Program-made: the position numbers and the translations under genes
Shown: piece after piece, positions 1 through 64,000 of the stretch
How positions within the stretch are numbered: the first letter of the stretch is position 1
Layout: each line of letters starts with the position of its first letter
Source: Escherichia coli
Lineage (GTDB): Bacteria; Pseudomonadota; Gammaproteobacteria; Enterobacterales; Enterobacteriaceae
NCBI RefSeq assembly: GCF_036507355.1
Contig: NZ_AP027877.1
Direction: 5' to 3' (one strand)
DNA length: 64,000 nt
Notes under the pieces: generated by a model
The model's input: only the letters and a program-made list of their open reading frames with translations
What the model was told of the DNA's origin: nothing
Database searches by the model: none

Positions 1-357
1 GGTGCTCTGACGCGGGTCACGCGGCAACGCTTCGTAATCCGCCCAGTTTTTTTCCGCCTGTTTCAGCGAAATACTGGCACTCTCCATCAGCTCAGCAACG
101 GTTGAACCGCTACCAATATTATTCTGATCCATCATGTAGCGGATACCCGCGCGGTTGAGGGTGTTACGCGTCTGCAACAACGCGACCCAGCTGCCATTCA
201 GCGTGGATTGCTGCTGGCGAATGGTTTGTAAAACAGTGAAATTTTCTTTGTCATTCTTTAAGGCATTAAAGAACAGACCGCCTGATGTCAGTTGTAAAAG
301 GCCAAAAACGGCCAAAACCAGCAGTAAGCTGGTCACAATTTTGATACGTTTTAACAT
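1..357 (-). CDS. tsr: Methyl-accepting chemotaxis protein I (serine chemoreceptor), N-terminal 119 codons; gene continues beyond the window start
   Basis: Reverse-strand translation from the ATG at 357 gives [36 protein letters not shown]..., which matches my memory of the Tsr N-terminus. Not in the ORF track because the stop lies outside the window. Confidence 0.85.
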
Positions 358-569
358 GGTTTCTCTTTCCTGTGGACCGATGCAAGATTTTCGGCCAGGA
401 AAGGAAAAACTTTATGAATATCCCGCGGAGATTACGCCGAGTAATTTTATTCACACTCTGAATTTAAAAAGCCATTATTTACATAAATTACTCACAATAT
501 AAATATGTGATATGAATCACATATTTATCGTCACTTAAACGACGCCTTTGCCGCTCAACCGCAAAACTG

Positions 570-598
570 ACCGCTTACATCCCTAAAATAACCACTCA
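570..598 (+). promoter_or_regulatory. Putative BtsR (YehT) binding site upstream of btsT: direct repeat ACCGCTTA-N13-ACCACTCA
   Basis: Direct repeat with 13-nt spacer seen in the tsr-btsT intergenic region; matches the ACC[G/A]CT[C/T]A-N13 motif as I recall it for the yjiY promoter. Confidence 0.45.
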
Positions 599-733
599 GT
601 TATTTACCTTACTTTACGCGCGCGTAACTCTGGCAACATCACTACAGGATAGCGGTCAATTTACCTCCTCAAACGCAACGCAAACCTAGAACGGCTTCGG
701 CCAACTATTAATCAATACATGCCAGGTTTTACT

Positions 734-2884
734 ATGGATACTAAAAAGATATTCAAGCACATACCCTGGGTGATTCTCGGAATCATCGGTGCATTCTGCC
801 TCGCGGTAGTTGCATTACGTCGGGGGGAGCACGTCAGCGCCCTGTGGATCGTGGTCGCCTCTGTGTCGGTGTATCTGGTGGCGTATCGCTACTACAGTCT
901 GTACATCGCCCAGAAGGTGATGAAACTCGACCCCACGCGCGCGACGCCTGCGGTTATTAACAACGACGGTCTGAACTACGTTCCGACCAACCGTTACGTG
1001 TTGTTTGGTCACCACTTCGCCGCTATCGCCGGTGCTGGTCCGCTGGTGGGTCCGGTTCTCGCCGCGCAGATGGGCTACCTGCCTGGCACGCTGTGGCTGC
1101 TGGCGGGGGTCGTGCTGGCCGGTGCGGTTCAGGACTTTATGGTGCTGTTTATCTCCTCTCGCCGTAATGGCGCATCTCTTGGTGAGATGATCAAAGAAGA
1201 GATGGGACCAGTACCGGGGACTATCGCGCTGTTTGGCTGTTTCTTAATCATGATCATCATCCTCGCCGTCCTGGCGCTGATTGTGGTTAAAGCCCTGGCC
1301 GAAAGTCCGTGGGGTGTCTTCACCGTTTGCTCAACCGTACCGATTGCGCTGTTTATGGGTATCTACATGCGCTTTATCCGTCCGGGGCGTGTGGGTGAAG
1401 TCTCTGTCATTGGTATCGTGCTGCTGGTTGCCTCTATCTACTTCGGTGGCGTGATTGCTCACGATCCGTACTGGGGTCCGGCACTGACCTTTAAAGACAC
1501 CACCATTACCTTCGCGCTGATTGGCTATGCGTTTGTTTCCGCACTGCTGCCGGTGTGGCTGATCCTCGCACCGCGCGACTATCTGGCAACCTTCCTGAAA
1601 ATCGGCGTTATCGTCGGCCTGGCGCTGGGTATCGTGGTGCTGAACCCGGAACTGAAAATGCCTGCGATGACCCAGTACATTGACGGTACTGGCCCGCTGT
1701 GGAAAGGCGCTCTGTTCCCGTTCCTGTTCATCACCATCGCCTGTGGTGCGGTATCTGGCTTCCACGCGCTGATCTCTTCCGGTACGACGCCGAAACTGCT
1801 GGCTAACGAAACCGACGCGCGTTTCATTGGCTACGGCGCAATGCTGATGGAGTCCTTCGTGGCGATTATGGCGCTGGTTGCTGCGTCCATCATCGAACCG
1901 GGTCTTTACTTCGCGATGAATACCCCGCCTGCGGGCCTTGGCATCACCATGCCTAACCTGCATGAAATGGGTGGCGAGAACGCGCCGATCATCATGGCGC
2001 AGCTGAAAGACGTTACCGCACACGCGGCGGCGACCGTCAGCTCCTGGGGCTTCGTGATTTCGCCAGAGCAGATCCTGCAAACCGCGAAAGACATTGGTGA
2101 GCCTTCTGTCCTGAACCGTGCAGGTGGTGCGCCGACGCTGGCGGTAGGTATCGCTCATGTGTTCCACAAAGTGCTGCCGATGGCTGACATGGGCTTCTGG
2201 TATCACTTCGGTATTCTGTTCGAAGCCCTGTTCATCCTGACCGCGCTGGATGCGGGTACCCGTTCTGGCCGCTTTATGCTGCAAGACCTGCTGGGTAACT
2301 TCATCCCGTTCCTGAAAAAAACCGACTCTCTGGTTGCCGGTATCATCGGTACTGCGGGCTGTGTGGGTCTGTGGGGCTACCTGCTGTATCAGGGCGTGGT
2401 CGATCCGCTGGGCGGCGTTAAGAGCCTGTGGCCGCTGTTCGGTATCTCCAACCAGATGCTGGCAGCCGTAGCGCTGGTACTGGGCACCGTTGTGCTGATT
2501 AAGATGAAGCGCACCCAATACATCTGGGTAACTGTTGTTCCGGCTGTATGGCTGCTTATCTGCACCACCTGGGCGCTGGGTCTGAAACTGTTCAGCACCA
2601 ACCCGCAGATGGAAGGCTTCTTCTACATGGCAAGCCAGTACAAAGAGAAGATTGCTAACGGTACTGACCTGACGGCGCAGCAGATTGCCAACATGAACCA
2701 CATCGTTGTGAACAACTACACCAACGCGGGCCTGAGTATTCTGTTCCTGATTGTGGTGTACAGCATCATCTTCTACGGTTTCAAAACCTGGCTTGCGGTG
2801 CGTAACAGCGACAAACGTACTGACAAAGAAACACCGTACGTTCCAATCCCGGAAGGCGGCGTGAAGATCTCTTCGCACCACTAA
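734..2884 (+). CDS. btsT: Pyruvate/H+ symporter, CstA family
   Basis: 721-aa ORF; from MDTKKIFKHIPWVILG it matches my memory of YjiY/BtsT. Start moved to the internal ATG. Confidence 0.9.
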   Translation: MDTKKIFKHIPWVILGIIGAFCLAVVALRRGEHVSALWIVVASVSVYLVAYRYYSLYIAQKVMKLDPTRATPAVINNDGLNYVPTNRYVLFGHHFAAIAGAGPLVGPVLAAQMGYLPGTLWLLAGVVLAGAVQDFMVLFISSRRNGASLGEMIKEEMGPVPGTIALFGCFLIMIIILAVLALIVVKALAESPWGVFTVCSTVPIALFMGIYMRFIRPGRVGEVSVIGIVLLVASIYFGGVIAHDPYWGPALTFKDTTITFALIGYAFVSALLPVWLILAPRDYLATFLKIGVIVGLALGIVVLNPELKMPAMTQYIDGTGPLWKGALFPFLFITIACGAVSGFHALISSGTTPKLLANETDARFIGYGAMLMESFVAIMALVAASIIEPGLYFAMNTPPAGLGITMPNLHEMGGENAPIIMAQLKDVTAHAAATVSSWGFVISPEQILQTAKDIGEPSVLNRAGGAPTLAVGIAHVFHKVLPMADMGFWYHFGILFEALFILTALDAGTRSGRFMLQDLLGNFIPFLKKTDSLVAGIIGTAGCVGLWGYLLYQGVVDPLGGVKSLWPLFGISNQMLAAVALVLGTVVLIKMKRTQYIWVTVVPAVWLLICTTWALGLKLFSTNPQMEGFFYMASQYKEKIANGTDLTAQQIANMNHIVVNNYTNAGLSILFLIVVYSIIFYGFKTWLAVRNSDKRTDKETPYVPIPEGGVKISSHH

Positions 2885-2892
2885 CCGTGTTT

Positions 2893-2920
2893 AGCCCCGC
2901 TTCGGCGGGGCTTTGTTCTT
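2893..2920 (+). terminator. Rho-independent terminator after btsT
   Basis: GC hairpin AGCCCCGC-TTCG-GCGGGGCT followed by a T-rich tract. Confidence 0.6.
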
Positions 2921-2933
2921 ATCAGAGTGAACT

Positions 2934-3137
2934 ATGTTTGGTAACTTAGGACAGGCAAAAAAATATCTCGGCCAGGCGGCAAAGATGTTGATTGGCATTC
3001 CAGACTACGACAACTACGTCGAGCATATGAAGACCAACCATCCCGACAAGCCGTACATGAGCTATGAAGAATTCTTCCGCGAACGCCAGAACGCGCGCTA
3101 CGGCAGCGATGGTAAAGGCGGTATGCGCTGTTGTTAA
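2934..3137 (+). CDS. yjiX: Small DUF466-family protein, partner of BtsT
   Basis: 67-aa [36 protein letters not shown]...; matches my memory of YjiX. Confidence 0.85.
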
Positions 3138-3147
3138 TGGAGAGAGC

Positions 3148-4104
3148 ATGAACCCGATTGCAGTTACCCTACTCACCGGTTTTTTAGGCGCGGGAAAAAC
3201 CACCCTGCTGCGCCATATTCTTAACGAACAACACGGCTACAAGATTGCCGTGATTGAAAACGAATTCGGCGAAGTCTCCGTTGATGATCAACTAATTGGC
3301 GACCGCGCCACGCAGATCAAAACGCTGACCAACGGCTGCATCTGCTGTTCGCGCTCCAACGAGCTGGAAGACGCACTACTCGACCTGCTGGATAATCTCG
3401 ACAAGGGCAATATTCAGTTTGACCGTCTGGTCATTGAATGCACCGGCATGGCCGATCCCGGCCCGATTATTCAGACCTTTTTCTCCCATGAGATTTTATG
3501 CCAGCGTTACCTGCTGGACGGTGTGATTGCGCTGGTGGATGCGGTACATGCCGACGAGCAGATGAACCAGTTCACCATCGCCCAGTCCCAGGTTGGCTAC
3601 GCCGACCGTATTCTGCTGACCAAAACCGACGTCGCAGGCGAAGCAGAAAAACTGCGTGAACGCCTGGCGCGCATCAACGCCCGTGCACCGGTCTACACCG
3701 TCACCCACGGCGACATCGACCTGGGCCTGCTGTTCAACACCAACGGTTTTATGCTGGAAGAGAACGTCGTCAGCACCAAACCGCGTTTCCACTTTATCGC
3801 GGATAAACAAAACGATATTTCGTCGATTGTGGTGGAACTGGATTACCCGGTAGATATCAGCGAAGTTTCCCGGGTGATGGAAAACCTGCTTCTGGAATCG
3901 GCAGATAAACTGCTGCGTTACAAAGGGATGCTGTGGATTGACGGCGAACCTAACCGCCTGCTGTTCCAGGGCGTCCAGCGCCTCTACAGCGCCGACTGGG
4001 ACCGCCCGTGGGGCGATGAAAAACCGCATAGCACAATGGTGTTTATCGGGATTCAGTTGCCGGAGGAAGAGATTCGGGCAGCGTTTGCGGGGTTGAGGAA
4101 GTAA
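3148..4104 (+). CDS. yjiA: CobW/HypB-family GTPase (zinc-binding)
   Basis: From MNPIAVTLLTGFLGAGKTT: P-loop GxxGxGK and a CICC motif. The track ORF starts 28 codons upstream; I prefer the internal start. Confidence 0.85.
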   Translation: MNPIAVTLLTGFLGAGKTTLLRHILNEQHGYKIAVIENEFGEVSVDDQLIGDRATQIKTLTNGCICCSRSNELEDALLDLLDNLDKGNIQFDRLVIECTGMADPGPIIQTFFSHEILCQRYLLDGVIALVDAVHADEQMNQFTIAQSQVGYADRILLTKTDVAGEAEKLRERLARINARAPVYTVTHGDIDLGLLFNTNGFMLEENVVSTKPRFHFIADKQNDISSIVVELDYPVDISEVSRVMENLLLESADKLLRYKGMLWIDGEPNRLLFQGVQRLYSADWDRPWGDEKPHSTMVFIGIQLPEEEIRAAFAGLRK

Positions 4105-4115
4105 TTTTGGATGAT

Positions 4116-4147
4116 GGCCGCCATGTGGCGGCCTGAATTATTTTTTG
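4116..4147. terminator. Hairpin plus T-tract between convergent yjiA and the antitoxin gene; possibly bidirectional
   Basis: GGCCGCCATGTGGCGGCC stem-loop followed by TTATTTTTTG. Confidence 0.5.
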
Positions 4148-4440
4148 TTCTGATCGCGCAGCATCGCTTCACGTAAAATTGCGTTCAGGCGAGTTTGATA
4201 GCCTTTACCTGGTCGCTTCAACCATTCCATCACATCAGCATCAATACGCACCGAAGCCTGAGTTTTCAATGGCCGATAAAACTTACCGCGTTCGGCGTTA
4301 GACCATTGCTCATCGCTGGAAGGTGGGATATCACTGTAATCAATATCTTCGTCGGATTTATTCGCCAGCGCCTTCAGTTCGGCCTCATGCTGCACATCGA
4401 GTGTAGAGGAGGTCCCTCGTTTATGTTTAACCATGCTCAT
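4138..4440 (-). CDS. BrnA-like antitoxin
   Basis: C-terminal ...GKGYQTRLNAILREAM resembles BrnA-family antitoxins. Start taken at the internal Met (MSMVKHK); the track ORF extends further upstream and overlaps the toxin gene. Confidence 0.55.
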   Translation of the reverse strand: MSMVKHKRGTSSTLDVQHEAELKALANKSDEDIDYSDIPPSSDEQWSNAERGKFYRPLKTQASVRIDADVMEWLKRPGKGYQTRLNAILREAMLRDQNKK

Positions 4441-4714
4441 AGCGATTCCTCTCTTTACGATCTGCTTTTCGTGCACTGATGATTCGAATAATTTCATTTC
4501 CGCTTTCGAAACGGATGGTATGCGCAACCAGAATAACCACGATGCCGTAAACCAGGCCGATTGTCTGCCAGCGATACTCACCGTTTTCTATGCGTTCTTG
4601 CTGTGACAAATGTTGTGGATCATCAAACAATAACACCGCATCTTCAAAGCGGATGCCATGTTTCACCCGATTACTTTTGGCCTTGTTTTCATCCCATTCA
4701 AACTCCATTGGCAT
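4427..4714 (-). CDS. BrnT-like toxin (DUF497)
   Basis: MEFEWDENKAKSNRVKHGIRFEDAVLLFDDP...IRIISARKA matches the BrnT pattern as I recall it. Toxin gene lies upstream of and overlaps the antitoxin gene. Confidence 0.65.
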   Translation of the reverse strand: MPMEFEWDENKAKSNRVKHGIRFEDAVLLFDDPQHLSQQERIENGEYRWQTIGLVYGIVVILVAHTIRFESGNEIIRIISARKADRKERNRYEHG

Positions 4715-4912
4715 AATTGCCATCCCTAATTGTATATACAAAAATGTATCTACAATTATTCTGCAATTATAGCGTTGATGTTGGAAATAGCATCACGTTT
4801 CGAATAATCAACCATGAAATTGACAATGAGTAAGTTGGACTTGATTCATCCAATAGAATTTCTCGCCTGACATGGCACACTAAACACCTCGCTGTCGGGT
4901 AATGACTCCAAC

Positions 4913-5415
4913 TTACTGATAGTGTTTTATGTTCAGATAATGCCCGATGGCCTTGTCATGCAGCTCCACCGATTTTGAGAACGACAGTGACTTCCGTCCC
5001 AGCCTTGCCAGATGTTGTCTCAGATTCAGATTATGTCGCTCAATGCGCTGAGTGTAACGCTTGCTGATAACGTGCAGCTTTCCCTTCAGGCGTGATTCAT
5101 ACAGCGGCCAGCCATCCGTCATCTATACTACGACCTCAAAGGCCGACAGCAGGCTCAGAAGACGCTCCAGTGTGGCCAGAGTGCGTTCACCGAAGACGTG
5201 GCCACAACCGTCCTCCGTATCCTGTCATACGCGTAAAACAGCCAGCGCTGACGTGATTTAGCACCGACGTAGCCCCAATGTTCGTCCATTTCAGCGCAGA
5301 CAATCACATCACTGCCCGGTTGTATGCGCGAGGTTACCGACTGCGGCCTGAGTTTTTTAAGTGACGTAAAACCGTGTTGAGGCCAACGCCCATAATGCGT
5401 GCACTGGCGCGACAT
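4913..5415 (-). pseudogene. insB: IS1 insB broken into two ORF fragments (4913-5122 and 5155-5415)
   Basis: Copy 2 has a continuous 167-aa InsB ORF; here the same protein is split across two frames. Confidence 0.6.
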
Positions 5416-5609
5416 CCGACGCCATTCATGGCCATATCAATGATTTTCTGGTGCGTACCGGGCTGAGAGGCGGTGTAAGTGAACTGCAGTTGCCATGTTT
5501 TACGGCAATGAGAGCAGAGATAGCGCTGATGTCCGGCAGTGCTTTTGCCGTTACGCACCACGCCTTCAGTAGCGGAGCAGGAAGGACATCTGATGGAAAT
5601 GGAAGCCAC
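5334..5609 (-). CDS. insA: IS1 InsA
   Basis: 91-aa [46 protein letters not shown]... Confidence 0.85.
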
Positions 5610-5923
5610 GCAAGCACCTTAAAATCACCATCATACACTAAATCAGTAAGTTGGCAGCATTACCAAATTTTAATTACACTTAAGGTGTATATTTTCTATG
5701 CAAGCCATCAATTAAAGAGGTGTAATGTGCTGATGACTATTTGTAATCGTTATACATTCTGACCTGGAGTCAGAAGGTATTTCTCTGTCTGTGTATTCGC
5801 AGGCAGTGTGGTTGATTACATGAAATTCAGTACATTTGTCCTTCTCGCCTGCCTTTCGTCATTACCGACGGTATTGAATTTCGTTTTCCCCATTGGGGTT
5901 CTCCGGACAAGGAGTTGTTTGTT

Positions 5924-7156
5924 ATGCCACGTTTTTTTGCCCGCCATGCCGCCACGCTGTTTTTCCCGATGGCGTTGATTTTGTATGACTTTGCTGCGTA
6001 TCTGTCGACGGACCTGATCCAGCCAGGGATCATTAATGTGGTCCGTGATTTTAATGCCGATGTCAGTCTGGCCCCGGCTGCCGTCAGTCTCTATCTCGCT
6101 GGAGGCATGGCATTGCAGTGGCTGCTGGGGCCGCTTTCCGACAGGGTTGGCCGCAGGCCGGTGCTGATTACCGGGGCGCTAATATTTACCCTTGCCTGTG
6201 CTGCGACAATGTTCACAACGTCTATGACACAGTTTCTTATCGCGCGTGCAATTCAGGGCACCAGTATCTGTTTTATTGCCACCGTTGGTTATGTCACGGT
6301 GCAGGAGGCGTTCGGACAGACAAAAGGGATCAAGTTGATGGCGATTATCACCTCCATCGTACTGATTGCGCCGATTATTGGCCCGCTTTCCGGCGCAGCT
6401 CTGATGCACTTTGTGCACTGGAAAGTCCTTTTTGCCATCATTGCGGTTATGGGTTTTATCTCATTTGTTGGCTTACTGCTGGCGATGCCAGAGACGGTGA
6501 AGCGCGGCGCGGTTCCATTTAGCGCCAAAAGCGTCTTGCGCGATTTTCGTAATGTCTTTTGCAATCGGCTGTTCCTCTTTGGCGCAGCAACCATCTCTTT
6601 AAGCTATATCCCCATGATGAGTTGGGTGGCTGTCTCGCCGGTGATCCTGATCGACGCGGGCGGCTTAACAACTTCGCAGTTCGCCTGGACACAGGTTCCG
6701 GTGTTCGGCGCGGTGATTGTCGCGAATGCCATCGTGGCGCGTTTCGTTAAAGATCCGACCGAACCGCGCTTTATCTGGCGTGCCGTACCCCTTCAACTGG
6801 TTGGCCTCGCGCTGTTGATTATCGGCAATCTGCTGTCACCGCACGTCTGGCTGTGGTCGGTGCTGGGCACCAGTCTGTATGCTTTCGGGATTGGTTTGAT
6901 TTTCCCGACCTTATTCCGCTTTACGCTGTTTTCCAATAACTTACCGAAAGGGACCGTCTCCGCATCGCTGAATATGGTGATCCTGATGGTGATGTCTGTC
7001 TCGGTCGAAATCGGCCGCTGGCTGTGGTTTAACAGCGGTCGCTTGCAGTTTCATCTGTTAGCCGTTGTGGCAGGCGTTATCGTCGTTTTCACCCTGGCCG
7101 GATTGCTTAATCGCGTGCGCCAACATCAGGCTGCCGAGCTGGCGGAGGAGCGGTGA
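5924..7156 (+). CDS. mdtM: MFS multidrug efflux transporter
   Basis: From [35 protein letters not shown] matches my memory of MdtM; hydrophobic multi-TM profile. Confidence 0.9.
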
Positions 7157-7196
7157 TTTTTGCGCGATCCTGCCGTCAGGCTCTATTCTTAACATT

Positions 7197-8477
7197 ATGA
7201 ATAAACTCATTGAACTCAGACGCGCCAAAATGTTGGCGCTCTCTTTACTGCTTATCGCCGCTGCTACCTTTGTCGTTACGCTGTTTTTGCCGCCTAATTT
7301 TTGGGTGAGCGGCGTGAAGGCGATTGCTGAAGCGGCGATGGTCGGCGCGCTGGCGGACTGGTTTGCGGTGGTGGCGCTGTTTCGCCGCGTGCCGATTCCG
7401 ATCATTTCTCGTCATACGGCGATTATTCCGCGTAATAAAGACCGGATTGGCGAAAATCTCGGCCAGTTCGTGCAGGAAAAATTTCTCGATACCCAATCGC
7501 TGGTGGCATTGATTCGACGTCACGAACCGGCGTTGTTGATTGGCAACTGGTTTAGTCAGCCAGAAAACGCCCGCCGCGTTGGTCAGCATCTGTTGCAGAT
7601 CATGAGCGGTTTTCTTGAACTAACCGATGATGCGCGTATTCAGCGCCTGCTTAAGCGCGCGGTCCACCGGGCGATTGATAAAGTCGATCTTTCTGGCACC
7701 AGTGCGTTGATGCTGGAGAGTATGACTAAAAACGATCGTCATCAGGTGCTGCTGGATACGCTGATCGCACAGTTGATCGCCCTTCTCCAGCGCGATAAAT
7801 CGCGCAAGTTTATTGCCCAGCAAATTGTTCGCTGGCTGGAGAGCGAGCATCCACTGAAAGCCAAAATTTTGCCCACTGAATGGCTGGGCGAACATAGCGC
7901 GGAGTTGGTTTCTGACGCGGTGAATTCTTTGCTTGATGATATCAGCCGCGATCGTGCGCATCAGATCCGCCATGCGTTTGATCGCGCTACCTTCGCCCTG
8001 ATCGAGAAACTGAAAAACGATCCGGAAATGGCGGCGCGAGCCGATGCCGTAAAAAGCTATCTGAAAGAAGATGAAGCTTTTAACCGCTATCTCAGTGAAT
8101 TGTGGGGGGATTTACGGGAATGGCTGAAAGCGGATATCAACAGTGAAGATTCTCGTGTGAAAGAACGTATCGCGCGGGCTGGTCAATGGTTTGGCGAAAC
8201 GTTAATTGCCGATGATGCCTTGCGGGCGTCGTTAAATGGTCATCTGGAACAAGCCGCACACCGCATTGCGCCTGAGTTTTCCGCATTCCTGACTCGCCAT
8301 ATCAGCGACACGGTAAAAAGCTGGGACGCACGGGATATGTCGCGGCAAATCGAGTTAAATATCGGCAAAGATCTCCAGTTTATCCGTGTCAACGGTACGC
8401 TGGTTGGCGGTTGTATTGGACTTATTTTGTATTTGCTGTCGCAGCTCCCGGCCTTGTTCCCCCTCGGCAATTTATAG
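7197..8477 (+). CDS. yjiN: DUF445 inner-membrane protein
   Basis: From [27 protein letters not shown]; the ATG at 7197 was checked in the sequence. The track ORF carries a 44-codon N-terminal extension that overlaps mdtM. Confidence 0.8.
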
Positions 8478-8592
8478 AAATCCATGAAAAACTAAGTGGC
8501 TAACCGCGAGAGAGATCAAATAAACCACACTAAAAGAATGGTAATAATGTGGCCTCTTTTCATTATCTCCCGTGGTACGGGGAAGGAAAATC

Positions 8593-9254
8593 ATGTCACT
8601 TGTCACCGATCTACCCGCCATTTTCGATCAGTTCTCTGAAGCTCGCCAGAAAGGCTTTCTCACCGTCATGGATCTCAAGGAGCGCGGCATTCCGCTGGTT
8701 GGCACCTACTGCACCTTTATGCCGCAAGAGCTCCCGATGGCAGCCGGTGCGGTTGTGGTTTCGCTATGTTCCACCTCTGATGAAACCATTGAAGAAGCCG
8801 AGAAAGATCTGCCGCGCAACCTCTGCCCGCTGATTAAAAGCAGCTACGGCTTCGGCAAAACCGATAAATGCCCCTACTTCTACTTTTCTGATCTGGTGGT
8901 CGGTGAAACCACCTGCGACGGCAAAAAGAAAATGTATGAATACATGGCGGAGTTTAAGCCCGTTCATGTGATGCAACTGCCAAACAGCGTTAAGGACGAT
9001 GCCTCGCGTGCATTATGGAAAGCCGAGATGCTGCGCTTGCAAAAAACGGTAGAAGAACGTTTTGGGCACGAGATTAGCGAAGATGCTCTGCGCGATGCCA
9101 TTGCGCTGAAAAACCGCGAACGTCGCGCACTGGCCAACTTTTATCATTTGGGGCAGTTAAATCCTCCAGCGCTTAGCGGCAGCGACATTCTGAAAGTAGT
9201 CTACGGCGCAACCTTCCGGTTCGATAAAGAGGCGTTGATCAATGAACTGGATGC

Positions 9255-9258
<4 letters not shown>
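8593..9258 (+). CDS. yjiM: 2-hydroxyacyl-CoA dehydratase component (HgdB-like), N-terminal ORF of a split yjiM
   Basis: MSLVTDLPAIFDQFSEARQKGFLTVMDLKERGIPLVGTYCTFMPQE...; ends ...ELDA at a TGA that overlaps the next ATG. Confidence 0.7.
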
Positions 9259-10520
<1,262 letters not shown>

Positions 10521-10691
10521 AAGAGTATCTGTTTTTATTTCACTCCACGGTCGGCGTCATACAAACCCGCAAGGCGTTGCAGGCAGCGGGCATGACTTTT
10601 CGCGTCAGCGATATTCCCCGTGATTTACGCGGCGGCTGCGGGTTATGCATTTGGCTGACCTGTCCGCCTGGCGAGGAAATTCAATGGGTGA

Positions 10692-11699
<1,008 letters not shown>

Positions 11700-11766
11700 C
11701 AGGCTGGCATGTTTCACCTTTTTGTTATTAACTTGTTAACAACAAAAATGACAAACAAGGTTAAAC

Positions 11767-12945
11767 ATGCCTTCGCCCTCGCATCCCGTAGAACGCTTTT
11801 CTTTCAGCACCGCGCTTTTCGGGATGCTGGTTCTGACCTTAGGTATGGGTTTAGGCCGCTTCCTTTATACGCCTATGTTGCCCGTCATGATGGCGGAAGG
11901 ATCGTTTTCATTTAGCCAGCTCTCGTGGATTGCCAGCGGCAACTATGCGGGGTATCTGGCTGGCAGTCTGCTATTTTCGTTTGGCGCATTTCACCAGCCA
12001 TCGCGCCTGCGCCCATTTCTGTTGGCTTCTGCCCTGGCGAGCGGGTTGTTGATCCTCGCAATGGCATGGTTGCTGCCATTTATTCTGGTGTTATTGATTC
12101 GCGTCCTGGCGGGTGTCGCCAGCGCCGGTATGCTGATTTTTGGTTCGACGCTGATTATGCAGCACACGCGCCATCCTTTTGTGCTGGCAGCTTTGTTTTC
12201 TGGCGTTGGCATTGGCATCGCACTGGGCAATGAATATGTTCTGGCAGGCCTGCATTTTGACCTCTCCTCGCAAACGTTATGGCAAGGCGCCGGGGCGCTT
12301 TCTGGCATGATGCTGATTACACTTACGCTTTTAATGCCCTCGAAAAAACACGCCATCACACCAATGCCATTGGCAAAAACGGAGCAACAGATAATGAGCT
12401 GGTGGTTACTGGCTATTCTGTACGGCCTGGCGGGATTTGGTTATATCATCGTCGCGACTTACCTGCCGCTCATGGCGAAAGATGCAGGCTCACCATTGTT
12501 AACCGCCCATCTCTGGACGTTAGTCGGCTTATCAATTGTGCCTGGTTGCTTTGGCTGGCTATGGGCAGCAAAACGTTGGGAGGCTTTGCCCTGCCTGACG
12601 GCGAATTTGCTGGTGCAGGCTATCTGTGTGCTGCTTACTCTCGCCAGCGACTCGCCTCTCTTGCTTATCATCAGCAGTCTTGGTTTTGGCGGTACCTTTA
12701 TGGGCACGACATCTCTGGTGATGACTATCGCCCGCCAACTGAGCGTACCGGGAAATCTCAATCTTTTAGGCTTTGTGACGCTCATTTACGGCATTGGACA
12801 AATCCTCGGCCCGGCGCTGACCAGTATGCTCGGCAATGGAACATCGGCGCTTGCCGGCGCCACTCTCTGCGGCGCGGCGGCGTTGTTTATTGCTGCGCTT
12901 ATCAGCACAGTACAATTATTTAAGCTGCAAGTGGTCACTTCATGA
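11767..12945 (+). CDS. yjiJ: MFS-type transporter (DUF1228)
   Basis: 392-aa hydrophobic ORF in the K-12 position of yjiJ. Confidence 0.8.
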
Positions 12946-12957
12946 GGAGTGTTTCCC

Positions 12958-13512
12958 TTACCACTCAAGAAATTCGACCGCAACAGTTGATGTCAGCCAG
13001 ACCCCGTTTTCCGCTTGCCAGAAAGGGAGGCCTCGTTTCGCCATTTCCTGTGCTTTGACGGTTAAAATAACCGGCGATCCGTGTCTTGCTCCCACTTTGC
13101 GTGCCGTTGCTTCATCAGCAGAGAGATGTACGTAGTGACGCTCACCTGCAATCAGCCCCTGTTTTTTTATCTCGTCAAGGAAACGGCTTGCCGTACCGTG
13201 GTAGAGAAACTGTGGCGGTGTTTTTTCGGCAAAGGAAATAGCGACCTGCGAAGTCGAATGCCCCTGAACCGCGCGGATGCACCTACCATCACTGGAATAA
13301 CTAAAACGCTTTTTATCGCTGGTGGCAACCACGGTATCCAGCAATGCACGGGTTAACCGCTTGCCCGCTTTTTGGGCACAAAGTATGAGCTTATCGATAT
13401 CCGCCCATCCTTCACGGTCCAGTACGATACCAATCGCCTCCGGTTTGTGTCGGAGGACAAAACTTAAAAACTTGCTCGTATCCGCCAGCTCTTTTTCGTT
13501 GTACTTTGCCAT
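12958..13512 (-). CDS. kptA: RNA 2'-phosphotransferase (Tpt1/KptA)
   Basis: 184-aa [45 protein letters not shown]... matches my memory of KptA. Confidence 0.85.
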
Positions 13513-13749
13513 CGCGTTTTCGTCCCTGGATTATCTGTTTTTTATTTACTATGTCATTGTCACTGGGTTTATGAATTTTCTGCAACTCAATCCTGCGTAG
13601 AACCTTTTCCACACAGCGTAATTTTACCGCTATGCAAAAAACGCATAGTCAGAAACATACTTGCATTTTCCCCATACCCACATGGCTGATAAGGTTTTTC
13701 AGCTCCAGGAATTTTCCTGGCTCAAGCAACACACAAACACAAAAAAACA

Positions 13750-14439
13750 ATGGGGATTGTTATGACACAACAAGGGGATGCTGTAGCCGGGGAGCTGGCG
13801 ACAGAAAAAGTGGGCATTAAAGGGTATCTGGCTTTTTTTCTCACCATAATCTTTTTTTCCGGTGTTTTTTCCGGGACAGACAGTTGGTGGCGCGTTTTTG
13901 ATTTTTCCGTTCTGAACGGATCGTTTGGGCAACTGCCTGGTGCGAACGGAGCCACCACCTCGTTTCGCGGCGCGGGTGGCGCGGGGGCTAAAGATGGCTT
14001 TCTCTTTGCGCTGGAGCTGGCACCGTCAGTCATTCTCTCTCTGGGGATTATTTCAATTACCGATGGTCTTGGCGGATTACGCGCCGCGCAGCAGTTAATG
14101 ACGCCAGTGCTAAAACCGTTGTTGGGCATTCCAGGGATCTGCTCGCTGGCGCTGATCGCTAACCTGCAAAACACCGATGCCGCCGCAGGTATGACCAAAG
14201 AGCTGGCGCAGGAAGGTGAAATTACCGAACGCGATAAAGTGATTTTCGCCGCATATCAAACCAGCGGTAGCGCCATTATCACCAACTACTTCTCTTCCGG
14301 CGTCGCGGTGTTTGCCTTTCTGGGCACGTCCGTAATCGTACCTTTAGCAGTCATCCTGGTGTTTAAATTTGTCGGAGCCAACATTTTGCGCGTCTGGCTT
14401 AACTTCGAAGAACGTCGCAACCCAACGCAAGGAGCGTAA
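13750..14439 (+). CDS. yjiH: Nucleoside-recognition-domain membrane protein
   Basis: 229-aa membrane ORF in the K-12 position; exact start uncertain. Confidence 0.75.
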   Translation: MGIVMTQQGDAVAGELATEKVGIKGYLAFFLTIIFFSGVFSGTDSWWRVFDFSVLNGSFGQLPGANGATTSFRGAGGAGAKDGFLFALELAPSVILSLGIISITDGLGGLRAAQQLMTPVLKPLLGIPGICSLALIANLQNTDAAAGMTKELAQEGEITERDKVIFAAYQTSGSAIITNYFSSGVAVFAFLGTSVIVPLAVILVFKFVGANILRVWLNFEERRNPTQGA

Positions 14440-14441
14440 GC

Positions 14442-14903
14442 ATGACAACTCAGGTCCGCAAAAACGTCATGGATATGTTTATCGATGGTGCGCGCCGTGG
14501 CTTTACTATCGCCACGACCAACCTGCTGCCAAACGTGGTGATGGCGTTTGTCATCATTCAGGCGCTGAAAATTACCGGCCTGCTCGACTGGGTGGGGCAT
14601 ATCTGTGAACCCGTAATGGCGCTGTGGGGATTACCCGGTGAAGCGGCAACCGTCCTTTTAGCCGCATTAATGAGTATGGGTGGCGCAGTCGGTGTTGCCG
14701 CCAGTCTGGCAACCGCTGGCGCATTAACCGGTCACGATGTCACCGTTTTACTGCCCGCGATGTATTTAATGGGCAACCCGGTGCAAAATGTCGGTCGCTG
14801 CCTGGGGACAGCCGAAGTGAATGCCAAATATTACCCGCATATCATTACGGTCTGCGTGATTAACGCATTGCTGTCGATCTGGGTTATGCAGCTTATTGTT
14901 TAA
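14442..14903 (+). CDS. yjiG: SpmB-like inner-membrane protein
   Basis: 153-aa membrane ORF immediately after yjiH, as in K-12. Confidence 0.8.
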   Translation: MTTQVRKNVMDMFIDGARRGFTIATTNLLPNVVMAFVIIQALKITGLLDWVGHICEPVMALWGLPGEAATVLLAALMSMGGAVGVAASLATAGALTGHDVTVLLPAMYLMGNPVQNVGRCLGTAEVNAKYYPHIITVCVINALLSIWVMQLIV

Positions 14904-14915
14904 CAAGGAGTTACC

Positions 14916-16088
14916 ATGATTGATTATACCGCAGCCGGTTTTACCCTACTGCAGGGAGCGCATTTGTATGCGCCGGAAGATCGGGGAATTTGCGATGTCC
15001 TCGTCGCTAACGGCAAAATTATCGCCGTTGCCAGTAATATCCCTTCTGACATTGTACCGGACTGCACGGTTGTCGATCTCAGCGGGCAGATCCTCTGCCC
15101 AGGTTTTATTGATCAACACGTCCATTTGATTGGCGGTGGCGGCGAAGCAGGTCCCACGACGCGCACGCCGGAAGTGGCGTTAAGTCGTCTGACGGAAGCA
15201 GGCGTCACGTCAGTGGTTGGTCTGCTGGGCACCGACTCTATCTCTCGCCACCCGGAATCCCTGCTCGCCAAGACCCGTGCGCTCAATGAAGAAGGCATCA
15301 GCGCCTGGATGCTGACCGGCGCTTATCATGTCCCTTCCCGCACTATTACGGGTTCCGTGGAAAAAGACGTGGCGATTATCGATCGCGTGATTGGCGTGAA
15401 ATGCGCCATCTCTGATCACCGTTCTGCCGCACCGGACGTTTATCACCTGGCTAATATGGCGGCGGAATCCCGCGTTGGCGGTTTGCTCGGCGGTAAACCT
15501 GGCGTCACCGTGTTCCACATGGGCGACAGCAAAAAGGCGTTACAGCCTGTCTATGACCTGCTGGAAAACTGCGATGTGCCGATTAGCAAGTTGCTGCCGA
15601 CCCACGTTAACCGCAACGTTCCGTTGTTTGAGCAGGCGCTGGAGTTCGCGCGCAAAGGCGGCACCATCGATATCACCAGCAGCATTGACGAACCAGTCGC
15701 CCCTGCCGAAGGTATTGCCCGCGCCGTTCAGGCGGGTATTCCGCTGGCACGCGTCACCCTCAGCTCCGACGGCAACGGTAGCCAGCCGTTCTTCGATGAC
15801 GAAGGGAATTTAACCCATATCGGTGTTGCCGGTTTTGAAACGTTGCTGGAAACCGTGCAGGTGCTGGTCAAAGATTATGATTTCAGTATCAGCGATGCCC
15901 TGCGCCCGCTCACCAGTAGCGTAGCCGGTTTCCTTAACCTGAGCGGGAAAGGCGAAATTCTGCCAGGCAATGACGCAGACTTACTGGTCATGACGCCAGA
16001 ATTACGCATTGAGCAGGTATACGCTCGCGGCAAGCTGATGGTCAAAGACGGCAAAGCCTGCGTGAAAGGAACGTTTGAAACGGCATAA
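14916..16088 (+). CDS. iadA: Isoaspartyl dipeptidase
   Basis: 390-aa ORF with amidohydrolase features (HxH in FIDQHVHLIGGGGE). Confidence 0.9.
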   Translation: MIDYTAAGFTLLQGAHLYAPEDRGICDVLVANGKIIAVASNIPSDIVPDCTVVDLSGQILCPGFIDQHVHLIGGGGEAGPTTRTPEVALSRLTEAGVTSVVGLLGTDSISRHPESLLAKTRALNEEGISAWMLTGAYHVPSRTITGSVEKDVAIIDRVIGVKCAISDHRSAAPDVYHLANMAAESRVGGLLGGKPGVTVFHMGDSKKALQPVYDLLENCDVPISKLLPTHVNRNVPLFEQALEFARKGGTIDITSSIDEPVAPAEGIARAVQAGIPLARVTLSSDGNGSQPFFDDEGNLTHIGVAGFETLLETVQVLVKDYDFSISDALRPLTSSVAGFLNLSGKGEILPGNDADLLVMTPELRIEQVYARGKLMVKDGKACVKGTFETA

Positions 16089-16091
16089 ACG

Positions 16092-16140
16092 GTTGTCAGC
16101 CGCCCGAATGGACGTAGAATGCCCGCAAGGGCGGCTGACA
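16092..16140 (+). terminator. Stem-loop after iadA
   Basis: TGTCAGCCGCCC ... GGGCGGCTGACA inverted repeat with a long loop; weak T-tract. Confidence 0.35.
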
Positions 16141-16152
16141 GAGTAAAACGTA

Positions 16153-17064
16153 ATGGATGACTGTGGTGCGGTTTTGCATAATATTGAAACTAAATGGCTT
16201 TATGATTTTCTGACCCTGGAAAAATGCCGCAATTTTTCCCAGGCAGCAGTCAGTCGCAACGTCTCGCAACCGGCATTCAGCCGCCGCATCCGTGCGCTGG
16301 AACAGGCGATTGGCGTTGAATTGTTTAACCGCCAGGTGACGCCGCTGCAACTCTCGGAACAAGGTAAAATATTCCATTCGCAGATCCGCCATCTGTTGCA
16401 ACAGTTAGAGAGCAACCTTGCAGAACTCCGTGGTGGCAGCGATTACGCGCAACGCAAAATTAAAATAGCCGCTGCACACTCTCTTTCCCTCGGGCTGTTA
16501 CCGTCCATTATCAGCCAGATGCCGCCGCTCTTTACCTGGGCAATTGAAGCTATTGATGTCGATGAAGCGGTTGATAAACTGCGTGAAGGGCAAAGTGACT
16601 GTATTTTTTCCTTTCACGACGAAGATTTGCTGGAAGCGCCGTTTGACCACATTCGCTTATTTGAATCTCAATTGTTCCCCGTTTGCGCCAGTGACGAACA
16701 CGGAGAAGCACTTTTTAACCTCGCGCAGCCACACTTTCCGTTACTGAATTACAGCCGCAACTCCTACATGGGGCGATTGATTAATCGCACCCTGACGCGC
16801 CACAGTGAGTTAAGTTTCGGCACCTTTTTTGTCTCTTCGATGAGCGAGCTTTTAAAGCAGGTTGCCCTCGACGGCTGTGGGATTGCCTGGCTACCGGAAT
16901 ACGCCATCCAACAAGAAATTCGCAGCGGGCAGCTCGTTGTACTGAATCGGGACGAACTGGTGATCCCGATTCAGGCCTATGCATACCGGATGAATACCCG
17001 CATGAATCCAGTTGCCGAACGCTTCTGGCGTGAACTGCGCGAGCTGGAGATTGTGCTTAGCTGA
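16153..17064 (+). CDS. hypT: LysR-family regulator (hypochlorite-responsive HypT)
   Basis: 303-aa ORF with an N-terminal LysR helix-turn-helix; K-12 yjiE position. Confidence 0.85.
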
Positions 17065-17449
17065 CATTCTCCAGCGTCGCACTGCGCCAACCGCCATTAT
17101 CCCAGACCAGATCAAACGTTAGCGATTCATCGTCGTGATACAGCATTATCTCAAGGCTGATCGCCAGAGTGTGGCAGTACGCTTCTTTCAAATTAACCTG
17201 CAACGCCGCAATCCGTGGCTCATGAAATAACAGTGCAGAACGCAGCTGACGGCAATACCAGCTCTGGAGATGTTTGTCGCTCGGGTTATGCACTTGCCAC
17301 TCGGGCATGCCTGAAACAAGTAATGACGGTAATGCCGAATGAGGAGAATTAAAAAGAGTGAGGAGATCGCTGCATACTGATTTACGCAGCGGTGACGTTT
17401 TATTGCCTGAAATTTCAGGTAAAACAGCCTGAAGTGATTGGCGCATCAT
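17057..17449 (-). CDS. iraD: Anti-adapter protein IraD
   Basis: From [25 protein letters not shown]; overlaps the hypT 3' end as in K-12. Confidence 0.8.
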
Positions 17450-18120
17450 TTTGCGCACTCCTGACGTTTAGCAACATATGCGGCTTGCCCTGAACACCGG
17501 GCACCACTGTATTGATGCTCATTTTCCATAGCCATTCCCTTTTGTTCATTACATCCATGTCAGTCTGAGACAGGCCTGAATCCTGTCAGCAAAGTATAAA
17601 ACCTTACTTGCCTATGAATATCTACTGACTTTTCAGGAAAAAAGTCATGATTTGATAAAAATCATCAAACTCAAAAAAAAACCGCTAGTATATTCTGAAT
17701 ATTCCGAATAGTTACGTAGATGAAAATACTTGTCACCACCGCTACTTAATTCCGGTGGGAAATTATTTATTTCCGCATAATCAGCCATGTATTATTTAAA
17801 ACAATTAGTTTGTAAATAATATAAATTGATAACATATCAAATACATCAAAAATACCATTCACAGGCATTATTAATATAGACATCAATATAGCAACATCAA
17901 ATTCCAATTAGTAATAAGATATGCTTTTAAATTGCATGCAAATAATTTTAAATGAGCGTTTTTTGATACTTTAGAGTGTTTCCCACCATTTAATATCACT
18001 GTGTAGAGTTGATATCACTACAACAGAAACATGCATGTCATTTGTTTACTTCTCTTTTTACTACAGAAAAATTTATCTATTTTTCTAAGCATCAGTGAAA
18101 TACTCATAAAGGTAACTATT

Positions 18121-18951
18121 ATGTCTATGCCATTAAGCAATGCCCTTCAGAGTCAAATTATTACAGATAATCACTTCCTTCATCATCCAAAAGTCGACAG
18201 TGAGTTAACACGTAAACATGAACGTGCACGCATGGATACGGAAAATATCTATCTTCCGCCTCTTGCTCGTGGCAATAACCATAATTACGATGGAAAAAGC
18301 GTTGTCGAAATTAGAAAACTTGATATTAGTAAAGAGTCCTGGCCATTTAATTATGTGACAGAAACATGCAGAGAATTCAATGGTATTACAACAACAGGAC
18401 GTATGCTCTATCGAAACTTGAAAATCACCTCAGCTTTAGACGAAATATATGGTGGTATATGTAAAAAGGCGCATGCTGCCACAGAGTTAGCAGAAGGATT
18501 ACGGCTAAATTTATTTATGAAAAGCCCTTTCGATCCTGTTGAGGACTATACAGTTCATGAAATAACATTAGGCCCTGGTTGCAATGTTCCTGGTTATGCC
18601 GGAACCACGATAGGATATATTTCAACCCTTCCAGCTTCTCAGGCAAAAAGATGGACCAATGAGCAGCCAAGGATTGATATCTATATTGATCAGATAATGA
18701 CGGTAACAGGGGTAGCAAATTCTTCCGGATTCGCCCTTGCCGCATTACTTAATGCTAATATTGAGTTGGGTAATGACCCAATAATTGGTATAGAAGCCTA
18801 TCCCGGTACCGCGGAGATCCATGCAAAAATGGGATATAAAGTTATCCCGGGTGATGAAAATGCACCACTCAAACGTATGACTCTGCAACCGTCATCTCTT
18901 CCAGAACTGTTTGAATTAAAAAATGGTGAATGGAATTATATTGGTAAATAA
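18121..18951 (+). CDS. yjiC: Uncharacterised protein YjiC
   Basis: From MSMPLSNALQSQIITDNHFLHH (ATG at 18121 checked); preceded by about 650 bp of AT-rich sequence. Confidence 0.7.
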   Translation: MSMPLSNALQSQIITDNHFLHHPKVDSELTRKHERARMDTENIYLPPLARGNNHNYDGKSVVEIRKLDISKESWPFNYVTETCREFNGITTTGRMLYRNLKITSALDEIYGGICKKAHAATELAEGLRLNLFMKSPFDPVEDYTVHEITLGPGCNVPGYAGTTIGYISTLPASQAKRWTNEQPRIDIYIDQIMTVTGVANSSGFALAALLNANIELGNDPIIGIEAYPGTAEIHAKMGYKVIPGDENAPLKRMTLQPSSLPELFELKNGEWNYIGK

Positions 18952-19091
18952 CTACCAGGAAGAATGAGTACTAACATTCAGGTTATACAGATAGCTAAAC
19001 AATCCCCTGCAATTTACAAAGTAATACTCATTGCGACTTCTTAATTTAAGAAAGCGCAAGGAACGTTTACCCTTGCGCTTATTATAATAAG

Positions 19092-19865
19092 TCAGGCGTC
19101 GACTTTATCCAGCGGCCATGAATCAAACAGATAGCCATCAAAATAAATATCGTCAACGTTCGAGAATTCCAGCAGACGTTGCTTAACGTTTTCCAGATGC
19201 TGCCACATTGCCAGCTTCGCCGCTCGGGCATCTTTTTTGATTAACGCGGCGAGGATCTGTTTGTGATCGCCCAACCACTCTTTGCGATACAGGCTGTCAT
19301 CCAGATGGCTGTGCAACTGGATCCACATTGGATTGTTTTCCCGCCACTGCCAGGACTGACGGAACAGCTCCACCAGCATGCTGTTATGCGTTGCTTCGGC
19401 AATAGCGAGATGGAACTGCATGTCACCGCTTTCGCTGCTGCCCGGCGCACTGGAAGCCAGTTCACGCTCTTCCAGTTGCAATGCCTGACGCATTTTGACG
19501 ATATCTTCGCGGGTAGCCTGCAGGGCGGCAAACTCGGCGATGTTGCTCTCAAGAAGCTGTCGCGCCTGCAACAGCTCAAAAGGACCCGCATCATTGCAAA
19601 CGTTGGCATCCGGACTGTCTGTGTTGTGGCTGCCTGAGCTATCAAGAACATAGATACCGGCACCCCGGCGCACTTCCACCAGCCCTTTGATCTCCAGCAT
19701 GATCAGCGCTTCACGTACCACCGTCCGCGTGACATCAAGCATTTCTGCAATTTCACGCTCCGGCGGCAACCGTTCGCCAGGATTGTACGGCGTCTTTATG
19801 ATCAGATCGCGGATCATCGCCCCGACTTCCTGGTAAGGTCTTTGCGCAGAGGTGGCAGATTTCAT
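19092..19865 (-). CDS. uxuR: GntR-family repressor of the uxu operon
   Basis: 257-aa ORF MKSATSAQRPYQEVGAMIRDLIIKTPYNPGERLPPEREIAEMLDVTRT... Confidence 0.9.
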   Translation of the reverse strand: MKSATSAQRPYQEVGAMIRDLIIKTPYNPGERLPPEREIAEMLDVTRTVVREALIMLEIKGLVEVRRGAGIYVLDSSGSHNTDSPDANVCNDAGPFELLQARQLLESNIAEFAALQATREDIVKMRQALQLEERELASSAPGSSESGDMQFHLAIAEATHNSMLVELFRQSWQWRENNPMWIQLHSHLDDSLYRKEWLGDHKQILAALIKKDARAAKLAMWQHLENVKQRLLEFSNVDDIYFDGYLFDSWPLDKVDA

Positions 19866-19901
19866 GGTGTTGTGTCCGTTAGGTGCGGTTAATCAAATTT
19901 T

Positions 19902-19937
19902 TGCCGGATGCGGCGTGAACGCCTTATCCGGCCTACA
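19902..19937. repeat. REP element
   Basis: GCCGGATGCGGCGTGAACGCCTTATCCGGCCTAC palindromic unit. Confidence 0.7.
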
Positions 19938-20079
19938 ACGGGCAATTTTACGGCACCCGTTAATCTCAAACTATACCATTAGCACTGGAAGTTGGCACGT
20001 ACAGGTGGGCAAAAAAACGAAAACTGGTCAACCAAATATCAGTTTGATTGACCAGTAAGTCTGTAGGGTAATCAGTTAG

Positions 20080-21540
20080 TTACAGCGCAGCCACACACTC
20101 GCGCGCACCGCGTTCGCACAGCTGCTGATATGCCGCCGTCACCGCGCCAACAAAGTCGGCATTCTGCGGCAGATCATCGGCAAAAATACCGCTCAGGCCC
20201 AGCAGCGCTTTCACGCGGTCTGCGCCCTGATACTGCGCGTTAATCTTCTGGAACTCGGCCAGCATCGGGTCGACCACGTCAATGGCATTACCCTGCTCAT
20301 CCACGCCCTGGGTGTAACGCATCCAGCCAGCCACGCCCAGCGCCAGGTGACGCCAGCTGCCGCCGTTTTGCAGGTGCAGACGCACCGGATCCAGCAGACG
20401 CTGCGGTAACTTCTGGCTGCCGTCCATCGCAATCTGCCAGGTACGGTGACGCAGAGACGGGTTGCTGAAACGCTCGATCAGCAGCGTCGCATAGGCGTTC
20501 AGGTCCGTACCTTCCGGCATCGACAGCGTTGGCGCTTGTTCCTGCATCATCAGGGCAAAGGCCGCTTTGCGATAATCCGGGTTAGTCATGGTGTCGGCAA
20601 TAGTTTCATAGCCGCCGAGGTAACCGAGGTATGCCAGGAAAGAGTGGCTGCCGTTCAGCATACGCAGCTTCATCATTTCGAACGGCACAACGTCTGCAAC
20701 GAACTGTGCGCCCACTTTATCCCAGTCCGGACGACCATTAACGAAGTTATCTTCAATCACCCACTGACGGAACGGTTCGCAGGCAATGGCGCACGGGTCA
20801 TAAACACCCAGCTGGTCAGCAATTTCCTGTAAGGTTTCTGGCGTCGCCGCCGGAACGATGCGGTCAACCATGGTGCACGGGAAGGTGACGTTCTCTTCAA
20901 TCCATGCCGCCAGCTGCGGGTCACGCGCCTGAGCCAGCCCCAGTACCGCGACCTTCGCCACATGACCGTTTTCACGCACGTTATCGCAGGACATCACCGT
21001 AAACGCTTTCAGCCCTTTTTCACGACGCAGACGCAGGGCTTCGACGATGTAACCAATCGCAGACTTCGGCGCAGTCGGGTTTTCCAGATCGTGCTTGATC
21101 AGCGGGTTATTGAGATCCAACTGACCGCTTGCCGCATCAGCGCAGTAGCCTTTTTCCGTGACCGTCAGAGAGACAATCGCCGTCTGCGGACGCGCCATCG
21201 CGTTGAGAATACCTTCGCAGCCGTCGATTTCCGGATGCAGCGCTTCTTTCATCGAACCGATAATTTTCAGTTCGGTGCTTTCCGCGCCTTTTTCCGCCAC
21301 GGTGTACAGCAGTTGCTGTTTTTTCAGGTTTTCAATCAGCACACGGTCGTTACCTGGCATCAGGTTAACTTCGCAGATACCCCAGTCGCTGTCGGTGCTT
21401 TCCAGCAGATGATGGGTATACAGCGCCTGGTGCGCGCGGTGAAACGCCCCGCAACCGAGATGCACAATGCGTGATTCCAGACGAGAATGCTCCCATGACG
21501 GGCGGGCAACCGGCAGATTGCTGTCAACAATAGTAGTCAT
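20080..21540 (-). CDS. uxuB: D-mannonate oxidoreductase
   Basis: 486-aa ORF in the uxuA-uxuB-uxuR arrangement. Confidence 0.9.
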   Translation of the reverse strand: MTTIVDSNLPVARPSWEHSRLESRIVHLGCGAFHRAHQALYTHHLLESTDSDWGICEVNLMPGNDRVLIENLKKQQLLYTVAEKGAESTELKIIGSMKEALHPEIDGCEGILNAMARPQTAIVSLTVTEKGYCADAASGQLDLNNPLIKHDLENPTAPKSAIGYIVEALRLRREKGLKAFTVMSCDNVRENGHVAKVAVLGLAQARDPQLAAWIEENVTFPCTMVDRIVPAATPETLQEIADQLGVYDPCAIACEPFRQWVIEDNFVNGRPDWDKVGAQFVADVVPFEMMKLRMLNGSHSFLAYLGYLGGYETIADTMTNPDYRKAAFALMMQEQAPTLSMPEGTDLNAYATLLIERFSNPSLRHRTWQIAMDGSQKLPQRLLDPVRLHLQNGGSWRHLALGVAGWMRYTQGVDEQGNAIDVVDPMLAEFQKINAQYQGADRVKALLGLSGIFADDLPQNADFVGAVTAAYQQLCERGARECVAAL

Positions 21541-21620
21541 CGTAAACTCCAGAATCCGTCTTCAGAGAGTGACGGCAAGGAAGAAGGAACCGGCACGGCG
21601 CGCAGCCATGCCGGTGGATA

Positions 21621-22805
21621 TTAACGGCTAAAGAAAGCGCGCTGGATCGCCAGTTCGACACCGCGAACTTCGGCCAGGCCTTTCAGACGACCAATTGCGG
21701 AGTAACCTGGGTTAGTTTTCTTCTTCAGGTCGTCCAGCATCTGATGACCGTGGTCCGGACGCATCGGGATCAGGTCTTCTTTGCCTTCCGCTTTACGACG
21801 GTGTTCCTCTTCAACAATCGCTTTCACCACTTCGTACATATCAACGTCACCGTTCAAGTGCGCCGCTTCGTGGAAGGTTTTCGGGTTATCTTCACGCATG
21901 GTGGAGCGCAGATGGGTGAAGTAAATACGCGGACCGAACTGCTTGATCATATCAACCAGATCGTTGTCAGCACGCACGCCGTAGGAACCGGTGCACATGG
22001 TGAAACCGTTCGCCATGCTGTTTACGGTATCAACCATCCACTGCATATCTTCAATGGTGGAAACAATGCGCGGCAGGCCGAGGATCGGGCGCGGCGGATC
22101 GTCCGGGTGAACAGCCATACGGACGCCAACTTCTTCGGCAACCGGAATAATCGCTTTCAGGAAGACGGCAAAGTTTTCGCGCAGTTTGGCTTTGTCGATA
22201 TCTTTATATAGCTCCAGGTGCTTACGGAACTGGTCGAGGGTGTACCCTTCTTCCGCGCCCGGAAGACCAGCAATGATGTTACGGGTCAGACGCGCTTTGT
22301 CTTCGTCGCTCATAGTGGCGAAGCGAACAGCTGCCTGAGCAATTTCTTCTTCGGTGTAATCCGCTTCCGCGCCTGGACGTTTCAGGATATGCATTTCGAA
22401 TGCAGCGAATTCGATCTGGTCAAAGCGCAGAGCTTTGGAGCCGTCTGGCAGCACGTATTCGAGGTCAGTACGGGTCCAGTCGAGCACCGGCATGAAGTTG
22501 TAGCACACGGTGCGAATGCCGCACTGCGCCAGGTTGCGCAGAGTCTGCTGATAGTTAGCGATCCACTGCTCATAGTTGCCAGTGTGGGTTTTGATATCTT
22601 CGTGAATTGGCACGCTTTCTACGACAGACCATACCAGGCCTGCGTCTTCAACGATCGCCTTGCGTTTGAGGATCTCTTCAACGGACCATACTTCGCCGTT
22701 CGGGATATGGTGCAGCGCGGTAACCACGCCAGTTGCGCCCGCCTGACGGACATCAGCTAAAGAAACCGGATCGTTTGGGCCGTACCAGCGCCAGGTCTGT
22801 TCCAT
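21621..22805 (-). CDS. uxuA: D-mannonate dehydratase
   Basis: From [28 protein letters not shown]; the track ORF carries a 12-codon extension. Confidence 0.9.
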
Positions 22806-23144
22806 GATTTTTCCTCTTTCACATAGTGGGTTCCACAGCAAAGAGACGCGGAACCCTGGAGTTGTTTAGGTATCCGGATGAACAACCAGACCGCAGCCGT
22901 GGCGTTGCATCGGATGAGATGGCGTATAAGTTCTACCTTTTGGTAATACATGTCAACCCGAATTCTAAAATTGGTTAACCACATCACAAGAATTTCACTC
23001 TCCTGGTTGTTGCTGCAAATTGCAGCAAAGGGTAATCGATGGTTATTGATCAGAGGATGTGACATTCATCGCAACAATGGTTGACCAATTTACATAACAT
23101 GTCGCCCAAAATAACAACGGTTCAACCAGGTAAGGTAAAACGTT

Positions 23145-24488
23145 ATGCATGTGCTTAACATTCTCTGGGTGGTATTCGGCATTGGTCTGATGCTGGTACT
23201 GAATTTGAAGTTCAAAATCAATTCAATGGTGGCTTTGTTGGTGGCGGCGCTGTCCGTCGGGATGCTGGCGGGCATGGATTTGATGTCGCTGCTGCACACC
23301 ATGAAAGCGGGCTTCGGCAACACGCTGGGGGAACTGGCTATCATCGTGGTGTTCGGTGCGGTCATCGGTAAATTGATGGTCGACTCCGGCGCGGCTCACC
23401 AGATAGCACATACGCTGCTGGCACGTCTCGGTCTGCGCTATGTACAGCTGTCGGTGATTATCATCGGCCTGATTTTTGGTCTGGCGATGTTCTATGAAGT
23501 GGCCTTTATCATGTTAGCGCCGCTGGTTATTGTCATTGCCGCCGAAGCTAAAATTCCGTTCCTGAAACTGGCGATCCCGGCAGTAGCAGCTGCCACTACC
23601 GCACATTCACTGTTCCCACCGCAGCCGGGTCCTGTGGCGCTGGTGAATGCTTATGGCGCAGATATGGGGATGGTTTATATCTATGGCGTACTGGTGACGA
23701 TCCCAAGTGTAATCTGCGCTGGTCTGATCCTGCCGAAGTTCCTCGGCAATCTTGAGCGCCCAACGCCATCATTCCTGAAAGCAGATCAACCGGTAGATAT
23801 GAACAATCTGCCCTCTTTCGGCGTTTCGATTCTGGTGCCGCTGATCCCGGCGATCATTATGATCTCCACCACCATCGCCAATATCTGGCTGGTAAAAGAT
23901 ACCCCTGCCTGGGAAGTGGTTAACTTTATCGGTTCCTCGCCGATTGCAATGTTTATTGCGATGGTGGTTGCATTCGTACTCTTTGGCACCGCACGTGGTC
24001 ATGACATGCAGTGGGTGATGAACGCTTTTGAAAGTGCGGTGAAAAGCATTGCAATGGTGATTCTGATCATCGGTGCGGGTGGCGTGTTGAAGCAAACTAT
24101 CATCGACACCGGCATTGGCGACACCATCGGCATGTTGATGTCCCACGGCAATATCTCGCCCTACATTATGGCATGGCTGATCACTGTGCTAATTCGTCTG
24201 GCGACGGGTCAGGGTGTCGTTTCGGCGATGACCGCCGCCGGGATTATCAGTGCTGCAATCCTTGATCCAGCAACCGGTCAGCTGGTTGGCGTGAATCCGG
24301 CGCTGCTGGTGCTGGCGACGGCTGCGGGTTCCAACACCCTCACCCACATTAATGATGCCTCATTCTGGCTGTTCAAAGGTTACTTTGACCTGTCGGTAAA
24401 AGACACGTTGAAAACCTGGGGACTGCTGGAGCTGGTCAACTCCGTGGTTGGGCTGATTATTGTGTTGATTATCAGCATGGTAGCGTAA
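23145..24488 (+). CDS. gntP: GntP-family gluconate/fructuronate transporter
   Basis: 447-aa hydrophobic ORF between uxuA and fimH, as in K-12. Confidence 0.9.
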
Positions 24489-24553
24489 AAGAACACCAGA
24501 GCCTGCCAATGGCGGGCTCTGTTCGGATTGTCGGCAAAGTGCGCTTTGTTTAT

Positions 24554-24592
24554 GCCAGATGCGACGCTGACGCGTCTTATCTGGCCTACAAA
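24554..24592. repeat. REP element
   Basis: GCCAGATGCGACGCTGACGCGTCTTATCTGGCCTAC. Confidence 0.7.
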
Positions 24593-24661
24593 GGGCTAAC
24601 GTGCAGGTTTTTAGCTTCAGGTAATATTGCGTACCTGCATTAGCAATGCCCTGTGATTTCT

Positions 24662-25564
24662 TTATTGATAAACAAAAGTCACGCCAATAATCGATTGCAC
24701 ATTCCCTGCAGTCACCTGCCCTCCGGTACGTGCGTAATTTGCCGTTAATCCCAGACTTACCGCCGAAGTTCCTACTGCTCCTAACGATACCGTGTTATTC
24801 GCTGGAATAATCGCACCGTTGCGCGTCAACTGTACGCCGACGCCCTGCGCTGGTGAAAACGACGCGGTATTGGTGAAAATCGAGTTGCCCGCATCTGCGG
24901 TTGTGCCGGAGAGGTAATACCCCAGGTTTTGGCTTTTCGCACAATAAACGGTAAGAGGAATTGGCACTGAACCAGGGTAGTCCGGCAGAGTAACGGTGAC
25001 ATCACGAGCAGAAACATCACAGCCGCCAGTGGGCACCACCACATCATTATTGGCGTAAATATTCCACACAAACTGGAAATCATCGCTGTTATAGTTGTTG
25101 GTCTGTCGCAAAATAAGCACGGCAATTAATGAGCCAGCTTTAATCGCCACCCCGCCCGCACTGCTCACAGGCGTCAAATAAAGCGCCACCGGCCACGGCT
25201 TATCCGTTCTCGAATTATAAACAACCCGCGGCGTTTCGCTGGTGGTCGGAAATGGATAGCTACTGCCACTATATTTTACGGTCCCGGAAAAATTAGATAA
25301 CACGCCGCCATAAGCCGAGCCTCGTTGCAGTGTGACATAGTCTGTAATGGTTTCCGGATAATCGTTATGGCAAAAGATTTGCGTCGAAAGATCTACGACC
25401 AGGTTTTGCCCCACATTCACGGCAGGCGCAAGGTTTACATAAACATTAGCGCTGCCACCACCAATAGGGATAGCGGTACCATTGGCGGTTTTACAGGCGA
25501 ATGACCAGGCATTTACCGACCAGCCCATCAGCAGTACAGCAAACAGGGTAATAACTCGTTTCAT
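24662..25564 (-). CDS. fimH: Type 1 fimbrial adhesin
   Basis: 300-aa ORF MKRVITLFAVLLMGWSVNAWSFACKTANGTAIPIGGGSANVYVNLAP... Confidence 0.9.
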   Translation of the reverse strand: MKRVITLFAVLLMGWSVNAWSFACKTANGTAIPIGGGSANVYVNLAPAVNVGQNLVVDLSTQIFCHNDYPETITDYVTLQRGSAYGGVLSNFSGTVKYSGSSYPFPTTSETPRVVYNSRTDKPWPVALYLTPVSSAGGVAIKAGSLIAVLILRQTNNYNSDDFQFVWNIYANNDVVVPTGGCDVSARDVTVTLPDYPGSVPIPLTVYCAKSQNLGYYLSGTTADAGNSIFTNTASFSPAQGVGVQLTRNGAIIPANNTVSLGAVGTSAVSLGLTANYARTGGQVTAGNVQSIIGVTFVYQ

Positions 25565-25583
25565 TACAATTATCTCTTCGGGT

Positions 25584-26087
25584 TCAGCTGTAGGTATAGG
25601 TGATGCTAATCACTGCCTGAATGGTTCCCTGAGTGGCTCCGCCATTTACCGTCAATGCTCTGACCTGTAACGGGAAGTGCGCTGATTGTGAGGAATCATC
25701 CACCTGAACTGTTTTGGTTGCGCCAGTATTCAATGTGTTGCCACTGTCATCCTGTAGCTCTAACTGGATGTTTTGCGCGGTCCCCTGGTTTTTATAATAT
25801 CCGGTATTGTCGGCTGCCCCGCTGAAGCTGGCAGTGACCCTCGACGTTCCCACCGGACAATTAGTCAACTCAAGCGCAACATCATGCCAGGCCGATGCCG
25901 CCCCGGCAGACATCAGACTGAAAGAATAAAGATCGCCGAGATCAACCGTGGCATTGGTGGTGGAAACTGTGCACGGTTTGGCGACGACCTTACCGTTCAC
26001 CGTGATGGTGACATCGGCTGCCTGTATCGTCGCACTTGCGAGCGCCAATATTGCCGCCAATAAATACCCACGTTTGCGCCATTTCAT
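25584..26087 (-). CDS. fimG: Type 1 fimbrial minor subunit
   Basis: Pilin-like ORF with signal peptide; start taken at MKWRKRGYLL. Confidence 0.85.
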   Translation of the reverse strand: MKWRKRGYLLAAILALASATIQAADVTITVNGKVVAKPCTVSTTNATVDLGDLYSFSLMSAGAASAWHDVALELTNCPVGTSRVTASFSGAADNTGYYKNQGTAQNIQLELQDDSGNTLNTGATKTVQVDDSSQSAHFPLQVRALTVNGGATQGTIQAVISITYTYS

Positions 26088-26099
26088 GAGCATCTCCAG

Positions 26100-26630
26100 T
26101 TACTGATATTCAAGAGTGAAGGTAGCCGTGGCATTGATATGCCCCGCAGTGACAGGCACCTGTGTCGCCATTAGCCGGGCGTAAAAATTCAACGTATTTG
26201 GTTTACCCGGCGTCAGGGTCGTCCACGAAATCGCGGACGATGGAGCATTAAGGGGTATCTGATTTTGCTGCTCATTCAGAAGCTGTATTCCCAATCCCGA
26301 AGCCGCTGACACCGTATTTTCAAGTGCAAGCAGGTTGGCATTGTGGCTATCTGCAACACCGGTAAACCCAACCTTTACGGCAGAAAGGGCGTTACCACAG
26401 GGTGACAGCAAAATACGAAATGGAACGACAGGAGTCGTTGCGCCAATGTTGTTAAATTGCTTCGCCGCGTTTTCCATCAGATCAACAGTAAAATTGGTTG
26501 ATTCAGCGGCCACACTACAGCCGTTATCTCTGACATAGCCGCGGATAGTAATCGTGCTATCCGCAGCCAAAACGCGACTTACCGCCAGCCACAAAAAAGC
26601 GCACAGAAGATAAAAAGGTTTGTTTCTCAT
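26100..26630 (-). CDS. fimF: Type 1 fimbrial minor subunit
   Basis: From [17 protein letters not shown]...; pilin-like. Confidence 0.85.
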
Positions 26631-26639
26631 CACGCCCCC

Positions 26640-29276
26640 TTAACGACATTCAGCTGATAGCTGGGTTAATAACTGCTGCTGACTCTCTGGTGGCAGTTGA
26701 TAATTGGCGATACAGTGAGCATTTTCCTCTTCTCCCCATTTCACCTGAACTTTTCCCGCTAGAGGCATTCCGCTGAGGTAAACCTGACCATTATCCGCAA
26801 CAATGCCGCTACTCTGGCTACTCTCTGATGTCACCATCGCCCCAAACGGCAGCGGCTTATTATTGTGGGTTAGCGTCATGAGCAGTTTTATCCCAACGCG
26901 CGCTTTAAACTCTGCTCGCACGATCGCCCCACGAGTGGGAACAACGTTAGCGACCGCGTTATCTAAATCGACGTTATCAGCCAGGGTATTGGTATCCAGC
27001 GCCACTCTGTTTTCCCGATATTCGGTGGCATAAGGCAGCACGGCATAACCGCGCCAGTCGGTACGCACCCCCGTCTGGTTTTCGACTTTTGCATCTTTTG
27101 CGCCAGGCGCTTTAACAAGTACCACCGTATCGTTTAACGGCTGCCCCAGCGTTACACCATTGGCATGAGCCAGTACCCCACCGCTGACTCCGTAATAGAG
27201 CTGCTTAATATCATCGCTATGGCTGTAACCGATATTGGCATTGCCGTAACCACCGCGATAATTCAGCGTGGCGTAGCCTGTACTTCCGCTATTACCATCA
27301 CCTCCCCCGGCATAGCCGGTTTGCACGCAATAGCTGAGGTTGTTGTCTTCCAGCAACGTACCGTATACACCAGCCAGATTGGTCATCCGACCGTTGAGAT
27401 CGTGTGACATGCTGTAGCTGGCACTGGCATGTCGCCACTGAGATTTACTGTCAGAACGCAGCCAGTGGCTGAAAGGAATATTGACGTTAAGCGCTAACAT
27501 CTGATCACGTCCTTTTTGCCAGGCGTTTTTCGTCAGGCTATAGCTGAGCGTCCAGTTGATATCTTCGAACGCAGTATTTAAACCAGCCTGGAATTGCTCA
27601 TCGACATTACTCGTTCCCCAATAAGTTTGATGGCTACCACTCAAATACAGTGTTGATGAGCGCCCGAGTTGCTGAGTAACGGTGAGTTGTAATTTCCCGC
27701 GTTTGTTATAAGCGAGGTTGTAATAGTCGGTGAATTTCGGCTTAACCTGAATAACTCCATCCTGTGTTTCGATGTTGTAGCCATTCATTCGACTGTATGT
27801 TGTATCAGCGAAATTAAAATATCCGCTGGTCGAATAACGGTAACCCACTAACTGAATATTCGTGCCTGACTCATTGAGCGATTTGTTATAGAGAAAACGC
27901 ACCGATTGTCCGTCATGCTGACTGTCATCGGGAAGTGTGGAATTAGCCTGAGTCATATCCACAGACAGAGCGCCCAGTGCCCCCATATTTTTCCCGATAC
28001 CAAAATTAAAAGCACGATAACGATCTGCCAGTTGCGTTCCACCATATATTGTCCAGCCAGCCGGAAGGCCGTGGAGTAATGTACTTTGGAAAAAGCGGGG
28101 TTTTTCCTGTTGCGCATTTCCACTACGGTATTCTCCTGCCATAATGGAATAACGAGTATGCCCTTCACGTTGCAAAAGCGGGACTGACGAATAGGGTACG
28201 GTAAAAATCTGCGTGCTGCCGTCAGCCTCTTTAATCGTTACCTGCAAGTCACCACTATTACCTGCGGCATAGATATCGTTGATGGTAAAAGGCCCCGGCG
28301 GCACCGTACTATTATAAATGTCATACCCATTTTGTTTAATAGTGACCTGTGCAGTACCACGAGCAATACCGTGGATCACCGGGGCAAATCCTCTTTGGCT
28401 ATCGGGTAACATATTGTCATCTGAGGCCAATTGTGCGCCGCGAAAGTTAATACCATCGAAAATATCGCCCTGAGTATAACCATCACCCAGCGTCAGCCGG
28501 GAACGTAACGGTATTATGTCTCGCTCAAGCCAGGTATTGATATGCTGCCATTTATTTTTGCTATTTGATGAACTGTCGCTACTGTTATAACTCCAGCTGG
28601 TATTGTCGCGTAAACGCCACGCACCAATATTTAACCCACTCTGTAGGTTTAAATATGCATAATGGCTGTTACCCCCAATCCGATTCTGTACACTATTTCC
28701 GCTGAAATTATAATTGAGCAATCCGGCATTAATACCGGGATCCCATAACTCAGGAGGAATATAACCACGCGCGCGATTACTCATAAATGCCTGAGGGATC
28801 GTCAGGTTGAGTCGCTGCTGACCAACATCTAAATGCGCAGTAGCGTCCTGGACCATTGTGGTTAATGGCACGCAGGCATCATCCGCCAGCAGATTCATAC
28901 CGGAGACAGAAGCCGTATTCAGCCCCATACTGGCAAGTTGCGCGCGTGTCAGGCAGGGAACAATCCCTTGTTCGCTGTCGCCCGTATTAAATGTGACATC
29001 ACGCGTTGCCATATAACCATTATTCAAATAGATATCGACGCGATACGTCCCTGGCGGTAATTCTTGCCCATTTTCAAAACGCGATAAATCGGCCACAGCC
29101 TGGGGATCATCCGCTAAAAAACGCGGGTTAAAATAGAGTTCGGCAGATGACAAAGGTGCCTGTGCGGCAAAAGCACAGGCGACAACGAGCCGGACAAAAA
29201 AACCAGCCAAACGATGCTTACGAATATGCAAGCATTGTGTGTTTCGCTGGTAAAGTCTTAAATTCAGATATGACAT
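26640..29276 (-). CDS. fimD: Fimbrial usher
   Basis: 878-aa outer-membrane usher ORF. Confidence 0.9.
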   Translation of the reverse strand: MSYLNLRLYQRNTQCLHIRKHRLAGFFVRLVVACAFAAQAPLSSAELYFNPRFLADDPQAVADLSRFENGQELPPGTYRVDIYLNNGYMATRDVTFNTGDSEQGIVPCLTRAQLASMGLNTASVSGMNLLADDACVPLTTMVQDATAHLDVGQQRLNLTIPQAFMSNRARGYIPPELWDPGINAGLLNYNFSGNSVQNRIGGNSHYAYLNLQSGLNIGAWRLRDNTSWSYNSSDSSSNSKNKWQHINTWLERDIIPLRSRLTLGDGYTQGDIFDGINFRGAQLASDDNMLPDSQRGFAPVIHGIARGTAQVTIKQNGYDIYNSTVPPGPFTINDIYAAGNSGDLQVTIKEADGSTQIFTVPYSSVPLLQREGHTRYSIMAGEYRSGNAQQEKPRFFQSTLLHGLPAGWTIYGGTQLADRYRAFNFGIGKNMGALGALSVDMTQANSTLPDDSQHDGQSVRFLYNKSLNESGTNIQLVGYRYSTSGYFNFADTTYSRMNGYNIETQDGVIQVKPKFTDYYNLAYNKRGKLQLTVTQQLGRSSTLYLSGSHQTYWGTSNVDEQFQAGLNTAFEDINWTLSYSLTKNAWQKGRDQMLALNVNIPFSHWLRSDSKSQWRHASASYSMSHDLNGRMTNLAGVYGTLLEDNNLSYCVQTGYAGGGDGNSGSTGYATLNYRGGYGNANIGYSHSDDIKQLYYGVSGGVLAHANGVTLGQPLNDTVVLVKAPGAKDAKVENQTGVRTDWRGYAVLPYATEYRENRVALDTNTLADNVDLDNAVANVVPTRGAIVRAEFKARVGIKLLMTLTHNNKPLPFGAMVTSESSQSSGIVADNGQVYLSGMPLAGKVQVKWGEEENAHCIANYQLPPESQQQLLTQLSAECR

Positions 29277-29342
29277 TATTCCTCCGGTTTAAAATCACCC
29301 GGCAGTCAATTCTTTTTATTCAGGCGAAAAATTCCCCCTGCG

Positions 29343-30068
29343 TTATTCCATTACGCCCGTCATTTTTGGGGTAAGTGCACCATAATCATTTATTGTTCGG
29401 TAAGTAATATTGCTTCCTGCATCAGAAGGCAATTTAACCGTGCTTTCGCCCATTGGAGGCACCAAGGCATTTTCAAGAACCCGTGCTCCGGCATTCAACT
29501 CTGTTACCGTCAGGTAATAGGGTGTCGGGTTAATCAGCGTCAGAGAATTCGCGCTACGACGAAATCTTAATTTTTCTGCGGCCTGATCGGGTGGCAACGC
29601 TAATTTAGCCGGACGATAGTACAGTTTAATGCGGCTGATAATTGCGAGCTGTAGCGTATTCTCAGTCAATTTTGATTTATCCATTGACGGAATCGCTTTA
29701 ACGTTCATCCAGAATAAACTTTCCCGGTCCTGTGGCAAGTGGTTATTTGTTGCATCAAGAATACGTAAGGTATTCTCTTTTTTTCCCTTCATCGCAAACA
29801 GAGGAGGCGTCACGATAAAACGACCATCCTTTACACCATCGGCATTTTCCACCCATGATTGAATTAAATAGGTACTATTTTCATCATTATTTGTCACGGC
29901 AAGTTGCACTTGTTTTTGCCCTGCCGGATAAATTACGCGAGTCGCACCTAAGGCCACTCCCGCTTCAGCGCGTCCGGCAACCATCATTGCCATGAACATC
30001 AGGATACCTGCCAGCAAGCAGAATGTTATTTCCTGCGATTTCCTTACATTGACGTTTTTATTACTCAC
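29343..30068 (-). CDS. fimC: Fimbrial periplasmic chaperone
   Basis: 241-aa PapD-like chaperone ORF. Confidence 0.9.
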   Translation of the reverse strand: MSNKNVNVRKSQEITFCLLAGILMFMAMMVAGRAEAGVALGATRVIYPAGQKQVQLAVTNNDENSTYLIQSWVENADGVKDGRFIVTPPLFAMKGKKENTLRILDATNNHLPQDRESLFWMNVKAIPSMDKSKLTENTLQLAIISRIKLYYRPAKLALPPDQAAEKLRFRRSANSLTLINPTPYYLTVTELNAGARVLENALVPPMGESTVKLPSDAGSNITYRTINDYGALTPKMTGVME

Positions 30069-30104
30069 TGTCCTGTTCCTGTTATCACATTATCTGCTGA
30101 ACAA

Positions 30105-30644
30105 TTACTGATAGGTTAAAGAGAACCAGGCCTGGGCATTGGCGATGCCGCCAGTAACCCGATGCCCGGTAGCACGATATTTGGCGATGAAATGTAGCGA
30201 AGTAGAGCCTGAGTAAAGCCGTTTCCAGTTTGCTGGAGGACGATTAATCGGTACGAGGTTTCCTTCATCATCAAACAACGCTACGCCAATATTGGTGGCT
30301 ATCCCTGGCCCCTCTCCCACGGAAAGCACATCCGGATTTTTACCATCCGCGACACCGTGAAACGCCACACCTACACGTTCGCTCACCACCGTGCTACATT
30401 CCCGTAAATGAATAACAAAAGGCACCGGTGCGCTATCTTCCCCTACCGCATGAAACCGGTTACTGCTGATTTGCCCCATATTGACCGTCATTTGTTTATC
30501 ACCGGCTTCAATCCGGCAAGTTTCCGCAATAATGACGCCCTGAAATTGCATATTTCCGCCGGGCAACGTGGTATTCCATTTATTTCCGGCCAGAGCAAAC
30601 ATTGGCAGCAACGACGCTAATAGAAATAATCTCTTCCTTTTCAT
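30105..30644 (-). CDS. fimI: Fimbrin-like protein
   Basis: Start taken at [16 protein letters not shown]; the track extension overlaps fimA. Confidence 0.8.
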
Positions 30645-30708
30645 CGTTATTTTTATCGCACAAGGGTGGGCATCCCTGCCCGTAATAACGTCCCTGAACC
30701 TGGGTAGG

Positions 30709-31263
30709 TTATTGATACTGAACCTTGAAGGTCGCATCCGCATTAGCTGCGCCAGGGGTTGCGACACCGGTTGCATAATAACGCGCCTGGAACGGAATGG
30801 TGTTAGTACCGTTATTCAGGGTTGTTTGCTCACTGAATGTCGCACCATCCAGCGTCAGCGCAGCACCCGTTCTGTCCAGGATCTGCACACCAACGTTTGT
30901 TGCACTACCTGCAGCAGAACTCTGCAGAGCCAGTACTTTAGGATGAGCACTGTCAATCGCAGTCCCCAAGAAGGCAACAGCGGCTTTTGTGGCAACACTG
31001 GTATCGCAATCATTCAGCTGAATGTTAAAACCGACAGCAGAGCTGGTTGCTCCAGTCTGCTTCAGACTAGCGGTACGAACCTGGCCCAACTGAACGGTTT
31101 CATCAACAGAGCCTGCATCAACTGCGCAAGCGGCGTTAACAACTTCCCCTTTAAAGTGAACGGTCCCACCATTTACCGTCGTGGGTGTAGTTTCAGCCAG
31201 AGCCGCTGTAGAACTCAGGGACAGAGCCGACAGAACAACAATTGCCAGAGTTTTAATTTTCAT
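30709..31263 (-). CDS. fimA: Type 1 fimbrial major subunit
   Basis: [23 protein letters not shown]...ATFKVQYQ. Confidence 0.9.
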
Positions 31264-31382
31264 ACTGCTTTCCTTTCAAAAAACTATTTCTAAATCGACA
31301 TGGGCAGTCGTTCCGTACACTTTGTTTTGTCAACGAGTTTGACTGCCAACACTGCACAGTTTCCCCCCAAAAGATGAAACAT

Positions 31383-31696
31383 TTGGGGCCATTTTGACTC
31401 ATAGAGGAAAGCATCGCGCACAAACTTTTTCAGTTTATTTGTTGGCTTGATATTCTATTGTTATCTTTATTTATAGATTTTTATATTGCATGAGGTGGTT
31501 TTTGGAGAGAAGAATGAGGAAGTTGCTTCGAGACACAGAAACGTTAGCTTTACATTTAGCGGAGGTGATGTGAAATTAATTTACAAGAGAAATGATTTAC
31601 ATATCAAACAGTTAGATGCTTTTTGTCGTTTTATAATATTTTTATGCTTGAGAAAAAATACGTAACTTATTTATGATATGGACAGTTTTGGCCCCA
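31383..31696. promoter_or_regulatory. fimS: fimS invertible promoter element, 314 bp, bounded by 9-bp inverted repeats TTGGGGCCA / TGGCCCCAA
   Basis: Inverted repeats read at 31383-31391 and 31688-31696; sits between fimE and fimA; contains a TTGAGA-N18-TATGAT promoter-like element on the + strand (31648-31677). Confidence 0.8.
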
Positions 31697-31744
31697 ATTG
31701 TCTTGTATTTATTTGTTTTTTACCTTTACTATCAATAAGTTAAA

Positions 31745-32341
31745 TTAAACCTCTTCTCTTTTTAATTTTTCGTTTATGAGATTATTTCTTTCCCATAATC
31801 CGGCAAAACGAGCAGCATTACTGGTGGTATAACGCACAGTATGGCGAATATTTCGATGCCCGAGATAATCCTGAATTAAACGGGTATCTGCACCACGCTC
31901 CGCCAGTTCATAACCGCAAGCATGCCTTAACATATGAGGATGAGTCTGCGTTACGGTTCCAGCTTCAATACCGGCATCACGAATAATGCGATAGGCCTGC
32001 TGGCGAGAAAGCCGACTCCCGCGGCGAGAAATAAATATGGCGTCGGTCCGGTCAGCGCCTTTCCAGTTAGCACGTTCCAGGGTCCAGCGTTCCACAGCTT
32101 CACGCTCATCAAAACGTAACGGGTGAACGGTAGAAAATCCGTTCTTCAGTCGGCGAATATTTATTCGACCTTCATTAAGGTCAAGATCCTGATAATGCAG
32201 ATCAAGCAGTTCACTAATACGCATCCCATGCCGATATGCCAACAGAATAAGACAATAATCTCTGGCTCCCGTTGCCCCGTAACAAACCGCCTGCATCATG
32301 GCCTGAACTTCTTTACCGGTAAGATAACGACGTTTACTCAC
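31745..32341 (-). CDS. fimE: Fim-switch tyrosine recombinase (ON-to-OFF)
   Basis: 198-aa ORF with a ...HMLRHACGYELAERG...LGHRNIRHTVRYT tyrosine-recombinase C-terminus. Confidence 0.9.
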   Translation of the reverse strand: MSKRRYLTGKEVQAMMQAVCYGATGARDYCLILLAYRHGMRISELLDLHYQDLDLNEGRINIRRLKNGFSTVHPLRFDEREAVERWTLERANWKGADRTDAIFISRRGSRLSRQQAYRIIRDAGIEAGTVTQTHPHMLRHACGYELAERGADTRLIQDYLGHRNIRHTVRYTTSNAARFAGLWERNNLINEKLKREEV

Positions 32342-32818
32342 AATAGTAGTACTCCTAACTGAGATATATTTGAATGAATACCTATAGGAAACCTCAATCG
32401 GTCAAAATTAGCCCAATAGATAAAAAGATAACCACACACGAAGTGATGTGGCTATCAGTCAATTACATTAAATATCATACAAAAATAAAATATCACTGAT
32501 GTGATAACATCTATTTTCATTGATTTGATTCAATATAACAATAGATTGCAGTGGATTAACTTCCAGTTGCTTAAAAAATAAAGGAAAAAGTGCAGAAACA
32601 GGAGAGTTTAAGTGATGTGTAAATTTATGAATGATTTTGTTTATTTATTTTGAAGAACATAAACCATTGTATTTTGTATGGATATGGTTAACTTAATGTT
32701 TATTATGATAATTAAGAATCATACTTACAATAACATCAATTAATAAATGGTTAATCATTTTTGATATATCGTAAGAATAATGTAGTTTTTAACACCATCC
32801 CTGGTATCTCAACTATCT

Positions 32819-33421
32819 CTATAAAACAGCGTGACGCTGTCGTCCTCTGGCTCTATCCCAGATGCCGTAAAAACGCCCTGCATTGCTGGCGGTATACCAG
32901 ACAGTATGACGAATATTGCGATGCCCAAGATAATCCTGGATAAGTCGCGTATCTATTCCCATATTCGCCAAAGCAAAACTACACGAATGGCGTAACATGT
33001 GCGGATGAATCTCCAGTGACAACCCGGCATTACCACCGGAAGTCGAGATAATATGGTAAAACTGTTGCCGAGAAAGCGGATTCCCCTTACGCGATAAAAA
33101 TACCCACTCGCTCTCAGCATGCGGGTACGAAGTACGGATACTCAACCAGTTTTTTAAAGCCTGAACTTCTTTATTCAATAGCGGGTGCGTTGTTGAAAAG
33201 ACTTTTTTTAATCGATGGATATATATACACTTTGCCTTAAGATCAATATCCGAAATCCTCAATCGACAAATTTCACTCGCCCGGAAACCATGAATAAAAC
33301 AAAGCAAAGTCAGACAATAATTACGTGCTGCATGAGGCCCGGTATTTGCTGCTTTAAGGAGTGATTCGATTTCACTATGGGTCAGGAAGTTCCTTTTTTT
33401 GTTATCAGCCTTATTCTTCAT
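32819..33421 (-). CDS. fimB: Fim-switch tyrosine recombinase
   Basis: From MKNKADNKKRNFLTHSEIESLLKAAN; paralogue of fimE. Confidence 0.9.
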   Translation of the reverse strand: MKNKADNKKRNFLTHSEIESLLKAANTGPHAARNYCLTLLCFIHGFRASEICRLRISDIDLKAKCIYIHRLKKVFSTTHPLLNKEVQALKNWLSIRTSYPHAESEWVFLSRKGNPLSRQQFYHIISTSGGNAGLSLEIHPHMLRHSCSFALANMGIDTRLIQDYLGHRNIRHTVWYTASNAGRFYGIWDRARGRQRHAVL

Positions 33422-34436
33422 CGTTTTTCCCTTATAATTACAGACGCGCACTAGCTGTGCTGGGTTAGCAATAATCCAACATTTTTATCCTGATTATGTT
33501 TATAAAAGCGAACGTTTGCTTAATAACTAACGTAAGTGGACCAGTTCTTCTGAGTGAACTTAAATGGAGTAGCAACAGTTAATTATAATAACGTTGCCAT
33601 ACAAACGCCATGCTCTTGCATGCTATGTACCTTTATATATTTATCAATCGGATACGAATCTAATAATAACCCTCATCATTAATGCAACTAATCTTATCTA
33701 TATATCATGTGATATGTTCTGTAACAAGTAAAATCAACATAAAAAATTCAGCAAAATTTAATATTCGTTCAACTAGCCGTCTCACATATGACATTATTAG
33801 TCAACTCCATTTGCCACAAAATGGCTATTTCATGGAGCGCAGTAATTTCTTAGTGGCTATTATCATGCTAATTCTTAGGTCCCTAGCGATTATTCCTGGC
33901 TGATTCGTCAGCTTACGCCATGAGATTGTTACATTCATTTTTATCCTGGAGATATGGGGGAACGCAGGAGATGATTTTTTCATCTACATTCGTTGGTAAA
34001 TATAGCTTTGGTCACTACGACTTAAACCTTCCTCAATCACAGCCATTCGCCGGGCGATACGGCAAACAAACTAAGTGAAACATCATCCTGAAAACACCAA
34101 CATCAACAAGCCTCTCCAGATCGACTTCAGAAGTGACCAGTTACAAGCCACAAACCAAGAAACATATTTCATGATGAGAATTATGCTCAGCCTGATGGCG
34201 GGTAAACACTGATTTTCACCAAGCTCACGGAGTTAGCTTGCAAAGCTTTCCTTGTTTAGACTATAAATAAATTATTTATAAAACAAATAGTTAAACGAAG
34301 ATCTTTAGTTTTTGAAGACCACCGCAAGTGTTCGTCTGGCTTCACATGGCATCTTCCTCTTAGAAAAATATCGACATATTTTGTGACACGAATTGCAAAT
34401 CTGGTTTTGTTGTATGGATTGCGTGATTTTTGTTCT

Positions 34437-34460
34437 GGTATAACAGGTATAAAGGTGCAC
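34437..34460. promoter_or_regulatory. Putative NanR operator (GGTATA repeats) in the fimB-nanC intergenic region
   Basis: GGTATAACAGGTATAAAGGT seen; resembles the NanR GGTATA-repeat operator as I recall it. Confidence 0.4.
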
Positions 34461-34875
34461 CAAGATAGTCAATGAGACAGGGCATCTTGCAATCTATGGC
34501 AAACATCACTTCAGTTCTTTCTCATCGGGTGATGAAAACGCACTTCAGTCTGAAAGGAATATGAAAATGAGATCAACAGACACTCTATTTTATGACTCCG
34601 GGTAAAATGGATTGAGTAAGTGATATAGCTTACGAACATTCAAATCAATTAAACATCAGAAGAGATTTTATACTCAGGTATTTAATCTGGATCTCTGTTT
34701 ATTTAAATAATGTGAAACGAGAATTTTCACAGGAGACCTTATACAAAAAATATAAAATACAGTTACCCGTTGCCAAAGACACTATAAGCCTGGCAAAAAA
34801 TATTACACAACATAAATGCTAATTGTTTATGCGGGCTTTGTATTGCTTTCTGTATCCTACAAATGAGTGAAATTT

Positions 34876-35592
34876 ATGAAAAAGGCTAAAATACTTTCTG
34901 GCGTATTATTACTGTGCTTTTCGTCCCCATTAATTTCTCAGGCTGCGACACTGGACGTACGTGGTGGATATCGTAGTGGAAGCCACGCCTATGAGACTCG
35001 ACTCAAAGTCAGTGAGGGATGGCAAAATGGATGGTGGGCAAGCATGGAAAGTAATACCTGGAATACCATTCATGATAATAAAAAGGAAAATGCCGCACTC
35101 AATGATGTTCAGGTTGAAGTTAATTACGCGATTAAACTTGATGATCAATGGACGGTGCGCCCGGGAATGTTAACGCATTTTAGCAGCAACGGCACACGCT
35201 ACGGACCCTACGTAAAACTGTCCTGGGACGCGACAAAAGATCTTAATTTTGGCATTCGCTATCGTTACGACTGGAAAGCTTACCGACAACAAGACTTATC
35301 TGGTGATATGTCTCGTGATAACGTTCATCGTTGGGATGGATATGTCACTTACCATATTAATAGTGATTTCACCTTCGCATGGCAAACGACGCTATACAGT
35401 AAACAGAACGATTATCGCTATGCAAACCATAAGAAATGGGCGACGGAAAATGCATTTGTTCTACAATACCATATGACGCCCGATATTACGCCATACATAG
35501 AATATGACTACCTTGACCGTCAGGGTGTTTACAACGGCAGAGATAATTTATCGGAAAACAGTTATCGCATTGGTGTGTCATTTAAACTGTAG
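34876..35592 (+). CDS. nanC: N-acetylneuraminic acid outer-membrane channel
   Basis: From MKKAKILSGVLLLCFSSPLISQAATLDVRGGY. Confidence 0.85.
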   Translation: MKKAKILSGVLLLCFSSPLISQAATLDVRGGYRSGSHAYETRLKVSEGWQNGWWASMESNTWNTIHDNKKENAALNDVQVEVNYAIKLDDQWTVRPGMLTHFSSNGTRYGPYVKLSWDATKDLNFGIRYRYDWKAYRQQDLSGDMSRDNVHRWDGYVTYHINSDFTFAWQTTLYSKQNDYRYANHKKWATENAFVLQYHMTPDITPYIEYDYLDRQGVYNGRDNLSENSYRIGVSFKL

Positions 35593-35611
35593 TAGACAGG
35601 AGACAGTCACA

Positions 35612-36718
35612 ATGAATAAAACAATAACGGCGCTTACTATCATAATGGCTTCATTTGCCGCAAACGCGTCTGTATTACCGGAAACTCCTGTGCCATTTAA
35701 AAGTGGTACCGGAGCAATTGATAACGACACTGTCTACATTGGTTTAGGTAGCGCAGGTACGGCATGGTACAAGCTGGATACACAGGCCAAAGATAAAAGA
35801 TGGACAGCGTTAGCTGCATTCCCTGGCGGACCGAGAGATCAAGCAACCTCTGCATTTATTGATGGCAATCTGTATGTGTTTGGCGGCATTGGCAAAAACA
35901 GCGAGGGCTTGACTCAGGTATTTAATGACGTACACAAATACAACCCCAAAACCAATAGCTGGGTTAAATTGATGTCGCACGCGCCGATGGGCATGGCGGG
36001 CCATGTGACTTTTGTACACAACGGCAAGGCTTATGTTACTGGCGGTGTTAACCAGAATATCTTCAATGGCTATTTTGAAGATCTCAACGAAGCTGGAAAA
36101 GATTCAACCGCTATAGATAAAATCAACGCCTACTATTTTGACAAAAAAGCAGAAGATTATTTCTTCAATAAGTTTCTGTTGTCTTTTGATCCCTCAACAC
36201 AGCAATGGAGTTACGCTGGCGAATCTCCCTGGTACGGAACGGCTGGTGCGGCGGTTGTGAATAAAGGTGATAAAACCTGGCTTATTAATGGCGAAGCCAA
36301 ACCAGGATTGCGAACGGATGCCGTATTTGAACTTGACTTCACCGGTGATAATTTAAAATGGAATAAGCTTGATCCCGTCTCATCACCAGATGGCGTCGCT
36401 GGCGGTTTTGCGGGGATAAGCAATGATTCTCTTATATTTGCTGGAGGGGCCGGATTCAAAGGTTCACGAGAAAATTACCAGAACGGTAAGAACTATGCGC
36501 ATGAAGGCCTGAAAAAATCATATAGCGCTGATATTCATCTTTGGTATAACGGGAAATGGGATAAATCGGGTGAATTATCGCAAGGTCGGGCCTACGGAGT
36601 ATCATTGCCCTGGAATAATAGTTTATTAATTATTGGCGGTGAAACTGCAGGCGGCAAAGCAGTGATGGATTCAGTTTTAATTTCTGTGAAGGATAATAAA
36701 GTCACAGTACAAAACTAA
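35612..36718 (+). CDS. nanM: N-acetylneuraminate mutarotase (Kelch-repeat propeller)
   Basis: From MNKTITALTIIMASFAANA (signal peptide); repeated GG motifs. Confidence 0.85.
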   Translation: MNKTITALTIIMASFAANASVLPETPVPFKSGTGAIDNDTVYIGLGSAGTAWYKLDTQAKDKRWTALAAFPGGPRDQATSAFIDGNLYVFGGIGKNSEGLTQVFNDVHKYNPKTNSWVKLMSHAPMGMAGHVTFVHNGKAYVTGGVNQNIFNGYFEDLNEAGKDSTAIDKINAYYFDKKAEDYFFNKFLLSFDPSTQQWSYAGESPWYGTAGAAVVNKGDKTWLINGEAKPGLRTDAVFELDFTGDNLKWNKLDPVSSPDGVAGGFAGISNDSLIFAGGAGFKGSRENYQNGKNYAHEGLKKSYSADIHLWYNGKWDKSGELSQGRAYGVSLPWNNSLLIIGGETAGGKAVMDSVLISVKDNKVTVQN

Positions 36719-36723
36719 CGCTT

Positions 36724-36747
36724 CAGGGCCCCGGTAAAGGGGCCCTG
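36724..36747 (+). terminator. Hairpin after nanM
   Basis: CAGGGCCCC-GGTAAA-GGGGCCCTG. Confidence 0.5.
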
Positions 36748-36782
36748 CTATCAATTTGTCATTTCAATTACGCGAAATTTAT

Positions 36783-37763
36783 ATGAACGCAATAATATCG
36801 CCTGATTATTACTATATTCTTACCGTTGCTGGTCAGTCTAATGCCATGGCGTATGGCGAAGGACTGCCATTACCGGACAGGGAAGATGCGCCTCATCCCA
36901 GAATTAAACAATTAGCGAGATTTGCGCATACGCATCCCGGAGGCCCGTCATGTCACTTTAACGACATTATTCCACTGACTCACTGCCCACACGATGTTCA
37001 GGATATGCAGGGTTATCACCATCCTCTGGCAACGAATCATCAAACACAGTACGGCACCGTTGGCCAGGCACTGCATATAGCACGGAAATTACTGCCCTTT
37101 ATTCCTGATAATGCAGGGGTTCTCATCGTTCCGTGTTGCCGTGGCGGATCGGCTTTTACCGCGGGCAGCGAAGGGACATATTCAGAACGGCACGGAGCCA
37201 GCCATGATGCTTGTCGTTGGGGAACGGATACTCCGCTATACCAGGATTTAGTCAGCAGAACGCGAGCCGCACTGGCAAAAAATCCGCATAACAAATTCCT
37301 CGGCGTATGCTGGATGCAAGGCGAATTTGACTTAATGACCAGTGACTACGCGTCACACCCTCAACACTTTAATCATATGGTTGAAGCCTTTCGTAGGGAT
37401 CTAAAACAATACCATTCTCAGCTTAATAATATTACTGACGCACCGTGGTTTTGCGGCGATACCACCTGGTACTGGAAAGAAAATTTCCCTCATGCGTATG
37501 AAGTTATTTATGGCAATTATCAAAATAATGTTTTAGCCAATATTATTTTCGTCGACTTCCAGCAACAAGGTGAAAGAGGACTGACGAACGCGCCTGATGA
37601 AGACCCGGACGATTTAAGCACGGGATATTACGGTTCAGCGTACCGGTCACCGGAGAACTGGACGACGGCACTGCGAAGCAGTCATTTCAGCACGGCAGCC
37701 CGTCGGGGGATTATTTCTGACAAGTTTGTAGAAGCAATTTTGCAGTTTTGGCGCGAAAGGTGA
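36783..37763 (+). CDS. nanS: 9-O-acetyl-N-acetylneuraminate esterase
   Basis: From MNAIISPDYYYILTVAGQSNAMAYG. Confidence 0.85.
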   Translation: MNAIISPDYYYILTVAGQSNAMAYGEGLPLPDREDAPHPRIKQLARFAHTHPGGPSCHFNDIIPLTHCPHDVQDMQGYHHPLATNHQTQYGTVGQALHIARKLLPFIPDNAGVLIVPCCRGGSAFTAGSEGTYSERHGASHDACRWGTDTPLYQDLVSRTRAALAKNPHNKFLGVCWMQGEFDLMTSDYASHPQHFNHMVEAFRRDLKQYHSQLNNITDAPWFCGDTTWYWKENFPHAYEVIYGNYQNNVLANIIFVDFQQQGERGLTNAPDEDPDDLSTGYYGSAYRSPENWTTALRSSHFSTAARRGIISDKFVEAILQFWRER

Positions 37764-37770
37764 GCGTTCA

Positions 37771-38025
37771 TTAATTTGATTTATTCGCATCCATCAGCGC
37801 TTTTAACTGCTCCGGCGTAAACGGTGGTTTGCGTCGGTGCAACATCGCATGGCAATTAGGGTACACAGGCAGCAAATCATTAACTGGATCCAGCTGGTAA
37901 TCCTCTTTAATGGCTGACAGCGGCACCAGGTGATGCACATGGATAAAGCCTTCAGCGATATCACCATAGATCTTCACCAGATCAACACCGCATATTCCGT
38001 ATGAACCATACGGAGATTTAACCAT
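37771..38025 (-). CDS. Short HNH-nuclease-motif protein (84 aa), possibly a truncated gene
   Basis: HVHHLVPLS...NCHAMLH motif; its start overlaps the divergent next gene on a CATG. Confidence 0.45.
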   Translation of the reverse strand: MVKSPYGSYGICGVDLVKIYGDIAEGFIHVHHLVPLSAIKEDYQLDPVNDLLPVYPNCHAMLHRRKPPFTPEQLKALMDANKSN

Positions 38026-38593
38026 GACCTACAAATACAACCCCTTCTGGCAGCAACGTATTCGTGAGACGGTGCGGCACGCACTGAATGTTCATCCCCG
38101 CCTGACGGCATTGCGGGTTGACCTGCGTCTCCCGGATGTACCGGCAGCAACGGACGCAGCTGTGATATCCCGCTTCATCAATGCCCTGAAAGCCCGAATC
38201 GACGCTTACCAGAAACGTAAGCATCGGGAAGGTAAACGCGTGCATCCCACAACCCTGCATTACGTCTGGGCCCGGGAGTTTGGGGAGTGCAAAGGTAAAA
38301 AACACTATCACCTGATGCTGCTGGTCAACCGGGATACCTGGTGTCGTGCCGGTGATTACCGCGCTCCGGAGTCTCTGGCCGGGATGATTAAACAGGCGTG
38401 GTGCAGTGCCCTGGGAGTGGATGTCGGGTGCCATGCCACGCTGGTGCATTTTCCGGCCTGGCCGGCGGTGTGGCTGGCGCGTAATGATGACACCGGCTTT
38501 CAGCAAGTGCTGGAACGTGCTGACTATCTGGCGAAGGAGTATACCAAAGCTCACTGCACCGGTGAGCGCAATTTTGGCTGTAGCCGGAGTTGA
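38024..38593 (+). CDS. YagK/YfjJ-family (inovirus Gp2-like) island protein
   Basis: 189-aa ORF MTYKYNPFWQQRIRETVRHALNVHPRLTALRVDLRLPD...; family assignment from memory only. Confidence 0.4.
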   Translation: MTYKYNPFWQQRIRETVRHALNVHPRLTALRVDLRLPDVPAATDAAVISRFINALKARIDAYQKRKHREGKRVHPTTLHYVWAREFGECKGKKHYHLMLLVNRDTWCRAGDYRAPESLAGMIKQAWCSALGVDVGCHATLVHFPAWPAVWLARNDDTGFQQVLERADYLAKEYTKAHCTGERNFGCSRS

Positions 38594-38852
38594 GCACGAC
38601 TGGCGCGCCAATATCCGGCAAACCAAAAGTATGGGTTGTTGTCTGGCGGCAACGATGTATCCACTCGCCCACTGACTGTTTTTTACGTCAGTGTTCCATT
38701 GTGTGACAACCACAGTGCTGTAACAGCAACCAGCCTGCTTTACCCAAACTCCAGTCCAGATTTTAACTGAACCGCCATTCACACCCTGACCACGCTGCCC
38801 GTACCGGGACGGCTGTTGCCTGCGTGTCGTCTGGCGGCTAAGGAATATGACT

Positions 38853-39254
38853 ATGTACGCAAAATCCTTTATCGCTCTTGATGGCAACGGACGTCTGACG
38901 GGCGCCCGTACTGCACAGGCCGCACCTTATGCTCACTACACCTGCCACTTGTGTGGCAGTGCACTCAGATACCATCCGCAATACGACACTGAACTTCCCT
39001 GGTTTGAACACACTGACGACAGGCTGACAGAGCACGGTCAACAGTGCCCTTATGTCAGGCCGGAGCGCAGAGAAATACAGTTGATTAAACGTCTGCAGCA
39101 ATTCGTACCGGATGCCTTACCCGTGGTGCGTAAAGCCAGCTGGCACTGCAGACAATGTCACCACGATTATTATGGGGAGCAGTACTGCACACACTGCCAG
39201 ACCGGAGGATTCAGTATTCCCCGGACAACTCAGGAGGAAATATGCGAATTCTGA
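38853..39254 (+). CDS. Cys-rich (double CxxC) hypothetical protein, paralogue A
   Basis: CHLCG...PWFEH...CRQCHHDYYGEQYCTHCQTG; RBS-like AAGGAA upstream of the ATG at 38853. Confidence 0.45.
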   Translation: MYAKSFIALDGNGRLTGARTAQAAPYAHYTCHLCGSALRYHPQYDTELPWFEHTDDRLTEHGQQCPYVRPERREIQLIKRLQQFVPDALPVVRKASWHCRQCHHDYYGEQYCTHCQTGGFSIPRTTQEEICEF

Positions 39255-39676
39255 ACTGTTATATGGCGAATGACAGCAAAGGCCATTTTGTTACGGCGAA
39301 AGAAGCTGCGAAGCACAACCGACAGGACGTTTTGTGCTGTGTGTCCTGTGGATGCCCGTTAACACTTCAGCGGGGCAATGACGGACAACCACCGTGGTTT
39401 GAACATGACCAGATGACTGTCGCTGAAAAAATCCTGCTGCGATGTACCTGGCTTGACCCGGCGGAGAAAGAGGCCCGTCGTTTGCATCTGCAGGGCATGA
39501 CGGTTCCGGATTATACGGTGAAGGTGAGAAAGTGGTTTTGTGTGATGTGTGACGAAGATTATGAGGGGGAAAAGTGCTGCCCACGCTGCGGTACCGGGGT
39601 ATACAGCAGGGCGTGGGGGCGGCAGGAGGTGCCGTCGGAAGATGCCAGGGCTGATAATCCGTTACAGAGGCTGTAA
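39242..39676 (+). CDS. Cys-rich (double CxxC) hypothetical protein, paralogue B
   Basis: CVSCGCP...PWFEH...CVMCDEDYEGEKCCPRCGTG; AGGAGG RBS inside the 3' end of paralogue A; 13-bp overlap. Confidence 0.45.
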   Translation: MRILNCYMANDSKGHFVTAKEAAKHNRQDVLCCVSCGCPLTLQRGNDGQPPWFEHDQMTVAEKILLRCTWLDPAEKEARRLHLQGMTVPDYTVKVRKWFCVMCDEDYEGEKCCPRCGTGVYSRAWGRQEVPSEDARADNPLQRL

Positions 39677-40030
39677 TGGTTGCCTCCGGAGCAGTTTGCG
39701 GTGATGCCTTTCCCGGGAATGGATTGCCAGTGCGGGGACTGTGGAGCTTAATTCCGGTGTTGGTGGCCTTTCCGTTGATTTTATGCCAACAGCCCCCTGT
39801 GACTGACAGGCTGCCTCGTCATTCCATTCGTATCTCCAGTAACAGGGGGTTGTATTGTATTTTATTGTGCCGGTTCAGGTGTGCGTTTCCCGGCGCGTCT
39901 GCACCGGCTTAACCAAATTCAACAGGGATAAAATAGTGGTAAGCGTACAGCCTGAACCGTCTGGTCAGAATCTGACGAATTAGACAAAGTGGTGTCCACC
40001 AAATAAGTAGTGGGAACCAAAGTGTCAGAT

Positions 40031-40411
40031 ATGCAGAAAAATGTGACTCCCGGCAGGCGAAAAGGCTGCCCTAATTATCCTCCCGAATTTAAACAGCTGC
40101 TCGTTGCTGCCTCCTGTGAACCCGGGATATCCATCTCAAAACTTGCTCTTGAAAATGGCATTAACGCCAATCTGTTGTTCAAATGGCGACAACAATGGCG
40201 CGAGGGAAAGCTGCTATTACCTTCTTCAGAGAGCCCCCAGCTACTTCCTGTGACTCTCGATGCAGCTGCCGAACAGCCAGAATCGCTCGCAGAGGACCCG
40301 GAAACCCTCAGTATCAGCTGTGAGGTAACGTTCCGGCACGGGACGCTCCGCTTCAATGGCAATGTCAGCGAAAAGCTCCTGACTCTGCTGATACAGGAAC
40401 TGAAGCGATGA
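40031..40411 (+). CDS. IS66 accessory protein (orfA)
   Basis: MQKNVTPGRRKGCPNYPPEFKQLLVAASCEPGISISKLALENGINANLLFKWRQQW (helix-turn-helix-like). Confidence 0.7.
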   Translation: MQKNVTPGRRKGCPNYPPEFKQLLVAASCEPGISISKLALENGINANLLFKWRQQWREGKLLLPSSESPQLLPVTLDAAAEQPESLAEDPETLSISCEVTFRHGTLRFNGNVSEKLLTLLIQELKR

Positions 40412-40755
40412 TCCCGTTACCTTCCGGGACCAAAATTTGGCTGGTTGCCGGTATCACCGATATGAGAAATGGCTTCAACGGCCTGGCTGCGAAAGTACAA
40501 ACGGCGCTGAAAGACGATCCCATGTCCGGCCATGTTTTCATTTTCCGGGGCCGCAGCGGCAGTCAGGTTAAACTGCTGTGGTCCACCGGTGACGGACTGT
40601 GCCTCCTGACCAAACGGCTGGAGCGTGGGCGCTTCGCCTGGCCGTCAGCCCGTGATGGCAAAGTGTTCCTTACGCAGGCGCAGCTGGCGATGCTGCTGGA
40701 AGGTATCGACTGGCGACAGCCCAAGCGGCTGCTGACCTCCCTGACCATGCTGTAA
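40408..40755 (+). CDS. IS66 TnpB-like protein (orfB)
   Basis: MIPLPSGTKIWLVAGITDMRNGFNGLAAKVQ...; ATGA overlap with orfA. Confidence 0.75.
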   Translation: MIPLPSGTKIWLVAGITDMRNGFNGLAAKVQTALKDDPMSGHVFIFRGRSGSQVKLLWSTGDGLCLLTKRLERGRFAWPSARDGKVFLTQAQLAMLLEGIDWRQPKRLLTSLTML

Positions 40756-40804
40756 ATCTCTTTATCCTGGTTGTCACAGAATAAGCCCGGTAAAATACGG
40801 GCTT

Positions 40805-42190
40805 ATGAACGACATCTCTTCTGACGACATCTTCCTGCTAAAACAGCGCCTGGCCGAACAGGAAGCGCTGATCCACGCCCTGCAGGAAAAGCTGAGCAAC
40901 CGGGAGCGCGAAATAGACCATCTGCAGGCGCAGCTGGATAAACTCCGCCGGATGAACTTCGGCAGTCGTTCCGAAAAAGTCTCCCGCCGTATCGCACAAA
41001 TGGAAGCCGATCTGAACCGGCTTCAGAAAGAGAGCGATACGCTGACTGGTAGGGTGTATGACCCGGCAGTACAGCGTCCGTTGCGTCAGACCCGCACCCG
41101 TAAGCCGTTCCCTGAATCACTACCCCGTGACGAAAAGCGACTGTTGCCTGCGGCGCCGTGCTGCCCGAACTGCGGCGGTTCACTGAGCTATCTGGGCGAG
41201 GATACCGCCGAACAGCTGGAGTTGATGCGTAGCGCCTTCCGGGTTATCCGGACGGTACGGGAAAAACATGCCTGTACTCAGTGCGATGCCATCGTGCAGG
41301 CACCTGCACCTTCGCGGCCCATCGAGCGGGGTATCGCCGGACCGGGGCTGCTGGCCCGCGTGCTGACCTCGAAGTATGCAGAGCACACCCCGCTGTATTG
41401 CCAGTCAGAAATATACGGCCGGCAAGGTGTGGAGCTGAGCCGTTCACTGCTGTCGGGCTGGGTGGATGCATGCTGCCGGCTGCTGTCTCCGCTGGAAGAG
41501 GCGCTTCATGGCTATGTCATGACTGACGGCAAACTCCATGCCGATGATACCCCGGTCCAGGTACTGCTGCCGGGTAATAAGAAGACGAAGACCGGGCGGT
41601 TGTGGGCGTATGTTCGTGATGACCGCAATGCCGGGTCAGCGTTGGCACCTGCAGTGTGGTTCGCTTACAGCCCGGACAGAAAAGGCATCCATCCGCAGAC
41701 TCATCTTGCTTGCTTCAGCGGTGTGCTGCAAGCGGATGCGTACGCCGGGTTCAACGAGCTGTATCGCAATGGTGGGATAACGGAAGCTGCCTGCTGGGCT
41801 CATGCCCGCCGAAAGATCCACGATGTGCACGTCCGCATCCCGTCAGCACTGACGGAAGAAGCCCTAGAGCAGATCGGTCAGTTGTACGCCATAGAGGCGG
41901 ATATAAGGGGAATGCCGGCAGAGCAGCGGCTTGCTGAACGTCAGCGAAAAACGAAACCGCTGTTGAAATCCCTGGAAAGCTGGTTGCGTGAAAAGATGAA
42001 GACCCTGTTCTTCGGCTCTGGCCATGGTGGTGAGCGGGGAGCGCTACTGTACAGCCTGATCGGGACGTGCAAACTGAATGACGTGGATCCAGAAAGCTAC
42101 CTTCGCCATGTGCCTGGCGTCATAGCAGACTGGCCGGTCAACCGGGTCAGCGAACTGCTTCCGTGGCGCATAGCACTGCCAGCTGAATAA
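40805..42190 (+). CDS. IS66-family transposase (orfC)
   Basis: 461-aa ORF with an N-terminal coiled coil and a CxxC...CxxC zinc-ribbon region. Confidence 0.75.
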   Translation: MNDISSDDIFLLKQRLAEQEALIHALQEKLSNREREIDHLQAQLDKLRRMNFGSRSEKVSRRIAQMEADLNRLQKESDTLTGRVYDPAVQRPLRQTRTRKPFPESLPRDEKRLLPAAPCCPNCGGSLSYLGEDTAEQLELMRSAFRVIRTVREKHACTQCDAIVQAPAPSRPIERGIAGPGLLARVLTSKYAEHTPLYCQSEIYGRQGVELSRSLLSGWVDACCRLLSPLEEALHGYVMTDGKLHADDTPVQVLLPGNKKTKTGRLWAYVRDDRNAGSALAPAVWFAYSPDRKGIHPQTHLACFSGVLQADAYAGFNELYRNGGITEAACWAHARRKIHDVHVRIPSALTEEALEQIGQLYAIEADIRGMPAEQRLAERQRKTKPLLKSLESWLREKMKTLFFGSGHGGERGALLYSLIGTCKLNDVDPESYLRHVPGVIADWPVNRVSELLPWRIALPAE

Positions 42191-42428
42191 CACATCCCCG
42201 TCAATACGGCCCTCGCTGTACGCTTACTTTTGTTCGGACTGCTTATGGCCTTTTTCCACTGGTGTAGCAGGAAAGTTAACCGGCTGCCACCATGAGATGA
42301 CGTGTAAACCGTGCAGGCATGTTTTCACGTGGTGACGCTTTCATTGGGGGTCTACGCCGGAACCCCAATATTGTTCACATACATGAATTTGAAAAACTAA
42401 GCGATACTGCTGTCCGTACCTTATAAAC

Positions 42429-43787
42429 TTATTTCAACGCTTCCGGCAGCGTCACAATCCACAGTTCACTGTCAGACTCCGGTTTCTCCAGTGGCTTCAC
42501 TCTGAGGGTCGTTTCAACCTGCTTGTCGTCAAGCGTCAGCTTTCCTTCCGCGTTCACCCGATAATCCTTGAATGTCTTGCCCTCGACCGGATGTTGCATC
42601 GCCACCTTCACGCCAAAGTCGTTATCGTTCGCCACCGCCAGCGTTTTGCTGTCGATCAGCGCCAACCCTTCAGCCTTCTCCTGCTGCCAGCCCAAGGAGC
42701 GCAGATCAACAACCTGCGTTTTCTGCGCAAGGGTAATGCCGCGCTGTGACAGGGTTTTCTCATCATCAAACTCCGGATACTCACCCGGCTTGTCGAAGCC
42801 TGACAGGTCGCTCGCCTTATTGAGATCGACCTCGTAAATCAGGTTACGCATTCTGTTGTTTTTATCTCTTCCCTGTTCGATCAGCAGGATGTGCTGGTTA
42901 TCGAGCGCCACGATGTCTCCGATTTTAGCGTCGCTGTTTTTGCTGTAGGCCGCGCTGTCGATAGGATAACCGTACATCGCGGTTTTTCCGCTTGCCGGAT
43001 CGAAGCTCACCAGACGCGTAAACAGCGCCTTTTTCTTGCTCTTAGCGTCGATATCCAGCGTACTTTGCACGGCGACAATAATACGCCCGTCCGGCATACG
43101 GGTGAGGCCTTCAAAGCCGCGGTTCGCCTGACGCCATTTGAGGATATTTGGCAAACCGCCCGCAATCGCTTTTTCCCCTTCCGCCGCCTGCGGACCGTGG
43201 ATTGCCAGGATTTTCCCTTTACTGTCGATGTTAATCAGGAACGGGCCATACTCATCGCACAGCCAGTAACCTCCTTTACCATCCGGAGTGATCCCTTCCG
43301 TATCCAGCCCGCGATTATCCCCCTTCAGTCTATGTAACGTGTCGCTGAAGGCCACTTCATTGGTGGAGCCAATCACGTCGCTTGCCAGCGGCAGACCGTT
43401 GATCGCGCCTTTATCGTCATGCAGAGGACGGGGATCGATGGCCTCCGCTTTGCCGTTTTGTACACGAATCGTCATCAGCAGCGGCGCGAAATCTGGCGTA
43501 ACGAAAATTTTAGTTTCGTTTTTCCCCTCTTTCGGTGAATCCGCGTTCGGACCGCGATCGGTAATGGTTGCGAATGTCAGGGCATCGCCCTGTTTACCGG
43601 TGAACAGCAGGCCAGAACCTATCCCAACCGGAAGGCCGTTCGGGAATGCACTGGCAAATGCGCCGGCGTAGTTCACGTGCGTGCCTTCTGGAAAACTGAC
43701 GACATAGCGCTCAGCCGTAGGTTGTGCCGCCAGGGCAGAGAAAGAGAGCGTACAACCGATTAGCACGGGAATAATTTTTCTTTTCAT
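42429..43787 (-). CDS. Secreted beta-propeller protein, phytase-like esterase family (tentative)
   Basis: Signal peptide MKRKIIPVLIGCTLSFSALAA; repeated blades with TEGI / FEGL / AEGL and DEYGP motifs. Confidence 0.45.
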   Translation of the reverse strand: MKRKIIPVLIGCTLSFSALAAQPTAERYVVSFPEGTHVNYAGAFASAFPNGLPVGIGSGLLFTGKQGDALTFATITDRGPNADSPKEGKNETKIFVTPDFAPLLMTIRVQNGKAEAIDPRPLHDDKGAINGLPLASDVIGSTNEVAFSDTLHRLKGDNRGLDTEGITPDGKGGYWLCDEYGPFLINIDSKGKILAIHGPQAAEGEKAIAGGLPNILKWRQANRGFEGLTRMPDGRIIVAVQSTLDIDAKSKKKALFTRLVSFDPASGKTAMYGYPIDSAAYSKNSDAKIGDIVALDNQHILLIEQGRDKNNRMRNLIYEVDLNKASDLSGFDKPGEYPEFDDEKTLSQRGITLAQKTQVVDLRSLGWQQEKAEGLALIDSKTLAVANDNDFGVKVAMQHPVEGKTFKDYRVNAEGKLTLDDKQVETTLRVKPLEKPESDSELWIVTLPEALK

Positions 43788-44071
43788 ATTGTTAGCATCC
43801 ATAAAGTGAAGATCACACTACACCATAAAGAAGAAACGAGTCAGGAAAATGACATCGAATGGCAACATGCGCGGGCCTGAGGCCAAAGAAATGTAAAACA
43901 CTGTTGTTATTTGTAACAACGGAAACATTTACGGAAATTATTTGTCTTTCTTCGTGATCAAAAATGCTGTGTCTTGTTGGATTGGAGTGATGAGGGCTGC
44001 GTTTAGGAAACGCCCTATATTGTACGGTTGCATTATCGCGGTAGGGGTAATGCACGTGTCAGTATGATGAG

Positions 44072-44200
44072 CTGACCACACTCACGTGGGTGGACTGGTA
44101 TAACAATCGACGATTGCTGGAAAGGCAGGGCCATATCCCACCGGCAGAAGCAGAAAAAGCTTATTATGCTTCCATCGGAAACGATGATCTGGCAGCCTGA
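44072..44200 (+). pseudogene. C-terminal remnant of a DDE (rve-type, IS3-like) transposase
   Basis: Translates to ...WVDWYNNRRLLERQGHIPPAEAEKAYYAS...*, a typical transposase C-terminus; no upstream body. Confidence 0.4.
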
Positions 44201-44298
44201 GTTCACAGATAAAACACTCTCCAGGAAACCCGGGGCGGTTCACTTAGCCGCGTGTCCATTATTGCTGGATAAGATCATAACGAGGTAATGACTCCAAC

Positions 44299-44802
44299 TT
44301 ATTGATAGTGTTTTATGTTCAGATAATGCCCGATGACTTTGTCATGCAGCTCCACCGATTTTGAGAACGACAGCGACTTCCGTCCCAGCCGTGCCAGGTG
44401 CTGCCTCAGATTCAGGTTATGCCGCTCAATTCGCTGCGTATATCGCTTGCTGATTACGTGCAGCTTTCCCTTCAGGCGGGATTCATACAGCGGCCAGCCA
44501 TCCGTCATCCATATCACCACGTCAAAGGGTGACAGCAGGCTCATAAGACGCCCCAGCGTCGCCATCGTGCGTTCACCGAATACGTGCGCAACAACCGTCT
44601 TCCGGAGCCTGTCATACGCGTAAAACAGCCAGCGCTGGCGCGATTTAGCCCCGACATAGCCCCACTGTTCGTCCATTTCCGCGCAGACGATGACGTCACT
44701 GCCCGGCTGTATGCGCGAGGTTACCGACTGCGGCCTGAGTTTTTTAAGTGACGTAAAATCGTGTTGAGGCCAACGCCCATAATGCGGGCTGTTGCCCGGC
44801 AT
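44299..44802 (-). CDS. insB: IS1 InsB (transposase frame)
   Basis: 167-aa ORF ...[42 protein letters not shown]... Confidence 0.85.
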
Positions 44803-44996
44803 CCAACGCCATTCATGGCCATATCAATGATTTTCTGGTGCGTACCGGGTTGAGAAGCGGTGTAAGTGAACTGCAGTTGCCATGTTTTACGACAGTGAGA
44901 GCAGAGATAGCGCTGATGTCCGGCGGTGCTTTTGCCGTTACGCACCACCCCGTCAGTAGCTGAACAGGAGGGACAGCTGATAGAAACAGAAGCCAC
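44721..44996 (-). CDS. insA: IS1 InsA
   Basis: 91-aa [46 protein letters not shown]... Confidence 0.9.
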
Positions 44997-45065
44997 TGGA
45001 GCACCTCAAAAACACCATCATACACTAAATCAGTAAGTTGGCAGCATCACCGGCCTCGCATTTAA

Positions 45066-45911
45066 TTATTCATTTAAAGATTCAAGAAATGTCCAGCCTT
45101 TATGAGTAACATAATACATTTGTCCTTTTGCCCCTCTTTCAATCACAAAATCAAAGGATAACAGTTCGTTAAGTGCGCCCTCCCAACGGGCTACCTCTCT
45201 AGCCGAACTTCCACCAAAGGATTGATTTCCCGCTTGAATATCCGTGCCACCTAAATGCCTTATCACATAAATTGTTCCGCTATCATCGACACATGCCAAT
45301 TTCAGCAAACTGAGTGCATCGGCGGACAAATTACTTTCTGGCAAAGATTGACTTGTATTCGCATCAGGAGAATTGTTAATGGTAGATATAAGAGAAGACA
45401 AATAAGGGCTACTAGAAATAATTATCGAAAGTTGCCTACGGACTTTGTCTTTGAAATCAGATAAGTCATTAAAAGACTCTATCAATCCCTTTTGCATGCA
45501 CTCAATTTTGAACAATTTAAGAGACTCATATTGTTCTCTATCAAGGCTTTCAGGGGCAACAGGCTTTGAGGAAAAGTAAATCATTGCCGGTTTTCCCGCA
45601 TTCAAATGACGGTGAATTTCTTCGACTGTTCCGCTGGCCTCGTTCCCAGTCGGTGAGCCTAGACGAGTCCAAAACACACCGATTAATAAATCACAATCTA
45701 CTAATAATCTTTGATTAATCAACTCCTGAGGCCTAACTCCTAATTCGGGTGATGTATGAGTTTCCCATCCAATTGGTGTCAACATTACTTTTGAACGAGC
45801 TGAATTTATATCATTCCACTCATGGATCATTTCACGAATGACTTGTCTCTCTTCAGCGACATCACCAGGAGAAGCAATCATTACAGGGATAACAGTTGCT
45901 GTGTAAGCCAT
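45066..45911 (-). CDS. Hypothetical protein with DUF4062-like N-terminal domain and an uncharacterised C-terminal domain
   Basis: N-terminus VMIASPGDVAEERQVIREMIHEW ... DCDLLIGVFWTRLGSP ... SGTVEEIHRHLNAGKPAMIYF resembles the DUF4062 pattern as I recall it; GGAGAG RBS 6 nt upstream; visibly AT-rich. Confidence 0.45.
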   Translation of the reverse strand: MAYTATVIPVMIASPGDVAEERQVIREMIHEWNDINSARSKVMLTPIGWETHTSPELGVRPQELINQRLLVDCDLLIGVFWTRLGSPTGNEASGTVEEIHRHLNAGKPAMIYFSSKPVAPESLDREQYESLKLFKIECMQKGLIESFNDLSDFKDKVRRQLSIIISSSPYLSSLISTINNSPDANTSQSLPESNLSADALSLLKLACVDDSGTIYVIRHLGGTDIQAGNQSFGGSSAREVARWEGALNELLSFDFVIERGAKGQMYYVTHKGWTFLESLNE

Positions 45912-45924
45912 AAACTCTCCATAT

Positions 45925-46485
45925 TCAATCGGTAATAGCTGCTACAGTCGCTCTTGAAACGCCATATTGACGCGCTAACGCACTGATACTCAAACCGCTA
46001 TTCTTTTTCTCTAAAATCTCTCTACGGGCTTCTGACGCGATTTTAGGAGGTCTGCCCAATTTCTTACCTTCGGCTTTTGCTCGTGATAGTCCCGCCTGAG
46101 TGCGCTCAATCAGCAGATCACGCTCCATCTCCGCAACCGCGGCGAGCATAGATAATAGCAACTTCCCAGCGGCAGAAGTGAGATCTGTGTTACCAAGCTG
46201 GTGGACAAGAACCTTGATATTACGGTCAGCCAGCGCCCTTACCGTTTGCAGGACGTCAATCGCATCACGCCCCAGACGATCAAGCTTCGCTACCACCAAC
46301 GTTTCACCATCGCGGATTTTATTGAGCATTTCAGAAAATGCTTTACGTTGCATTGCCGGAACCTTCCCGCTAACAACATCGGCAAACCAGTAATCAATTT
46401 GCCACCCAGCCTGCCCAAGCTCCAGCCGTTGGTTCTCAGTATCCTGCTGCGATGTCGAAACACGTCCGTAGCCAAAAGTTGCCAT
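45925..46485 (-). CDS. Small serine recombinase (resolvase/invertase family), about 186 aa
   Basis: From MATFGYGRVSTSQQDTENQ (catalytic Ser region) with a C-terminal helix-turn-helix (LSISALARQYGVSRATV); GGGGAG RBS upstream of the ATG at 46485. The track ORF carries a 23-codon extension. Confidence 0.8.
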   Translation of the reverse strand: MATFGYGRVSTSQQDTENQRLELGQAGWQIDYWFADVVSGKVPAMQRKAFSEMLNKIRDGETLVVAKLDRLGRDAIDVLQTVRALADRNIKVLVHQLGNTDLTSAAGKLLLSMLAAVAEMERDLLIERTQAGLSRAKAEGKKLGRPPKIASEARREILEKKNSGLSISALARQYGVSRATVAAITD

Positions 46486-46507
46486 TGTTATCTCCCCATC
46501 TGACCCC

Positions 46508-46605
46508 TGCCAGAAAACGAGGCCAACATTAGGATGGCCTGCCAGAAAAGCCAAGGCTATTTTTCCAACAGTGTGAAAGCGTGCGATTGGGAGGTGCCAG
46601 AAAAC
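46508..46605. promoter_or_regulatory. Three direct copies of TGCCAGAAAA(C/G) upstream of the recombinase gene, plus a short GGCCA...TGGCC palindrome; candidate recombinase binding or regulatory site
   Basis: Copies read at 46508, 46540 and 46595; the GGCCAACATTAGGATGGCC palindrome lies between the first two. Confidence 0.35.
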
Positions 46606-47460
46606 GGTCGATTGATGACACCATCAAACACTAACAGTGTGCCCCGGCAACGCGCGCCTGCAACGGTTGTCTCGGATGAGCAAAATCTTAGGGTTTTCTC
46701 AGCGACCCCTGACGCGCGGGCACGCACATGCTCACGGGGGCGCGGGCGAGCTATACAGTTGAGGGAGGGGCAACCATAAGCGTGCAATTTTTCAAGCCGG
46801 GGATTCAGCTATAGGCTAACGGTAGAATGCGGCTTGTAGAGGGTTGTGCGCACATACCCAGTACAATCGCATTACTCCACGCGCACAAACCCCGGAGAGC
46901 CGCTTGCGGTGGGGGTTTAAGAGGTACAATTTTTGGTTCGGGTCATAAAGGACTTTTGAGAGCTGACTTAGCTTATTTAAACTGCATTCGTCTTGGCTAT
47001 GGAGACACGAGGCAGCTCAAGTTTTGTTCAAAACTTTGCAATATTTTGGTTCGATCTCATGTTCTCGTGCTAAAGAAATCAGCACTCGATCAAATTTTCA
47101 TTTTTTTTCTGAAACATTGACATACAGCCTAAGCCTTAAGGCACGTAGGGTTGGTCGAAATTTCCCTTTGACAACCTCAATTTAACCTCAAAATCAACCC
47201 TTGTACTGCAAAGAATCCTAACTAGAATGCTGAACATGTAGGGGGGAATCTTATTAACACACCCTATATGTTGTGCTCATGTATAAATGATGGGCATAAA
47301 AAAACCGGAGTCACCTGCGTGAATCCGGTCTATGAAGCATGACCGCCATGAGTCTGCAAACTCATAACGATTGTTAGCCTCACTATCGTTTCTAACGGCT
47401 CGATTGTGCCCGGCTTGGTTGGTTATGTAAACAGTAAGATAAAATCAAAAGGAACGATCC

Positions 47461-48375
47461 ATGCTTATTCAGAAAAAGCGTATTCGAAATATTGATAATT
47501 ACATACCTAACTTTGATGGCCGTGATATCTACATTGCACATTCTTTGCCAGATGCGGGGAAAACGGACTCTATTGGTTTCTCAAGTCAAAGAGCTTTAGG
47601 TGAAGAAGTCCTCCCCAAGATTTTAGGGCCAATAACCAGATTCAATGCTAATGGCAAATCAGTACCTGACAAAACAGCACCTAAAGAAACTGCATACAGA
47701 CAAATTTCATGGACTAGAAAGCAATGGATCGGAGGGGGCGCAACTCAAGAAGTTACTGACACTCGTGAAATTGAGTATAAGCGCTACAAGAGAATCCTCA
47801 CCCCTCCACCAAGCATAGAGTTAAAGATTGTAGAGAATCTTCAAGGGGAGAAGTTGATCATCTCTCCAAAGCTAAGTTTGACAGCTAACAACAAAGAGTT
47901 AGTGGCTCACTGCATTAATCTTTTTTTAGAGCTTTTTGGGTTGTGCGAAACTGTTGACGACCAACTTAATACCATCGTTAAAAGTAAATCTATAAAACTA
48001 AACTGGAGCCTCCTGCCTCAGGGTCAACAGCCTTGGAGTACTATCGGTTCAAAAATCCTTTCAGCTATTAAGATCAGGGGAAAGGGCAATACCGCTGTTG
48101 TTGAAGGCAGACTTGAACTTATCAATAGTAAAAAACCAGATTTCGTAGCGGTTGGGCAAGCTGGGTTCCAAGGCTACGTGATATTTGGGTTCACAGGCCA
48201 AAACATTTACGTGCTAGAAAGCTCACAATGTAATAACGCAACTTATATACTTAACAATAATTGGCAGCAGTTATCCCAGCTAACTAAAGCCGAAATACTA
48301 GACGGAAACTTGCACCATGCCCGTGTCATCCACCGTGTAAACTGGGCAGCAGAAATACTTAAATACTTACCATAA
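47461..48375 (+). CDS. Hypothetical protein (304 aa), no domain recognised
   Basis: ATG preceded by an AAGGAA RBS at about 8-nt spacing; visibly AT-rich; no homologue recognised by eye. Confidence 0.5.
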   Translation: MLIQKKRIRNIDNYIPNFDGRDIYIAHSLPDAGKTDSIGFSSQRALGEEVLPKILGPITRFNANGKSVPDKTAPKETAYRQISWTRKQWIGGGATQEVTDTREIEYKRYKRILTPPPSIELKIVENLQGEKLIISPKLSLTANNKELVAHCINLFLELFGLCETVDDQLNTIVKSKSIKLNWSLLPQGQQPWSTIGSKILSAIKIRGKGNTAVVEGRLELINSKKPDFVAVGQAGFQGYVIFGFTGQNIYVLESSQCNNATYILNNNWQQLSQLTKAEILDGNLHHARVIHRVNWAAEILKYLP

Positions 48376-48888
48376 AGCGCCGGACGCGCGGGAATGAACC
48401 CCCGCGCACTTTCAAACATACCGCAATAGAATCCATAAAGCCCCGTTGGTGGTAAGACAACAAGCGGAGCCTCTGGCGACTACATCACAGTTATGTCAGT
48501 TAGTGAGGCTTATCAGGATGACCATGTACCCAAGGGGAGCGAGGCCGAACCGCTGGCAGAGCTTGCATATGGTCTGCAAGTACCGTGACCACCATAAACC
48601 TGTTTATCCCCTGCGGCGTCTCGCGACAGCGGCAGAACGGGGGCATCGGGCTAAAATGCGCTTCACTAAAAGTTTTTGGGATTGTTTAGAGACAGTGGCT
48701 ACGTCATAGCTTTCAAGTTGAGTCAGTACGTGTTTGACGCTTGGAACTACACGCCGCTATGAGTTAACATCCCAATTACCACTATCAACCACAGCGGCTT
48801 TTTCAAGGGACATAACAGAGCATTTCTTACAGGCAAAAGAGACAGATTTTATTGTCTAACTACCTGTATTGTAAGGAATTTAGTGACT

Positions 48889-48973
48889 TGGTGCCGAAGG
48901 CCGGACTCGAACCGGCACGTATTTCTACGGTTGATTTTGAATCAACTGCGTCTACCGATTTCGCCACTTCGGC
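48889..48973 (-). tRNA. leuX: tRNA-Leu (leuX type, CAA anticodon)
   Basis: Reverse complement reads GCCGAAGTGGCGAAATCGGTAGACGCAGTTGATTCAAAATCAACCGTAGAAATACGTGCCGGTTCGAGTCCGGCCTTCGGCACCA, a cloverleaf with a long variable arm and CCA end. Confidence 0.9.
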
Positions 48974-49168
48974 ACTGAAGAGGTATGCGGAAAACGTTGT
49001 GGATTATACCTGTCGCACGCCACCATGCAAGCGCCAGCTTGCTCGCACCTCGCTAAGTGCTGAAATTTTCAGCATTGCATACAGCGATGTGTAACCTTTG
49101 TCACACTCCAGGCACCCCGCCCTGCCATGCTCTACACTTCCCAGACAACACCAGAGAAGGACCAAAAA

Positions 49169-50188
49169 ATGTCGATGATAAAAAGCTATGCCGCAAAAGA
49201 AGCAGGCGGCGAACTGGAAGTTTATGAGTACGATCCCGGTGAACTGAAGCCACAAGATGTTGAAGTGCAGGTGGATTACTGCGGGATCTGCCATTCCGAT
49301 CTGTCGATGATCGATAACGAATGGGGATTTTCACAATATCCGCTGGTTGCCGGGCATGAGGTGATTGGTCGCGTGGTGGCGCTCGGGAGCGCCGCGCAGG
49401 ATAAAGGTTTGCAGGTCGGTCAGCGTGTCGGGATTGGCTGGACGGCGCGTAGCTGCGGGCATTGCGATGCCTGTATTAGCGGTAATCAGATCAACTGTGA
49501 GCAAGGTGCGGTGCCGACGATTATGAATCGCGGTGGCTTTGCCGAGAAGTTGCGTGCGGACTGGCAATGGGTGATTCCACTGCCAGAAAATATTGATATC
49601 GAGTCCGCCGGGCCGCTGTTGTGCGGTGGTATCACGGTCTTCAAACCACTGTTAATGCACCATATCACTGCCACCAGCCGCGTTGGGGTAATTGGTATTG
49701 GCGGGCTGGGGCATATCGCTATAAAACTTCTGCACGCAATGGGATGCGAGGTGACAGCCTTTAGTTCGAATCCGGCGAAAGAGCAGGAAGTACTGGCGAT
49801 GGGTGCCGATAAAGTGGTGAATAGCCGCGATCCGCAGGCACTGAAAGCACTGGCGGGGCAGTTTGATCTCATTATCAACACCGTCAACGTCAGCCTCGAC
49901 TGGCAGCCTTATTTTGAAGCGCTGACGTACGGCGGTAATTTCCATACGGTCGGTGCGGTTCTCACGCCGCTGTCTGTTCCGGCCTTTACGTTAATTGCGG
50001 GCGACCGCAGCGTCTCTGGTTCTGCTACCGGCACGCCTTATGAGTTGCGTAAGCTGATGCGCTTTGCCGCCCGCAGCAAGGTTGCGCCGACTACCGAATT
50101 GTTCCCGATGTCGAAAATTAACGACGCCATTCAGCATGTACGCGATGGTAAAGCGCGCTACCGAGTGGTCCTGAAAGCCGACTTCTGA
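49169..50188 (+). CDS. ahr: NADPH-dependent aldehyde reductase (zinc alcohol dehydrogenase family)
   Basis: From [26 protein letters not shown]...GHEVIG...GIGGLGH. Confidence 0.9.
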
Positions 50189-50317
50189 TCCCTTTGCCGG
50201 GTGCCTGTCGCCCGGCACTTAAATCTCTTTGGAAGGCGTCTCGCAATCTGCTGAATTTAGCGGTGAAGAGTGCGCAGCCGTTGCCTATACTCCAGGCAGG
50301 AAACTGGAGGAAATCTC

Positions 50318-51820
50318 ATGAGCGAACCCCTGTTAATTGCCCGCACGCCGGACACAGAACTATTTTTACTGCCGGGAATGGCTAACCGTCACGGGCTGAT
50401 TACTGGCGCAACGGGGACGGGTAAAACTGTCACGCTGCAAAAACTGGCGGAGTCTCTATCGGAAATCGGTGTTCCGGTGTTTATGGCCGATGTGAAAGGC
50501 GATCTGACCGGCATCGCGCAGGCAGGAACGGCGTCGGAAAAACTGCTCGCAAGGCTTAAAAATATCGGCGTCAATGACTGGCAACCGCATGCCAATCCGG
50601 TGGTGGTGTGGGATATCTTTGGCGAGAAAGGCCATCCGGTGCGGGCGACGGTTTCGGATCTGGGGCCGCTGTTGTTGGCGCGGCTGTTGAATCTCAACGA
50701 TGTGCAGTCTGGCGTGCTGGATATCATCTTCCGCATTGCTGACGATCAGGGGCTGTTACTGCTCGACTTTAAAGATTTGCGGGCGATTACCCAGTACATC
50801 GGCGATAACGCCAAATCTTTCCAGAATCAGTACGGAAATATCAGTAGCGCATCGGTTGGTGCCATCCAGCGCGGGCTGTTGTCGCTGGAACAGCAAGGCG
50901 CAGCACACTTCTTTGGTGAGCCGATGCTGGATATCAAAGACTGGATGCGCACCGATGCCAACGGTAAAGGCGTTATCAATATCCTCAGCGTCGAGAAGCT
51001 TTATCAGATGCCGAAACTGTATGCCGCCAGCCTGTTGTGGATGCTCTCGGAGTTGTATGAACAATTGCCGGAAGCGGGCGATCTGGAGAAACCAAAACTG
51101 GTGTTTTTCTTCGACGAGGCACATCTGCTGTTTAACGATGCACCGCAGGTACTGCTGGATAAGATTGAGCAGGTGATAAGGCTTATTCGCTCAAAAGGCG
51201 TGGGCGTCTGGTTCGTTTCGCAAAATCCGTCCGATATTCCGGATAACGTGCTCGGCCAGCTCGGTAATCGCGTTCAACACGCTTTGCGAACTTTTACGCC
51301 CAAAGATCAGAAAGCGGTAAAAGCTGCGGCGCAAACCATGCGGGTCAATCCGGCATTTGATACCGAAAAGGCGATTCAGGAACTGGGCACCGGCGAGGCG
51401 TTGATCTCTTTTCTGGATGCGAAAGGAAGCCCTTCTGTGGTGGAACGGGCGATGGTGATTGCGCCTTGTTCGCGGATGGGACCGATGACGGAAGATGAGC
51501 GTAATGGCTTGATTAATCACTCTCCGGTGTATGGCAAGTACGAGGATGACGTGGACCGGGAATCCGCCTATGAGATGTTGCAAAAAGGCGTACAGGCAAG
51601 CGCCGAGCAGCAAAATAATCCTGCCGTGAAAGGGAAAGAGGTGGCGGTGGATGACGGCATTCTTGGTGGATTGAAGGATATTTTGTTTGGCACTACCGGA
51701 CCACGCGGCGGGAAGAAAGATGGTGTGGTGCAAACAATGGCGAAAAGCGCCGCCCGCCAGGTGACGAATCAGATTGTACGTGGGATGTTGGGGAGTTTGC
51801 TGGGGGGAAGAAGAAGGTAA
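50318..51820 (+). CDS. yjgR: DUF853 P-loop NTPase
   Basis: From [37 protein letters not shown] (Walker A). Confidence 0.85.
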
Positions 51821-51840
51821 GTCAGGCGCGATTTGTCTTT

Positions 51841-51879
51841 GCCTGATGCGACGCTGGCGCGTCTTATCATGCCTACACC
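51841..51879. repeat. REP element
   Basis: GCCTGATGCGACGCTGGCGCGTCTTATCATGCCTAC. Confidence 0.7.
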
Positions 51880-51980
51880 ACTGCAATATATTGGATTTTC
51901 ATGATTTTTCAGGCATGAACGAAGCACACTTTGCTAACAATAATAAAGGGAGCTTTCGCTCCCTTTATTCGTTCATTCGG

Positions 51981-53063
51981 TTACGATTTTCTCATTAACA
52001 GCCACAGGCTGATTAAGAAGAAGCTGGCGCTTGGCAACAGTGCGCCGATGATCGGCGGGATGCCATAAACCAACGTCAGCGGGCCGAAGATCTGGTCCAG
52101 TACATAGAAGACAAAACCGAAGCTGATACCGGTGACCACACGCACACCCATCGGTACGCTACGCAGTGGGCCAAAGATGAACGACAGCGCCATCAGCATC
52201 ATCACCGCCACGGATAGCGGCTGGAAGATTTTGCTCCACATGTTGAGCTGATAACGTCCGGCATCCTGACCGCTCGATTTCAGATACTTCACATAGTTGT
52301 GCAAACCGCTGATAGAGAGTGCATCCGGATCCAGCGCCACCACGCCCAGTTTGTCAGGCGTGAGGTTGGTTTTCCAGGTGCCGCTCACCGTCTGCGAACC
52401 GGTGATCTGTTTCGGATTGGTCAGATCAGATTCATCAATCTGCGACAGACGCCAGACTTTATGTTCCGGGTCAAACTTCGCGGTAGCGGCATAGCGTACG
52501 GATTGCAGACGACGATTCTCGTTAAAGGCATAAATACTGATGCCACCTAACTCTTCGTCACCTTTAACCCGCTCAATGTAGACGAAGTTGTTGCCATCTT
52601 TCGCCCATAAACCTTGCTGGGTAGAGAGCAACGAGCCGCCGTACATCGCCTGCGCACGGTAGTTACGCGCCATCTGCTCGCCCTGCGGCGCGACCCATTC
52701 GCCAATCGCCATCGTCAGCAAGACCAGCGGAATGGCGGTTTTCATCACCGACAGCGCCACCTGCATACGGGTAAAACCAGAAGCCTGCATCACCACCAGT
52801 TCGCTGCGCTGCGCCAGCATCCCAAGACCAAGCAACGCCCCAAGCAAAGCCGCCATCGGGAAGAATATTTGCACATCTTTCGGCACGCTCAGCAAGGTAT
52901 ACATTCCTGCGCCTAACGCGTCGTAGCTCCCCTGCCCGGCTTTTTTCAACTGATCGACAAATTTGATAATGCCCGACAGCGACACCAGCATGAACAGCGT
53001 CATCATGATGGTGGTGAAAATAGTTTTACCGATATAGCGGTCAAGTACGCCAAAAGGTTGCAT
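51981..53063 (-). CDS. lptG: LPS export ABC permease
   Basis: From MQPFGVLDRYIGKTIFTTIMMTLFMLVSL. Confidence 0.9.
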   Translation of the reverse strand: MQPFGVLDRYIGKTIFTTIMMTLFMLVSLSGIIKFVDQLKKAGQGSYDALGAGMYTLLSVPKDVQIFFPMAALLGALLGLGMLAQRSELVVMQASGFTRMQVALSVMKTAIPLVLLTMAIGEWVAPQGEQMARNYRAQAMYGGSLLSTQQGLWAKDGNNFVYIERVKGDEELGGISIYAFNENRRLQSVRYAATAKFDPEHKVWRLSQIDESDLTNPKQITGSQTVSGTWKTNLTPDKLGVVALDPDALSISGLHNYVKYLKSSGQDAGRYQLNMWSKIFQPLSVAVMMLMALSFIFGPLRSVPMGVRVVTGISFGFVFYVLDQIFGPLTLVYGIPPIIGALLPSASFFLISLWLLMRKS

Positions 53064-54163
53064 CACACCGCTCCTTTACGCGAAAAACTGGCGCGCAGGC
53101 GGCGGACCGGCACAGTGTCCCAAAGGTTGAGAACAATCGCCAAAGCCAGATAAATCAGGTTAACGGTCCACATCCACAGCGTCGGGTCCAGCTTACCTTT
53201 ACCGCCGTTCGATTTCAGGGAGGTCTGGATCAGGAAGAAAAGTAGATACAGCAGCATGGCTGGCAGCATCGACAGTACGCGTCCCTGACGCGGGTTAACC
53301 ACGCTCAACGGTACAACCATAAGTGCCATCATAAACACGGTGAATACCAACGTGATACGCCAGTTCAGTTCTGCGCGGGCACGATCGGTGTCAGTGTTCC
53401 ACAATGTGCGCATGTCCATCTGGTCGGTATCGTTCGGGTCGAGCGCCACCGCCTGGTGACCAATGATCGCCTGATAATCCTGGAAATCCGTAATGCGGAA
53501 ATCACGTAACAGTGCAGTGCCTTCGAAGCGCGTTCCCTGGTTGAGAGTGACGACCTGGGAGCCGTCGCGCAGCTGGGTTAAATGTCCGGAATCGGCCACC
53601 ACCACAGAAGGTCGTGCATTACCTTTTGGTCGAATTTGTGCGAGGAACACATCTTTGAAATCGCTGCCGTCAACGCTTTCGATGAACAGCACCGAGCTGC
53701 CATTAGTCGCTTGCTGGAATTGCCCTTGCGCCAGCGCCGCCATGCCAGGGTTCGCTTTCGCTTCTGCTAACACTTCATCCTGATGACGCGATGACCACGG
53801 TCCCGCCCACATCACGTTAACCGCCGCGACGATTGCCGTGAATACCGCAAGGATCATTGCCGCTTTCACCAGAACCGCTTTGCTCAGGCCGCAGGCATGC
53901 ATTACCGTAATTTCACTTTCGGTATACAGTTTGCCCAGCGTCATCAGCAGCCCGAGGAACAGGCTTAATGGCAGGATAAGCTGCGCCATTTCCGGCACGC
54001 CCAACCCGAGAAGGGAGAGCACCAGATTCGCCGGAATATCGCCGTCAACCGCTGCGCCGAGGATCCTCACTAACTTTTGACAGAAGAAGATCAAAAGCAA
54101 GATGAAGAGTATCGCCAGCTGGCTTTTGAGCGTCTCCCGCACCAGATATCTTATGATTATCAC
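53063..54163 (-). CDS. lptF: LPS export ABC permease
   Basis: MIIIRYLVRETLKSQLAILFILLLIFFCQK... Confidence 0.9.
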   Translation of the reverse strand: MIIIRYLVRETLKSQLAILFILLLIFFCQKLVRILGAAVDGDIPANLVLSLLGLGVPEMAQLILPLSLFLGLLMTLGKLYTESEITVMHACGLSKAVLVKAAMILAVFTAIVAAVNVMWAGPWSSRHQDEVLAEAKANPGMAALAQGQFQQATNGSSVLFIESVDGSDFKDVFLAQIRPKGNARPSVVVADSGHLTQLRDGSQVVTLNQGTRFEGTALLRDFRITDFQDYQAIIGHQAVALDPNDTDQMDMRTLWNTDTDRARAELNWRITLVFTVFMMALMVVPLSVVNPRQGRVLSMLPAMLLYLLFFLIQTSLKSNGGKGKLDPTLWMWTVNLIYLALAIVLNLWDTVPVRRLRASFSRKGAV

Positions 54164-54426
54164 TTTAAATACGCCCGTAAAAACTCGTCTTTTGCAGGAT
54201 TTTAGCTTGTTTCATGGCTTAAACGTCATTTATTCTCTTGAGTCGTCGAAATCGTCGCTAAGATAATTATACTCAACGGATTCACCTCTCAGATTTTGTT
54301 CTGACGTGCCAATGCCGTAATAACGTTAAGATTAACACGAAGTCATCGCAACAGCGGACATGAGTTACGAAAGCTTGCAATTCTATCTGTAGCCACCGCC
54401 GTTGTCTTTAAGATTCAGGAGCGTAG

Positions 54427-55941
<1,515 letters not shown>

Positions 55942-55944
55942 TTG

Positions 55945-56275
<331 letters not shown>

Positions 56276-56296
56276 CCACCACAAGAAGCCCCATTT

Positions 56297-56740
56297 ATGA
56301 AAAACGCGACGTTCTACCTTCTGGACAATGACACCACCGTCGATGGCTTAAGCGCCGTTGAGCAACTGGTGTGTGAAATTGCCGCAGAACGTTGGCGCAG
56401 CGGTAAGCGCGTGCTCATCGCCTGTGAAGATGAAAAGCAGGCTTACCGGCTGGATGAAGCCCTGTGGGCGCGTCCGGCAGAAAGCTTTGTTCCGCATAAT
56501 TTAGCGGGAGAAGGACCGCGCGGCGGTGCGCCGGTGGAGATCGCCTGGCCGCAAAAACGCAGCAGCAGCCCGCGCGATATATTGATTAGTCTGCGAACAA
56601 GCTTTGCAGATTTTGCCACCGCTTTCACAGAAGTGGTAGACTTCGTTCCTTATGAAGATTCTCTGAAACAACTGGCGCGCGAACGCTATAAAGCCTACCG
56701 CGTGGCTGGTTTCAACCTGAATACGGCAACCTGGAAATAA
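56297..56740 (+). CDS. holC: DNA polymerase III chi subunit
   Basis: 147-aa [36 protein letters not shown]... Confidence 0.9.
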
Positions 56741-59595
56741 TGGAAAAGACATACAACCCACAAGATATCGAACAGCCGCTTTACGAGCACTGGGAAAAGC
56801 AGGGCTACTTTAAGCCTAATGGCGATGAAAGCCAGGAAAGTTTCTGCATCATGATCCCGCCGCCGAACGTCACCGGCAGTTTGCATATGGGTCACGCCTT
56901 CCAGCAAACCATCATGGATACCATGATCCGCTATCAGCGCATGCAGGGCAAAAACACCCTGTGGCAGGTCGGTACTGACCACGCCGGGATCGCTACCCAG
57001 ATGGTCGTTGAGCGCAAGATTGCCGCAGAAGAAGGTAAAACCCGTCACGACTACGGCCGCGAAGCTTTCATCGACAAAATTTGGGAATGGAAAGCGGAAT
57101 CCGGCGGCACCATTACCCGTCAGATGCGCCGTCTCGGCAACTCCGTGGACTGGGAGCGTGAACGCTTCACGATGGACGAAGGCCTGTCCAATGCGGTGAA
57201 AGAAGTTTTCGTTCGTCTGTATAAAGAAGACCTGATTTACCGTGGCAAACGCCTGGTAAACTGGGACCCGAAACTGCGCACCGCTATCTCTGACCTGGAA
57301 GTGGAAAACCGCGAATCAAAAGGTTCGATGTGGCACATCCGCTATCCGCTGGCTGACGGCGCGAAAACCGCAGACGGCAAAGATTATCTGGTGGTTGCGA
57401 CTACCCGTCCGGAAACCCTGCTGGGCGATACCGGCGTGGCCGTTAACCCGGAAGATCCGCGTTACAAAGATCTGATTGGCAAATATGTCATTCTGCCGCT
57501 GGTTAACCGTCGTATTCCGATCGTTGGCGACGAACACGCCGACATGGAAAAAGGCACCGGCTGCGTGAAGATCACTCCGGCACACGACTTTAACGACTAT
57601 GAAGTCGGTAAACGTCACGCCCTGCCGATGATCAACATCCTGACCTTTGACGGCGATATCCGTGAAAGCGCCCAAGTGTTCGATACCAAAGGTAACGAAT
57701 CTGACGTTTATTCCAGCGAGATCCCCGCAGAATTCCAGAAACTGGAGCGTTTTGCTGCACGTAAAGCAGTCGTTGCCGCAGTTGACGCGCTCGGCCTGCT
57801 GGAAGAAATTAAACCACATGACCTGACCGTTCCTTATGGTGACCGTGGTGGCGTGGTCATCGAACCGATGCTGACCGACCAGTGGTACGTGCGTGCCGAT
57901 GTCCTGGCGAAACCGGCAGTTGAAGCGGTTGAGAATGGCGACATTCAGTTCGTACCGAAGCAGTACGAAAACATGTACTTCTCCTGGATGCGCGATATTC
58001 AGGACTGGTGTATCTCTCGTCAGCTGTGGTGGGGTCACCGTATCCCGGCATGGTACGACGAAGCGGGTAACGTTTATGTTGGCCGCAACGAAGACGAAGT
58101 GCGTAAAGAAAATAACCTCGGTGCCGACGTTGCCCTGCGTCAGGACGAAGACGTTCTCGACACCTGGTTCTCTTCTGCGCTGTGGACCTTCTCTACCCTT
58201 GGCTGGCCGGAAAATACCGACGCCCTGCGTCAGTTCCACCCAACCAGCGTGATGGTATCTGGTTTCGACATCATCTTCTTCTGGATTGCCCGCATGATCA
58301 TGATGACCATGCACTTCATCAAAGATGAAAATGGCAAACCGCAGGTGCCGTTCCACACTGTTTACATGACCGGTCTGATTCGTGACGACGAAGGCCAGAA
58401 GATGTCCAAATCCAAGGGTAACGTTATCGACCCGCTGGATATGGTTGACGGTATTTCGCTGCCAGAACTGCTGGAAAAACGTACCGGCAATATGATGCAG
58501 CCGCAGCTGGCGGACAAAATCCGTAAGCGCACCGAGAAACAGTTCCCGAACGGCATTGAGCCGCACGGTACCGATGCCCTGCGCTTCACCCTGGCGGCGC
58601 TGGCGTCTACCGGTCGTGACATCAACTGGGATATGAAGCGCCTGGAAGGTTACCGTAACTTCTGTAACAAGCTGTGGAACGCCAGCCGCTTTGTGCTGAT
58701 GAACACAGAAGGTCAGGATTGCGGCTTCAACGGCGGCGAAATGACGCTGTCGCTGGCGGACCGCTGGATTCTGGCGGAGTTCAACCAGACCATCAAAGCG
58801 TACCGCGAAGCGCTGGACAGCTTCCGCTTCGATATCGCCGCAGGCATTCTGTATGAGTTCACCTGGAACCAGTTCTGTGACTGGTATCTCGAGCTGACCA
58901 AGCCGGTAATGAACGGTGGCACCGAAGCAGAACTGCGCGGTACTCGCCATACGCTGGTGACTGTACTGGAAGGTCTGCTGCGCCTCGCGCATCCGATCAT
59001 TCCGTTCATCACCGAAACCATCTGGCAGCGTGTGAAAGTACTTTGCGGTATCACTGCCGACACCATCATGCTGCAACCGTTCCCGCAGTATGATGCATCT
59101 CAGGTTGATGAAGCGGCGCTGGCCGACACCGAGTGGCTGAAGCAGGCGATCGTTGCGGTACGTAACATCCGTGCAGAAATGAACATCGCGCCGGGCAAAC
59201 CGCTGGAGCTGCTGCTGCGTGGTTGCAGCGCGGATGCAGAACGTCGCGTAAATGAAAACCGTGGCTTCCTGCAAACCCTGGCGCGTCTGGAAAGCATCAC
59301 CGTGCTGCCTGCCGATGACAAAGGTCCGGTTTCCGTTACGAAGATTATCGACGGCGCAGAGCTGCTGATCCCGATGGCTGGCCTCATCAACAAAGAAGAT
59401 GAGCTGGCGCGTCTGGCGAAAGAAGTGGCGAAGATCGAAGGCGAAATCAGCCGCATCGAGAACAAGCTGGCGAATGAAGGCTTTGTCGCCCGCGCACCGG
59501 AAGCGGTCATCGCGAAAGAGCGTGAGAAGCTGGAAGGCTATGCGGAAGCGAAAGCGAAGCTGATTGAACAGCAGGCTGTTATCGCCGCGCTGTAA
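56740..59595 (+). CDS. valS: Valine--tRNA ligase
   Basis: 951-aa ORF with HIGH-type ([14 protein letters not shown]) and KMSKS motifs. Confidence 0.95.
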
Positions 59596-59615
59596 TCAAC
59601 ACCGTGATGAAAACG

Positions 59616-59645
59616 AAGGCCGGAGCATGCTCCGGCCTTTTTTAT
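59616..59645. terminator. Terminator between convergent valS and yjgN, likely bidirectional
   Basis: AAGGCCGGAGCATGCTCCGGCCTT hairpin followed by TTTTT. Confidence 0.7.
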
Positions 59646-59648
59646 CTC

Positions 59649-60845
59649 TTACAGAAATGGTAAAGAAGGCATAATTCCCCGTGAAATACTGGCTAAGAAG
59701 CCTTTATCTGGTTGTTCTTCTTTATTGATTAAAGGAAGGTCATCCAAATCGCCCAGCAAATACGTATTTTTTGCCTGCCAGTCAATCATCCATATTTTCA
59801 GCAGTGGATAAGCCAGACCGCCCGTAATCCCGGATATCACCACCAACGCACACATGCGATAAAGCATACCGTGGTATGTTAAAGTTGAGCGAAAACGAAT
59901 ACGCCCATCATTCAGTGACAGGTTGCTCATAAAATGATTTCGCAACGACACCGTTAAATAACTGGTGCTAACAGCAATCCCAAAATAATAGATTAACTGC
60001 GCGATTATCATTTTACGTTGCATTTCCATAAATTGCTGTAAATTCTCAATATCATCATTTGCATACACAGAACTATCATACGCATTTAATATTTGATCGA
60101 AGATAATATAACCAGCAACAGCGAGAAAAGGTAATAAAGCTAAAAATGCGAGAATGGCATATTTTATACAATACGTAGTATCTAATTTCACCTTGAAACG
60201 ATGTATACCGAAACTGGTATTGCTCCAGAGAAAACTCATTACCAGACTATATAAAGTACCATTAAAAATACCAATGGAAACAATACCAACTATTGCCATC
60301 AGAACCACAGATATAATAACACTACTTGAACTATTGGCATGTAGCATCTTTGTCGAGATAAAGAAAACAGTCCCCATCCCAATGGCCATTAAAATCGGCA
60401 AGAAAAAGGTTACCCACCAGAACCCTTTCAAAGAGCAATTAAAACTAAATCTTACGCCGTTGAGACTAGTCATCAAGGCCTGATAACGCAGTCCTTTTGC
60501 TGCCATAAATATAAGCAAAACCAACAGTGACAAAGTCAAAACACAGTCAACAAGCGGCATATCTGCTGACACTGTCATTAAGATTGCGAAATAGAAAAAA
60601 ACAAAAACAAGACAACTAACAAAAACATTCCCACCGGTAATCCCATAAGAAAATCGTTGTCCGTTAACTTCCATATTAGCATAGAGATAACGCTTACATT
60701 TCATTAATGCCCATGGTAAATAGATACCTAGCGTTATAATCGTTAACAACACATTCACCACACAAATAAGAAAATATCTCTCACCTGTACCATGAAAAAC
60801 AAACGAATGGGACGGAACATCCATTTCATTAATAATTTGAGCCAT
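59649..60845 (-). CDS. yjgN: DUF898 inner-membrane protein
   Basis: Hydrophobic ORF; start taken at MAQIINEMDV. Confidence 0.8.
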   Translation of the reverse strand: MAQIINEMDVPSHSFVFHGTGERYFLICVVNVLLTIITLGIYLPWALMKCKRYLYANMEVNGQRFSYGITGGNVFVSCLVFVFFYFAILMTVSADMPLVDCVLTLSLLVLLIFMAAKGLRYQALMTSLNGVRFSFNCSLKGFWWVTFFLPILMAIGMGTVFFISTKMLHANSSSSVIISVVLMAIVGIVSIGIFNGTLYSLVMSFLWSNTSFGIHRFKVKLDTTYCIKYAILAFLALLPFLAVAGYIIFDQILNAYDSSVYANDDIENLQQFMEMQRKMIIAQLIYYFGIAVSTSYLTVSLRNHFMSNLSLNDGRIRFRSTLTYHGMLYRMCALVVISGITGGLAYPLLKIWMIDWQAKNTYLLGDLDDLPLINKEEQPDKGFLASISRGIMPSLPFL

Positions 60846-61037
60846 AAAAATTCCCTGAATTAAAAAATTCATTGATATAATTTATAGATACAGACAGTAA
60901 AATGTTCTGCCACGTTACAATACTCTTATCAGTAATAGGCTGGCAAAAACTTTATTGCTTTATAAGACGCTTGCGCACGTAAGAAGAGAGTGGTATTAAA
61001 CAAATGTATAATTACTTTATTTTTATTGGGTTAAACT

Positions 61038-61541
61038 ATGAATAACATTGCGCCGCAATCACCTGTAATGCGTCGCCTGACGTTGCAGGATAATCCTGCT
61101 ATCGCCCGCGTCATTCGTCAGGTATCCGCCGAATACGGTCTTACCGCTGATAAAGGCTACACCGTCGCCGATCCGAATCTTGACGAGCTGTATCAAGTGT
61201 ATAGTCAGCCTGGTCATGCATATTGGGTGGTTGAGTACGAGGGTGAAGTGGTCGGCGGCGGTGGGATTGCGCCATTAGCAGGTAGTGAATCGGACATTTG
61301 CGAACTGCAAAAGATGTATTTTCTTCCGGCTATTCGCGGTAAAGGGCTGGCGAAAAAACTGGCCTTAATGGCGATGGAGCAAGCACGAGAGATGGGCTTC
61401 AAACGCTGCTATCTGGAAACGACCGCTTTTTTAAAGGAAGCCATTGCGCTTTATGAGCATTTGGGCTTTGAGCATATCGACTATGCGCTTGGCTGCACGG
61501 GCCATGTCGATTGTGAAGTGCGGATGCTACGCGAACTCTAA
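61038..61541 (+). CDS. yjgM: GNAT-family N-acetyltransferase
   Basis: 167-aa ORF with GNAT-like ...[20 protein letters not shown]... Confidence 0.8.
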
Positions 61542-61586
61542 AAAAATGCCCGCTAGTGTGTGCTATCGGGCATTTTAATCAATTAA

Positions 61587-62003
61587 TTAGTGGCGAACAC
61601 CGTCATCGTCTTCATCGACAAAATCTTCATCGTCGCCGTCTTCGCCATTGGGATCTTCAAAGTAAGTGCCCCAACCGTCGTACTCAACGTCAAATTTCTC
61701 CGCCAGCGTCATCAGTTGTTCAACCTGGGCATCGATCAGATCGGCATTCAACGCGCACTCGCTGAGGATGTCGCAGCAAATCACGATATCACCATCTTCA
61801 ACTTCCAGCTCTTCTGGATCGGTCACTTCGTAACCGAGTTTAAACGCTTCAACTGCTGCTTTTTCCAGGGTTTCCAGATCGTCTGCGGAAAGATGGTGTT
61901 CGATGGTGTACAGCGCGTCCGGATCGCTGCCATCTTCCAGTAATTCTTCAATAATCAAACGTGTTTCTTCACGCTGTTCTTCCAGTTGTTCCGGGTTTGC
62001 CAT
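61587..62003 (-). CDS. rraB: RNase E regulator RraB
   Basis: 138-aa acidic [40 protein letters not shown]... Confidence 0.85.
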
Positions 62004-62097
62004 GGCTCATTCCTCTTAATGTCCTGCCGATACTCTTATTGTCACACACCACTGACATTGCCTCCACCTTTGTGACAAAGATTTATGCTTTAGACTT

Positions 62098-62140
62098 GCA
62101 AATGAATAATCATCCATATAAATTGAATTTTAATTCATTG
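62098..62140 (+). promoter_or_regulatory. Tandem ARG boxes (ArgR operator) upstream of argI
   Basis: AATGAATAATCATCCATATAAATTGAATTTTAATTCATTG contains two TGAAT...ATTCA-type boxes. Confidence 0.55.
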
Positions 62141-62164
62141 AGGCATTAGCCACAGGAGGGATCT

Positions 62165-63169
62165 ATGTCCGGGTTTTATCATAAGCATTTCCTGAAATTA
62201 CTCGATTTCACGCCAGCTGAACTCAACACCTTGTTGCAGTTAGCCGCGAAGCTGAAAGCCGATAAGAAAAGCGGTAAAGAAGAAGCTAAACTCACTGGTA
62301 AAAACATCGCGCTCATCTTCGAAAAAGACTCGACTCGTACCCGATGCTCTTTCGAAGTTGCCGCATATGACCAGGGTGCTCGTGTTACTTATCTCGGCCC
62401 AAGCGGCAGCCAGATTGGTCATAAAGAGTCGATTAAAGACACTGCCCGCGTGCTTGGTCGCATGTATGACGGTATTCAGTATCGCGGCTATGGTCAGGAG
62501 ATTGTCGAAACACTGGCGGAATACGCTGGCGTGCCGGTATGGAACGGCCTGACCAATGAGTTTCACCCCACGCAGCTGCTGGCGGATCTCCTCACCATGC
62601 AGGAGCATTTGCCCGGTAAAACATTCAACGAAATGACGCTGGTCTATGCAGGTGACGCACGTAACAACATGGGCAATTCGATGCTCGAAGCTGCGGCGCT
62701 TACCGGTCTGGATTTGCGTCTGGTCGCGCCACAGGCATGCTGGCCGGAAGCTGCGCTGGTTACGGAATGCCGCGCTCTGGCACAGCAAAATGGCGGGAAT
62801 ATTACGCTGACGGAAGATGTAGCCAAAGGAGTAGAAGGTGCTGACTTTATCTATACCGATGTGTGGGTGTCGATGGGGGAAGCAAAAGAGAAATGGGCGG
62901 AACGAATTGCATTGCTGCGTGATTATCAGGTGAATAACAAGATGATGCAGTTGACCGGTAACCCGGAGGTCAAATTCCTCCACTGCCTGCCCGCGTTTCA
63001 TGACGACCAAACGACGCTTGGCAAGAAAATGGCGGAAGAGTTTGGCCTACATGGCGGAATGGAAGTGACTGATGAGGTCTTCGAATCTGCCGCCAGCATT
63101 GTATTTGATCAGGCGGAAAACCGCATGCATACCATCAAAGCGGTGATGGTCGCGACGCTCAGTAAATAA
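62165..63169 (+). CDS. argI: Ornithine carbamoyltransferase
   Basis: 334-aa ORF with STRTR and HCLP motifs; called argI rather than argF from the rraB/yjgM context. Confidence 0.85.
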
Positions 63170-63185
63170 TTGATATCGCTATAAA

Positions 63186-63217
63186 GATGCCGGGAAATAC
63201 AAAACTATCCCGGCATC
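63186..63217. terminator. Hairpin between convergent argI and yjgL
   Basis: GATGCCGGGAAATACAAAACTATCCCGGCATC inverted repeat. Confidence 0.5.
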
Positions 63218-63225
63218 ACATTATT

Positions 63226-64000
63226 TTATGCAGTGATAGGTCTATTCTTCCACCCAATTTTTTCTATTGCAGAACGTAAATCTTGCGGTGGATTTAATTT
63301 TTCTAACTGTTTTTCATTAATATAATCATATATATTGATTTTCCCATCCCGCAGGGTTTCCATCTTTCTTGTTCTAATTTTTAATTCATTATCGATCTTT
63401 TCTTCAAAAATCTTAACGACATAACCCGGAAGTTTATTTACAATTTCTTTTGTTTTTTCTTCATCACCATAAACATATCCTAACTCATTAAGATACATCT
63501 GTTCTCCCTCATAACTCTTAAGTAATTGATAGAAGTACCACTTAGCAAAATCAGGTTGCTTCATGAAAAAATCCTTCAAAAAAATATCATTCACTAAAAT
63601 ACTGAGAGGCACTTTATCAAAAACCAATTTAACATCATCAAATAGCCTTAGTATTAAGCGCGATTTTTCTTGATTACTTAAATTAAAATCATTGACATAT
63701 ACAACCAACTTCTCCCAAATCAATTCCTGTAACTCAGGGCTGTTTTTATAGGGTTCTTTATTGAGGTTGAAAAATAATGTCTCAGCTATTTTAGACTGAT
63801 CGCAGTTAAAATCAATATGATCGATCACGGAGCGGGCATGCTTTATCTTTGTAGTATCATGAGAATATTGCATACTTTGATTAAAACACCACTCCAGAAT
63901 TTTTACATCATTAATATATGGCAATTTTAAAAAAGTCTTCAACATCGAATCGATGACCTTTTCGAGATTAACTTTTGCATCATCTAAGGAATCAATAAGA
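63226..64000 (-). CDS. yjgL: Uncharacterised AT-rich protein, C-terminal part; reading frame stays open to the window edge
   Basis: I translated upstream of the track's first Met and found no stop before position 64000; K-12 position of yjgL. Confidence 0.55.
   Translation of the reverse strand, partial: LIDSLDDAKVNLEKVIDSMLKTFLKLPYINDVKILEWCFNQSMQYSHDTTKIKHARSVIDHIDFNCDQSKIAETLFFNLNKEPYKNSPELQELIWEKLVVYVNDFNLSNQEKSRLILRLFDDVKLVFDKVPLSILVNDIFLKDFFMKQPDFAKWYFYQLLKSYEGEQMYLNELGYVYGDEEKTKEIVNKLPGYVVKIFEEKIDNELKIRTRKMETLRDGKINIYDYINEKQLEKLNPPQDLRSAIEKIGWKNRPITA

Follow-up and report, generated by a model that had tools for sequence, protein, structure and literature searches.

A non-coding region beside Escherichia coli leuX reads as a probable recombination joint between two mobile islands

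The res sites of Tn3 and gamma-delta double as operators; in gamma-delta res the centres of sites I and II lie 53 bp apart, and exchange of modules at site I is well known in Tn3-family transposons. Clean exchange by serine recombinases normally requires matching central dinucleotides, and the hix and gix sites of the Hin/Gin invertases have a 12-2-12 layout. Among phage satellites, P4 sits at leuX and carries the cos site of its helper. We know of no described satellite family on virulent T7-like coliphages, and a search of the literature for E. coli satellites of Bonnellvirus, Autographiviridae or T7-like phages returned nothing relevant. For T7 itself, Chung and Hinkle are said to have found in 1990 that plasmids carrying the concatemer junction (the terminal repeat and its flanks) and a phage origin are packaged on infection.

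The locus described here lies in a 64,000-nucleotide stretch of E. coli DNA (contig NZ_AP027877.1, hereafter the window) and comprises 975 bases without annotation in the listed RefSeq E. coli records, carried essentially whole by 89 genomes. The most probable reading, to which we assign a probability of about 0.65 from sequence comparison, is that the region is a patchwork recombination joint of three functional pieces: a res-type target, a stub of a "family 2" island and the leader of a cargo gene. The region and its neighbours are as follows, with ahr and yjgR lying beyond leuX.

46486–47460, 975 bases: probable non-coding joint between two mobile islands at leuX (sequence comparison)
45925–46485, minus strand: 186-aa type A recombinase of the small serine class, with catalytic motif YGRVSTSQQ (Pfam, relatives of solved structure)
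47461–48375, plus strand: orphan 304-aa gene, island cargo (open reading frame, recurrence with the same leader)
48889–48973, minus strand: tRNA-Leu(CAA), leuX, integration site and right-hand island boundary (ARAGORN, Rfam)

The anatomy, homologies, breakpoints and covariation reported for 46486–47460 were observed directly in the aligned DNA. The recombinase reading frame starts at an ATG at 46485, as annotated in RefSeq relatives, and its product matches Pfam Resolvase (8.8e-37) and HTH_7 (9.6e-6, a C-terminal HTH). With active-site Ser10 in YGRVSTSQQ, the protein combines the N-terminal catalytic domain and C-terminal HTH of small serine recombinases. Its nearest solved relatives are gamma-delta resolvase (1.4e-25, full length) and Gin invertase (6.5e-23); none of the NCBIfam models matched it at cut-off, the top sub-threshold match being an Mpi-family invertase. 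The recombinase of the EC09 and E2348 islands is 47% identical and is associated with its own repeated half-site, GGTAGCA, in equal geometry, the centre of site I lying 121.5 nt from the recombinase ATG in those islands and 122.5 nt in the window.

Upstream of the recombinase gene, three subsites were delimited, none of them assigned a strand.

46508–46539: candidate res subsite III, proximal to the gene, with half-site TGCCAGAAAACG and conserved block TAGGATGGCC (conservation in five islands)
46540–46567: candidate res subsite II, 28 bp, TGCCAGAAAAGC-CAAG-GCTATTTTTCCA (conservation in five islands)
46595–46620, centre 46607–46608: candidate res subsite I, putative crossover site, hybrid TGCCAGAAAACG-GT-CGATTGATGACA (12-2-12 palindrome, breakpoints)

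The earlier note on this DNA, made from the sequence alone, had listed three copies of TGCCAGAAAA(C/G) (TGCCAGAAAAS) upstream of the recombinase; these were recovered on the plus strand at 46508, 46540 and 46595, standing 23, 55 and 110 nt upstream of the ATG, and are the sole exact copies in the 64 kb. Allowing up to one mismatch gave 10 matches in the 64 kb (3.05 ± 1.81 expected), a count reached in 0 of 100 shuffles. The GGCCA...TGGCC palindrome listed with them is likewise present (46521–46539); its left arm is unconserved in related islands and its TAGGATGGCC is conserved. Across five islands (86–91% identical) the subsites are constant while the spacers vary. In subsite III, TGCCAGAAAACG and TAGGATGGCC are invariant in these diverged islands and the 8–9 nt in between are variable, with an inverted partner (5/12) within chance. 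Subsite II is invariant except for one T-run base (in GF66.1), and its inverted partner reaches 8/12, a level attained by 5% of shuffled controls. Native type A site I is TGCCAGAAAACG-GT-CGTTTGTTGGCG, with an inverted partner of 9/12 (null P ~0.007), and native type B site I, as in EC09, is TAGCAAGAATCG-AA-CGATTGATGACA.

The note's reading as a whole holds in part. Its proposal that the repeats form a res-like multi-subsite target of a small serine recombinase is supported by where they lie and how they are spaced, by the inverted half-site partners at sites I and II, and by homology breaks that fall repeatedly at site I in many genomes. We infer that 46506–46620 is a res-type target of the adjacent recombinase, with subsites III, II and I in order away from the gene, and that the recombinase most likely binds all three, acts as a repressor of its own promoter and carries out strand exchange at the middle of site I.

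Site I of the window is of hybrid origin: the left half-site together with the GT centre corresponds to "family 1" leuX/tRNA-Gly islands (for example ATCC 25922), and the right half-site and all DNA rightwards correspond to family 2 islands (for example EC09). Type A homology stops at 46610 and EC09 homology begins at 46609, the first base past the central AA of EC09, which places the transition between the two types within 46608–46611, at the dyad of site I. About 400 genomes have only 46486–46617 of the region in common with the window and carry the recombinase without the GC-rich stretch found here, and further module switches at site I or its right edge are seen between BKQWHE and ATCC and between E2348 and EC09. 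Tandem islands occur at leuX: in EC09 the family 2 integrase is directly followed by a second, integrase-led island. That partner is of another type; no tandem precursor joining family 2 and family 1 was found, nor any family 2 partner with a GT-centred site I, the known type B sites having AA.

These breakpoints suggest that two islands were joined by a res x res fusion or deletion. The islands probably once stood side by side at leuX with directly repeated res sites, and crossover at site I would then have removed the intervening DNA, both integrases included, and fused the type A res at 46607/46608 to a type B right half-site and the tRNA-proximal stub of family 2, which occupies 46609–48888 in the window. 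A breakpoint at a conserved site could in part mirror constraint rather than crossover.

The stub begins with the following features.

46609–46762, minus strand: GC-rich terminal-repeat-like segment, family 2 island version 1, EC09-like (identity to EC09, phage alignment)
46763–46803, minus strand: 41-bp element GGGAGGGGCAACCATAAGCGTGCAATTTTTCAAGCCGGG (common to all family 2 islands and Bonnellvirus phages)
46823–46903, plus strand: conserved imperfect hairpin, arms 46829–46851 and 46881–46903 (inverted repeat I2)

A GC-rich internal stretch had been remarked on before, and the composition bears this out (GC 0.575–0.59 over 46600–46900 against ~0.38–0.43 over 46900–47600). By its alignments, this stretch is a conserved non-coding end of family 2 islands, homologous to the Bonnellvirus genome-end region. 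Positions 46609–46762 are 97–98% identical to the EC09 DNA beside EC09's own res and align with the opening part of the terminal repeat of Bonnellvirus, the motifs CCCCCGTG..GC and GTGCGCG being found in both, and 46723–46802 have 78–80% identity to the genome-end region of 8 Bonnellvirus phages (E 7e-9). The 41-bp element stands immediately before the terminal repeat in Bonnellvirus phages; its core is near-identical in islands and phages, and each phage genome contains it just once. The DTR start annotated for phage J8-65, the sole Bonnellvirus record with annotated physical ends and only ~72% identical to the island-matching phages, aligns to the boundary between 46762 and 46763; the other Bonnellvirus records (Kc261, BHUENT7, "sur" phages) begin at arbitrary points and so have no physical ends. 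Island cargo turns variable directly after 46804, and full-length family 2 islands have a further 210 bp of phage left-end DNA (87% identity). A scan of IMG/VR viral contigs for the 45-mer core gave 0 matches. A repeated phage RNA-polymerase promoter was ruled out as the identity of the 45-mer, which is single-copy per phage genome; a CACTATAG-type block elsewhere in the island has just two occurrences in the phage.

The surviving stub would open with the family 2 copy of a Bonnellvirus end, comprising the last ~40 bp before the terminal repeat and the repeat's first bases. Where family 2 islands are intact, such a phage-end sequence is probably a packaging or cleavage signal for riding a Bonnellvirus helper, and in the window it would be an orphaned remnant.

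The family 2 island of E2348/69 extends ~15 kb from tRNA-Leu to a 403-aa integrase, and that of EC09 does likewise. An integrase with att and a size far below that of a phage, as in satellites, are found in these full-length relatives only, having been lost in the window copy. The capsid protein of family 2 is 56% identical to that of Bonnellvirus (E 8e-131; next-best phage group 43%) and is the sole virion homologue among 10 island proteins searched with PHROGs and by tblastn against two Bonnellvirus genomes. The islands also encode HNH and endonuclease VII genes, variable defence-like cargo and a replication-type helicase. On gene content, family 2 islands are probably satellites. We propose more tentatively, at somewhat less than even odds, that family 2 islands (intact in EPEC E2348/69, EC09 and others) are undescribed satellites of virulent T7-like Bonnellvirus coliphages, which would mimic the terminal-repeat boundary and left-end DNA of the phage and supply their own capsid, and in which the embedded resolvase and res would be a swap point for cargo exchange or for fusion with neighbouring defence islands.

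The phage-shared sequence could alternatively be an origin, a promoter or the target of a defence nuclease rather than a packaging signal, making family 2 islands defence islands or decayed prophages. The HNH and endonuclease VII genes and the variable defence-like cargo would suit such elements, as would a lone capsid homologue serving as a decoy or assembly poison. This explanation is nevertheless rather unlikely, given an element that straddles the annotated terminal-repeat boundary of J8-65, occurs once per phage and lies at the extreme end of the backbone that the islands conserve, in islands that also have more phage left-end DNA, a matching capsid gene, an integrase and a satellite-like ~15 kb.

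An alternative directed at the joint itself is that the repeats are mere self-repression operators, that the breaks at site I mark the end of constraint and that the hybrid arose by homologous or illegitimate recombination. We consider this improbable. Against it, the change from type A to type B falls within 2–4 bp at the dyad of a 26-bp palindrome, neither side offers extended shared homology to guide RecA, and independent module switches have taken place at the same site in other islands. The res sites of Tn3/gamma-delta are known to act as operators too, however, and subsite III is without a partner half-site; the GT and AA centres also speak against a clean site-specific exchange.

Returning to the GC-rich stretch, the earlier note had suggested a structured RNA or a decayed gene; that it is either a structured non-coding RNA or a protein gene in decay, as part of the recombinase module, is very unlikely. 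The raised GC and a number of inverted repeats are compatible with that idea, as is the hairpin, which is 93–98% conserved in the PK8275, LT88, Enterobacter and Kluyvera loci (78% in metagenome locus L062) and shows two compensatory changes across 46829–46903. The fold of 46800–46925, however, is no better than shuffles (z -0.26 on the plus strand, -1.59 on the minus strand), and no Rfam family matches the stretch at E<=1; across 44–50 kb the Rfam scan matched only tRNA-Leu, plus a chance-level potC (E 0.54). The listed relatives have no RefSeq-annotated pseudogene under the stretch, the list of open reading frames agrees with the note in showing short ones only, and those spanning the stretch cross module boundaries. 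The stretch is absent beside the recombinase of the ~400 genomes mentioned above and travels with family 2 island ends and phage genome ends. A group II intron end, a retron msr/msd and an integron attC were also considered for the stretch and hairpin and set aside, with no Rfam match and, by eye, unfitting core motifs.

That the recombinase is a Hin/Gin-type invertase, with site I hix-like and the 975 bp or a larger segment a switch for the orphan gene, is highly improbable, as the 12-2-12 layout shared with hix/gix, a Gin match nearly as good as that to gamma-delta resolvase and the sub-threshold Mpi-family match are set against three directly repeated subsites by the gene (a resolvase rather than an invertase layout), the lack of a second, inverted site and a single collinear orientation. 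No inverted partner of the repeat occurs within 15 kb, and the inverted matches with one mismatch are more than 15 kb off, in coding sequence and without a palindromic partner. All 89 of 89 genomes with the whole region, and the listed partial matches, carry it as a single collinear piece, with no orientation variant among the listed records. The invertible control region once envisaged here therefore finds no counterpart in the data, and the doubt already voiced over flanking inverted repeats was justified, a scan around the region giving only short, chance-level pairs.

The AT-rich right half of the region holds a promoter-like module and a candidate antisense sRNA, both overlooked in the earlier note.

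47073–47276, plus strand: nrdAB-promoter-like module, TTGTAC at 47201–47206, 16 nt, TAGAAT at 47223–47228 (homology upstream of nrdA)
47261–47276, plus strand: NrdR-box-like ACCCTATATGTTGTGC (palindrome in the nrdAB-like module)
47298–47396, minus strand: candidate ~100-nt sRNA, antisense to the orphan-gene leader (fold, covariation)
47304–47329, minus strand: predicted terminator hairpin of the candidate sRNA, with U7 at 47298–47304
47403–47431, minus strand: promoter-like site of the candidate sRNA, TTTACA, 17 nt, CACAAT (consensus scan)

A 20-mer from the nrdAB-like module occurs at 34 Enterobacteriaceae loci; 33 of these can be aligned, and 28 of them lie just upstream of nrdA. The module is 73–81% identical to nrdA upstream DNA over 170–219 bp (E to 7e-45) at 12 loci in at least 7 genera. 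Against the NrdR consensus, box 2 in the window scores 13/16 and box 1 is degenerate (~7/16 by eye). A covarying RNA hairpin at 47238–47273 was dropped as a candidate, since the nrdA alignment shows two NrdR-box-like palindromes there. If co-opted, this nrdAB-type promoter would read rightwards into the cargo gene through a leader of ~220 nt.

The minus-strand fold of the candidate sRNA has -42.2 kcal/mol (z -4.81, reached in 0 of 200 shuffles; plus strand z -1.62). In an alignment of 8 distinct homologues, pairing is kept in 96.4% of cells and both partners have changed in 4 pairs (5 of 500 shuffles), a covariation signal that is limited because the 8 sequences come from ~3 clades; six conserved G.U pairs are workable on the minus strand only. 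Both hexamers of its promoter are invariant in three sequence clades and the spacer differs, so that the candidate combines a promoter, conserved stem-loops and a terminator on the same strand, as in terminator-bearing sRNAs. Rfam (15) returned no match for it, and an ATG-led 11-codon reading frame within it was rejected as unconserved. The orphan gene is probably modulated by this candidate RNA, which would end in a terminator and lies antisense to the leader over ~100 nt.

The orphan 304-aa protein has no match in Pfam, PADLOC or NCBIfam. Its gene recurs with the same leader beside tRNA-Leu in an Enterobacter chuandaensis contig, in the leuX family 2 island of E. coli LT883142 and in a Kluyvera ascorbata contig, whose locus ends before any tRNA. 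The 88-aa protein found behind the same leader elsewhere is not homologous to it.

A res site by itself is an ordinary kind of feature. The region would offer a base-level view of two unrelated tRNA-linked islands welded at a resolvase site, with both integrases lost and, if the reading is true, a product that has become fixed in 89 or more sequenced genomes of E. coli; fusion at resolvase sites would give defence islands a concrete means of reshuffling their cargo. The island family with a Bonnellvirus-type capsid gene and genome-end copy gives a testable satellite lead, as both E2348/69 and Bonnellvirus phages isolated on MG1655 exist. The nrdAB-type promoter and antisense sRNA may form a reusable cassette before unrelated cargo, a hint that some island genes are wired to the dNTP or replication status of the cell.

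Compared with enterobacterial nrdAB promoters, the module shares the AT-rich upstream block, the TTGTAC/TAGAAT pair and one good NrdR-box-like palindrome, but what it fronts is unrelated cargo of islands, namely the 304-aa orphan in the window and an 88-aa Cys-rich protein at other loci, and it has a hairpin, a reverse terminator and an sRNA gene in place of the DnaA-box segment.

The target resembles Tn3/gamma-delta res in its small serine recombinase with a C-terminal HTH, in its ~115 bp directly upstream of the gene with three subsites and site I outermost, and in a distance of 54 bp between the centres of sites I and II, close to the value given above for gamma-delta. It differs in lying in tRNA-linked integrative islands rather than in a transposon or plasmid, in its half-site TGCCAGAAAA, in a site I of 26 bp rather than 28 and a site III with one recognisable half-site, and in a recombinase that reaches no curated family cut-off. 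Like Hin/Gin with hix/gix, it pairs a protein of ~190 aa with a 26-bp 12-2-12 site that has an A-rich inner half-site (...GAAAAC-), but it has no inverted second site, its orientation does not vary among the genomes compared, and subsites II and III accompany it as accessory sites.

The conserved phage-end element, a putative packaging signal, resembles the T7 concatemer junction in spanning the boundary between the unique right end and the terminal repeat, although it has no sequence similarity to T7 itself. Family 2 islands share with P4-like elements, PICI, cfPICI, PLE and PICMI a size of ~15 kb, integration at a tRNA gene, an integrase, a replication-type helicase and variable cargo, and, like known satellites, hold a copy of what appears to be phage packaging-region sequence. 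They differ in their phage relatives, which are T7-like, virulent podoviruses (Autographiviridae, Bonnellvirus) whose genomes have direct terminal repeats, in encoding a full-length major capsid homologue, and in carrying a resolvase/res module inside the phage-end mimic.

In the window, which takes in the leuX neighbourhood of an E. coli chromosome, ahr and yjgR lie to the right of tRNA-Leu(CAA), and island DNA makes up all sequence left of the tRNA-Leu 3' end. Of 5426 complete E. coli genomes, 89 have the 975-bp region between the serine recombinase and the orphan gene (46486-47460) essentially whole, with 99.6-100% identity and no annotated features under it among the matches listed. About 400 further genomes have only 46486-46617 in common with the window, always with the recombinase alongside, and in other genomes the shared part is limited to 46755-46917, 46611-46804 or 46758-47460. 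Judged by these partial matches, the region is a mosaic, with the following features in and around it:

45925-46485, minus strand: serine recombinase, 186 aa
46508-46539: res subsite III, half-site TGCCAGAAAACG plus TAGGATGGCC; inverted partner not significant
46540-46567: res subsite II, TGCCAGAAAAGC-CAAG-GCTATTTTTCCA; inverted partner 8/12, reached by ~5% of shuffled controls
46595-46620: equivalent of native subsite I (ATCC 25922), TGCCAGAAAACG-GT-CGTTTGTTGGCG; inverted partner 9/12, reached by ~0.7% of shuffled controls
47431-47403, minus strand: candidate sRNA promoter, TTTACA-17-CACAAT; hexamers conserved, spacer not
47461-48375, plus strand: orphan gene, 304 aa
48889-48973, minus strand: tRNA-Leu(CAA), leuX

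The gene neighbourhoods of the matching loci define two island families. Family 1 (ATCC 25922, WCHEC020031, BKQWHE and GF66.1, plus a fragment on plasmid pTB31P2) has the order tRNA, ~640-aa integrase, variable gene(s), res, recombinase of the window's type (type A) and defence-like genes. Family 2 (EC09, E2348/69, PK8275, LT883142 and LR536431; also Enterobacter and Kluyvera contigs) is ~15 kb in total. Beside its tRNA come variable cargo and then a non-coding end that is conserved, followed by res and a serine recombinase of type B or C; beyond these lie 1.2 kb of unannotated DNA (the gap), a RecQ-like helicase and small ORFs, and a 403-aa integrase closes the far end. Left of 46608 the window belongs to family 1, and right of it to family 2. 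Its family 1 part is cut short just left of a DUF4062 gene by an IS1 copy (insA/insB ORFs, 44299-45025), a position at which other carriers of the same joint, such as BR1220, differ. The 281-aa protein beside the recombinase (45066-45911, minus strand) has a sub-threshold Pfam match to DUF4062 and a PADLOC hit (1.7e-26) to PDC-S60, a candidate defence family. On the tRNA-Leu side of the orphan gene, non-coding 48424-48707 is 69% identical to 6348-6605 of L012, an AB66-type island of unrelated context, and may be a conserved att-proximal segment.

The joint between the two families falls at site I, the candidate crossover site, whose sequence in the window is TGCCAGAAAACG-GT-CGATTGATGACA. Agreement with type A loci continues through 46610, and 98% identity to EC09 starts at 46609, the first base past the central AA of EC09's own site, so that the last base specific to type A is 46608 and the first specific to type B is 46611. 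By these identities, the window has a hybrid site I. Serine recombinase exchange at the central dinucleotide would leave such a top-strand switch from A to B. Module switches at site I were also seen independently of the window's joint, as BKQWHE departs from ATCC 25922 just past site I, and E2348/69 from EC09 at its right edge.

The type A and family 2 recombinase genes point the same way. If a family 2 island were inserted at leuX ahead of one of family 1, their res sites would therefore be direct repeats, and resolution between these would remove the body of family 2 along with the integrase of family 1, leaving the gene order that is observed. Islands do lie in tandem at leuX in EC09, where another integrase-led island comes directly after the family 2 integrase. 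That second island (22010-27241 of the EC09 locus) carries the BREX-type genes DUF1819 and DUF1788 and is cut by IS1. Against fusion by resolution, the parental site I centres are unlike (GT versus AA), and neither the exact tandem precursor nor a family 2 site I with a GT centre was found among the loci compared. Part of the region's interest lies in this precise, putative island-fusion scar. The earlier note's proposal of an invertible control region is not supported, as repeat and inverted-repeat scans of the window gave no inverted partner site, distant near-matches to the repeat fall inside a transporter-like ORF, and the whole region is one collinear piece in every such record among the matches listed.

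Composition and an ORF scan bore out the GC-rich stretch with only short ORFs that had been flagged to the right of the joint (GC 0.575-0.59 over 46600-46900, ~0.38-0.43 over 46900-47600). Neither a structured RNA nor a decayed gene is supported as a reading of this stretch, as judged by an Rfam scan, which gave no match in it, and by the annotation of the RefSeq relatives listed, which shows no pseudogene there. The segment 46609-46804 is 97-98% identical to DNA beside EC09's own res, and GAGGGAGGGGCAACCATAAGCGTGCAATTTTTCAAGCCGGG is common to all family 2 islands, with cargo varying to its right and two backbone versions to its left. Within this stretch, 46723-46802 matches eight Bonnellvirus phages (Autographiviridae) at 78-80% identity (E 7e-9), with a nearly identical core. 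The phage copy, single per genome, lies 47 nt past the last late gene (endolysin) and heads a 600-bp GC/GT-rich repeat tract, followed by three early sigma-70-type promoters and the first early gene. J8-65 is the sole phage record with annotated direct terminal repeats (259 bp); on the minus strand of the window, their start, TCGACCC, lines up with ...GCCCCTCCC|TCAACTG (46763|46762), making 46763-46803 the counterpart of the last ~40 bp before the phage terminal repeat and 46762 leftwards that of the repeat start.

Full-length family 2 islands also encode a 331-aa major head protein (PHROG 3e-64). Along its whole length this protein has 56% identity to the Bonnellvirus capsid (E 8e-131) versus 43% for the next best phage group, and the full-length family 2 gap between recombinase and helicase contains 210 bp at 87% identity to phage left-end DNA. 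In E2348/69 this match (5677-5881 of the locus, within the 1.2-kb gap) includes a 45-nt identical block, GCGTATCTAGCGATACTATATCACTATAGACACTTTCATAATTAT, and Bonnellvirus has a second, inverted copy of the block's core just past the RNA polymerase gene. No other family 2 island protein matched the phage. The phage-end homology, capsid and left-end DNA lead us to regard family 2 as satellite-like, probably a Bonnellvirus-linked satellite family, to which this region provides a lead; the literature searched gave no account of such an element. The GC-rich stretch of the window is read as an orphaned genome-end mimic of family 2, a sequence that in intact family 2 islands would probably serve in packaging.

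A hairpin at 46823-46903 is 93-98% conserved in several loci and 78% in L062, a metagenome locus; it has two compensatory changes, and G-C to G.T changes that fit the plus strand only, with a fold energy that is not unusual. The spacer that follows (46918-47072) holds a sigma-70-like TTGAGA-16-TAAACT (46956-46983, plus strand), conserved solely in loci with the window's cargo.

Beyond this spacer, a 20-mer from 47081 matches 34 loci across Enterobacteriaceae, and 28 of the 33 that could be aligned are the region directly upstream of nrdA, where the downstream ORF starts MNQSLLVTKRDGSTERINLDKIHRVLDWAAEG. The segment 47073-47274 is 73-81% identical to nrdA upstream regions (E down to 7e-45), including TTGTAC-16-TAGAAT (47201-47228) and, at 47261-47276, a good palindrome resembling an NrdR box; the island copies, from three clades (window-type, AB66-type and Enterobacter sp. 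10-1; 23 loci including metagenomes), have other sequence in place of the DnaA-box segment. Antisense to the ~220-nt leader predicted from this nrd-like promoter lies a candidate sRNA, whose ~100 nt fold on the minus strand at -42.2 kcal/mol (z -4.81, versus -1.62 on the plus strand) and end in a terminator hairpin with U7. Across eight distinct sequences 96.4% of cells pair and four pairs change on both sides (5/500 shuffles), and the opposite strand would have C.A in place of several conserved G.U pairs. A weak Rfam match to potC at 47267-47303 (22.8 bits versus a gathering score of 44, E 0.54) is just the hairpin GTGCTCAT...ATGGGCAT before an A7 run; the other clades retain its stem with changes, but the hairpin lies downstream of the sRNA terminator. 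In other islands the same promoter/sRNA cassette stands ahead of an unrelated Cys-rich protein of 88 aa. In AB66-type islands (L056 8554-10989, L012 4316-5657 and L062 1891-4409) it lies between a ~190-aa tyrosine recombinase of FimB/FimE size and this protein, which is conserved, contains ...HKCCGCAYDQGY..., has no Pfam hit and is followed by a DUF4062 protein; a single orientation was seen in 16/16 copies. The region is also of interest for a candidate new sRNA and for an nrdAB promoter that was probably co-opted.

The repeats beside the recombinase had been likened to a res site, and by their layout this was right in kind. The three copies of TGCCAGAAAA(C/G) are all exact, with no further exact copy in 64 kb, and their count at one mismatch or fewer was matched in 0/100 shuffles. 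Across five type A loci, with 86-91% identity over the res region, the half-sites and the TAGGATGGCC block are invariant and the spacers variable, and sites I and II have inverted partners. The type B recombinase of EC09 and E2348/69, at 47% identity to type A, goes with a repeated half-site of its own, GGTAGCA..., laid out in the same way, with site I (TAGCAAGAATCG-AA-CGATTGATGACA) centred 121.5 nt from the ATG versus 122.5 nt in the window, and the type C recombinase (27% identical) has TGTCT-type repeats at the equivalent place. The type A protein has Resolvase and HTH_7 domains, is claimed by no curated family and has gamma-delta resolvase as its nearest relative among solved structures. 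Sites I and II are 54 bp apart from centre to centre, compared with 53 bp in gamma-delta res. Taken alone, the res site is an ordinary kind of feature.

Follow-up and report, generated by a model that had tools for sequence, protein, structure and literature searches.

A conserved gene near leuX, at the end of its island

The DNA analysed here, referred to as the window, is a stretch of 64,000 nucleotides from Escherichia coli. On its plus strand, an open reading frame (ORF) for a protein of 304 amino acids spans positions 47461-48375, stop codon included, and is supported by the list of open reading frames, by its homologues and by its dN/dS ratios. A Shine-Dalgarno sequence, AAGGAA (47449-47454, plus strand), is located 6 nt 5' of the ATG, and its AAGG is unchanged in all eight Enterobacterales loci compared. 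The stop codon is followed by a hairpin, GCGCGGG...CCCGCGC (48386-48407, plus strand), the pairing of which is retained with other bases in Pectobacterium. The GC content of the ORF is 0.411, as against 0.496 for the whole window and 0.53-0.56 on the side of ahr and yjgR. In RefSeq the product, identical in sequence, is labelled hypothetical protein WP_000908169.1, and no mention of WP_000908169 by accession was found in the literature searched. Searches of Pfam, NCBIfam, PHROGs, PADLOC and PDB sequences gave no match to the 304-residue protein, whether the single sequence or a profile of 70 sequences was used.

The interval 46800-49100 is 100% identical in several complete E. coli genomes, and at least 80% of this 2.3-kb region is present in 90 of 5,426 complete E. 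coli genomes. Comparison of the ORF with seven Enterobacterales orthologues gave proportions of 0.57-0.84 for synonymous differences, which are saturated, and 0.07-0.16 for non-synonymous differences, with dN/dS of 0.03-0.06 where it could be computed. Full-length relatives of about 305 residues form 722 clusters at 90% identity, and at 50% identity the family has 1,311 representatives, 265 of which have E values of 1e-30 or below. The abundance of full-length homologues and the low dN/dS show that the ORF is a genuine, conserved gene under strong purifying selection and not a chance reading frame. A preliminary description of this DNA had reported a well-formed 304-residue gene with the ribosome-binding site AAGGAA and an ATG start, AT-rich relative to its flanks and with no recognisable domain, and all of this is borne out. 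It had also called the gene an orphan, which no longer holds, since the family is large and widely transferred.

The gene is part of a short transferable module. Homology among the loci of E. coli, Enterobacter, Pectobacterium, Serratia, Leclercia and Ewingella has a sharp left edge at 47072, and E. coli genomes without the gene match only from 48423 onward. These two edges define a unit of about 1.35 kb, 47072-48422, that is present in about 90 of the 5,426 complete E. coli genomes. To its right, a spacer of 466 nt (48423-48888) forms the right module boundary and the conserved end of the leuX island, and leads to the island integration site, the tRNA-Leu(CAA) gene leuX (48889-48973, minus strand; ARAGORN; Rfam tRNA, 59.4 bits). 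As 513 nt separate the stop codon from leuX, with the spacer in between, the gene does not abut the tRNA as had been described.

The spacer and the first 25 nt of leuX are found joined in 629 E. coli genomes. In about 530 of the 629, a gene for an AbiJ-NTD4 protein (WP_000594911.1) takes exactly the place of the module and is followed by the same spacer; in E. coli examples it occupies 4108-4932 (locus L099) and 3108-3932 (loci L100 and L101). Since the AbiJ-NTD4 gene and the module, which we call Rhea-like after the lactococcal system discussed below, are found at one site, they represent alternative Abi-type cargo, and this end of the leuX island is an exchange point for Abi-type genes.

Divergent from the Rhea-like gene, a cassette bounded by 17-nt direct repeats (ACACCATCA[T/A]ACACTAA) is located at about 45012-46634. 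It encodes a DUF4062 protein of 281 residues (45066-45911), whose N-terminus matches the PADLOC candidate PDC-S60 (E 1.7e-26), and a Hin/Pin-type serine recombinase (45925-46554). The DUF4062/recombinase pair, at 45054-46617, has a 99.6% identical copy at another position in E. coli ETEC4068. Flanked by direct repeats of its own and found elsewhere without the Rhea-like gene, the cassette has no functional tie to that gene. The suggestion that the gene is accessory cargo therefore stands on the occurrence of its region in 90 of 5,426 genomes, but draws no support from its divergence from the recombinase. An invertible switch operated by the neighbouring recombinase was also considered and rejected, because no inverted repeats flank the module. 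Directly to the left of the cassette is an IS1 element (insA/insB reading frames, 44299-44996), the position of which fits a degenerate, rearranged leuX island without an integrase next to the tRNA.

The leader and a candidate antisense RNA

The ORF travels with a conserved non-coding leader of about 390 nt (47072-47460, plus strand), recognised by homology across genera. The leader is 66-82% identical between genera in which the synonymous sites of the ORF are saturated, indicating that its sequence is under selection. Two small reading frames of 11 and 24 codons within it are unlikely to be leader peptides, as they lack a Shine-Dalgarno sequence, carry substitutions that are not predominantly synonymous, or are unconserved.

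Judged from its sequence, the leader appears to encode an antisense small RNA (sRNA) of about 100 nt on the minus strand. Fold and covariation analysis point to a candidate cis-antisense sRNA at 47298-47396 (minus strand) that consists of a 5' hairpin, a terminator hairpin and a U run. A consensus scan places its candidate promoter at 47403-47431 (minus strand; TTTACA, 17 nt, CACAAT), with both hexamers conserved in orthologous loci. A GC-rich hairpin of the minus-strand RNA at 47304-47329 has the form of an intrinsic terminator, and seven U residues follow at 47298-47304. The candidate sRNA has a minimum free energy of -41.8 kcal/mol (z -5.35), and the minus-strand energies are about 10-20 kcal/mol below those of the plus strand in six of eight sequences. 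Standard pairs make up 91% of cells for the minus strand versus 70% for the plus strand, a comparison biased by the derivation of the structure from the minus strand. Among 21 distinct sequences, the terminator stem carries compensatory changes (CG/AU, AU/GC and CG/UA) in columns 73/97, 77/93 and 82/88, and the first hairpin is nearly invariant and hence uninformative either way. A search of the leader and sRNA against Rfam returned no family, the sole match being a sub-threshold one to potC.

A candidate promoter for the mRNA can be read from the sequence at 47201-47228 (plus strand; TTGTAC, 16 nt, TAGAAT). Its -10 element, ACTA[G/A]AAT, is conserved, and the site scores below the threshold of the consensus scan. 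If transcription started from this promoter, the sRNA would be fully antisense to the 5' untranslated region.

The leader is not restricted to Rhea-like genes. A contig scan found the sRNA core in 35 metagenome loci, 24 of which have a Rhea-like ORF about 113 nt downstream, as in the window. In the other 11, the position of the ORF is taken by a CxxC protein of 88 residues (MTIC..HKCCGCAY..), followed by a second gene for a DUF4062-type protein of 340-353 residues or for a protein of 147 residues. On an Enterobacter asburiae plasmid (L102, 3501-4197), leader and sRNA likewise precede other cargo of the 88-residue type. Neither the CxxC protein nor the cargo proteins that follow it have a match in PADLOC or NCBIfam. 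Moreover, the 5' 170-200 nt of the leader (47073-47270), which contain TTGACAT and repeated AACCTCAA motifs, are found at 75-81% identity on 31 plasmids of Klebsiella, Citrobacter, Enterobacter, Kosakonia and Salmonella that lack a Rhea-like ORF. Standing before differing cargo and on plasmids without the ORF, the leader behaves as a reusable regulatory cassette.

A widespread family with variable neighbours

A pattern-limited genome scan, with one genome per species and an alignment of 12 sequences as the query, yielded 182 confirmed stretches coding for a relative, from Proteobacteria, Firmicutes, Bacteroidota, CPR bacteria, Chloroflexi, Planctomycetes, Verrucomicrobia, Actinomycetota and methanogenic Archaea. 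The family members of E. coli, Kosmotoga, cyanobacteria and Methanobacterium are 40-47% identical. Such identity across distant taxa, together with a sparse and patchy distribution, argues for horizontal transfer. Three relatives among the AFDB50 matches (A0A937PUF2, A0A7Y4S1M1 and A0A7V0X868) are named 'Restriction endonuclease' in UniProt/AFDB, and no nuclease domain is detectable in them.

Clustering of the neighbours at 80 genome loci revealed no universal or conserved partner gene. The most frequent neighbours are an AAA_21 ATPase (13 of 80 loci; PADLOC AbiLi, E 3.7e-73), a DUF2188 protein of 74 residues (13 of 80; PADLOC candidate PDC-S16, E 4e-40) and a serine recombinase (12 of 80); subunits of type I restriction-modification systems, N6_N4 methyltransferases and Gabija-like pairs also recur. 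The relative in Kosmotoga adjoins an N6_N4 methyltransferase and a ResIII helicase, that in Methanobacterium adjoins SIR2 and HATPase_c_3 genes and an integrase, and one metagenome contig has a relative beside an Eco57I/SNF2-type enzyme of 1,611 residues. Lactococcus, Latilactobacillus and Acinetobacter carry relatives on small plasmids. The module of Pectobacterium and Ewingella stands alone, with housekeeping genes on either side. These lone copies and the lack of a universal partner indicate that the family is essentially a single-gene, defence-associated unit, and an obligate partner gene is ruled out by the clustering over the 80 loci.

In Proteus terrae, a relative with 50% identity is carried by a P2-like prophage, on the opposite strand between spike gene V (gpV) and tail-completion gene S (gpS), at 8001-8933 in locus L005 and 3340-4272 in locus L006. 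This moron position implies that the Rhea-like protein would spare the terminase of its own prophage.

Predicted structure and conserved residues

An AF2 model built from a 70-sequence alignment confidently predicts two domains, with a mean pLDDT of 93.7 and a pTM of 0.62, the latter suggesting that the domains are loosely oriented to each other. The N-terminal domain (about residues 1-170; 47461-47970, plus strand) is rich in beta structure, includes a long hairpin (residues 75-109) and has no good likeness among solved structures. The C-terminal domain (residues 174-304; 47980-48372, plus strand) is an alpha/beta sandwich that resembles the C-terminal domain of TnsE of Tn7 (PDB: 5D16/5D17), ZorC, YjbR/DUF419 and the C-terminal domain of MotA, all of which are DNA binders.

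Conserved polar residues of the N-terminal domain are N62, E76, Y109, R111, N153 and E157. In the C-terminal domain, Y239, E253, N259, Y262, K276 and H291 are invariant and R288 is nearly so. The invariant polar residues in both domains exceed the needs of a simple binding module. No known catalytic motif was found in the 304 residues. A PD-(D/E)xK nuclease, considered on account of a 'PDF...LES...K' stretch, was rejected, as D227 varies within the family and the order of the strands is at odds with such a fold.

Probable relationship to the lactococcal system Rhea

Rhea is one of seven new systems named by Grafakou et al. (2024) after screening 198 plasmid candidates (PMC11381338). It is a single gene for a 303-residue protein on plasmids of Lactococcus from cheese, with no prediction by InterPro or HHpred; it had eight BLASTP matches above 70% identity, all in Lactobacillales, and 611 HMMER matches led by Kosmotoga sp. 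and Trichocoleus sp. (PMC11381338). It confers resistance to Skunavirus and TP901-1, acts after DNA injection and gives an Abi-like lysis profile (PMC11381338); the locus of the protein is pUCCL617_141, deposited under BioProject PRJNA1086404. Mosterd et al. (2025) showed that every Rhea escape mutant was altered in the large terminase, TerL, within its ATPase domain (PMC12184496). Phage DNA replication, transcription and translation are unaffected by Rhea, and its mechanism is listed as unknown in a 2026 review (PMC13064643). According to a 2026 paper, Rhea is in neither PADLOC nor DefenseFinder (PMC13335696), which explains why the 304-residue protein is negative in PADLOC.

The link to the E. 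coli protein is made through LACR_E5, a 303-residue protein encoded on plasmid 5 of L. cremoris SK11. The two proteins are 35% identical over 304 columns, that is, over their full length (E 3e-52). The relative from Kosmotoga sp. DU53 matches the E. coli protein with E 5e-88 and LACR_E5 with E 9e-54, and the Trichocoleus/Funiculus relative does so with E 2e-83 and E 7e-52, respectively. All 399 proteins retrieved match both queries. With its 303 residues, a 90% cluster annotated across Lactobacillales, and kin in Kosmotoga and Trichocoleus, LACR_E5 matches each descriptor of Rhea. The E. coli protein also fits the descriptors of length and of lacking a predicted domain, having 304 residues and no library match, and the single-gene descriptor fits the gene organisation of the family at the 80 loci, a likeness of organisation and not of activity. 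LACR_E5 is therefore very likely Rhea itself or more than 70% identical to it, a conclusion drawn from the matching of published descriptors and not from the sequence of Rhea, and in all likelihood a member of the family has been tested experimentally as the anti-phage system Rhea.

On plasmids of Lactococcus cremoris, the Rhea-type gene starts 18 nt after a gene for a DEAD/DEAH helicase of 1,560 residues (301-5912 in locus L091 and 1930-7541 in locus L094). By its size and lactococcal plasmid context, this helicase is reminiscent of type ISP restriction-modification enzymes such as LlaGI.

Proposed function and alternative explanations

The gene at 47461-48375 is real, conserved, mobile, associated with defence islands and homologous to a lactococcal plasmid protein. 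Taking these findings together with the published work on Rhea, we think it probable that it encodes an anti-phage protein of the Rhea family within the 47072-48422 module, with an Abi-like action linked to TerL and DNA packaging. As Rhea does in Lactococcus, a stand-alone two-domain protein of about 305 residues would defend E. coli against phage, its gene being placed, with leader and 3' hairpin, at that end of a degenerate leuX island which is nearest the tRNA. By analogy with the lactococcal work, the protein would act inside the cell after entry of phage DNA and spare replication, transcription and translation, and cells infected at high multiplicity would not be rescued, which is the Abi-like phenotype. 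Its action in E. coli would fall at or near DNA packaging. Since the strongly conserved C-terminal sandwich resembles the DNA binders TnsE, ZorC, YjbR and MotA, this domain could be the sensing or nucleic-acid-binding part and might sense DNA or a packaging intermediate, and the N-terminal domain may supply an effector or terminase-contacting function. In Enterobacterales, the cis-antisense sRNA in the leader probably restrains expression.

A more far-reaching version of this reading is possible, although we are inclined to doubt it: the leader, with its promoter region and sRNA, would be a portable cassette placed before interchangeable defence cargo in Enterobacterales, either the Rhea-like gene or the gene of the 88-residue CxxC protein with a DUF4062-type or other gene after it, and the Rhea-like protein would be a new late-acting, packaging-targeting effector with an N-terminal domain unlike solved structures.

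Each of the other explanations that we weighed is less well supported than Rhea-family defence. It is unlikely that the protein cleaves incoming phage DNA as a restriction endonuclease, whether modification-dependent (type IV) or solitary. No nuclease family was detected in Pfam, NCBIfam or a PDB profile search, several members have S, N or E in place of the aspartate of the 'PD' dipeptide (residues 226-227), and there is no consistent methyltransferase partner. According to the literature, moreover, Rhea leaves replication intact, is Abi-like and is escaped through terminase mutations and not through loss of DNA modification.

Equally, there is little reason to expect that the gene is the toxin of a type I-like toxin-antitoxin module, with the sRNA as antitoxin and a role in stabilising the island and not in defence. 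What speaks for such a module is a conserved candidate sRNA on the minus strand, which has a promoter and a terminator of its own and is antisense to a leader that is conserved above the synonymous sites of the ORF. However, lactococcal Rhea, cloned alone on a high-copy vector, was not among the systems that slowed growth, and many family members have an upstream gap of less than 100 nt, which leaves no room for an sRNA. As the leader also precedes unrelated cargo, a general regulatory cassette fits better than a dedicated antitoxin.

An effector that needs a partner ATPase, as in AbiL and PARIS, in which case the solitary E. coli copy would be inactive or dependent on a host factor, is comparably improbable. 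It is suggested by Lachnospiraceae contigs in which an AbiLi-type AAA_21 ATPase gene is followed on the same strand by the Rhea-like gene, just where AbiLii or AriB would be expected, and then by the PDC-S16/DUF2188 gene. In this cluster, possibly a variant made up of several genes, the Rhea-like protein would stand in for the TOPRIM effector. All these loci, however, belong to a single set of closely related mobile elements. In Sphingobacterium, a 198-residue partner belonging to the ATPase is encoded between it and the Rhea-like gene, in other loci the ATPase and the Rhea-like gene are on opposite strands, and most of the 80 loci have no ATPase at all; Rhea, too, is active as a single gene in Lactococcus.

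It is very improbable that the gene belongs to a mobile element and has a role outside defence, for instance in regulation or lysogenic conversion. The absence of a biochemical function and of a recognisable catalytic motif would allow for it, but defence islands are the consistent setting of the family, one member of which has in all likelihood been put to experimental test.

Read as a Rhea-family gene, the ORF would be, on the strength of its homology, a new representative in E. coli of a defence family already described, the mechanism of which is unsolved. Among defence systems, Rhea is one of a few in which escape mutations implicate the phage packaging motor, and its absence from Pfam, PADLOC and DefenseFinder means that the family is missed by genome surveys. 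The family is large and found in both Bacteria and Archaea. A natural E. coli member in a compact module of 1.35 kb opens the mechanism to study in the phage-host pair for which the best tools exist, namely panels of coliphages, terminase genetics and in vitro packaging assays. The leader that these loci share, together with its probable antisense sRNA, suggests how toxic defence genes could stay silent and be swapped as cassettes.

Comparison with known systems

The closest known system is Rhea itself. The E. coli protein is 35% identical to LACR_E5, but its gene lies on the chromosome of a Gram-negative host, within a leuX island. It carries a leader of about 390 nt with a candidate antisense sRNA, which the lactococcal gene cannot have because it starts 18 nt after the preceding gene.

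Rugutis resembles Rhea in that its escape mutants likewise map to the large terminase, within the ATPase domain (PMC12184496), and Avs proteins are activated by terminase, as discussed in the same paper. Neither Rugutis, with its SEC-C motif, nor the Avs proteins, which are STAND NTPases, show sequence or domain kinship to Rhea. Co-expression of terminase triggers the toxicity of Rugutis and is not reported to trigger Rhea (PMC12184496).

AbiL and PARIS combine an AAA_21 ATPase with a DUF4435 TOPRIM effector. One Rhea-like clade follows an AbiLi-type ATPase, and the Rhea-like protein is similar in size to AbiLii and AriB. The E. coli gene, in contrast, has no ATPase neighbour, and its product matched neither the AbiL and Ari models of PADLOC at E values up to 1 nor DUF4435 or TOPRIM in Pfam at E values up to 10.

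With regard to expression, AbiF requires an upstream promoter/terminator region for its activity (PMC11381338), and in AbiD1/AbiF-type leader control such a conserved region goes with the Abi gene, as the leader does here. The candidate antisense RNA also recalls the antisense RNAs of type I toxin-antitoxin systems; here it lies opposite the leader, and we infer that its role would be regulatory.

Follow-up and report, generated by a model that had tools for sequence, protein, structure and literature searches.

The 129-bp ahr-yjgR spacer of Escherichia coli as the probable empty allele of the site that holds the idn genes in K-12

In the stretch of Escherichia coli DNA analysed here (64 kb; hereafter the window), ahr is followed after a short spacer by yjgR, whereas in K-12 the genes idnK-idnDOTR, known as the GntII or L-idonate locus, lie between these two. 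Does the junction in the window result from a deletion in this strain, are the idn genes located elsewhere in its genome, or does the region exist in two alternative forms, of which the window displays one? We compared the spacer and its flanking genes with idn-less and idn-containing loci from E. coli and from other Enterobacterales, and the frequency of each arrangement was determined in 5426 complete E. coli genomes.

The ahr-yjgR region in the window and in K-12

The genes surrounding the junction are listed below with their coordinates in the window, their strand and the basis of their identification.

48889..48973, minus strand: leuX, tRNA-Leu(CAA) (ARAGORN; same placement relative to ahr in all reference loci)
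49169..50188, plus strand: ahr (yjgB), NADPH-dependent aldehyde reductase, 339 amino acids (NCBIfam NF047908)
50318..51820, plus strand: yjgR, HerA-like P-loop ATPase, 500 amino acids (Pfam PF05872 HerA_C, 838 bits, full length)
51981..54163, minus strand: lptG (51981-53063) and lptF (53063-54163) (NCBIfam LptG/LptF equivalogs; annotation of identical sequence)

The match to the Ahr equivalog NF047908 (554 bits for a cut-off of 470) begins at residue 15 of a 353 amino acid open reading frame (49127-50188), and the start of ahr was therefore placed at 49169. Since the TGA of ahr occupies 50186-50188 and the ATG of yjgR begins at 50318, the gap between the two genes is exactly 129 bp (50189-50317), which confirms the coordinates and the distance of about 130 bp given in the initial annotation. 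The order of leuX, lptG, lptF and pepA around ahr and yjgR is the normal one for E. coli. An identical stretch is found in strain YZLc1-3, where ahr and yjgR are annotated in RefSeq and are also separated by 129 bp; identity to the window over the ahr-yjgR-pepA stretch is 99.9–100%.

Several features of the neighbourhood vary among strains. The tRNA gene leuX marks the variable island side of ahr, and the leuX island of YZLc1-3 differs from that of the window in that it contains dndBCDE/dptFGH phosphorothioation genes and an integrase (locus 1-19103). In the leuX-proximal part of the window (37800-48900), no P4-type integrase adjoins leuX; the region contains genes for a serine recombinase (45925-46554, minus strand) and an IS66 transposase (40805-42190, plus strand), an IS1 (44299-44802, minus strand) and open reading frames of unknown function at 47461-48375 (plus strand) and 45066-45911 (minus strand). 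At most 64% of the leuX-proximal 11.3 kb is present in one place in any complete E. coli genome. On the other side, the lengths of the yjgR-lptG spacer (118 or 160 bp; 51821-51980 in the window) and of the pepA-holC spacer (133 to 353 bp; 55942-56296 in the window) differ between strains, possibly through repetitive extragenic elements. In E. coli Ecol_AZ155, yjgR is annotated as 180 nt longer than usual (3317-4999) and overlaps lptG, presumably because of a changed stop codon. A few plasmids carry an ahr-like gene annotated as 'zinc-binding dehydrogenase', with ~94% identity to part of ahr (e.g. NZ_CP172870.1, 83522-83916).

The initial annotation placed idnK-idnDOTR between ahr and yjgR in K-12, a map that adjacency of the two genes in K-12 would have refuted. 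Inspection of the K-12 derivative Origami2(DE3) established the order leuX, ahr, idnK (on the opposite strand), idnD, idnO, idnT, idnR and yjgR, so that K-12 does have the idn genes between ahr and yjgR, as stated there. The same cluster is present at 100% identity in K-12 DH10B, and CFT073 has the same idn gene order at the same site; the idnK-idnD-idnO-idnT-idnR cassette measures 5.05 kb in the K-12 derivatives and in CFT073. The five idn genes expected between ahr and yjgR in a GntII/L-idonate locus were not found there in the window, and a blastn search of the 64-kb window with the 5046-bp K-12 idn block gave zero matches. A tblastn search of the window with the five Idn proteins returned distant paralogs only and no orthologues; these paralogs were Ahr (33% identity to IdnD over 119 residues) and GntP (encoded at 23145-24488; 41% identity to IdnT).

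Comparison of the spacer with the loci of idn-containing strains and of related species led to the following subdivision.

50189..50317, no strand assigned: ahr-yjgR spacer, 129 bp, interpreted as the 'empty-site' allele of the idn slot
50189..50278, no strand assigned: segment of 90 bp restricted to the idn-less allele (blastn-short, alignments)
50195..50217, plus strand: hairpin with a 9-bp GC-rich stem and a 5-nt loop (terminator consensus scan, RNA fold)
50240..50273, no strand assigned: conserved box CTCGCAATCTGCTGAATTTAGCGGTGAAGAGTGC, 34 bp, absent from K-12 (cross-strain and cross-species alignment)
50279..50317, plus strand: yjgR leader, 39 bp, common to idn-less and idn-containing alleles (alignment)

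When the spacer was searched with blastn-short against the K-12 and CFT073 loci, the match was limited to spacer positions 91-129. Homology between the window and idn-containing strains thus ends at the ahr stop codon and resumes 39 bp upstream of the yjgR start; this leader, located directly upstream of yjgR, is identical to that of CFT073 at 39 of 39 positions and to that of K-12 at 38 of 39. Nothing in the K-12 and CFT073 loci corresponds to positions 50189-50278, which show no similarity to idn and contain no idn remnant; a search for copies elsewhere in the window was likewise negative. In the idn-containing strains, ahr and idnK are convergent, with stop codons 3 bp apart, and a different stretch of 38 bp lies downstream of the cassette and upstream of the shared yjgR leader. 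Judging from these alignments, the two alleles differ by replacement (90 bp versus ~5.09 kb) and not by a clean insertion or deletion, given that the 90 bp lack a counterpart and that the idn-containing strains have 38 bp of spacer of their own.

The part of the spacer restricted to idn-less strains contains two distinctive elements. The first is the hairpin, which begins 7 nt after the ahr stop codon and gives way to a T-rich tail, CTTAAATCTCTTT, that extends to 50230; its predicted fold has an energy of −21.5 kcal/mol (z = −2.5) and it was listed as terminator-like in the consensus scan. A GC-rich stem-loop with a T-rich run directly after the gene is what is expected of an intrinsic terminator, the T-run being interrupted in this case, and the hairpin is a probable, putative rho-independent terminator of ahr. 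Citrobacter werkmanii has a hairpin of a different sequence at the same place after ahr. The second element, the box at 50240-50273, is invariant in eight E. coli and displays one change in E. albertii and four in C. werkmanii; a partial similarity to it (CGCAA..GAATTTA) is found upstream of yjgR in Enterobacter cloacae. The spacer as a whole is better conserved than the coding sequences that flank it (0–3 differences within E. coli; 4.7% divergence from E. albertii, versus 10–11% for the coding flanks), which suggests constraint on the box.

The box is a candidate regulatory element and may possibly act on yjgR, a weak reading because no promoter consensus was found for this gene (none of the sigma-70 type in our scan); the site listed in a genomic-SELEX study lies inside yjgR only (PMC5493296). 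The spacer was also considered as a structured RNA and this was rejected: an Rfam scan of 50050-50450 gave no match at an E-value of 1 or less, the middle helix predicted by alifold is broken in Citrobacter without covariation, and the spacer alignment contains no compensatory changes outside the terminator stem. The shared leader contains TATACT (50286-50291), a small hairpin CTCCAG/CTGGAG (50290-50309) and GGAGG (50306-50310) located 7 nt before the ATG; from its sequence and position, the latter would be the ribosome-binding site of yjgR, and the roles of the other leader motifs are likewise presumptive.

Distribution and age of the two states

Among the 5426 complete E. coli genomes, ahr is contiguous with yjgR, as in the window, in 3212 and the idn block is present in 2055. 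Most of ahr is missing from about 160 of the 5426. In strain G8, the sole ahr-truncated genome examined, 93 bp of ahr are left, and the 129-bp spacer known from the window lies between this remnant and yjgR (6002-6223); since the spacer is retained in G8, the ahr-truncated genomes are probably idn-less too. The empty state is therefore the majority state in E. coli (59%, or ~62% when the ahr-truncated genomes are included), and K-12 belongs to the minority type.

The same spacer with both of its junctions was found in seven other idn-less E. coli, where it is collinear with that of the window, 127–129 bp long and different from it at 0–3 positions; in Ecol_AZ155 it has two 1-bp deletions. A search across genomes with YjgR gave at least 80 loci and extended the comparison to at least seven from Enterobacterales (one from E. 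albertii and two each from Citrobacter, Enterobacter and Yersinia); neither Salmonella nor Klebsiella was represented among the YjgR matches listed. The empty allele is conserved outside E. coli: ahr adjoins yjgR in E. albertii, with a spacer of 129 bp that has six differences, and in C. werkmanii, with a recognisably homologous spacer of 136 bp in which the box is nearly intact. The occupied arrangement is not confined to E. coli either, for Citrobacter sp. FP75 has the order ahr-idnK-idnD-idnO-idnT-idnR-yjgR, with proteins 80–96% identical to those of K-12, and the right-hand junction is the same there as well. In two Enterobacter, the ahr-yjgR slot contains a single Dak1/Dak2 dihydroxyacetone-kinase gene on the opposite strand (7217-8863 and 7224-8930). 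As the site is empty in E. albertii and C. werkmanii and occupied in Citrobacter sp. FP75, each state is present in more than one genus and both are old.

Which of the two came first can be answered with less assurance. One possibility is that the ancestor of Escherichia and Citrobacter already had idn at the site, and that a single ancient loss gave rise to the empty allele. Gene order and junctions are shared by E. coli and Citrobacter sp. FP75, and the divergence of their Idn proteins is similar to that of the flanking genes; Salmonella also has idn genes (PMC6054384), an observation that concerns their presence and not their placement. Nevertheless, the hairpin and the conserved box of the empty spacer cannot come from the occupied allele, and part of the box (the similarity mentioned above for Enterobacter cloacae) is found upstream of yjgR where a different gene fills the slot. 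An insertion that replaced 90 bp is also simpler than a deletion that created 90 bp of functional-looking sequence. We therefore regard ancient loss as rather unlikely and favour the opposite polarity, in which 90 bp of an ancestral spacer gave way to idn. This preference is tentative, because both states occur in Citrobacter and because the outgroup loci are only a handful.

Exchange between the two states

The reading that best accommodates these observations, to which we assign a probability of roughly 0.85 as a whole, is that the chromosomal site between ahr and yjgR exists in two states, and that the window strain has the empty one. In the empty state, the terminator-like hairpin of ahr, the conserved box and the yjgR leader are contained in 129 bp; in the occupied state, represented by K-12 and CFT073, the first 90 bp are replaced by the 5.05-kb idnK-idnDOTR cassette and 38 bp of its own downstream spacer. 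Strains most likely switch from one state to the other by homologous recombination, upon receipt of DNA from a donor in the opposite state and with crossovers in the flanking core genes, and the window strain most likely inherited or received its empty allele instead of generating it by a private deletion. Ordinary homologous recombination is the most likely route since the cassette has neither mobility genes nor terminal repeats: its annotation in K-12 and CFT073 includes no recombinase or transposase gene, only five metabolic or regulatory genes, and no direct or inverted repeats were found at its boundaries. A 19-nt match (84%) between a position ~100 bp into ahr and another 68 bp into yjgR was considered and set aside, as it looks like chance.

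The flanking genes were compared in 16 sequences, nine idn-less (eight E. coli and E. albertii) and seven idn-containing E. coli. The ahr and yjgR alleles are not grouped by idn state in this sample; for instance, the yjgR of the window differs by 3.4% from that of the idn-containing strain ZF34 and by 5.6% from that of the idn-less strain APEC 102026. This lack of sorting by idn state indicates repeated exchange, an argument from incongruence and not from a phylogeny. The cassette itself is much more uniform: its divergence is 0.02–1.2% among the seven carriers, which have diverse backgrounds, versus mostly 2–7% for the abutting ahr and yjgR, and identity to K-12 reaches 99% or more in 1989 of the 2055 idn cassettes. 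In a comparison of K-12 with CFT073 (locus 2894-10542 versus 4978-12629), bins of 250 bp contain 0–5 differences within the cassette and 28 in the first full yjgR bin. It is likely that the cassettes share a young common ancestor and recombine only among carriers, and that the flanks recombine population-wide in tracts that stop at the heterology. The drop of diversity inside the cassette is a small example of separate histories for accessory segments and core flanks. A broader proposition is that the ahr-yjgR site is a long-lived trans-species polymorphism under selection (empty, idn or dak), that idn in E. coli stems from a single recent copy that swept across phylogroups, and that the box controls yjgR differentially in most E. 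coli compared with the laboratory strain; taken as a whole, it is doubtful.

A recent deletion of idnK-idnDOTR, specific to the strain or its lineage, from a K-12-like ancestor is very improbable. An occupied ancestor is conceivable, as idn lies at exactly this site in K-12, CFT073 and a Citrobacter, but such a deletion would have left the two flanks of idn joined to each other, whereas 90 of the 129 bp of the spacer are absent from the K-12 and CFT073 loci, for which reason the spacer was rejected as a deletion scar. In addition, the same spacer with the same ends recurs in the 3212 E. coli; E. albertii, C. werkmanii and each of the seven further idn-less E. coli that were sampled have it too. 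A private deletion in the window strain is thus effectively excluded.

Site-specific insertion and excision of the idn cassette as a mobile element at ahr-yjgR carries even less weight. Its boundaries are precise and identical in seven of seven idn-containing E. coli and in a Citrobacter, the sequence diversity steps sharply at these boundaries, and a variable leuX island lies 1.2 kb away, all of which could be expected of such an element. However, in addition to its lack of terminal repeats, the cassette codes only for a kinase, two dehydrogenases, a transporter and a LacI-type regulator; ahr sits between it and leuX; and the empty site does not correspond to the occupied site minus its insert, 90 bp being different.

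Finally, presence of idn at another locus or on a plasmid of this strain can be given next to no credence, because the idn blocks of the collection are all chromosomal and never on a plasmid, the ahr-idnK and idnR-yjgR junctions are found in 2051 and 2052, respectively, of the 2055 carriers (at most about three genomes could have idn outside ahr-yjgR), and yjgR, essentially single-copy (5429 places in 5425 genomes), is here joined to ahr; the resulting verdict, that a second-site copy is very unlikely, is a statistical one derived from population counts.

Consequences and comparison with known systems

The idn genes are described as enabling the cell to take up L-idonate and to turn it into gluconate by way of 5-ketogluconate, and as encoding in addition a thermosensitive gluconokinase and the regulator (Bausch et al. 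1998, 2004, as cited in PMC3251573 and PMC7924626). The window strain is thus predicted to be devoid of L-idonate catabolism and of a second, thermosensitive gluconokinase, and use of gluconate through GntI and GntP is expected to remain (gntP is present in the window at 23145-24488). This is of relevance to metabolic models and to those who use K-12 as a reference map. In most E. coli, the sequence upstream of yjgR differs from that of K-12, and ahr is followed by a putative terminator that K-12 lacks. Beyond such bookkeeping, the significance of the site is small.

The absence of idn is a common difference between strains, already published as a matter of presence or absence, and does not point to any special deletion. 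Nissle 1917 is without idnK-idnDOTR, while its relative CFT073 and K-12 have the genes (PMC7924626, Fig. 3D), and it still grows on gluconate and 5-ketogluconate (PMC7924626). The ST131 strains JJ1886 and S250 are without idnK, which is present in SE15 (PMC5369007). In a pan-genome association study, where idn figures as an accessory gene set, 83% of the pks+ genomes had it, versus ~31% of those that were pks- (PMC8545132). Nissle 1917, JJ1886, S250 and O157:H7 are idn-less like the window, with no difference of substance; O157:H7 has the same 129-bp ahr-yjgR spacer, with two differences from the window, and ahr and yjgR alleles that are ~4–5% different.

The leuX-associated islands (KpLE2 in K-12; Bishop et al. 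2005 for Salmonella, as cited in PMC9927239) constitute a neighbouring hypervariable region and, like the idn slot, vary between strains by presence or absence. They have P4-type integrases and lie at the tRNA gene, on the other side of ahr, whereas neither an integrase nor attachment repeats are present at the idn slot, whose alternative contents are few. With the K-12 GntII locus, the window shares the site, the flanking genes and the 39-bp yjgR leader; K-12 has the five idn genes where the window has instead the 90 bp with the terminator-like hairpin and the box. The ahr-dak-yjgR arrangement of Enterobacter represents a further use of the same slot for an accessory carbon-catabolism gene, the cargo in that case being a Dak1/Dak2 kinase and not idn.
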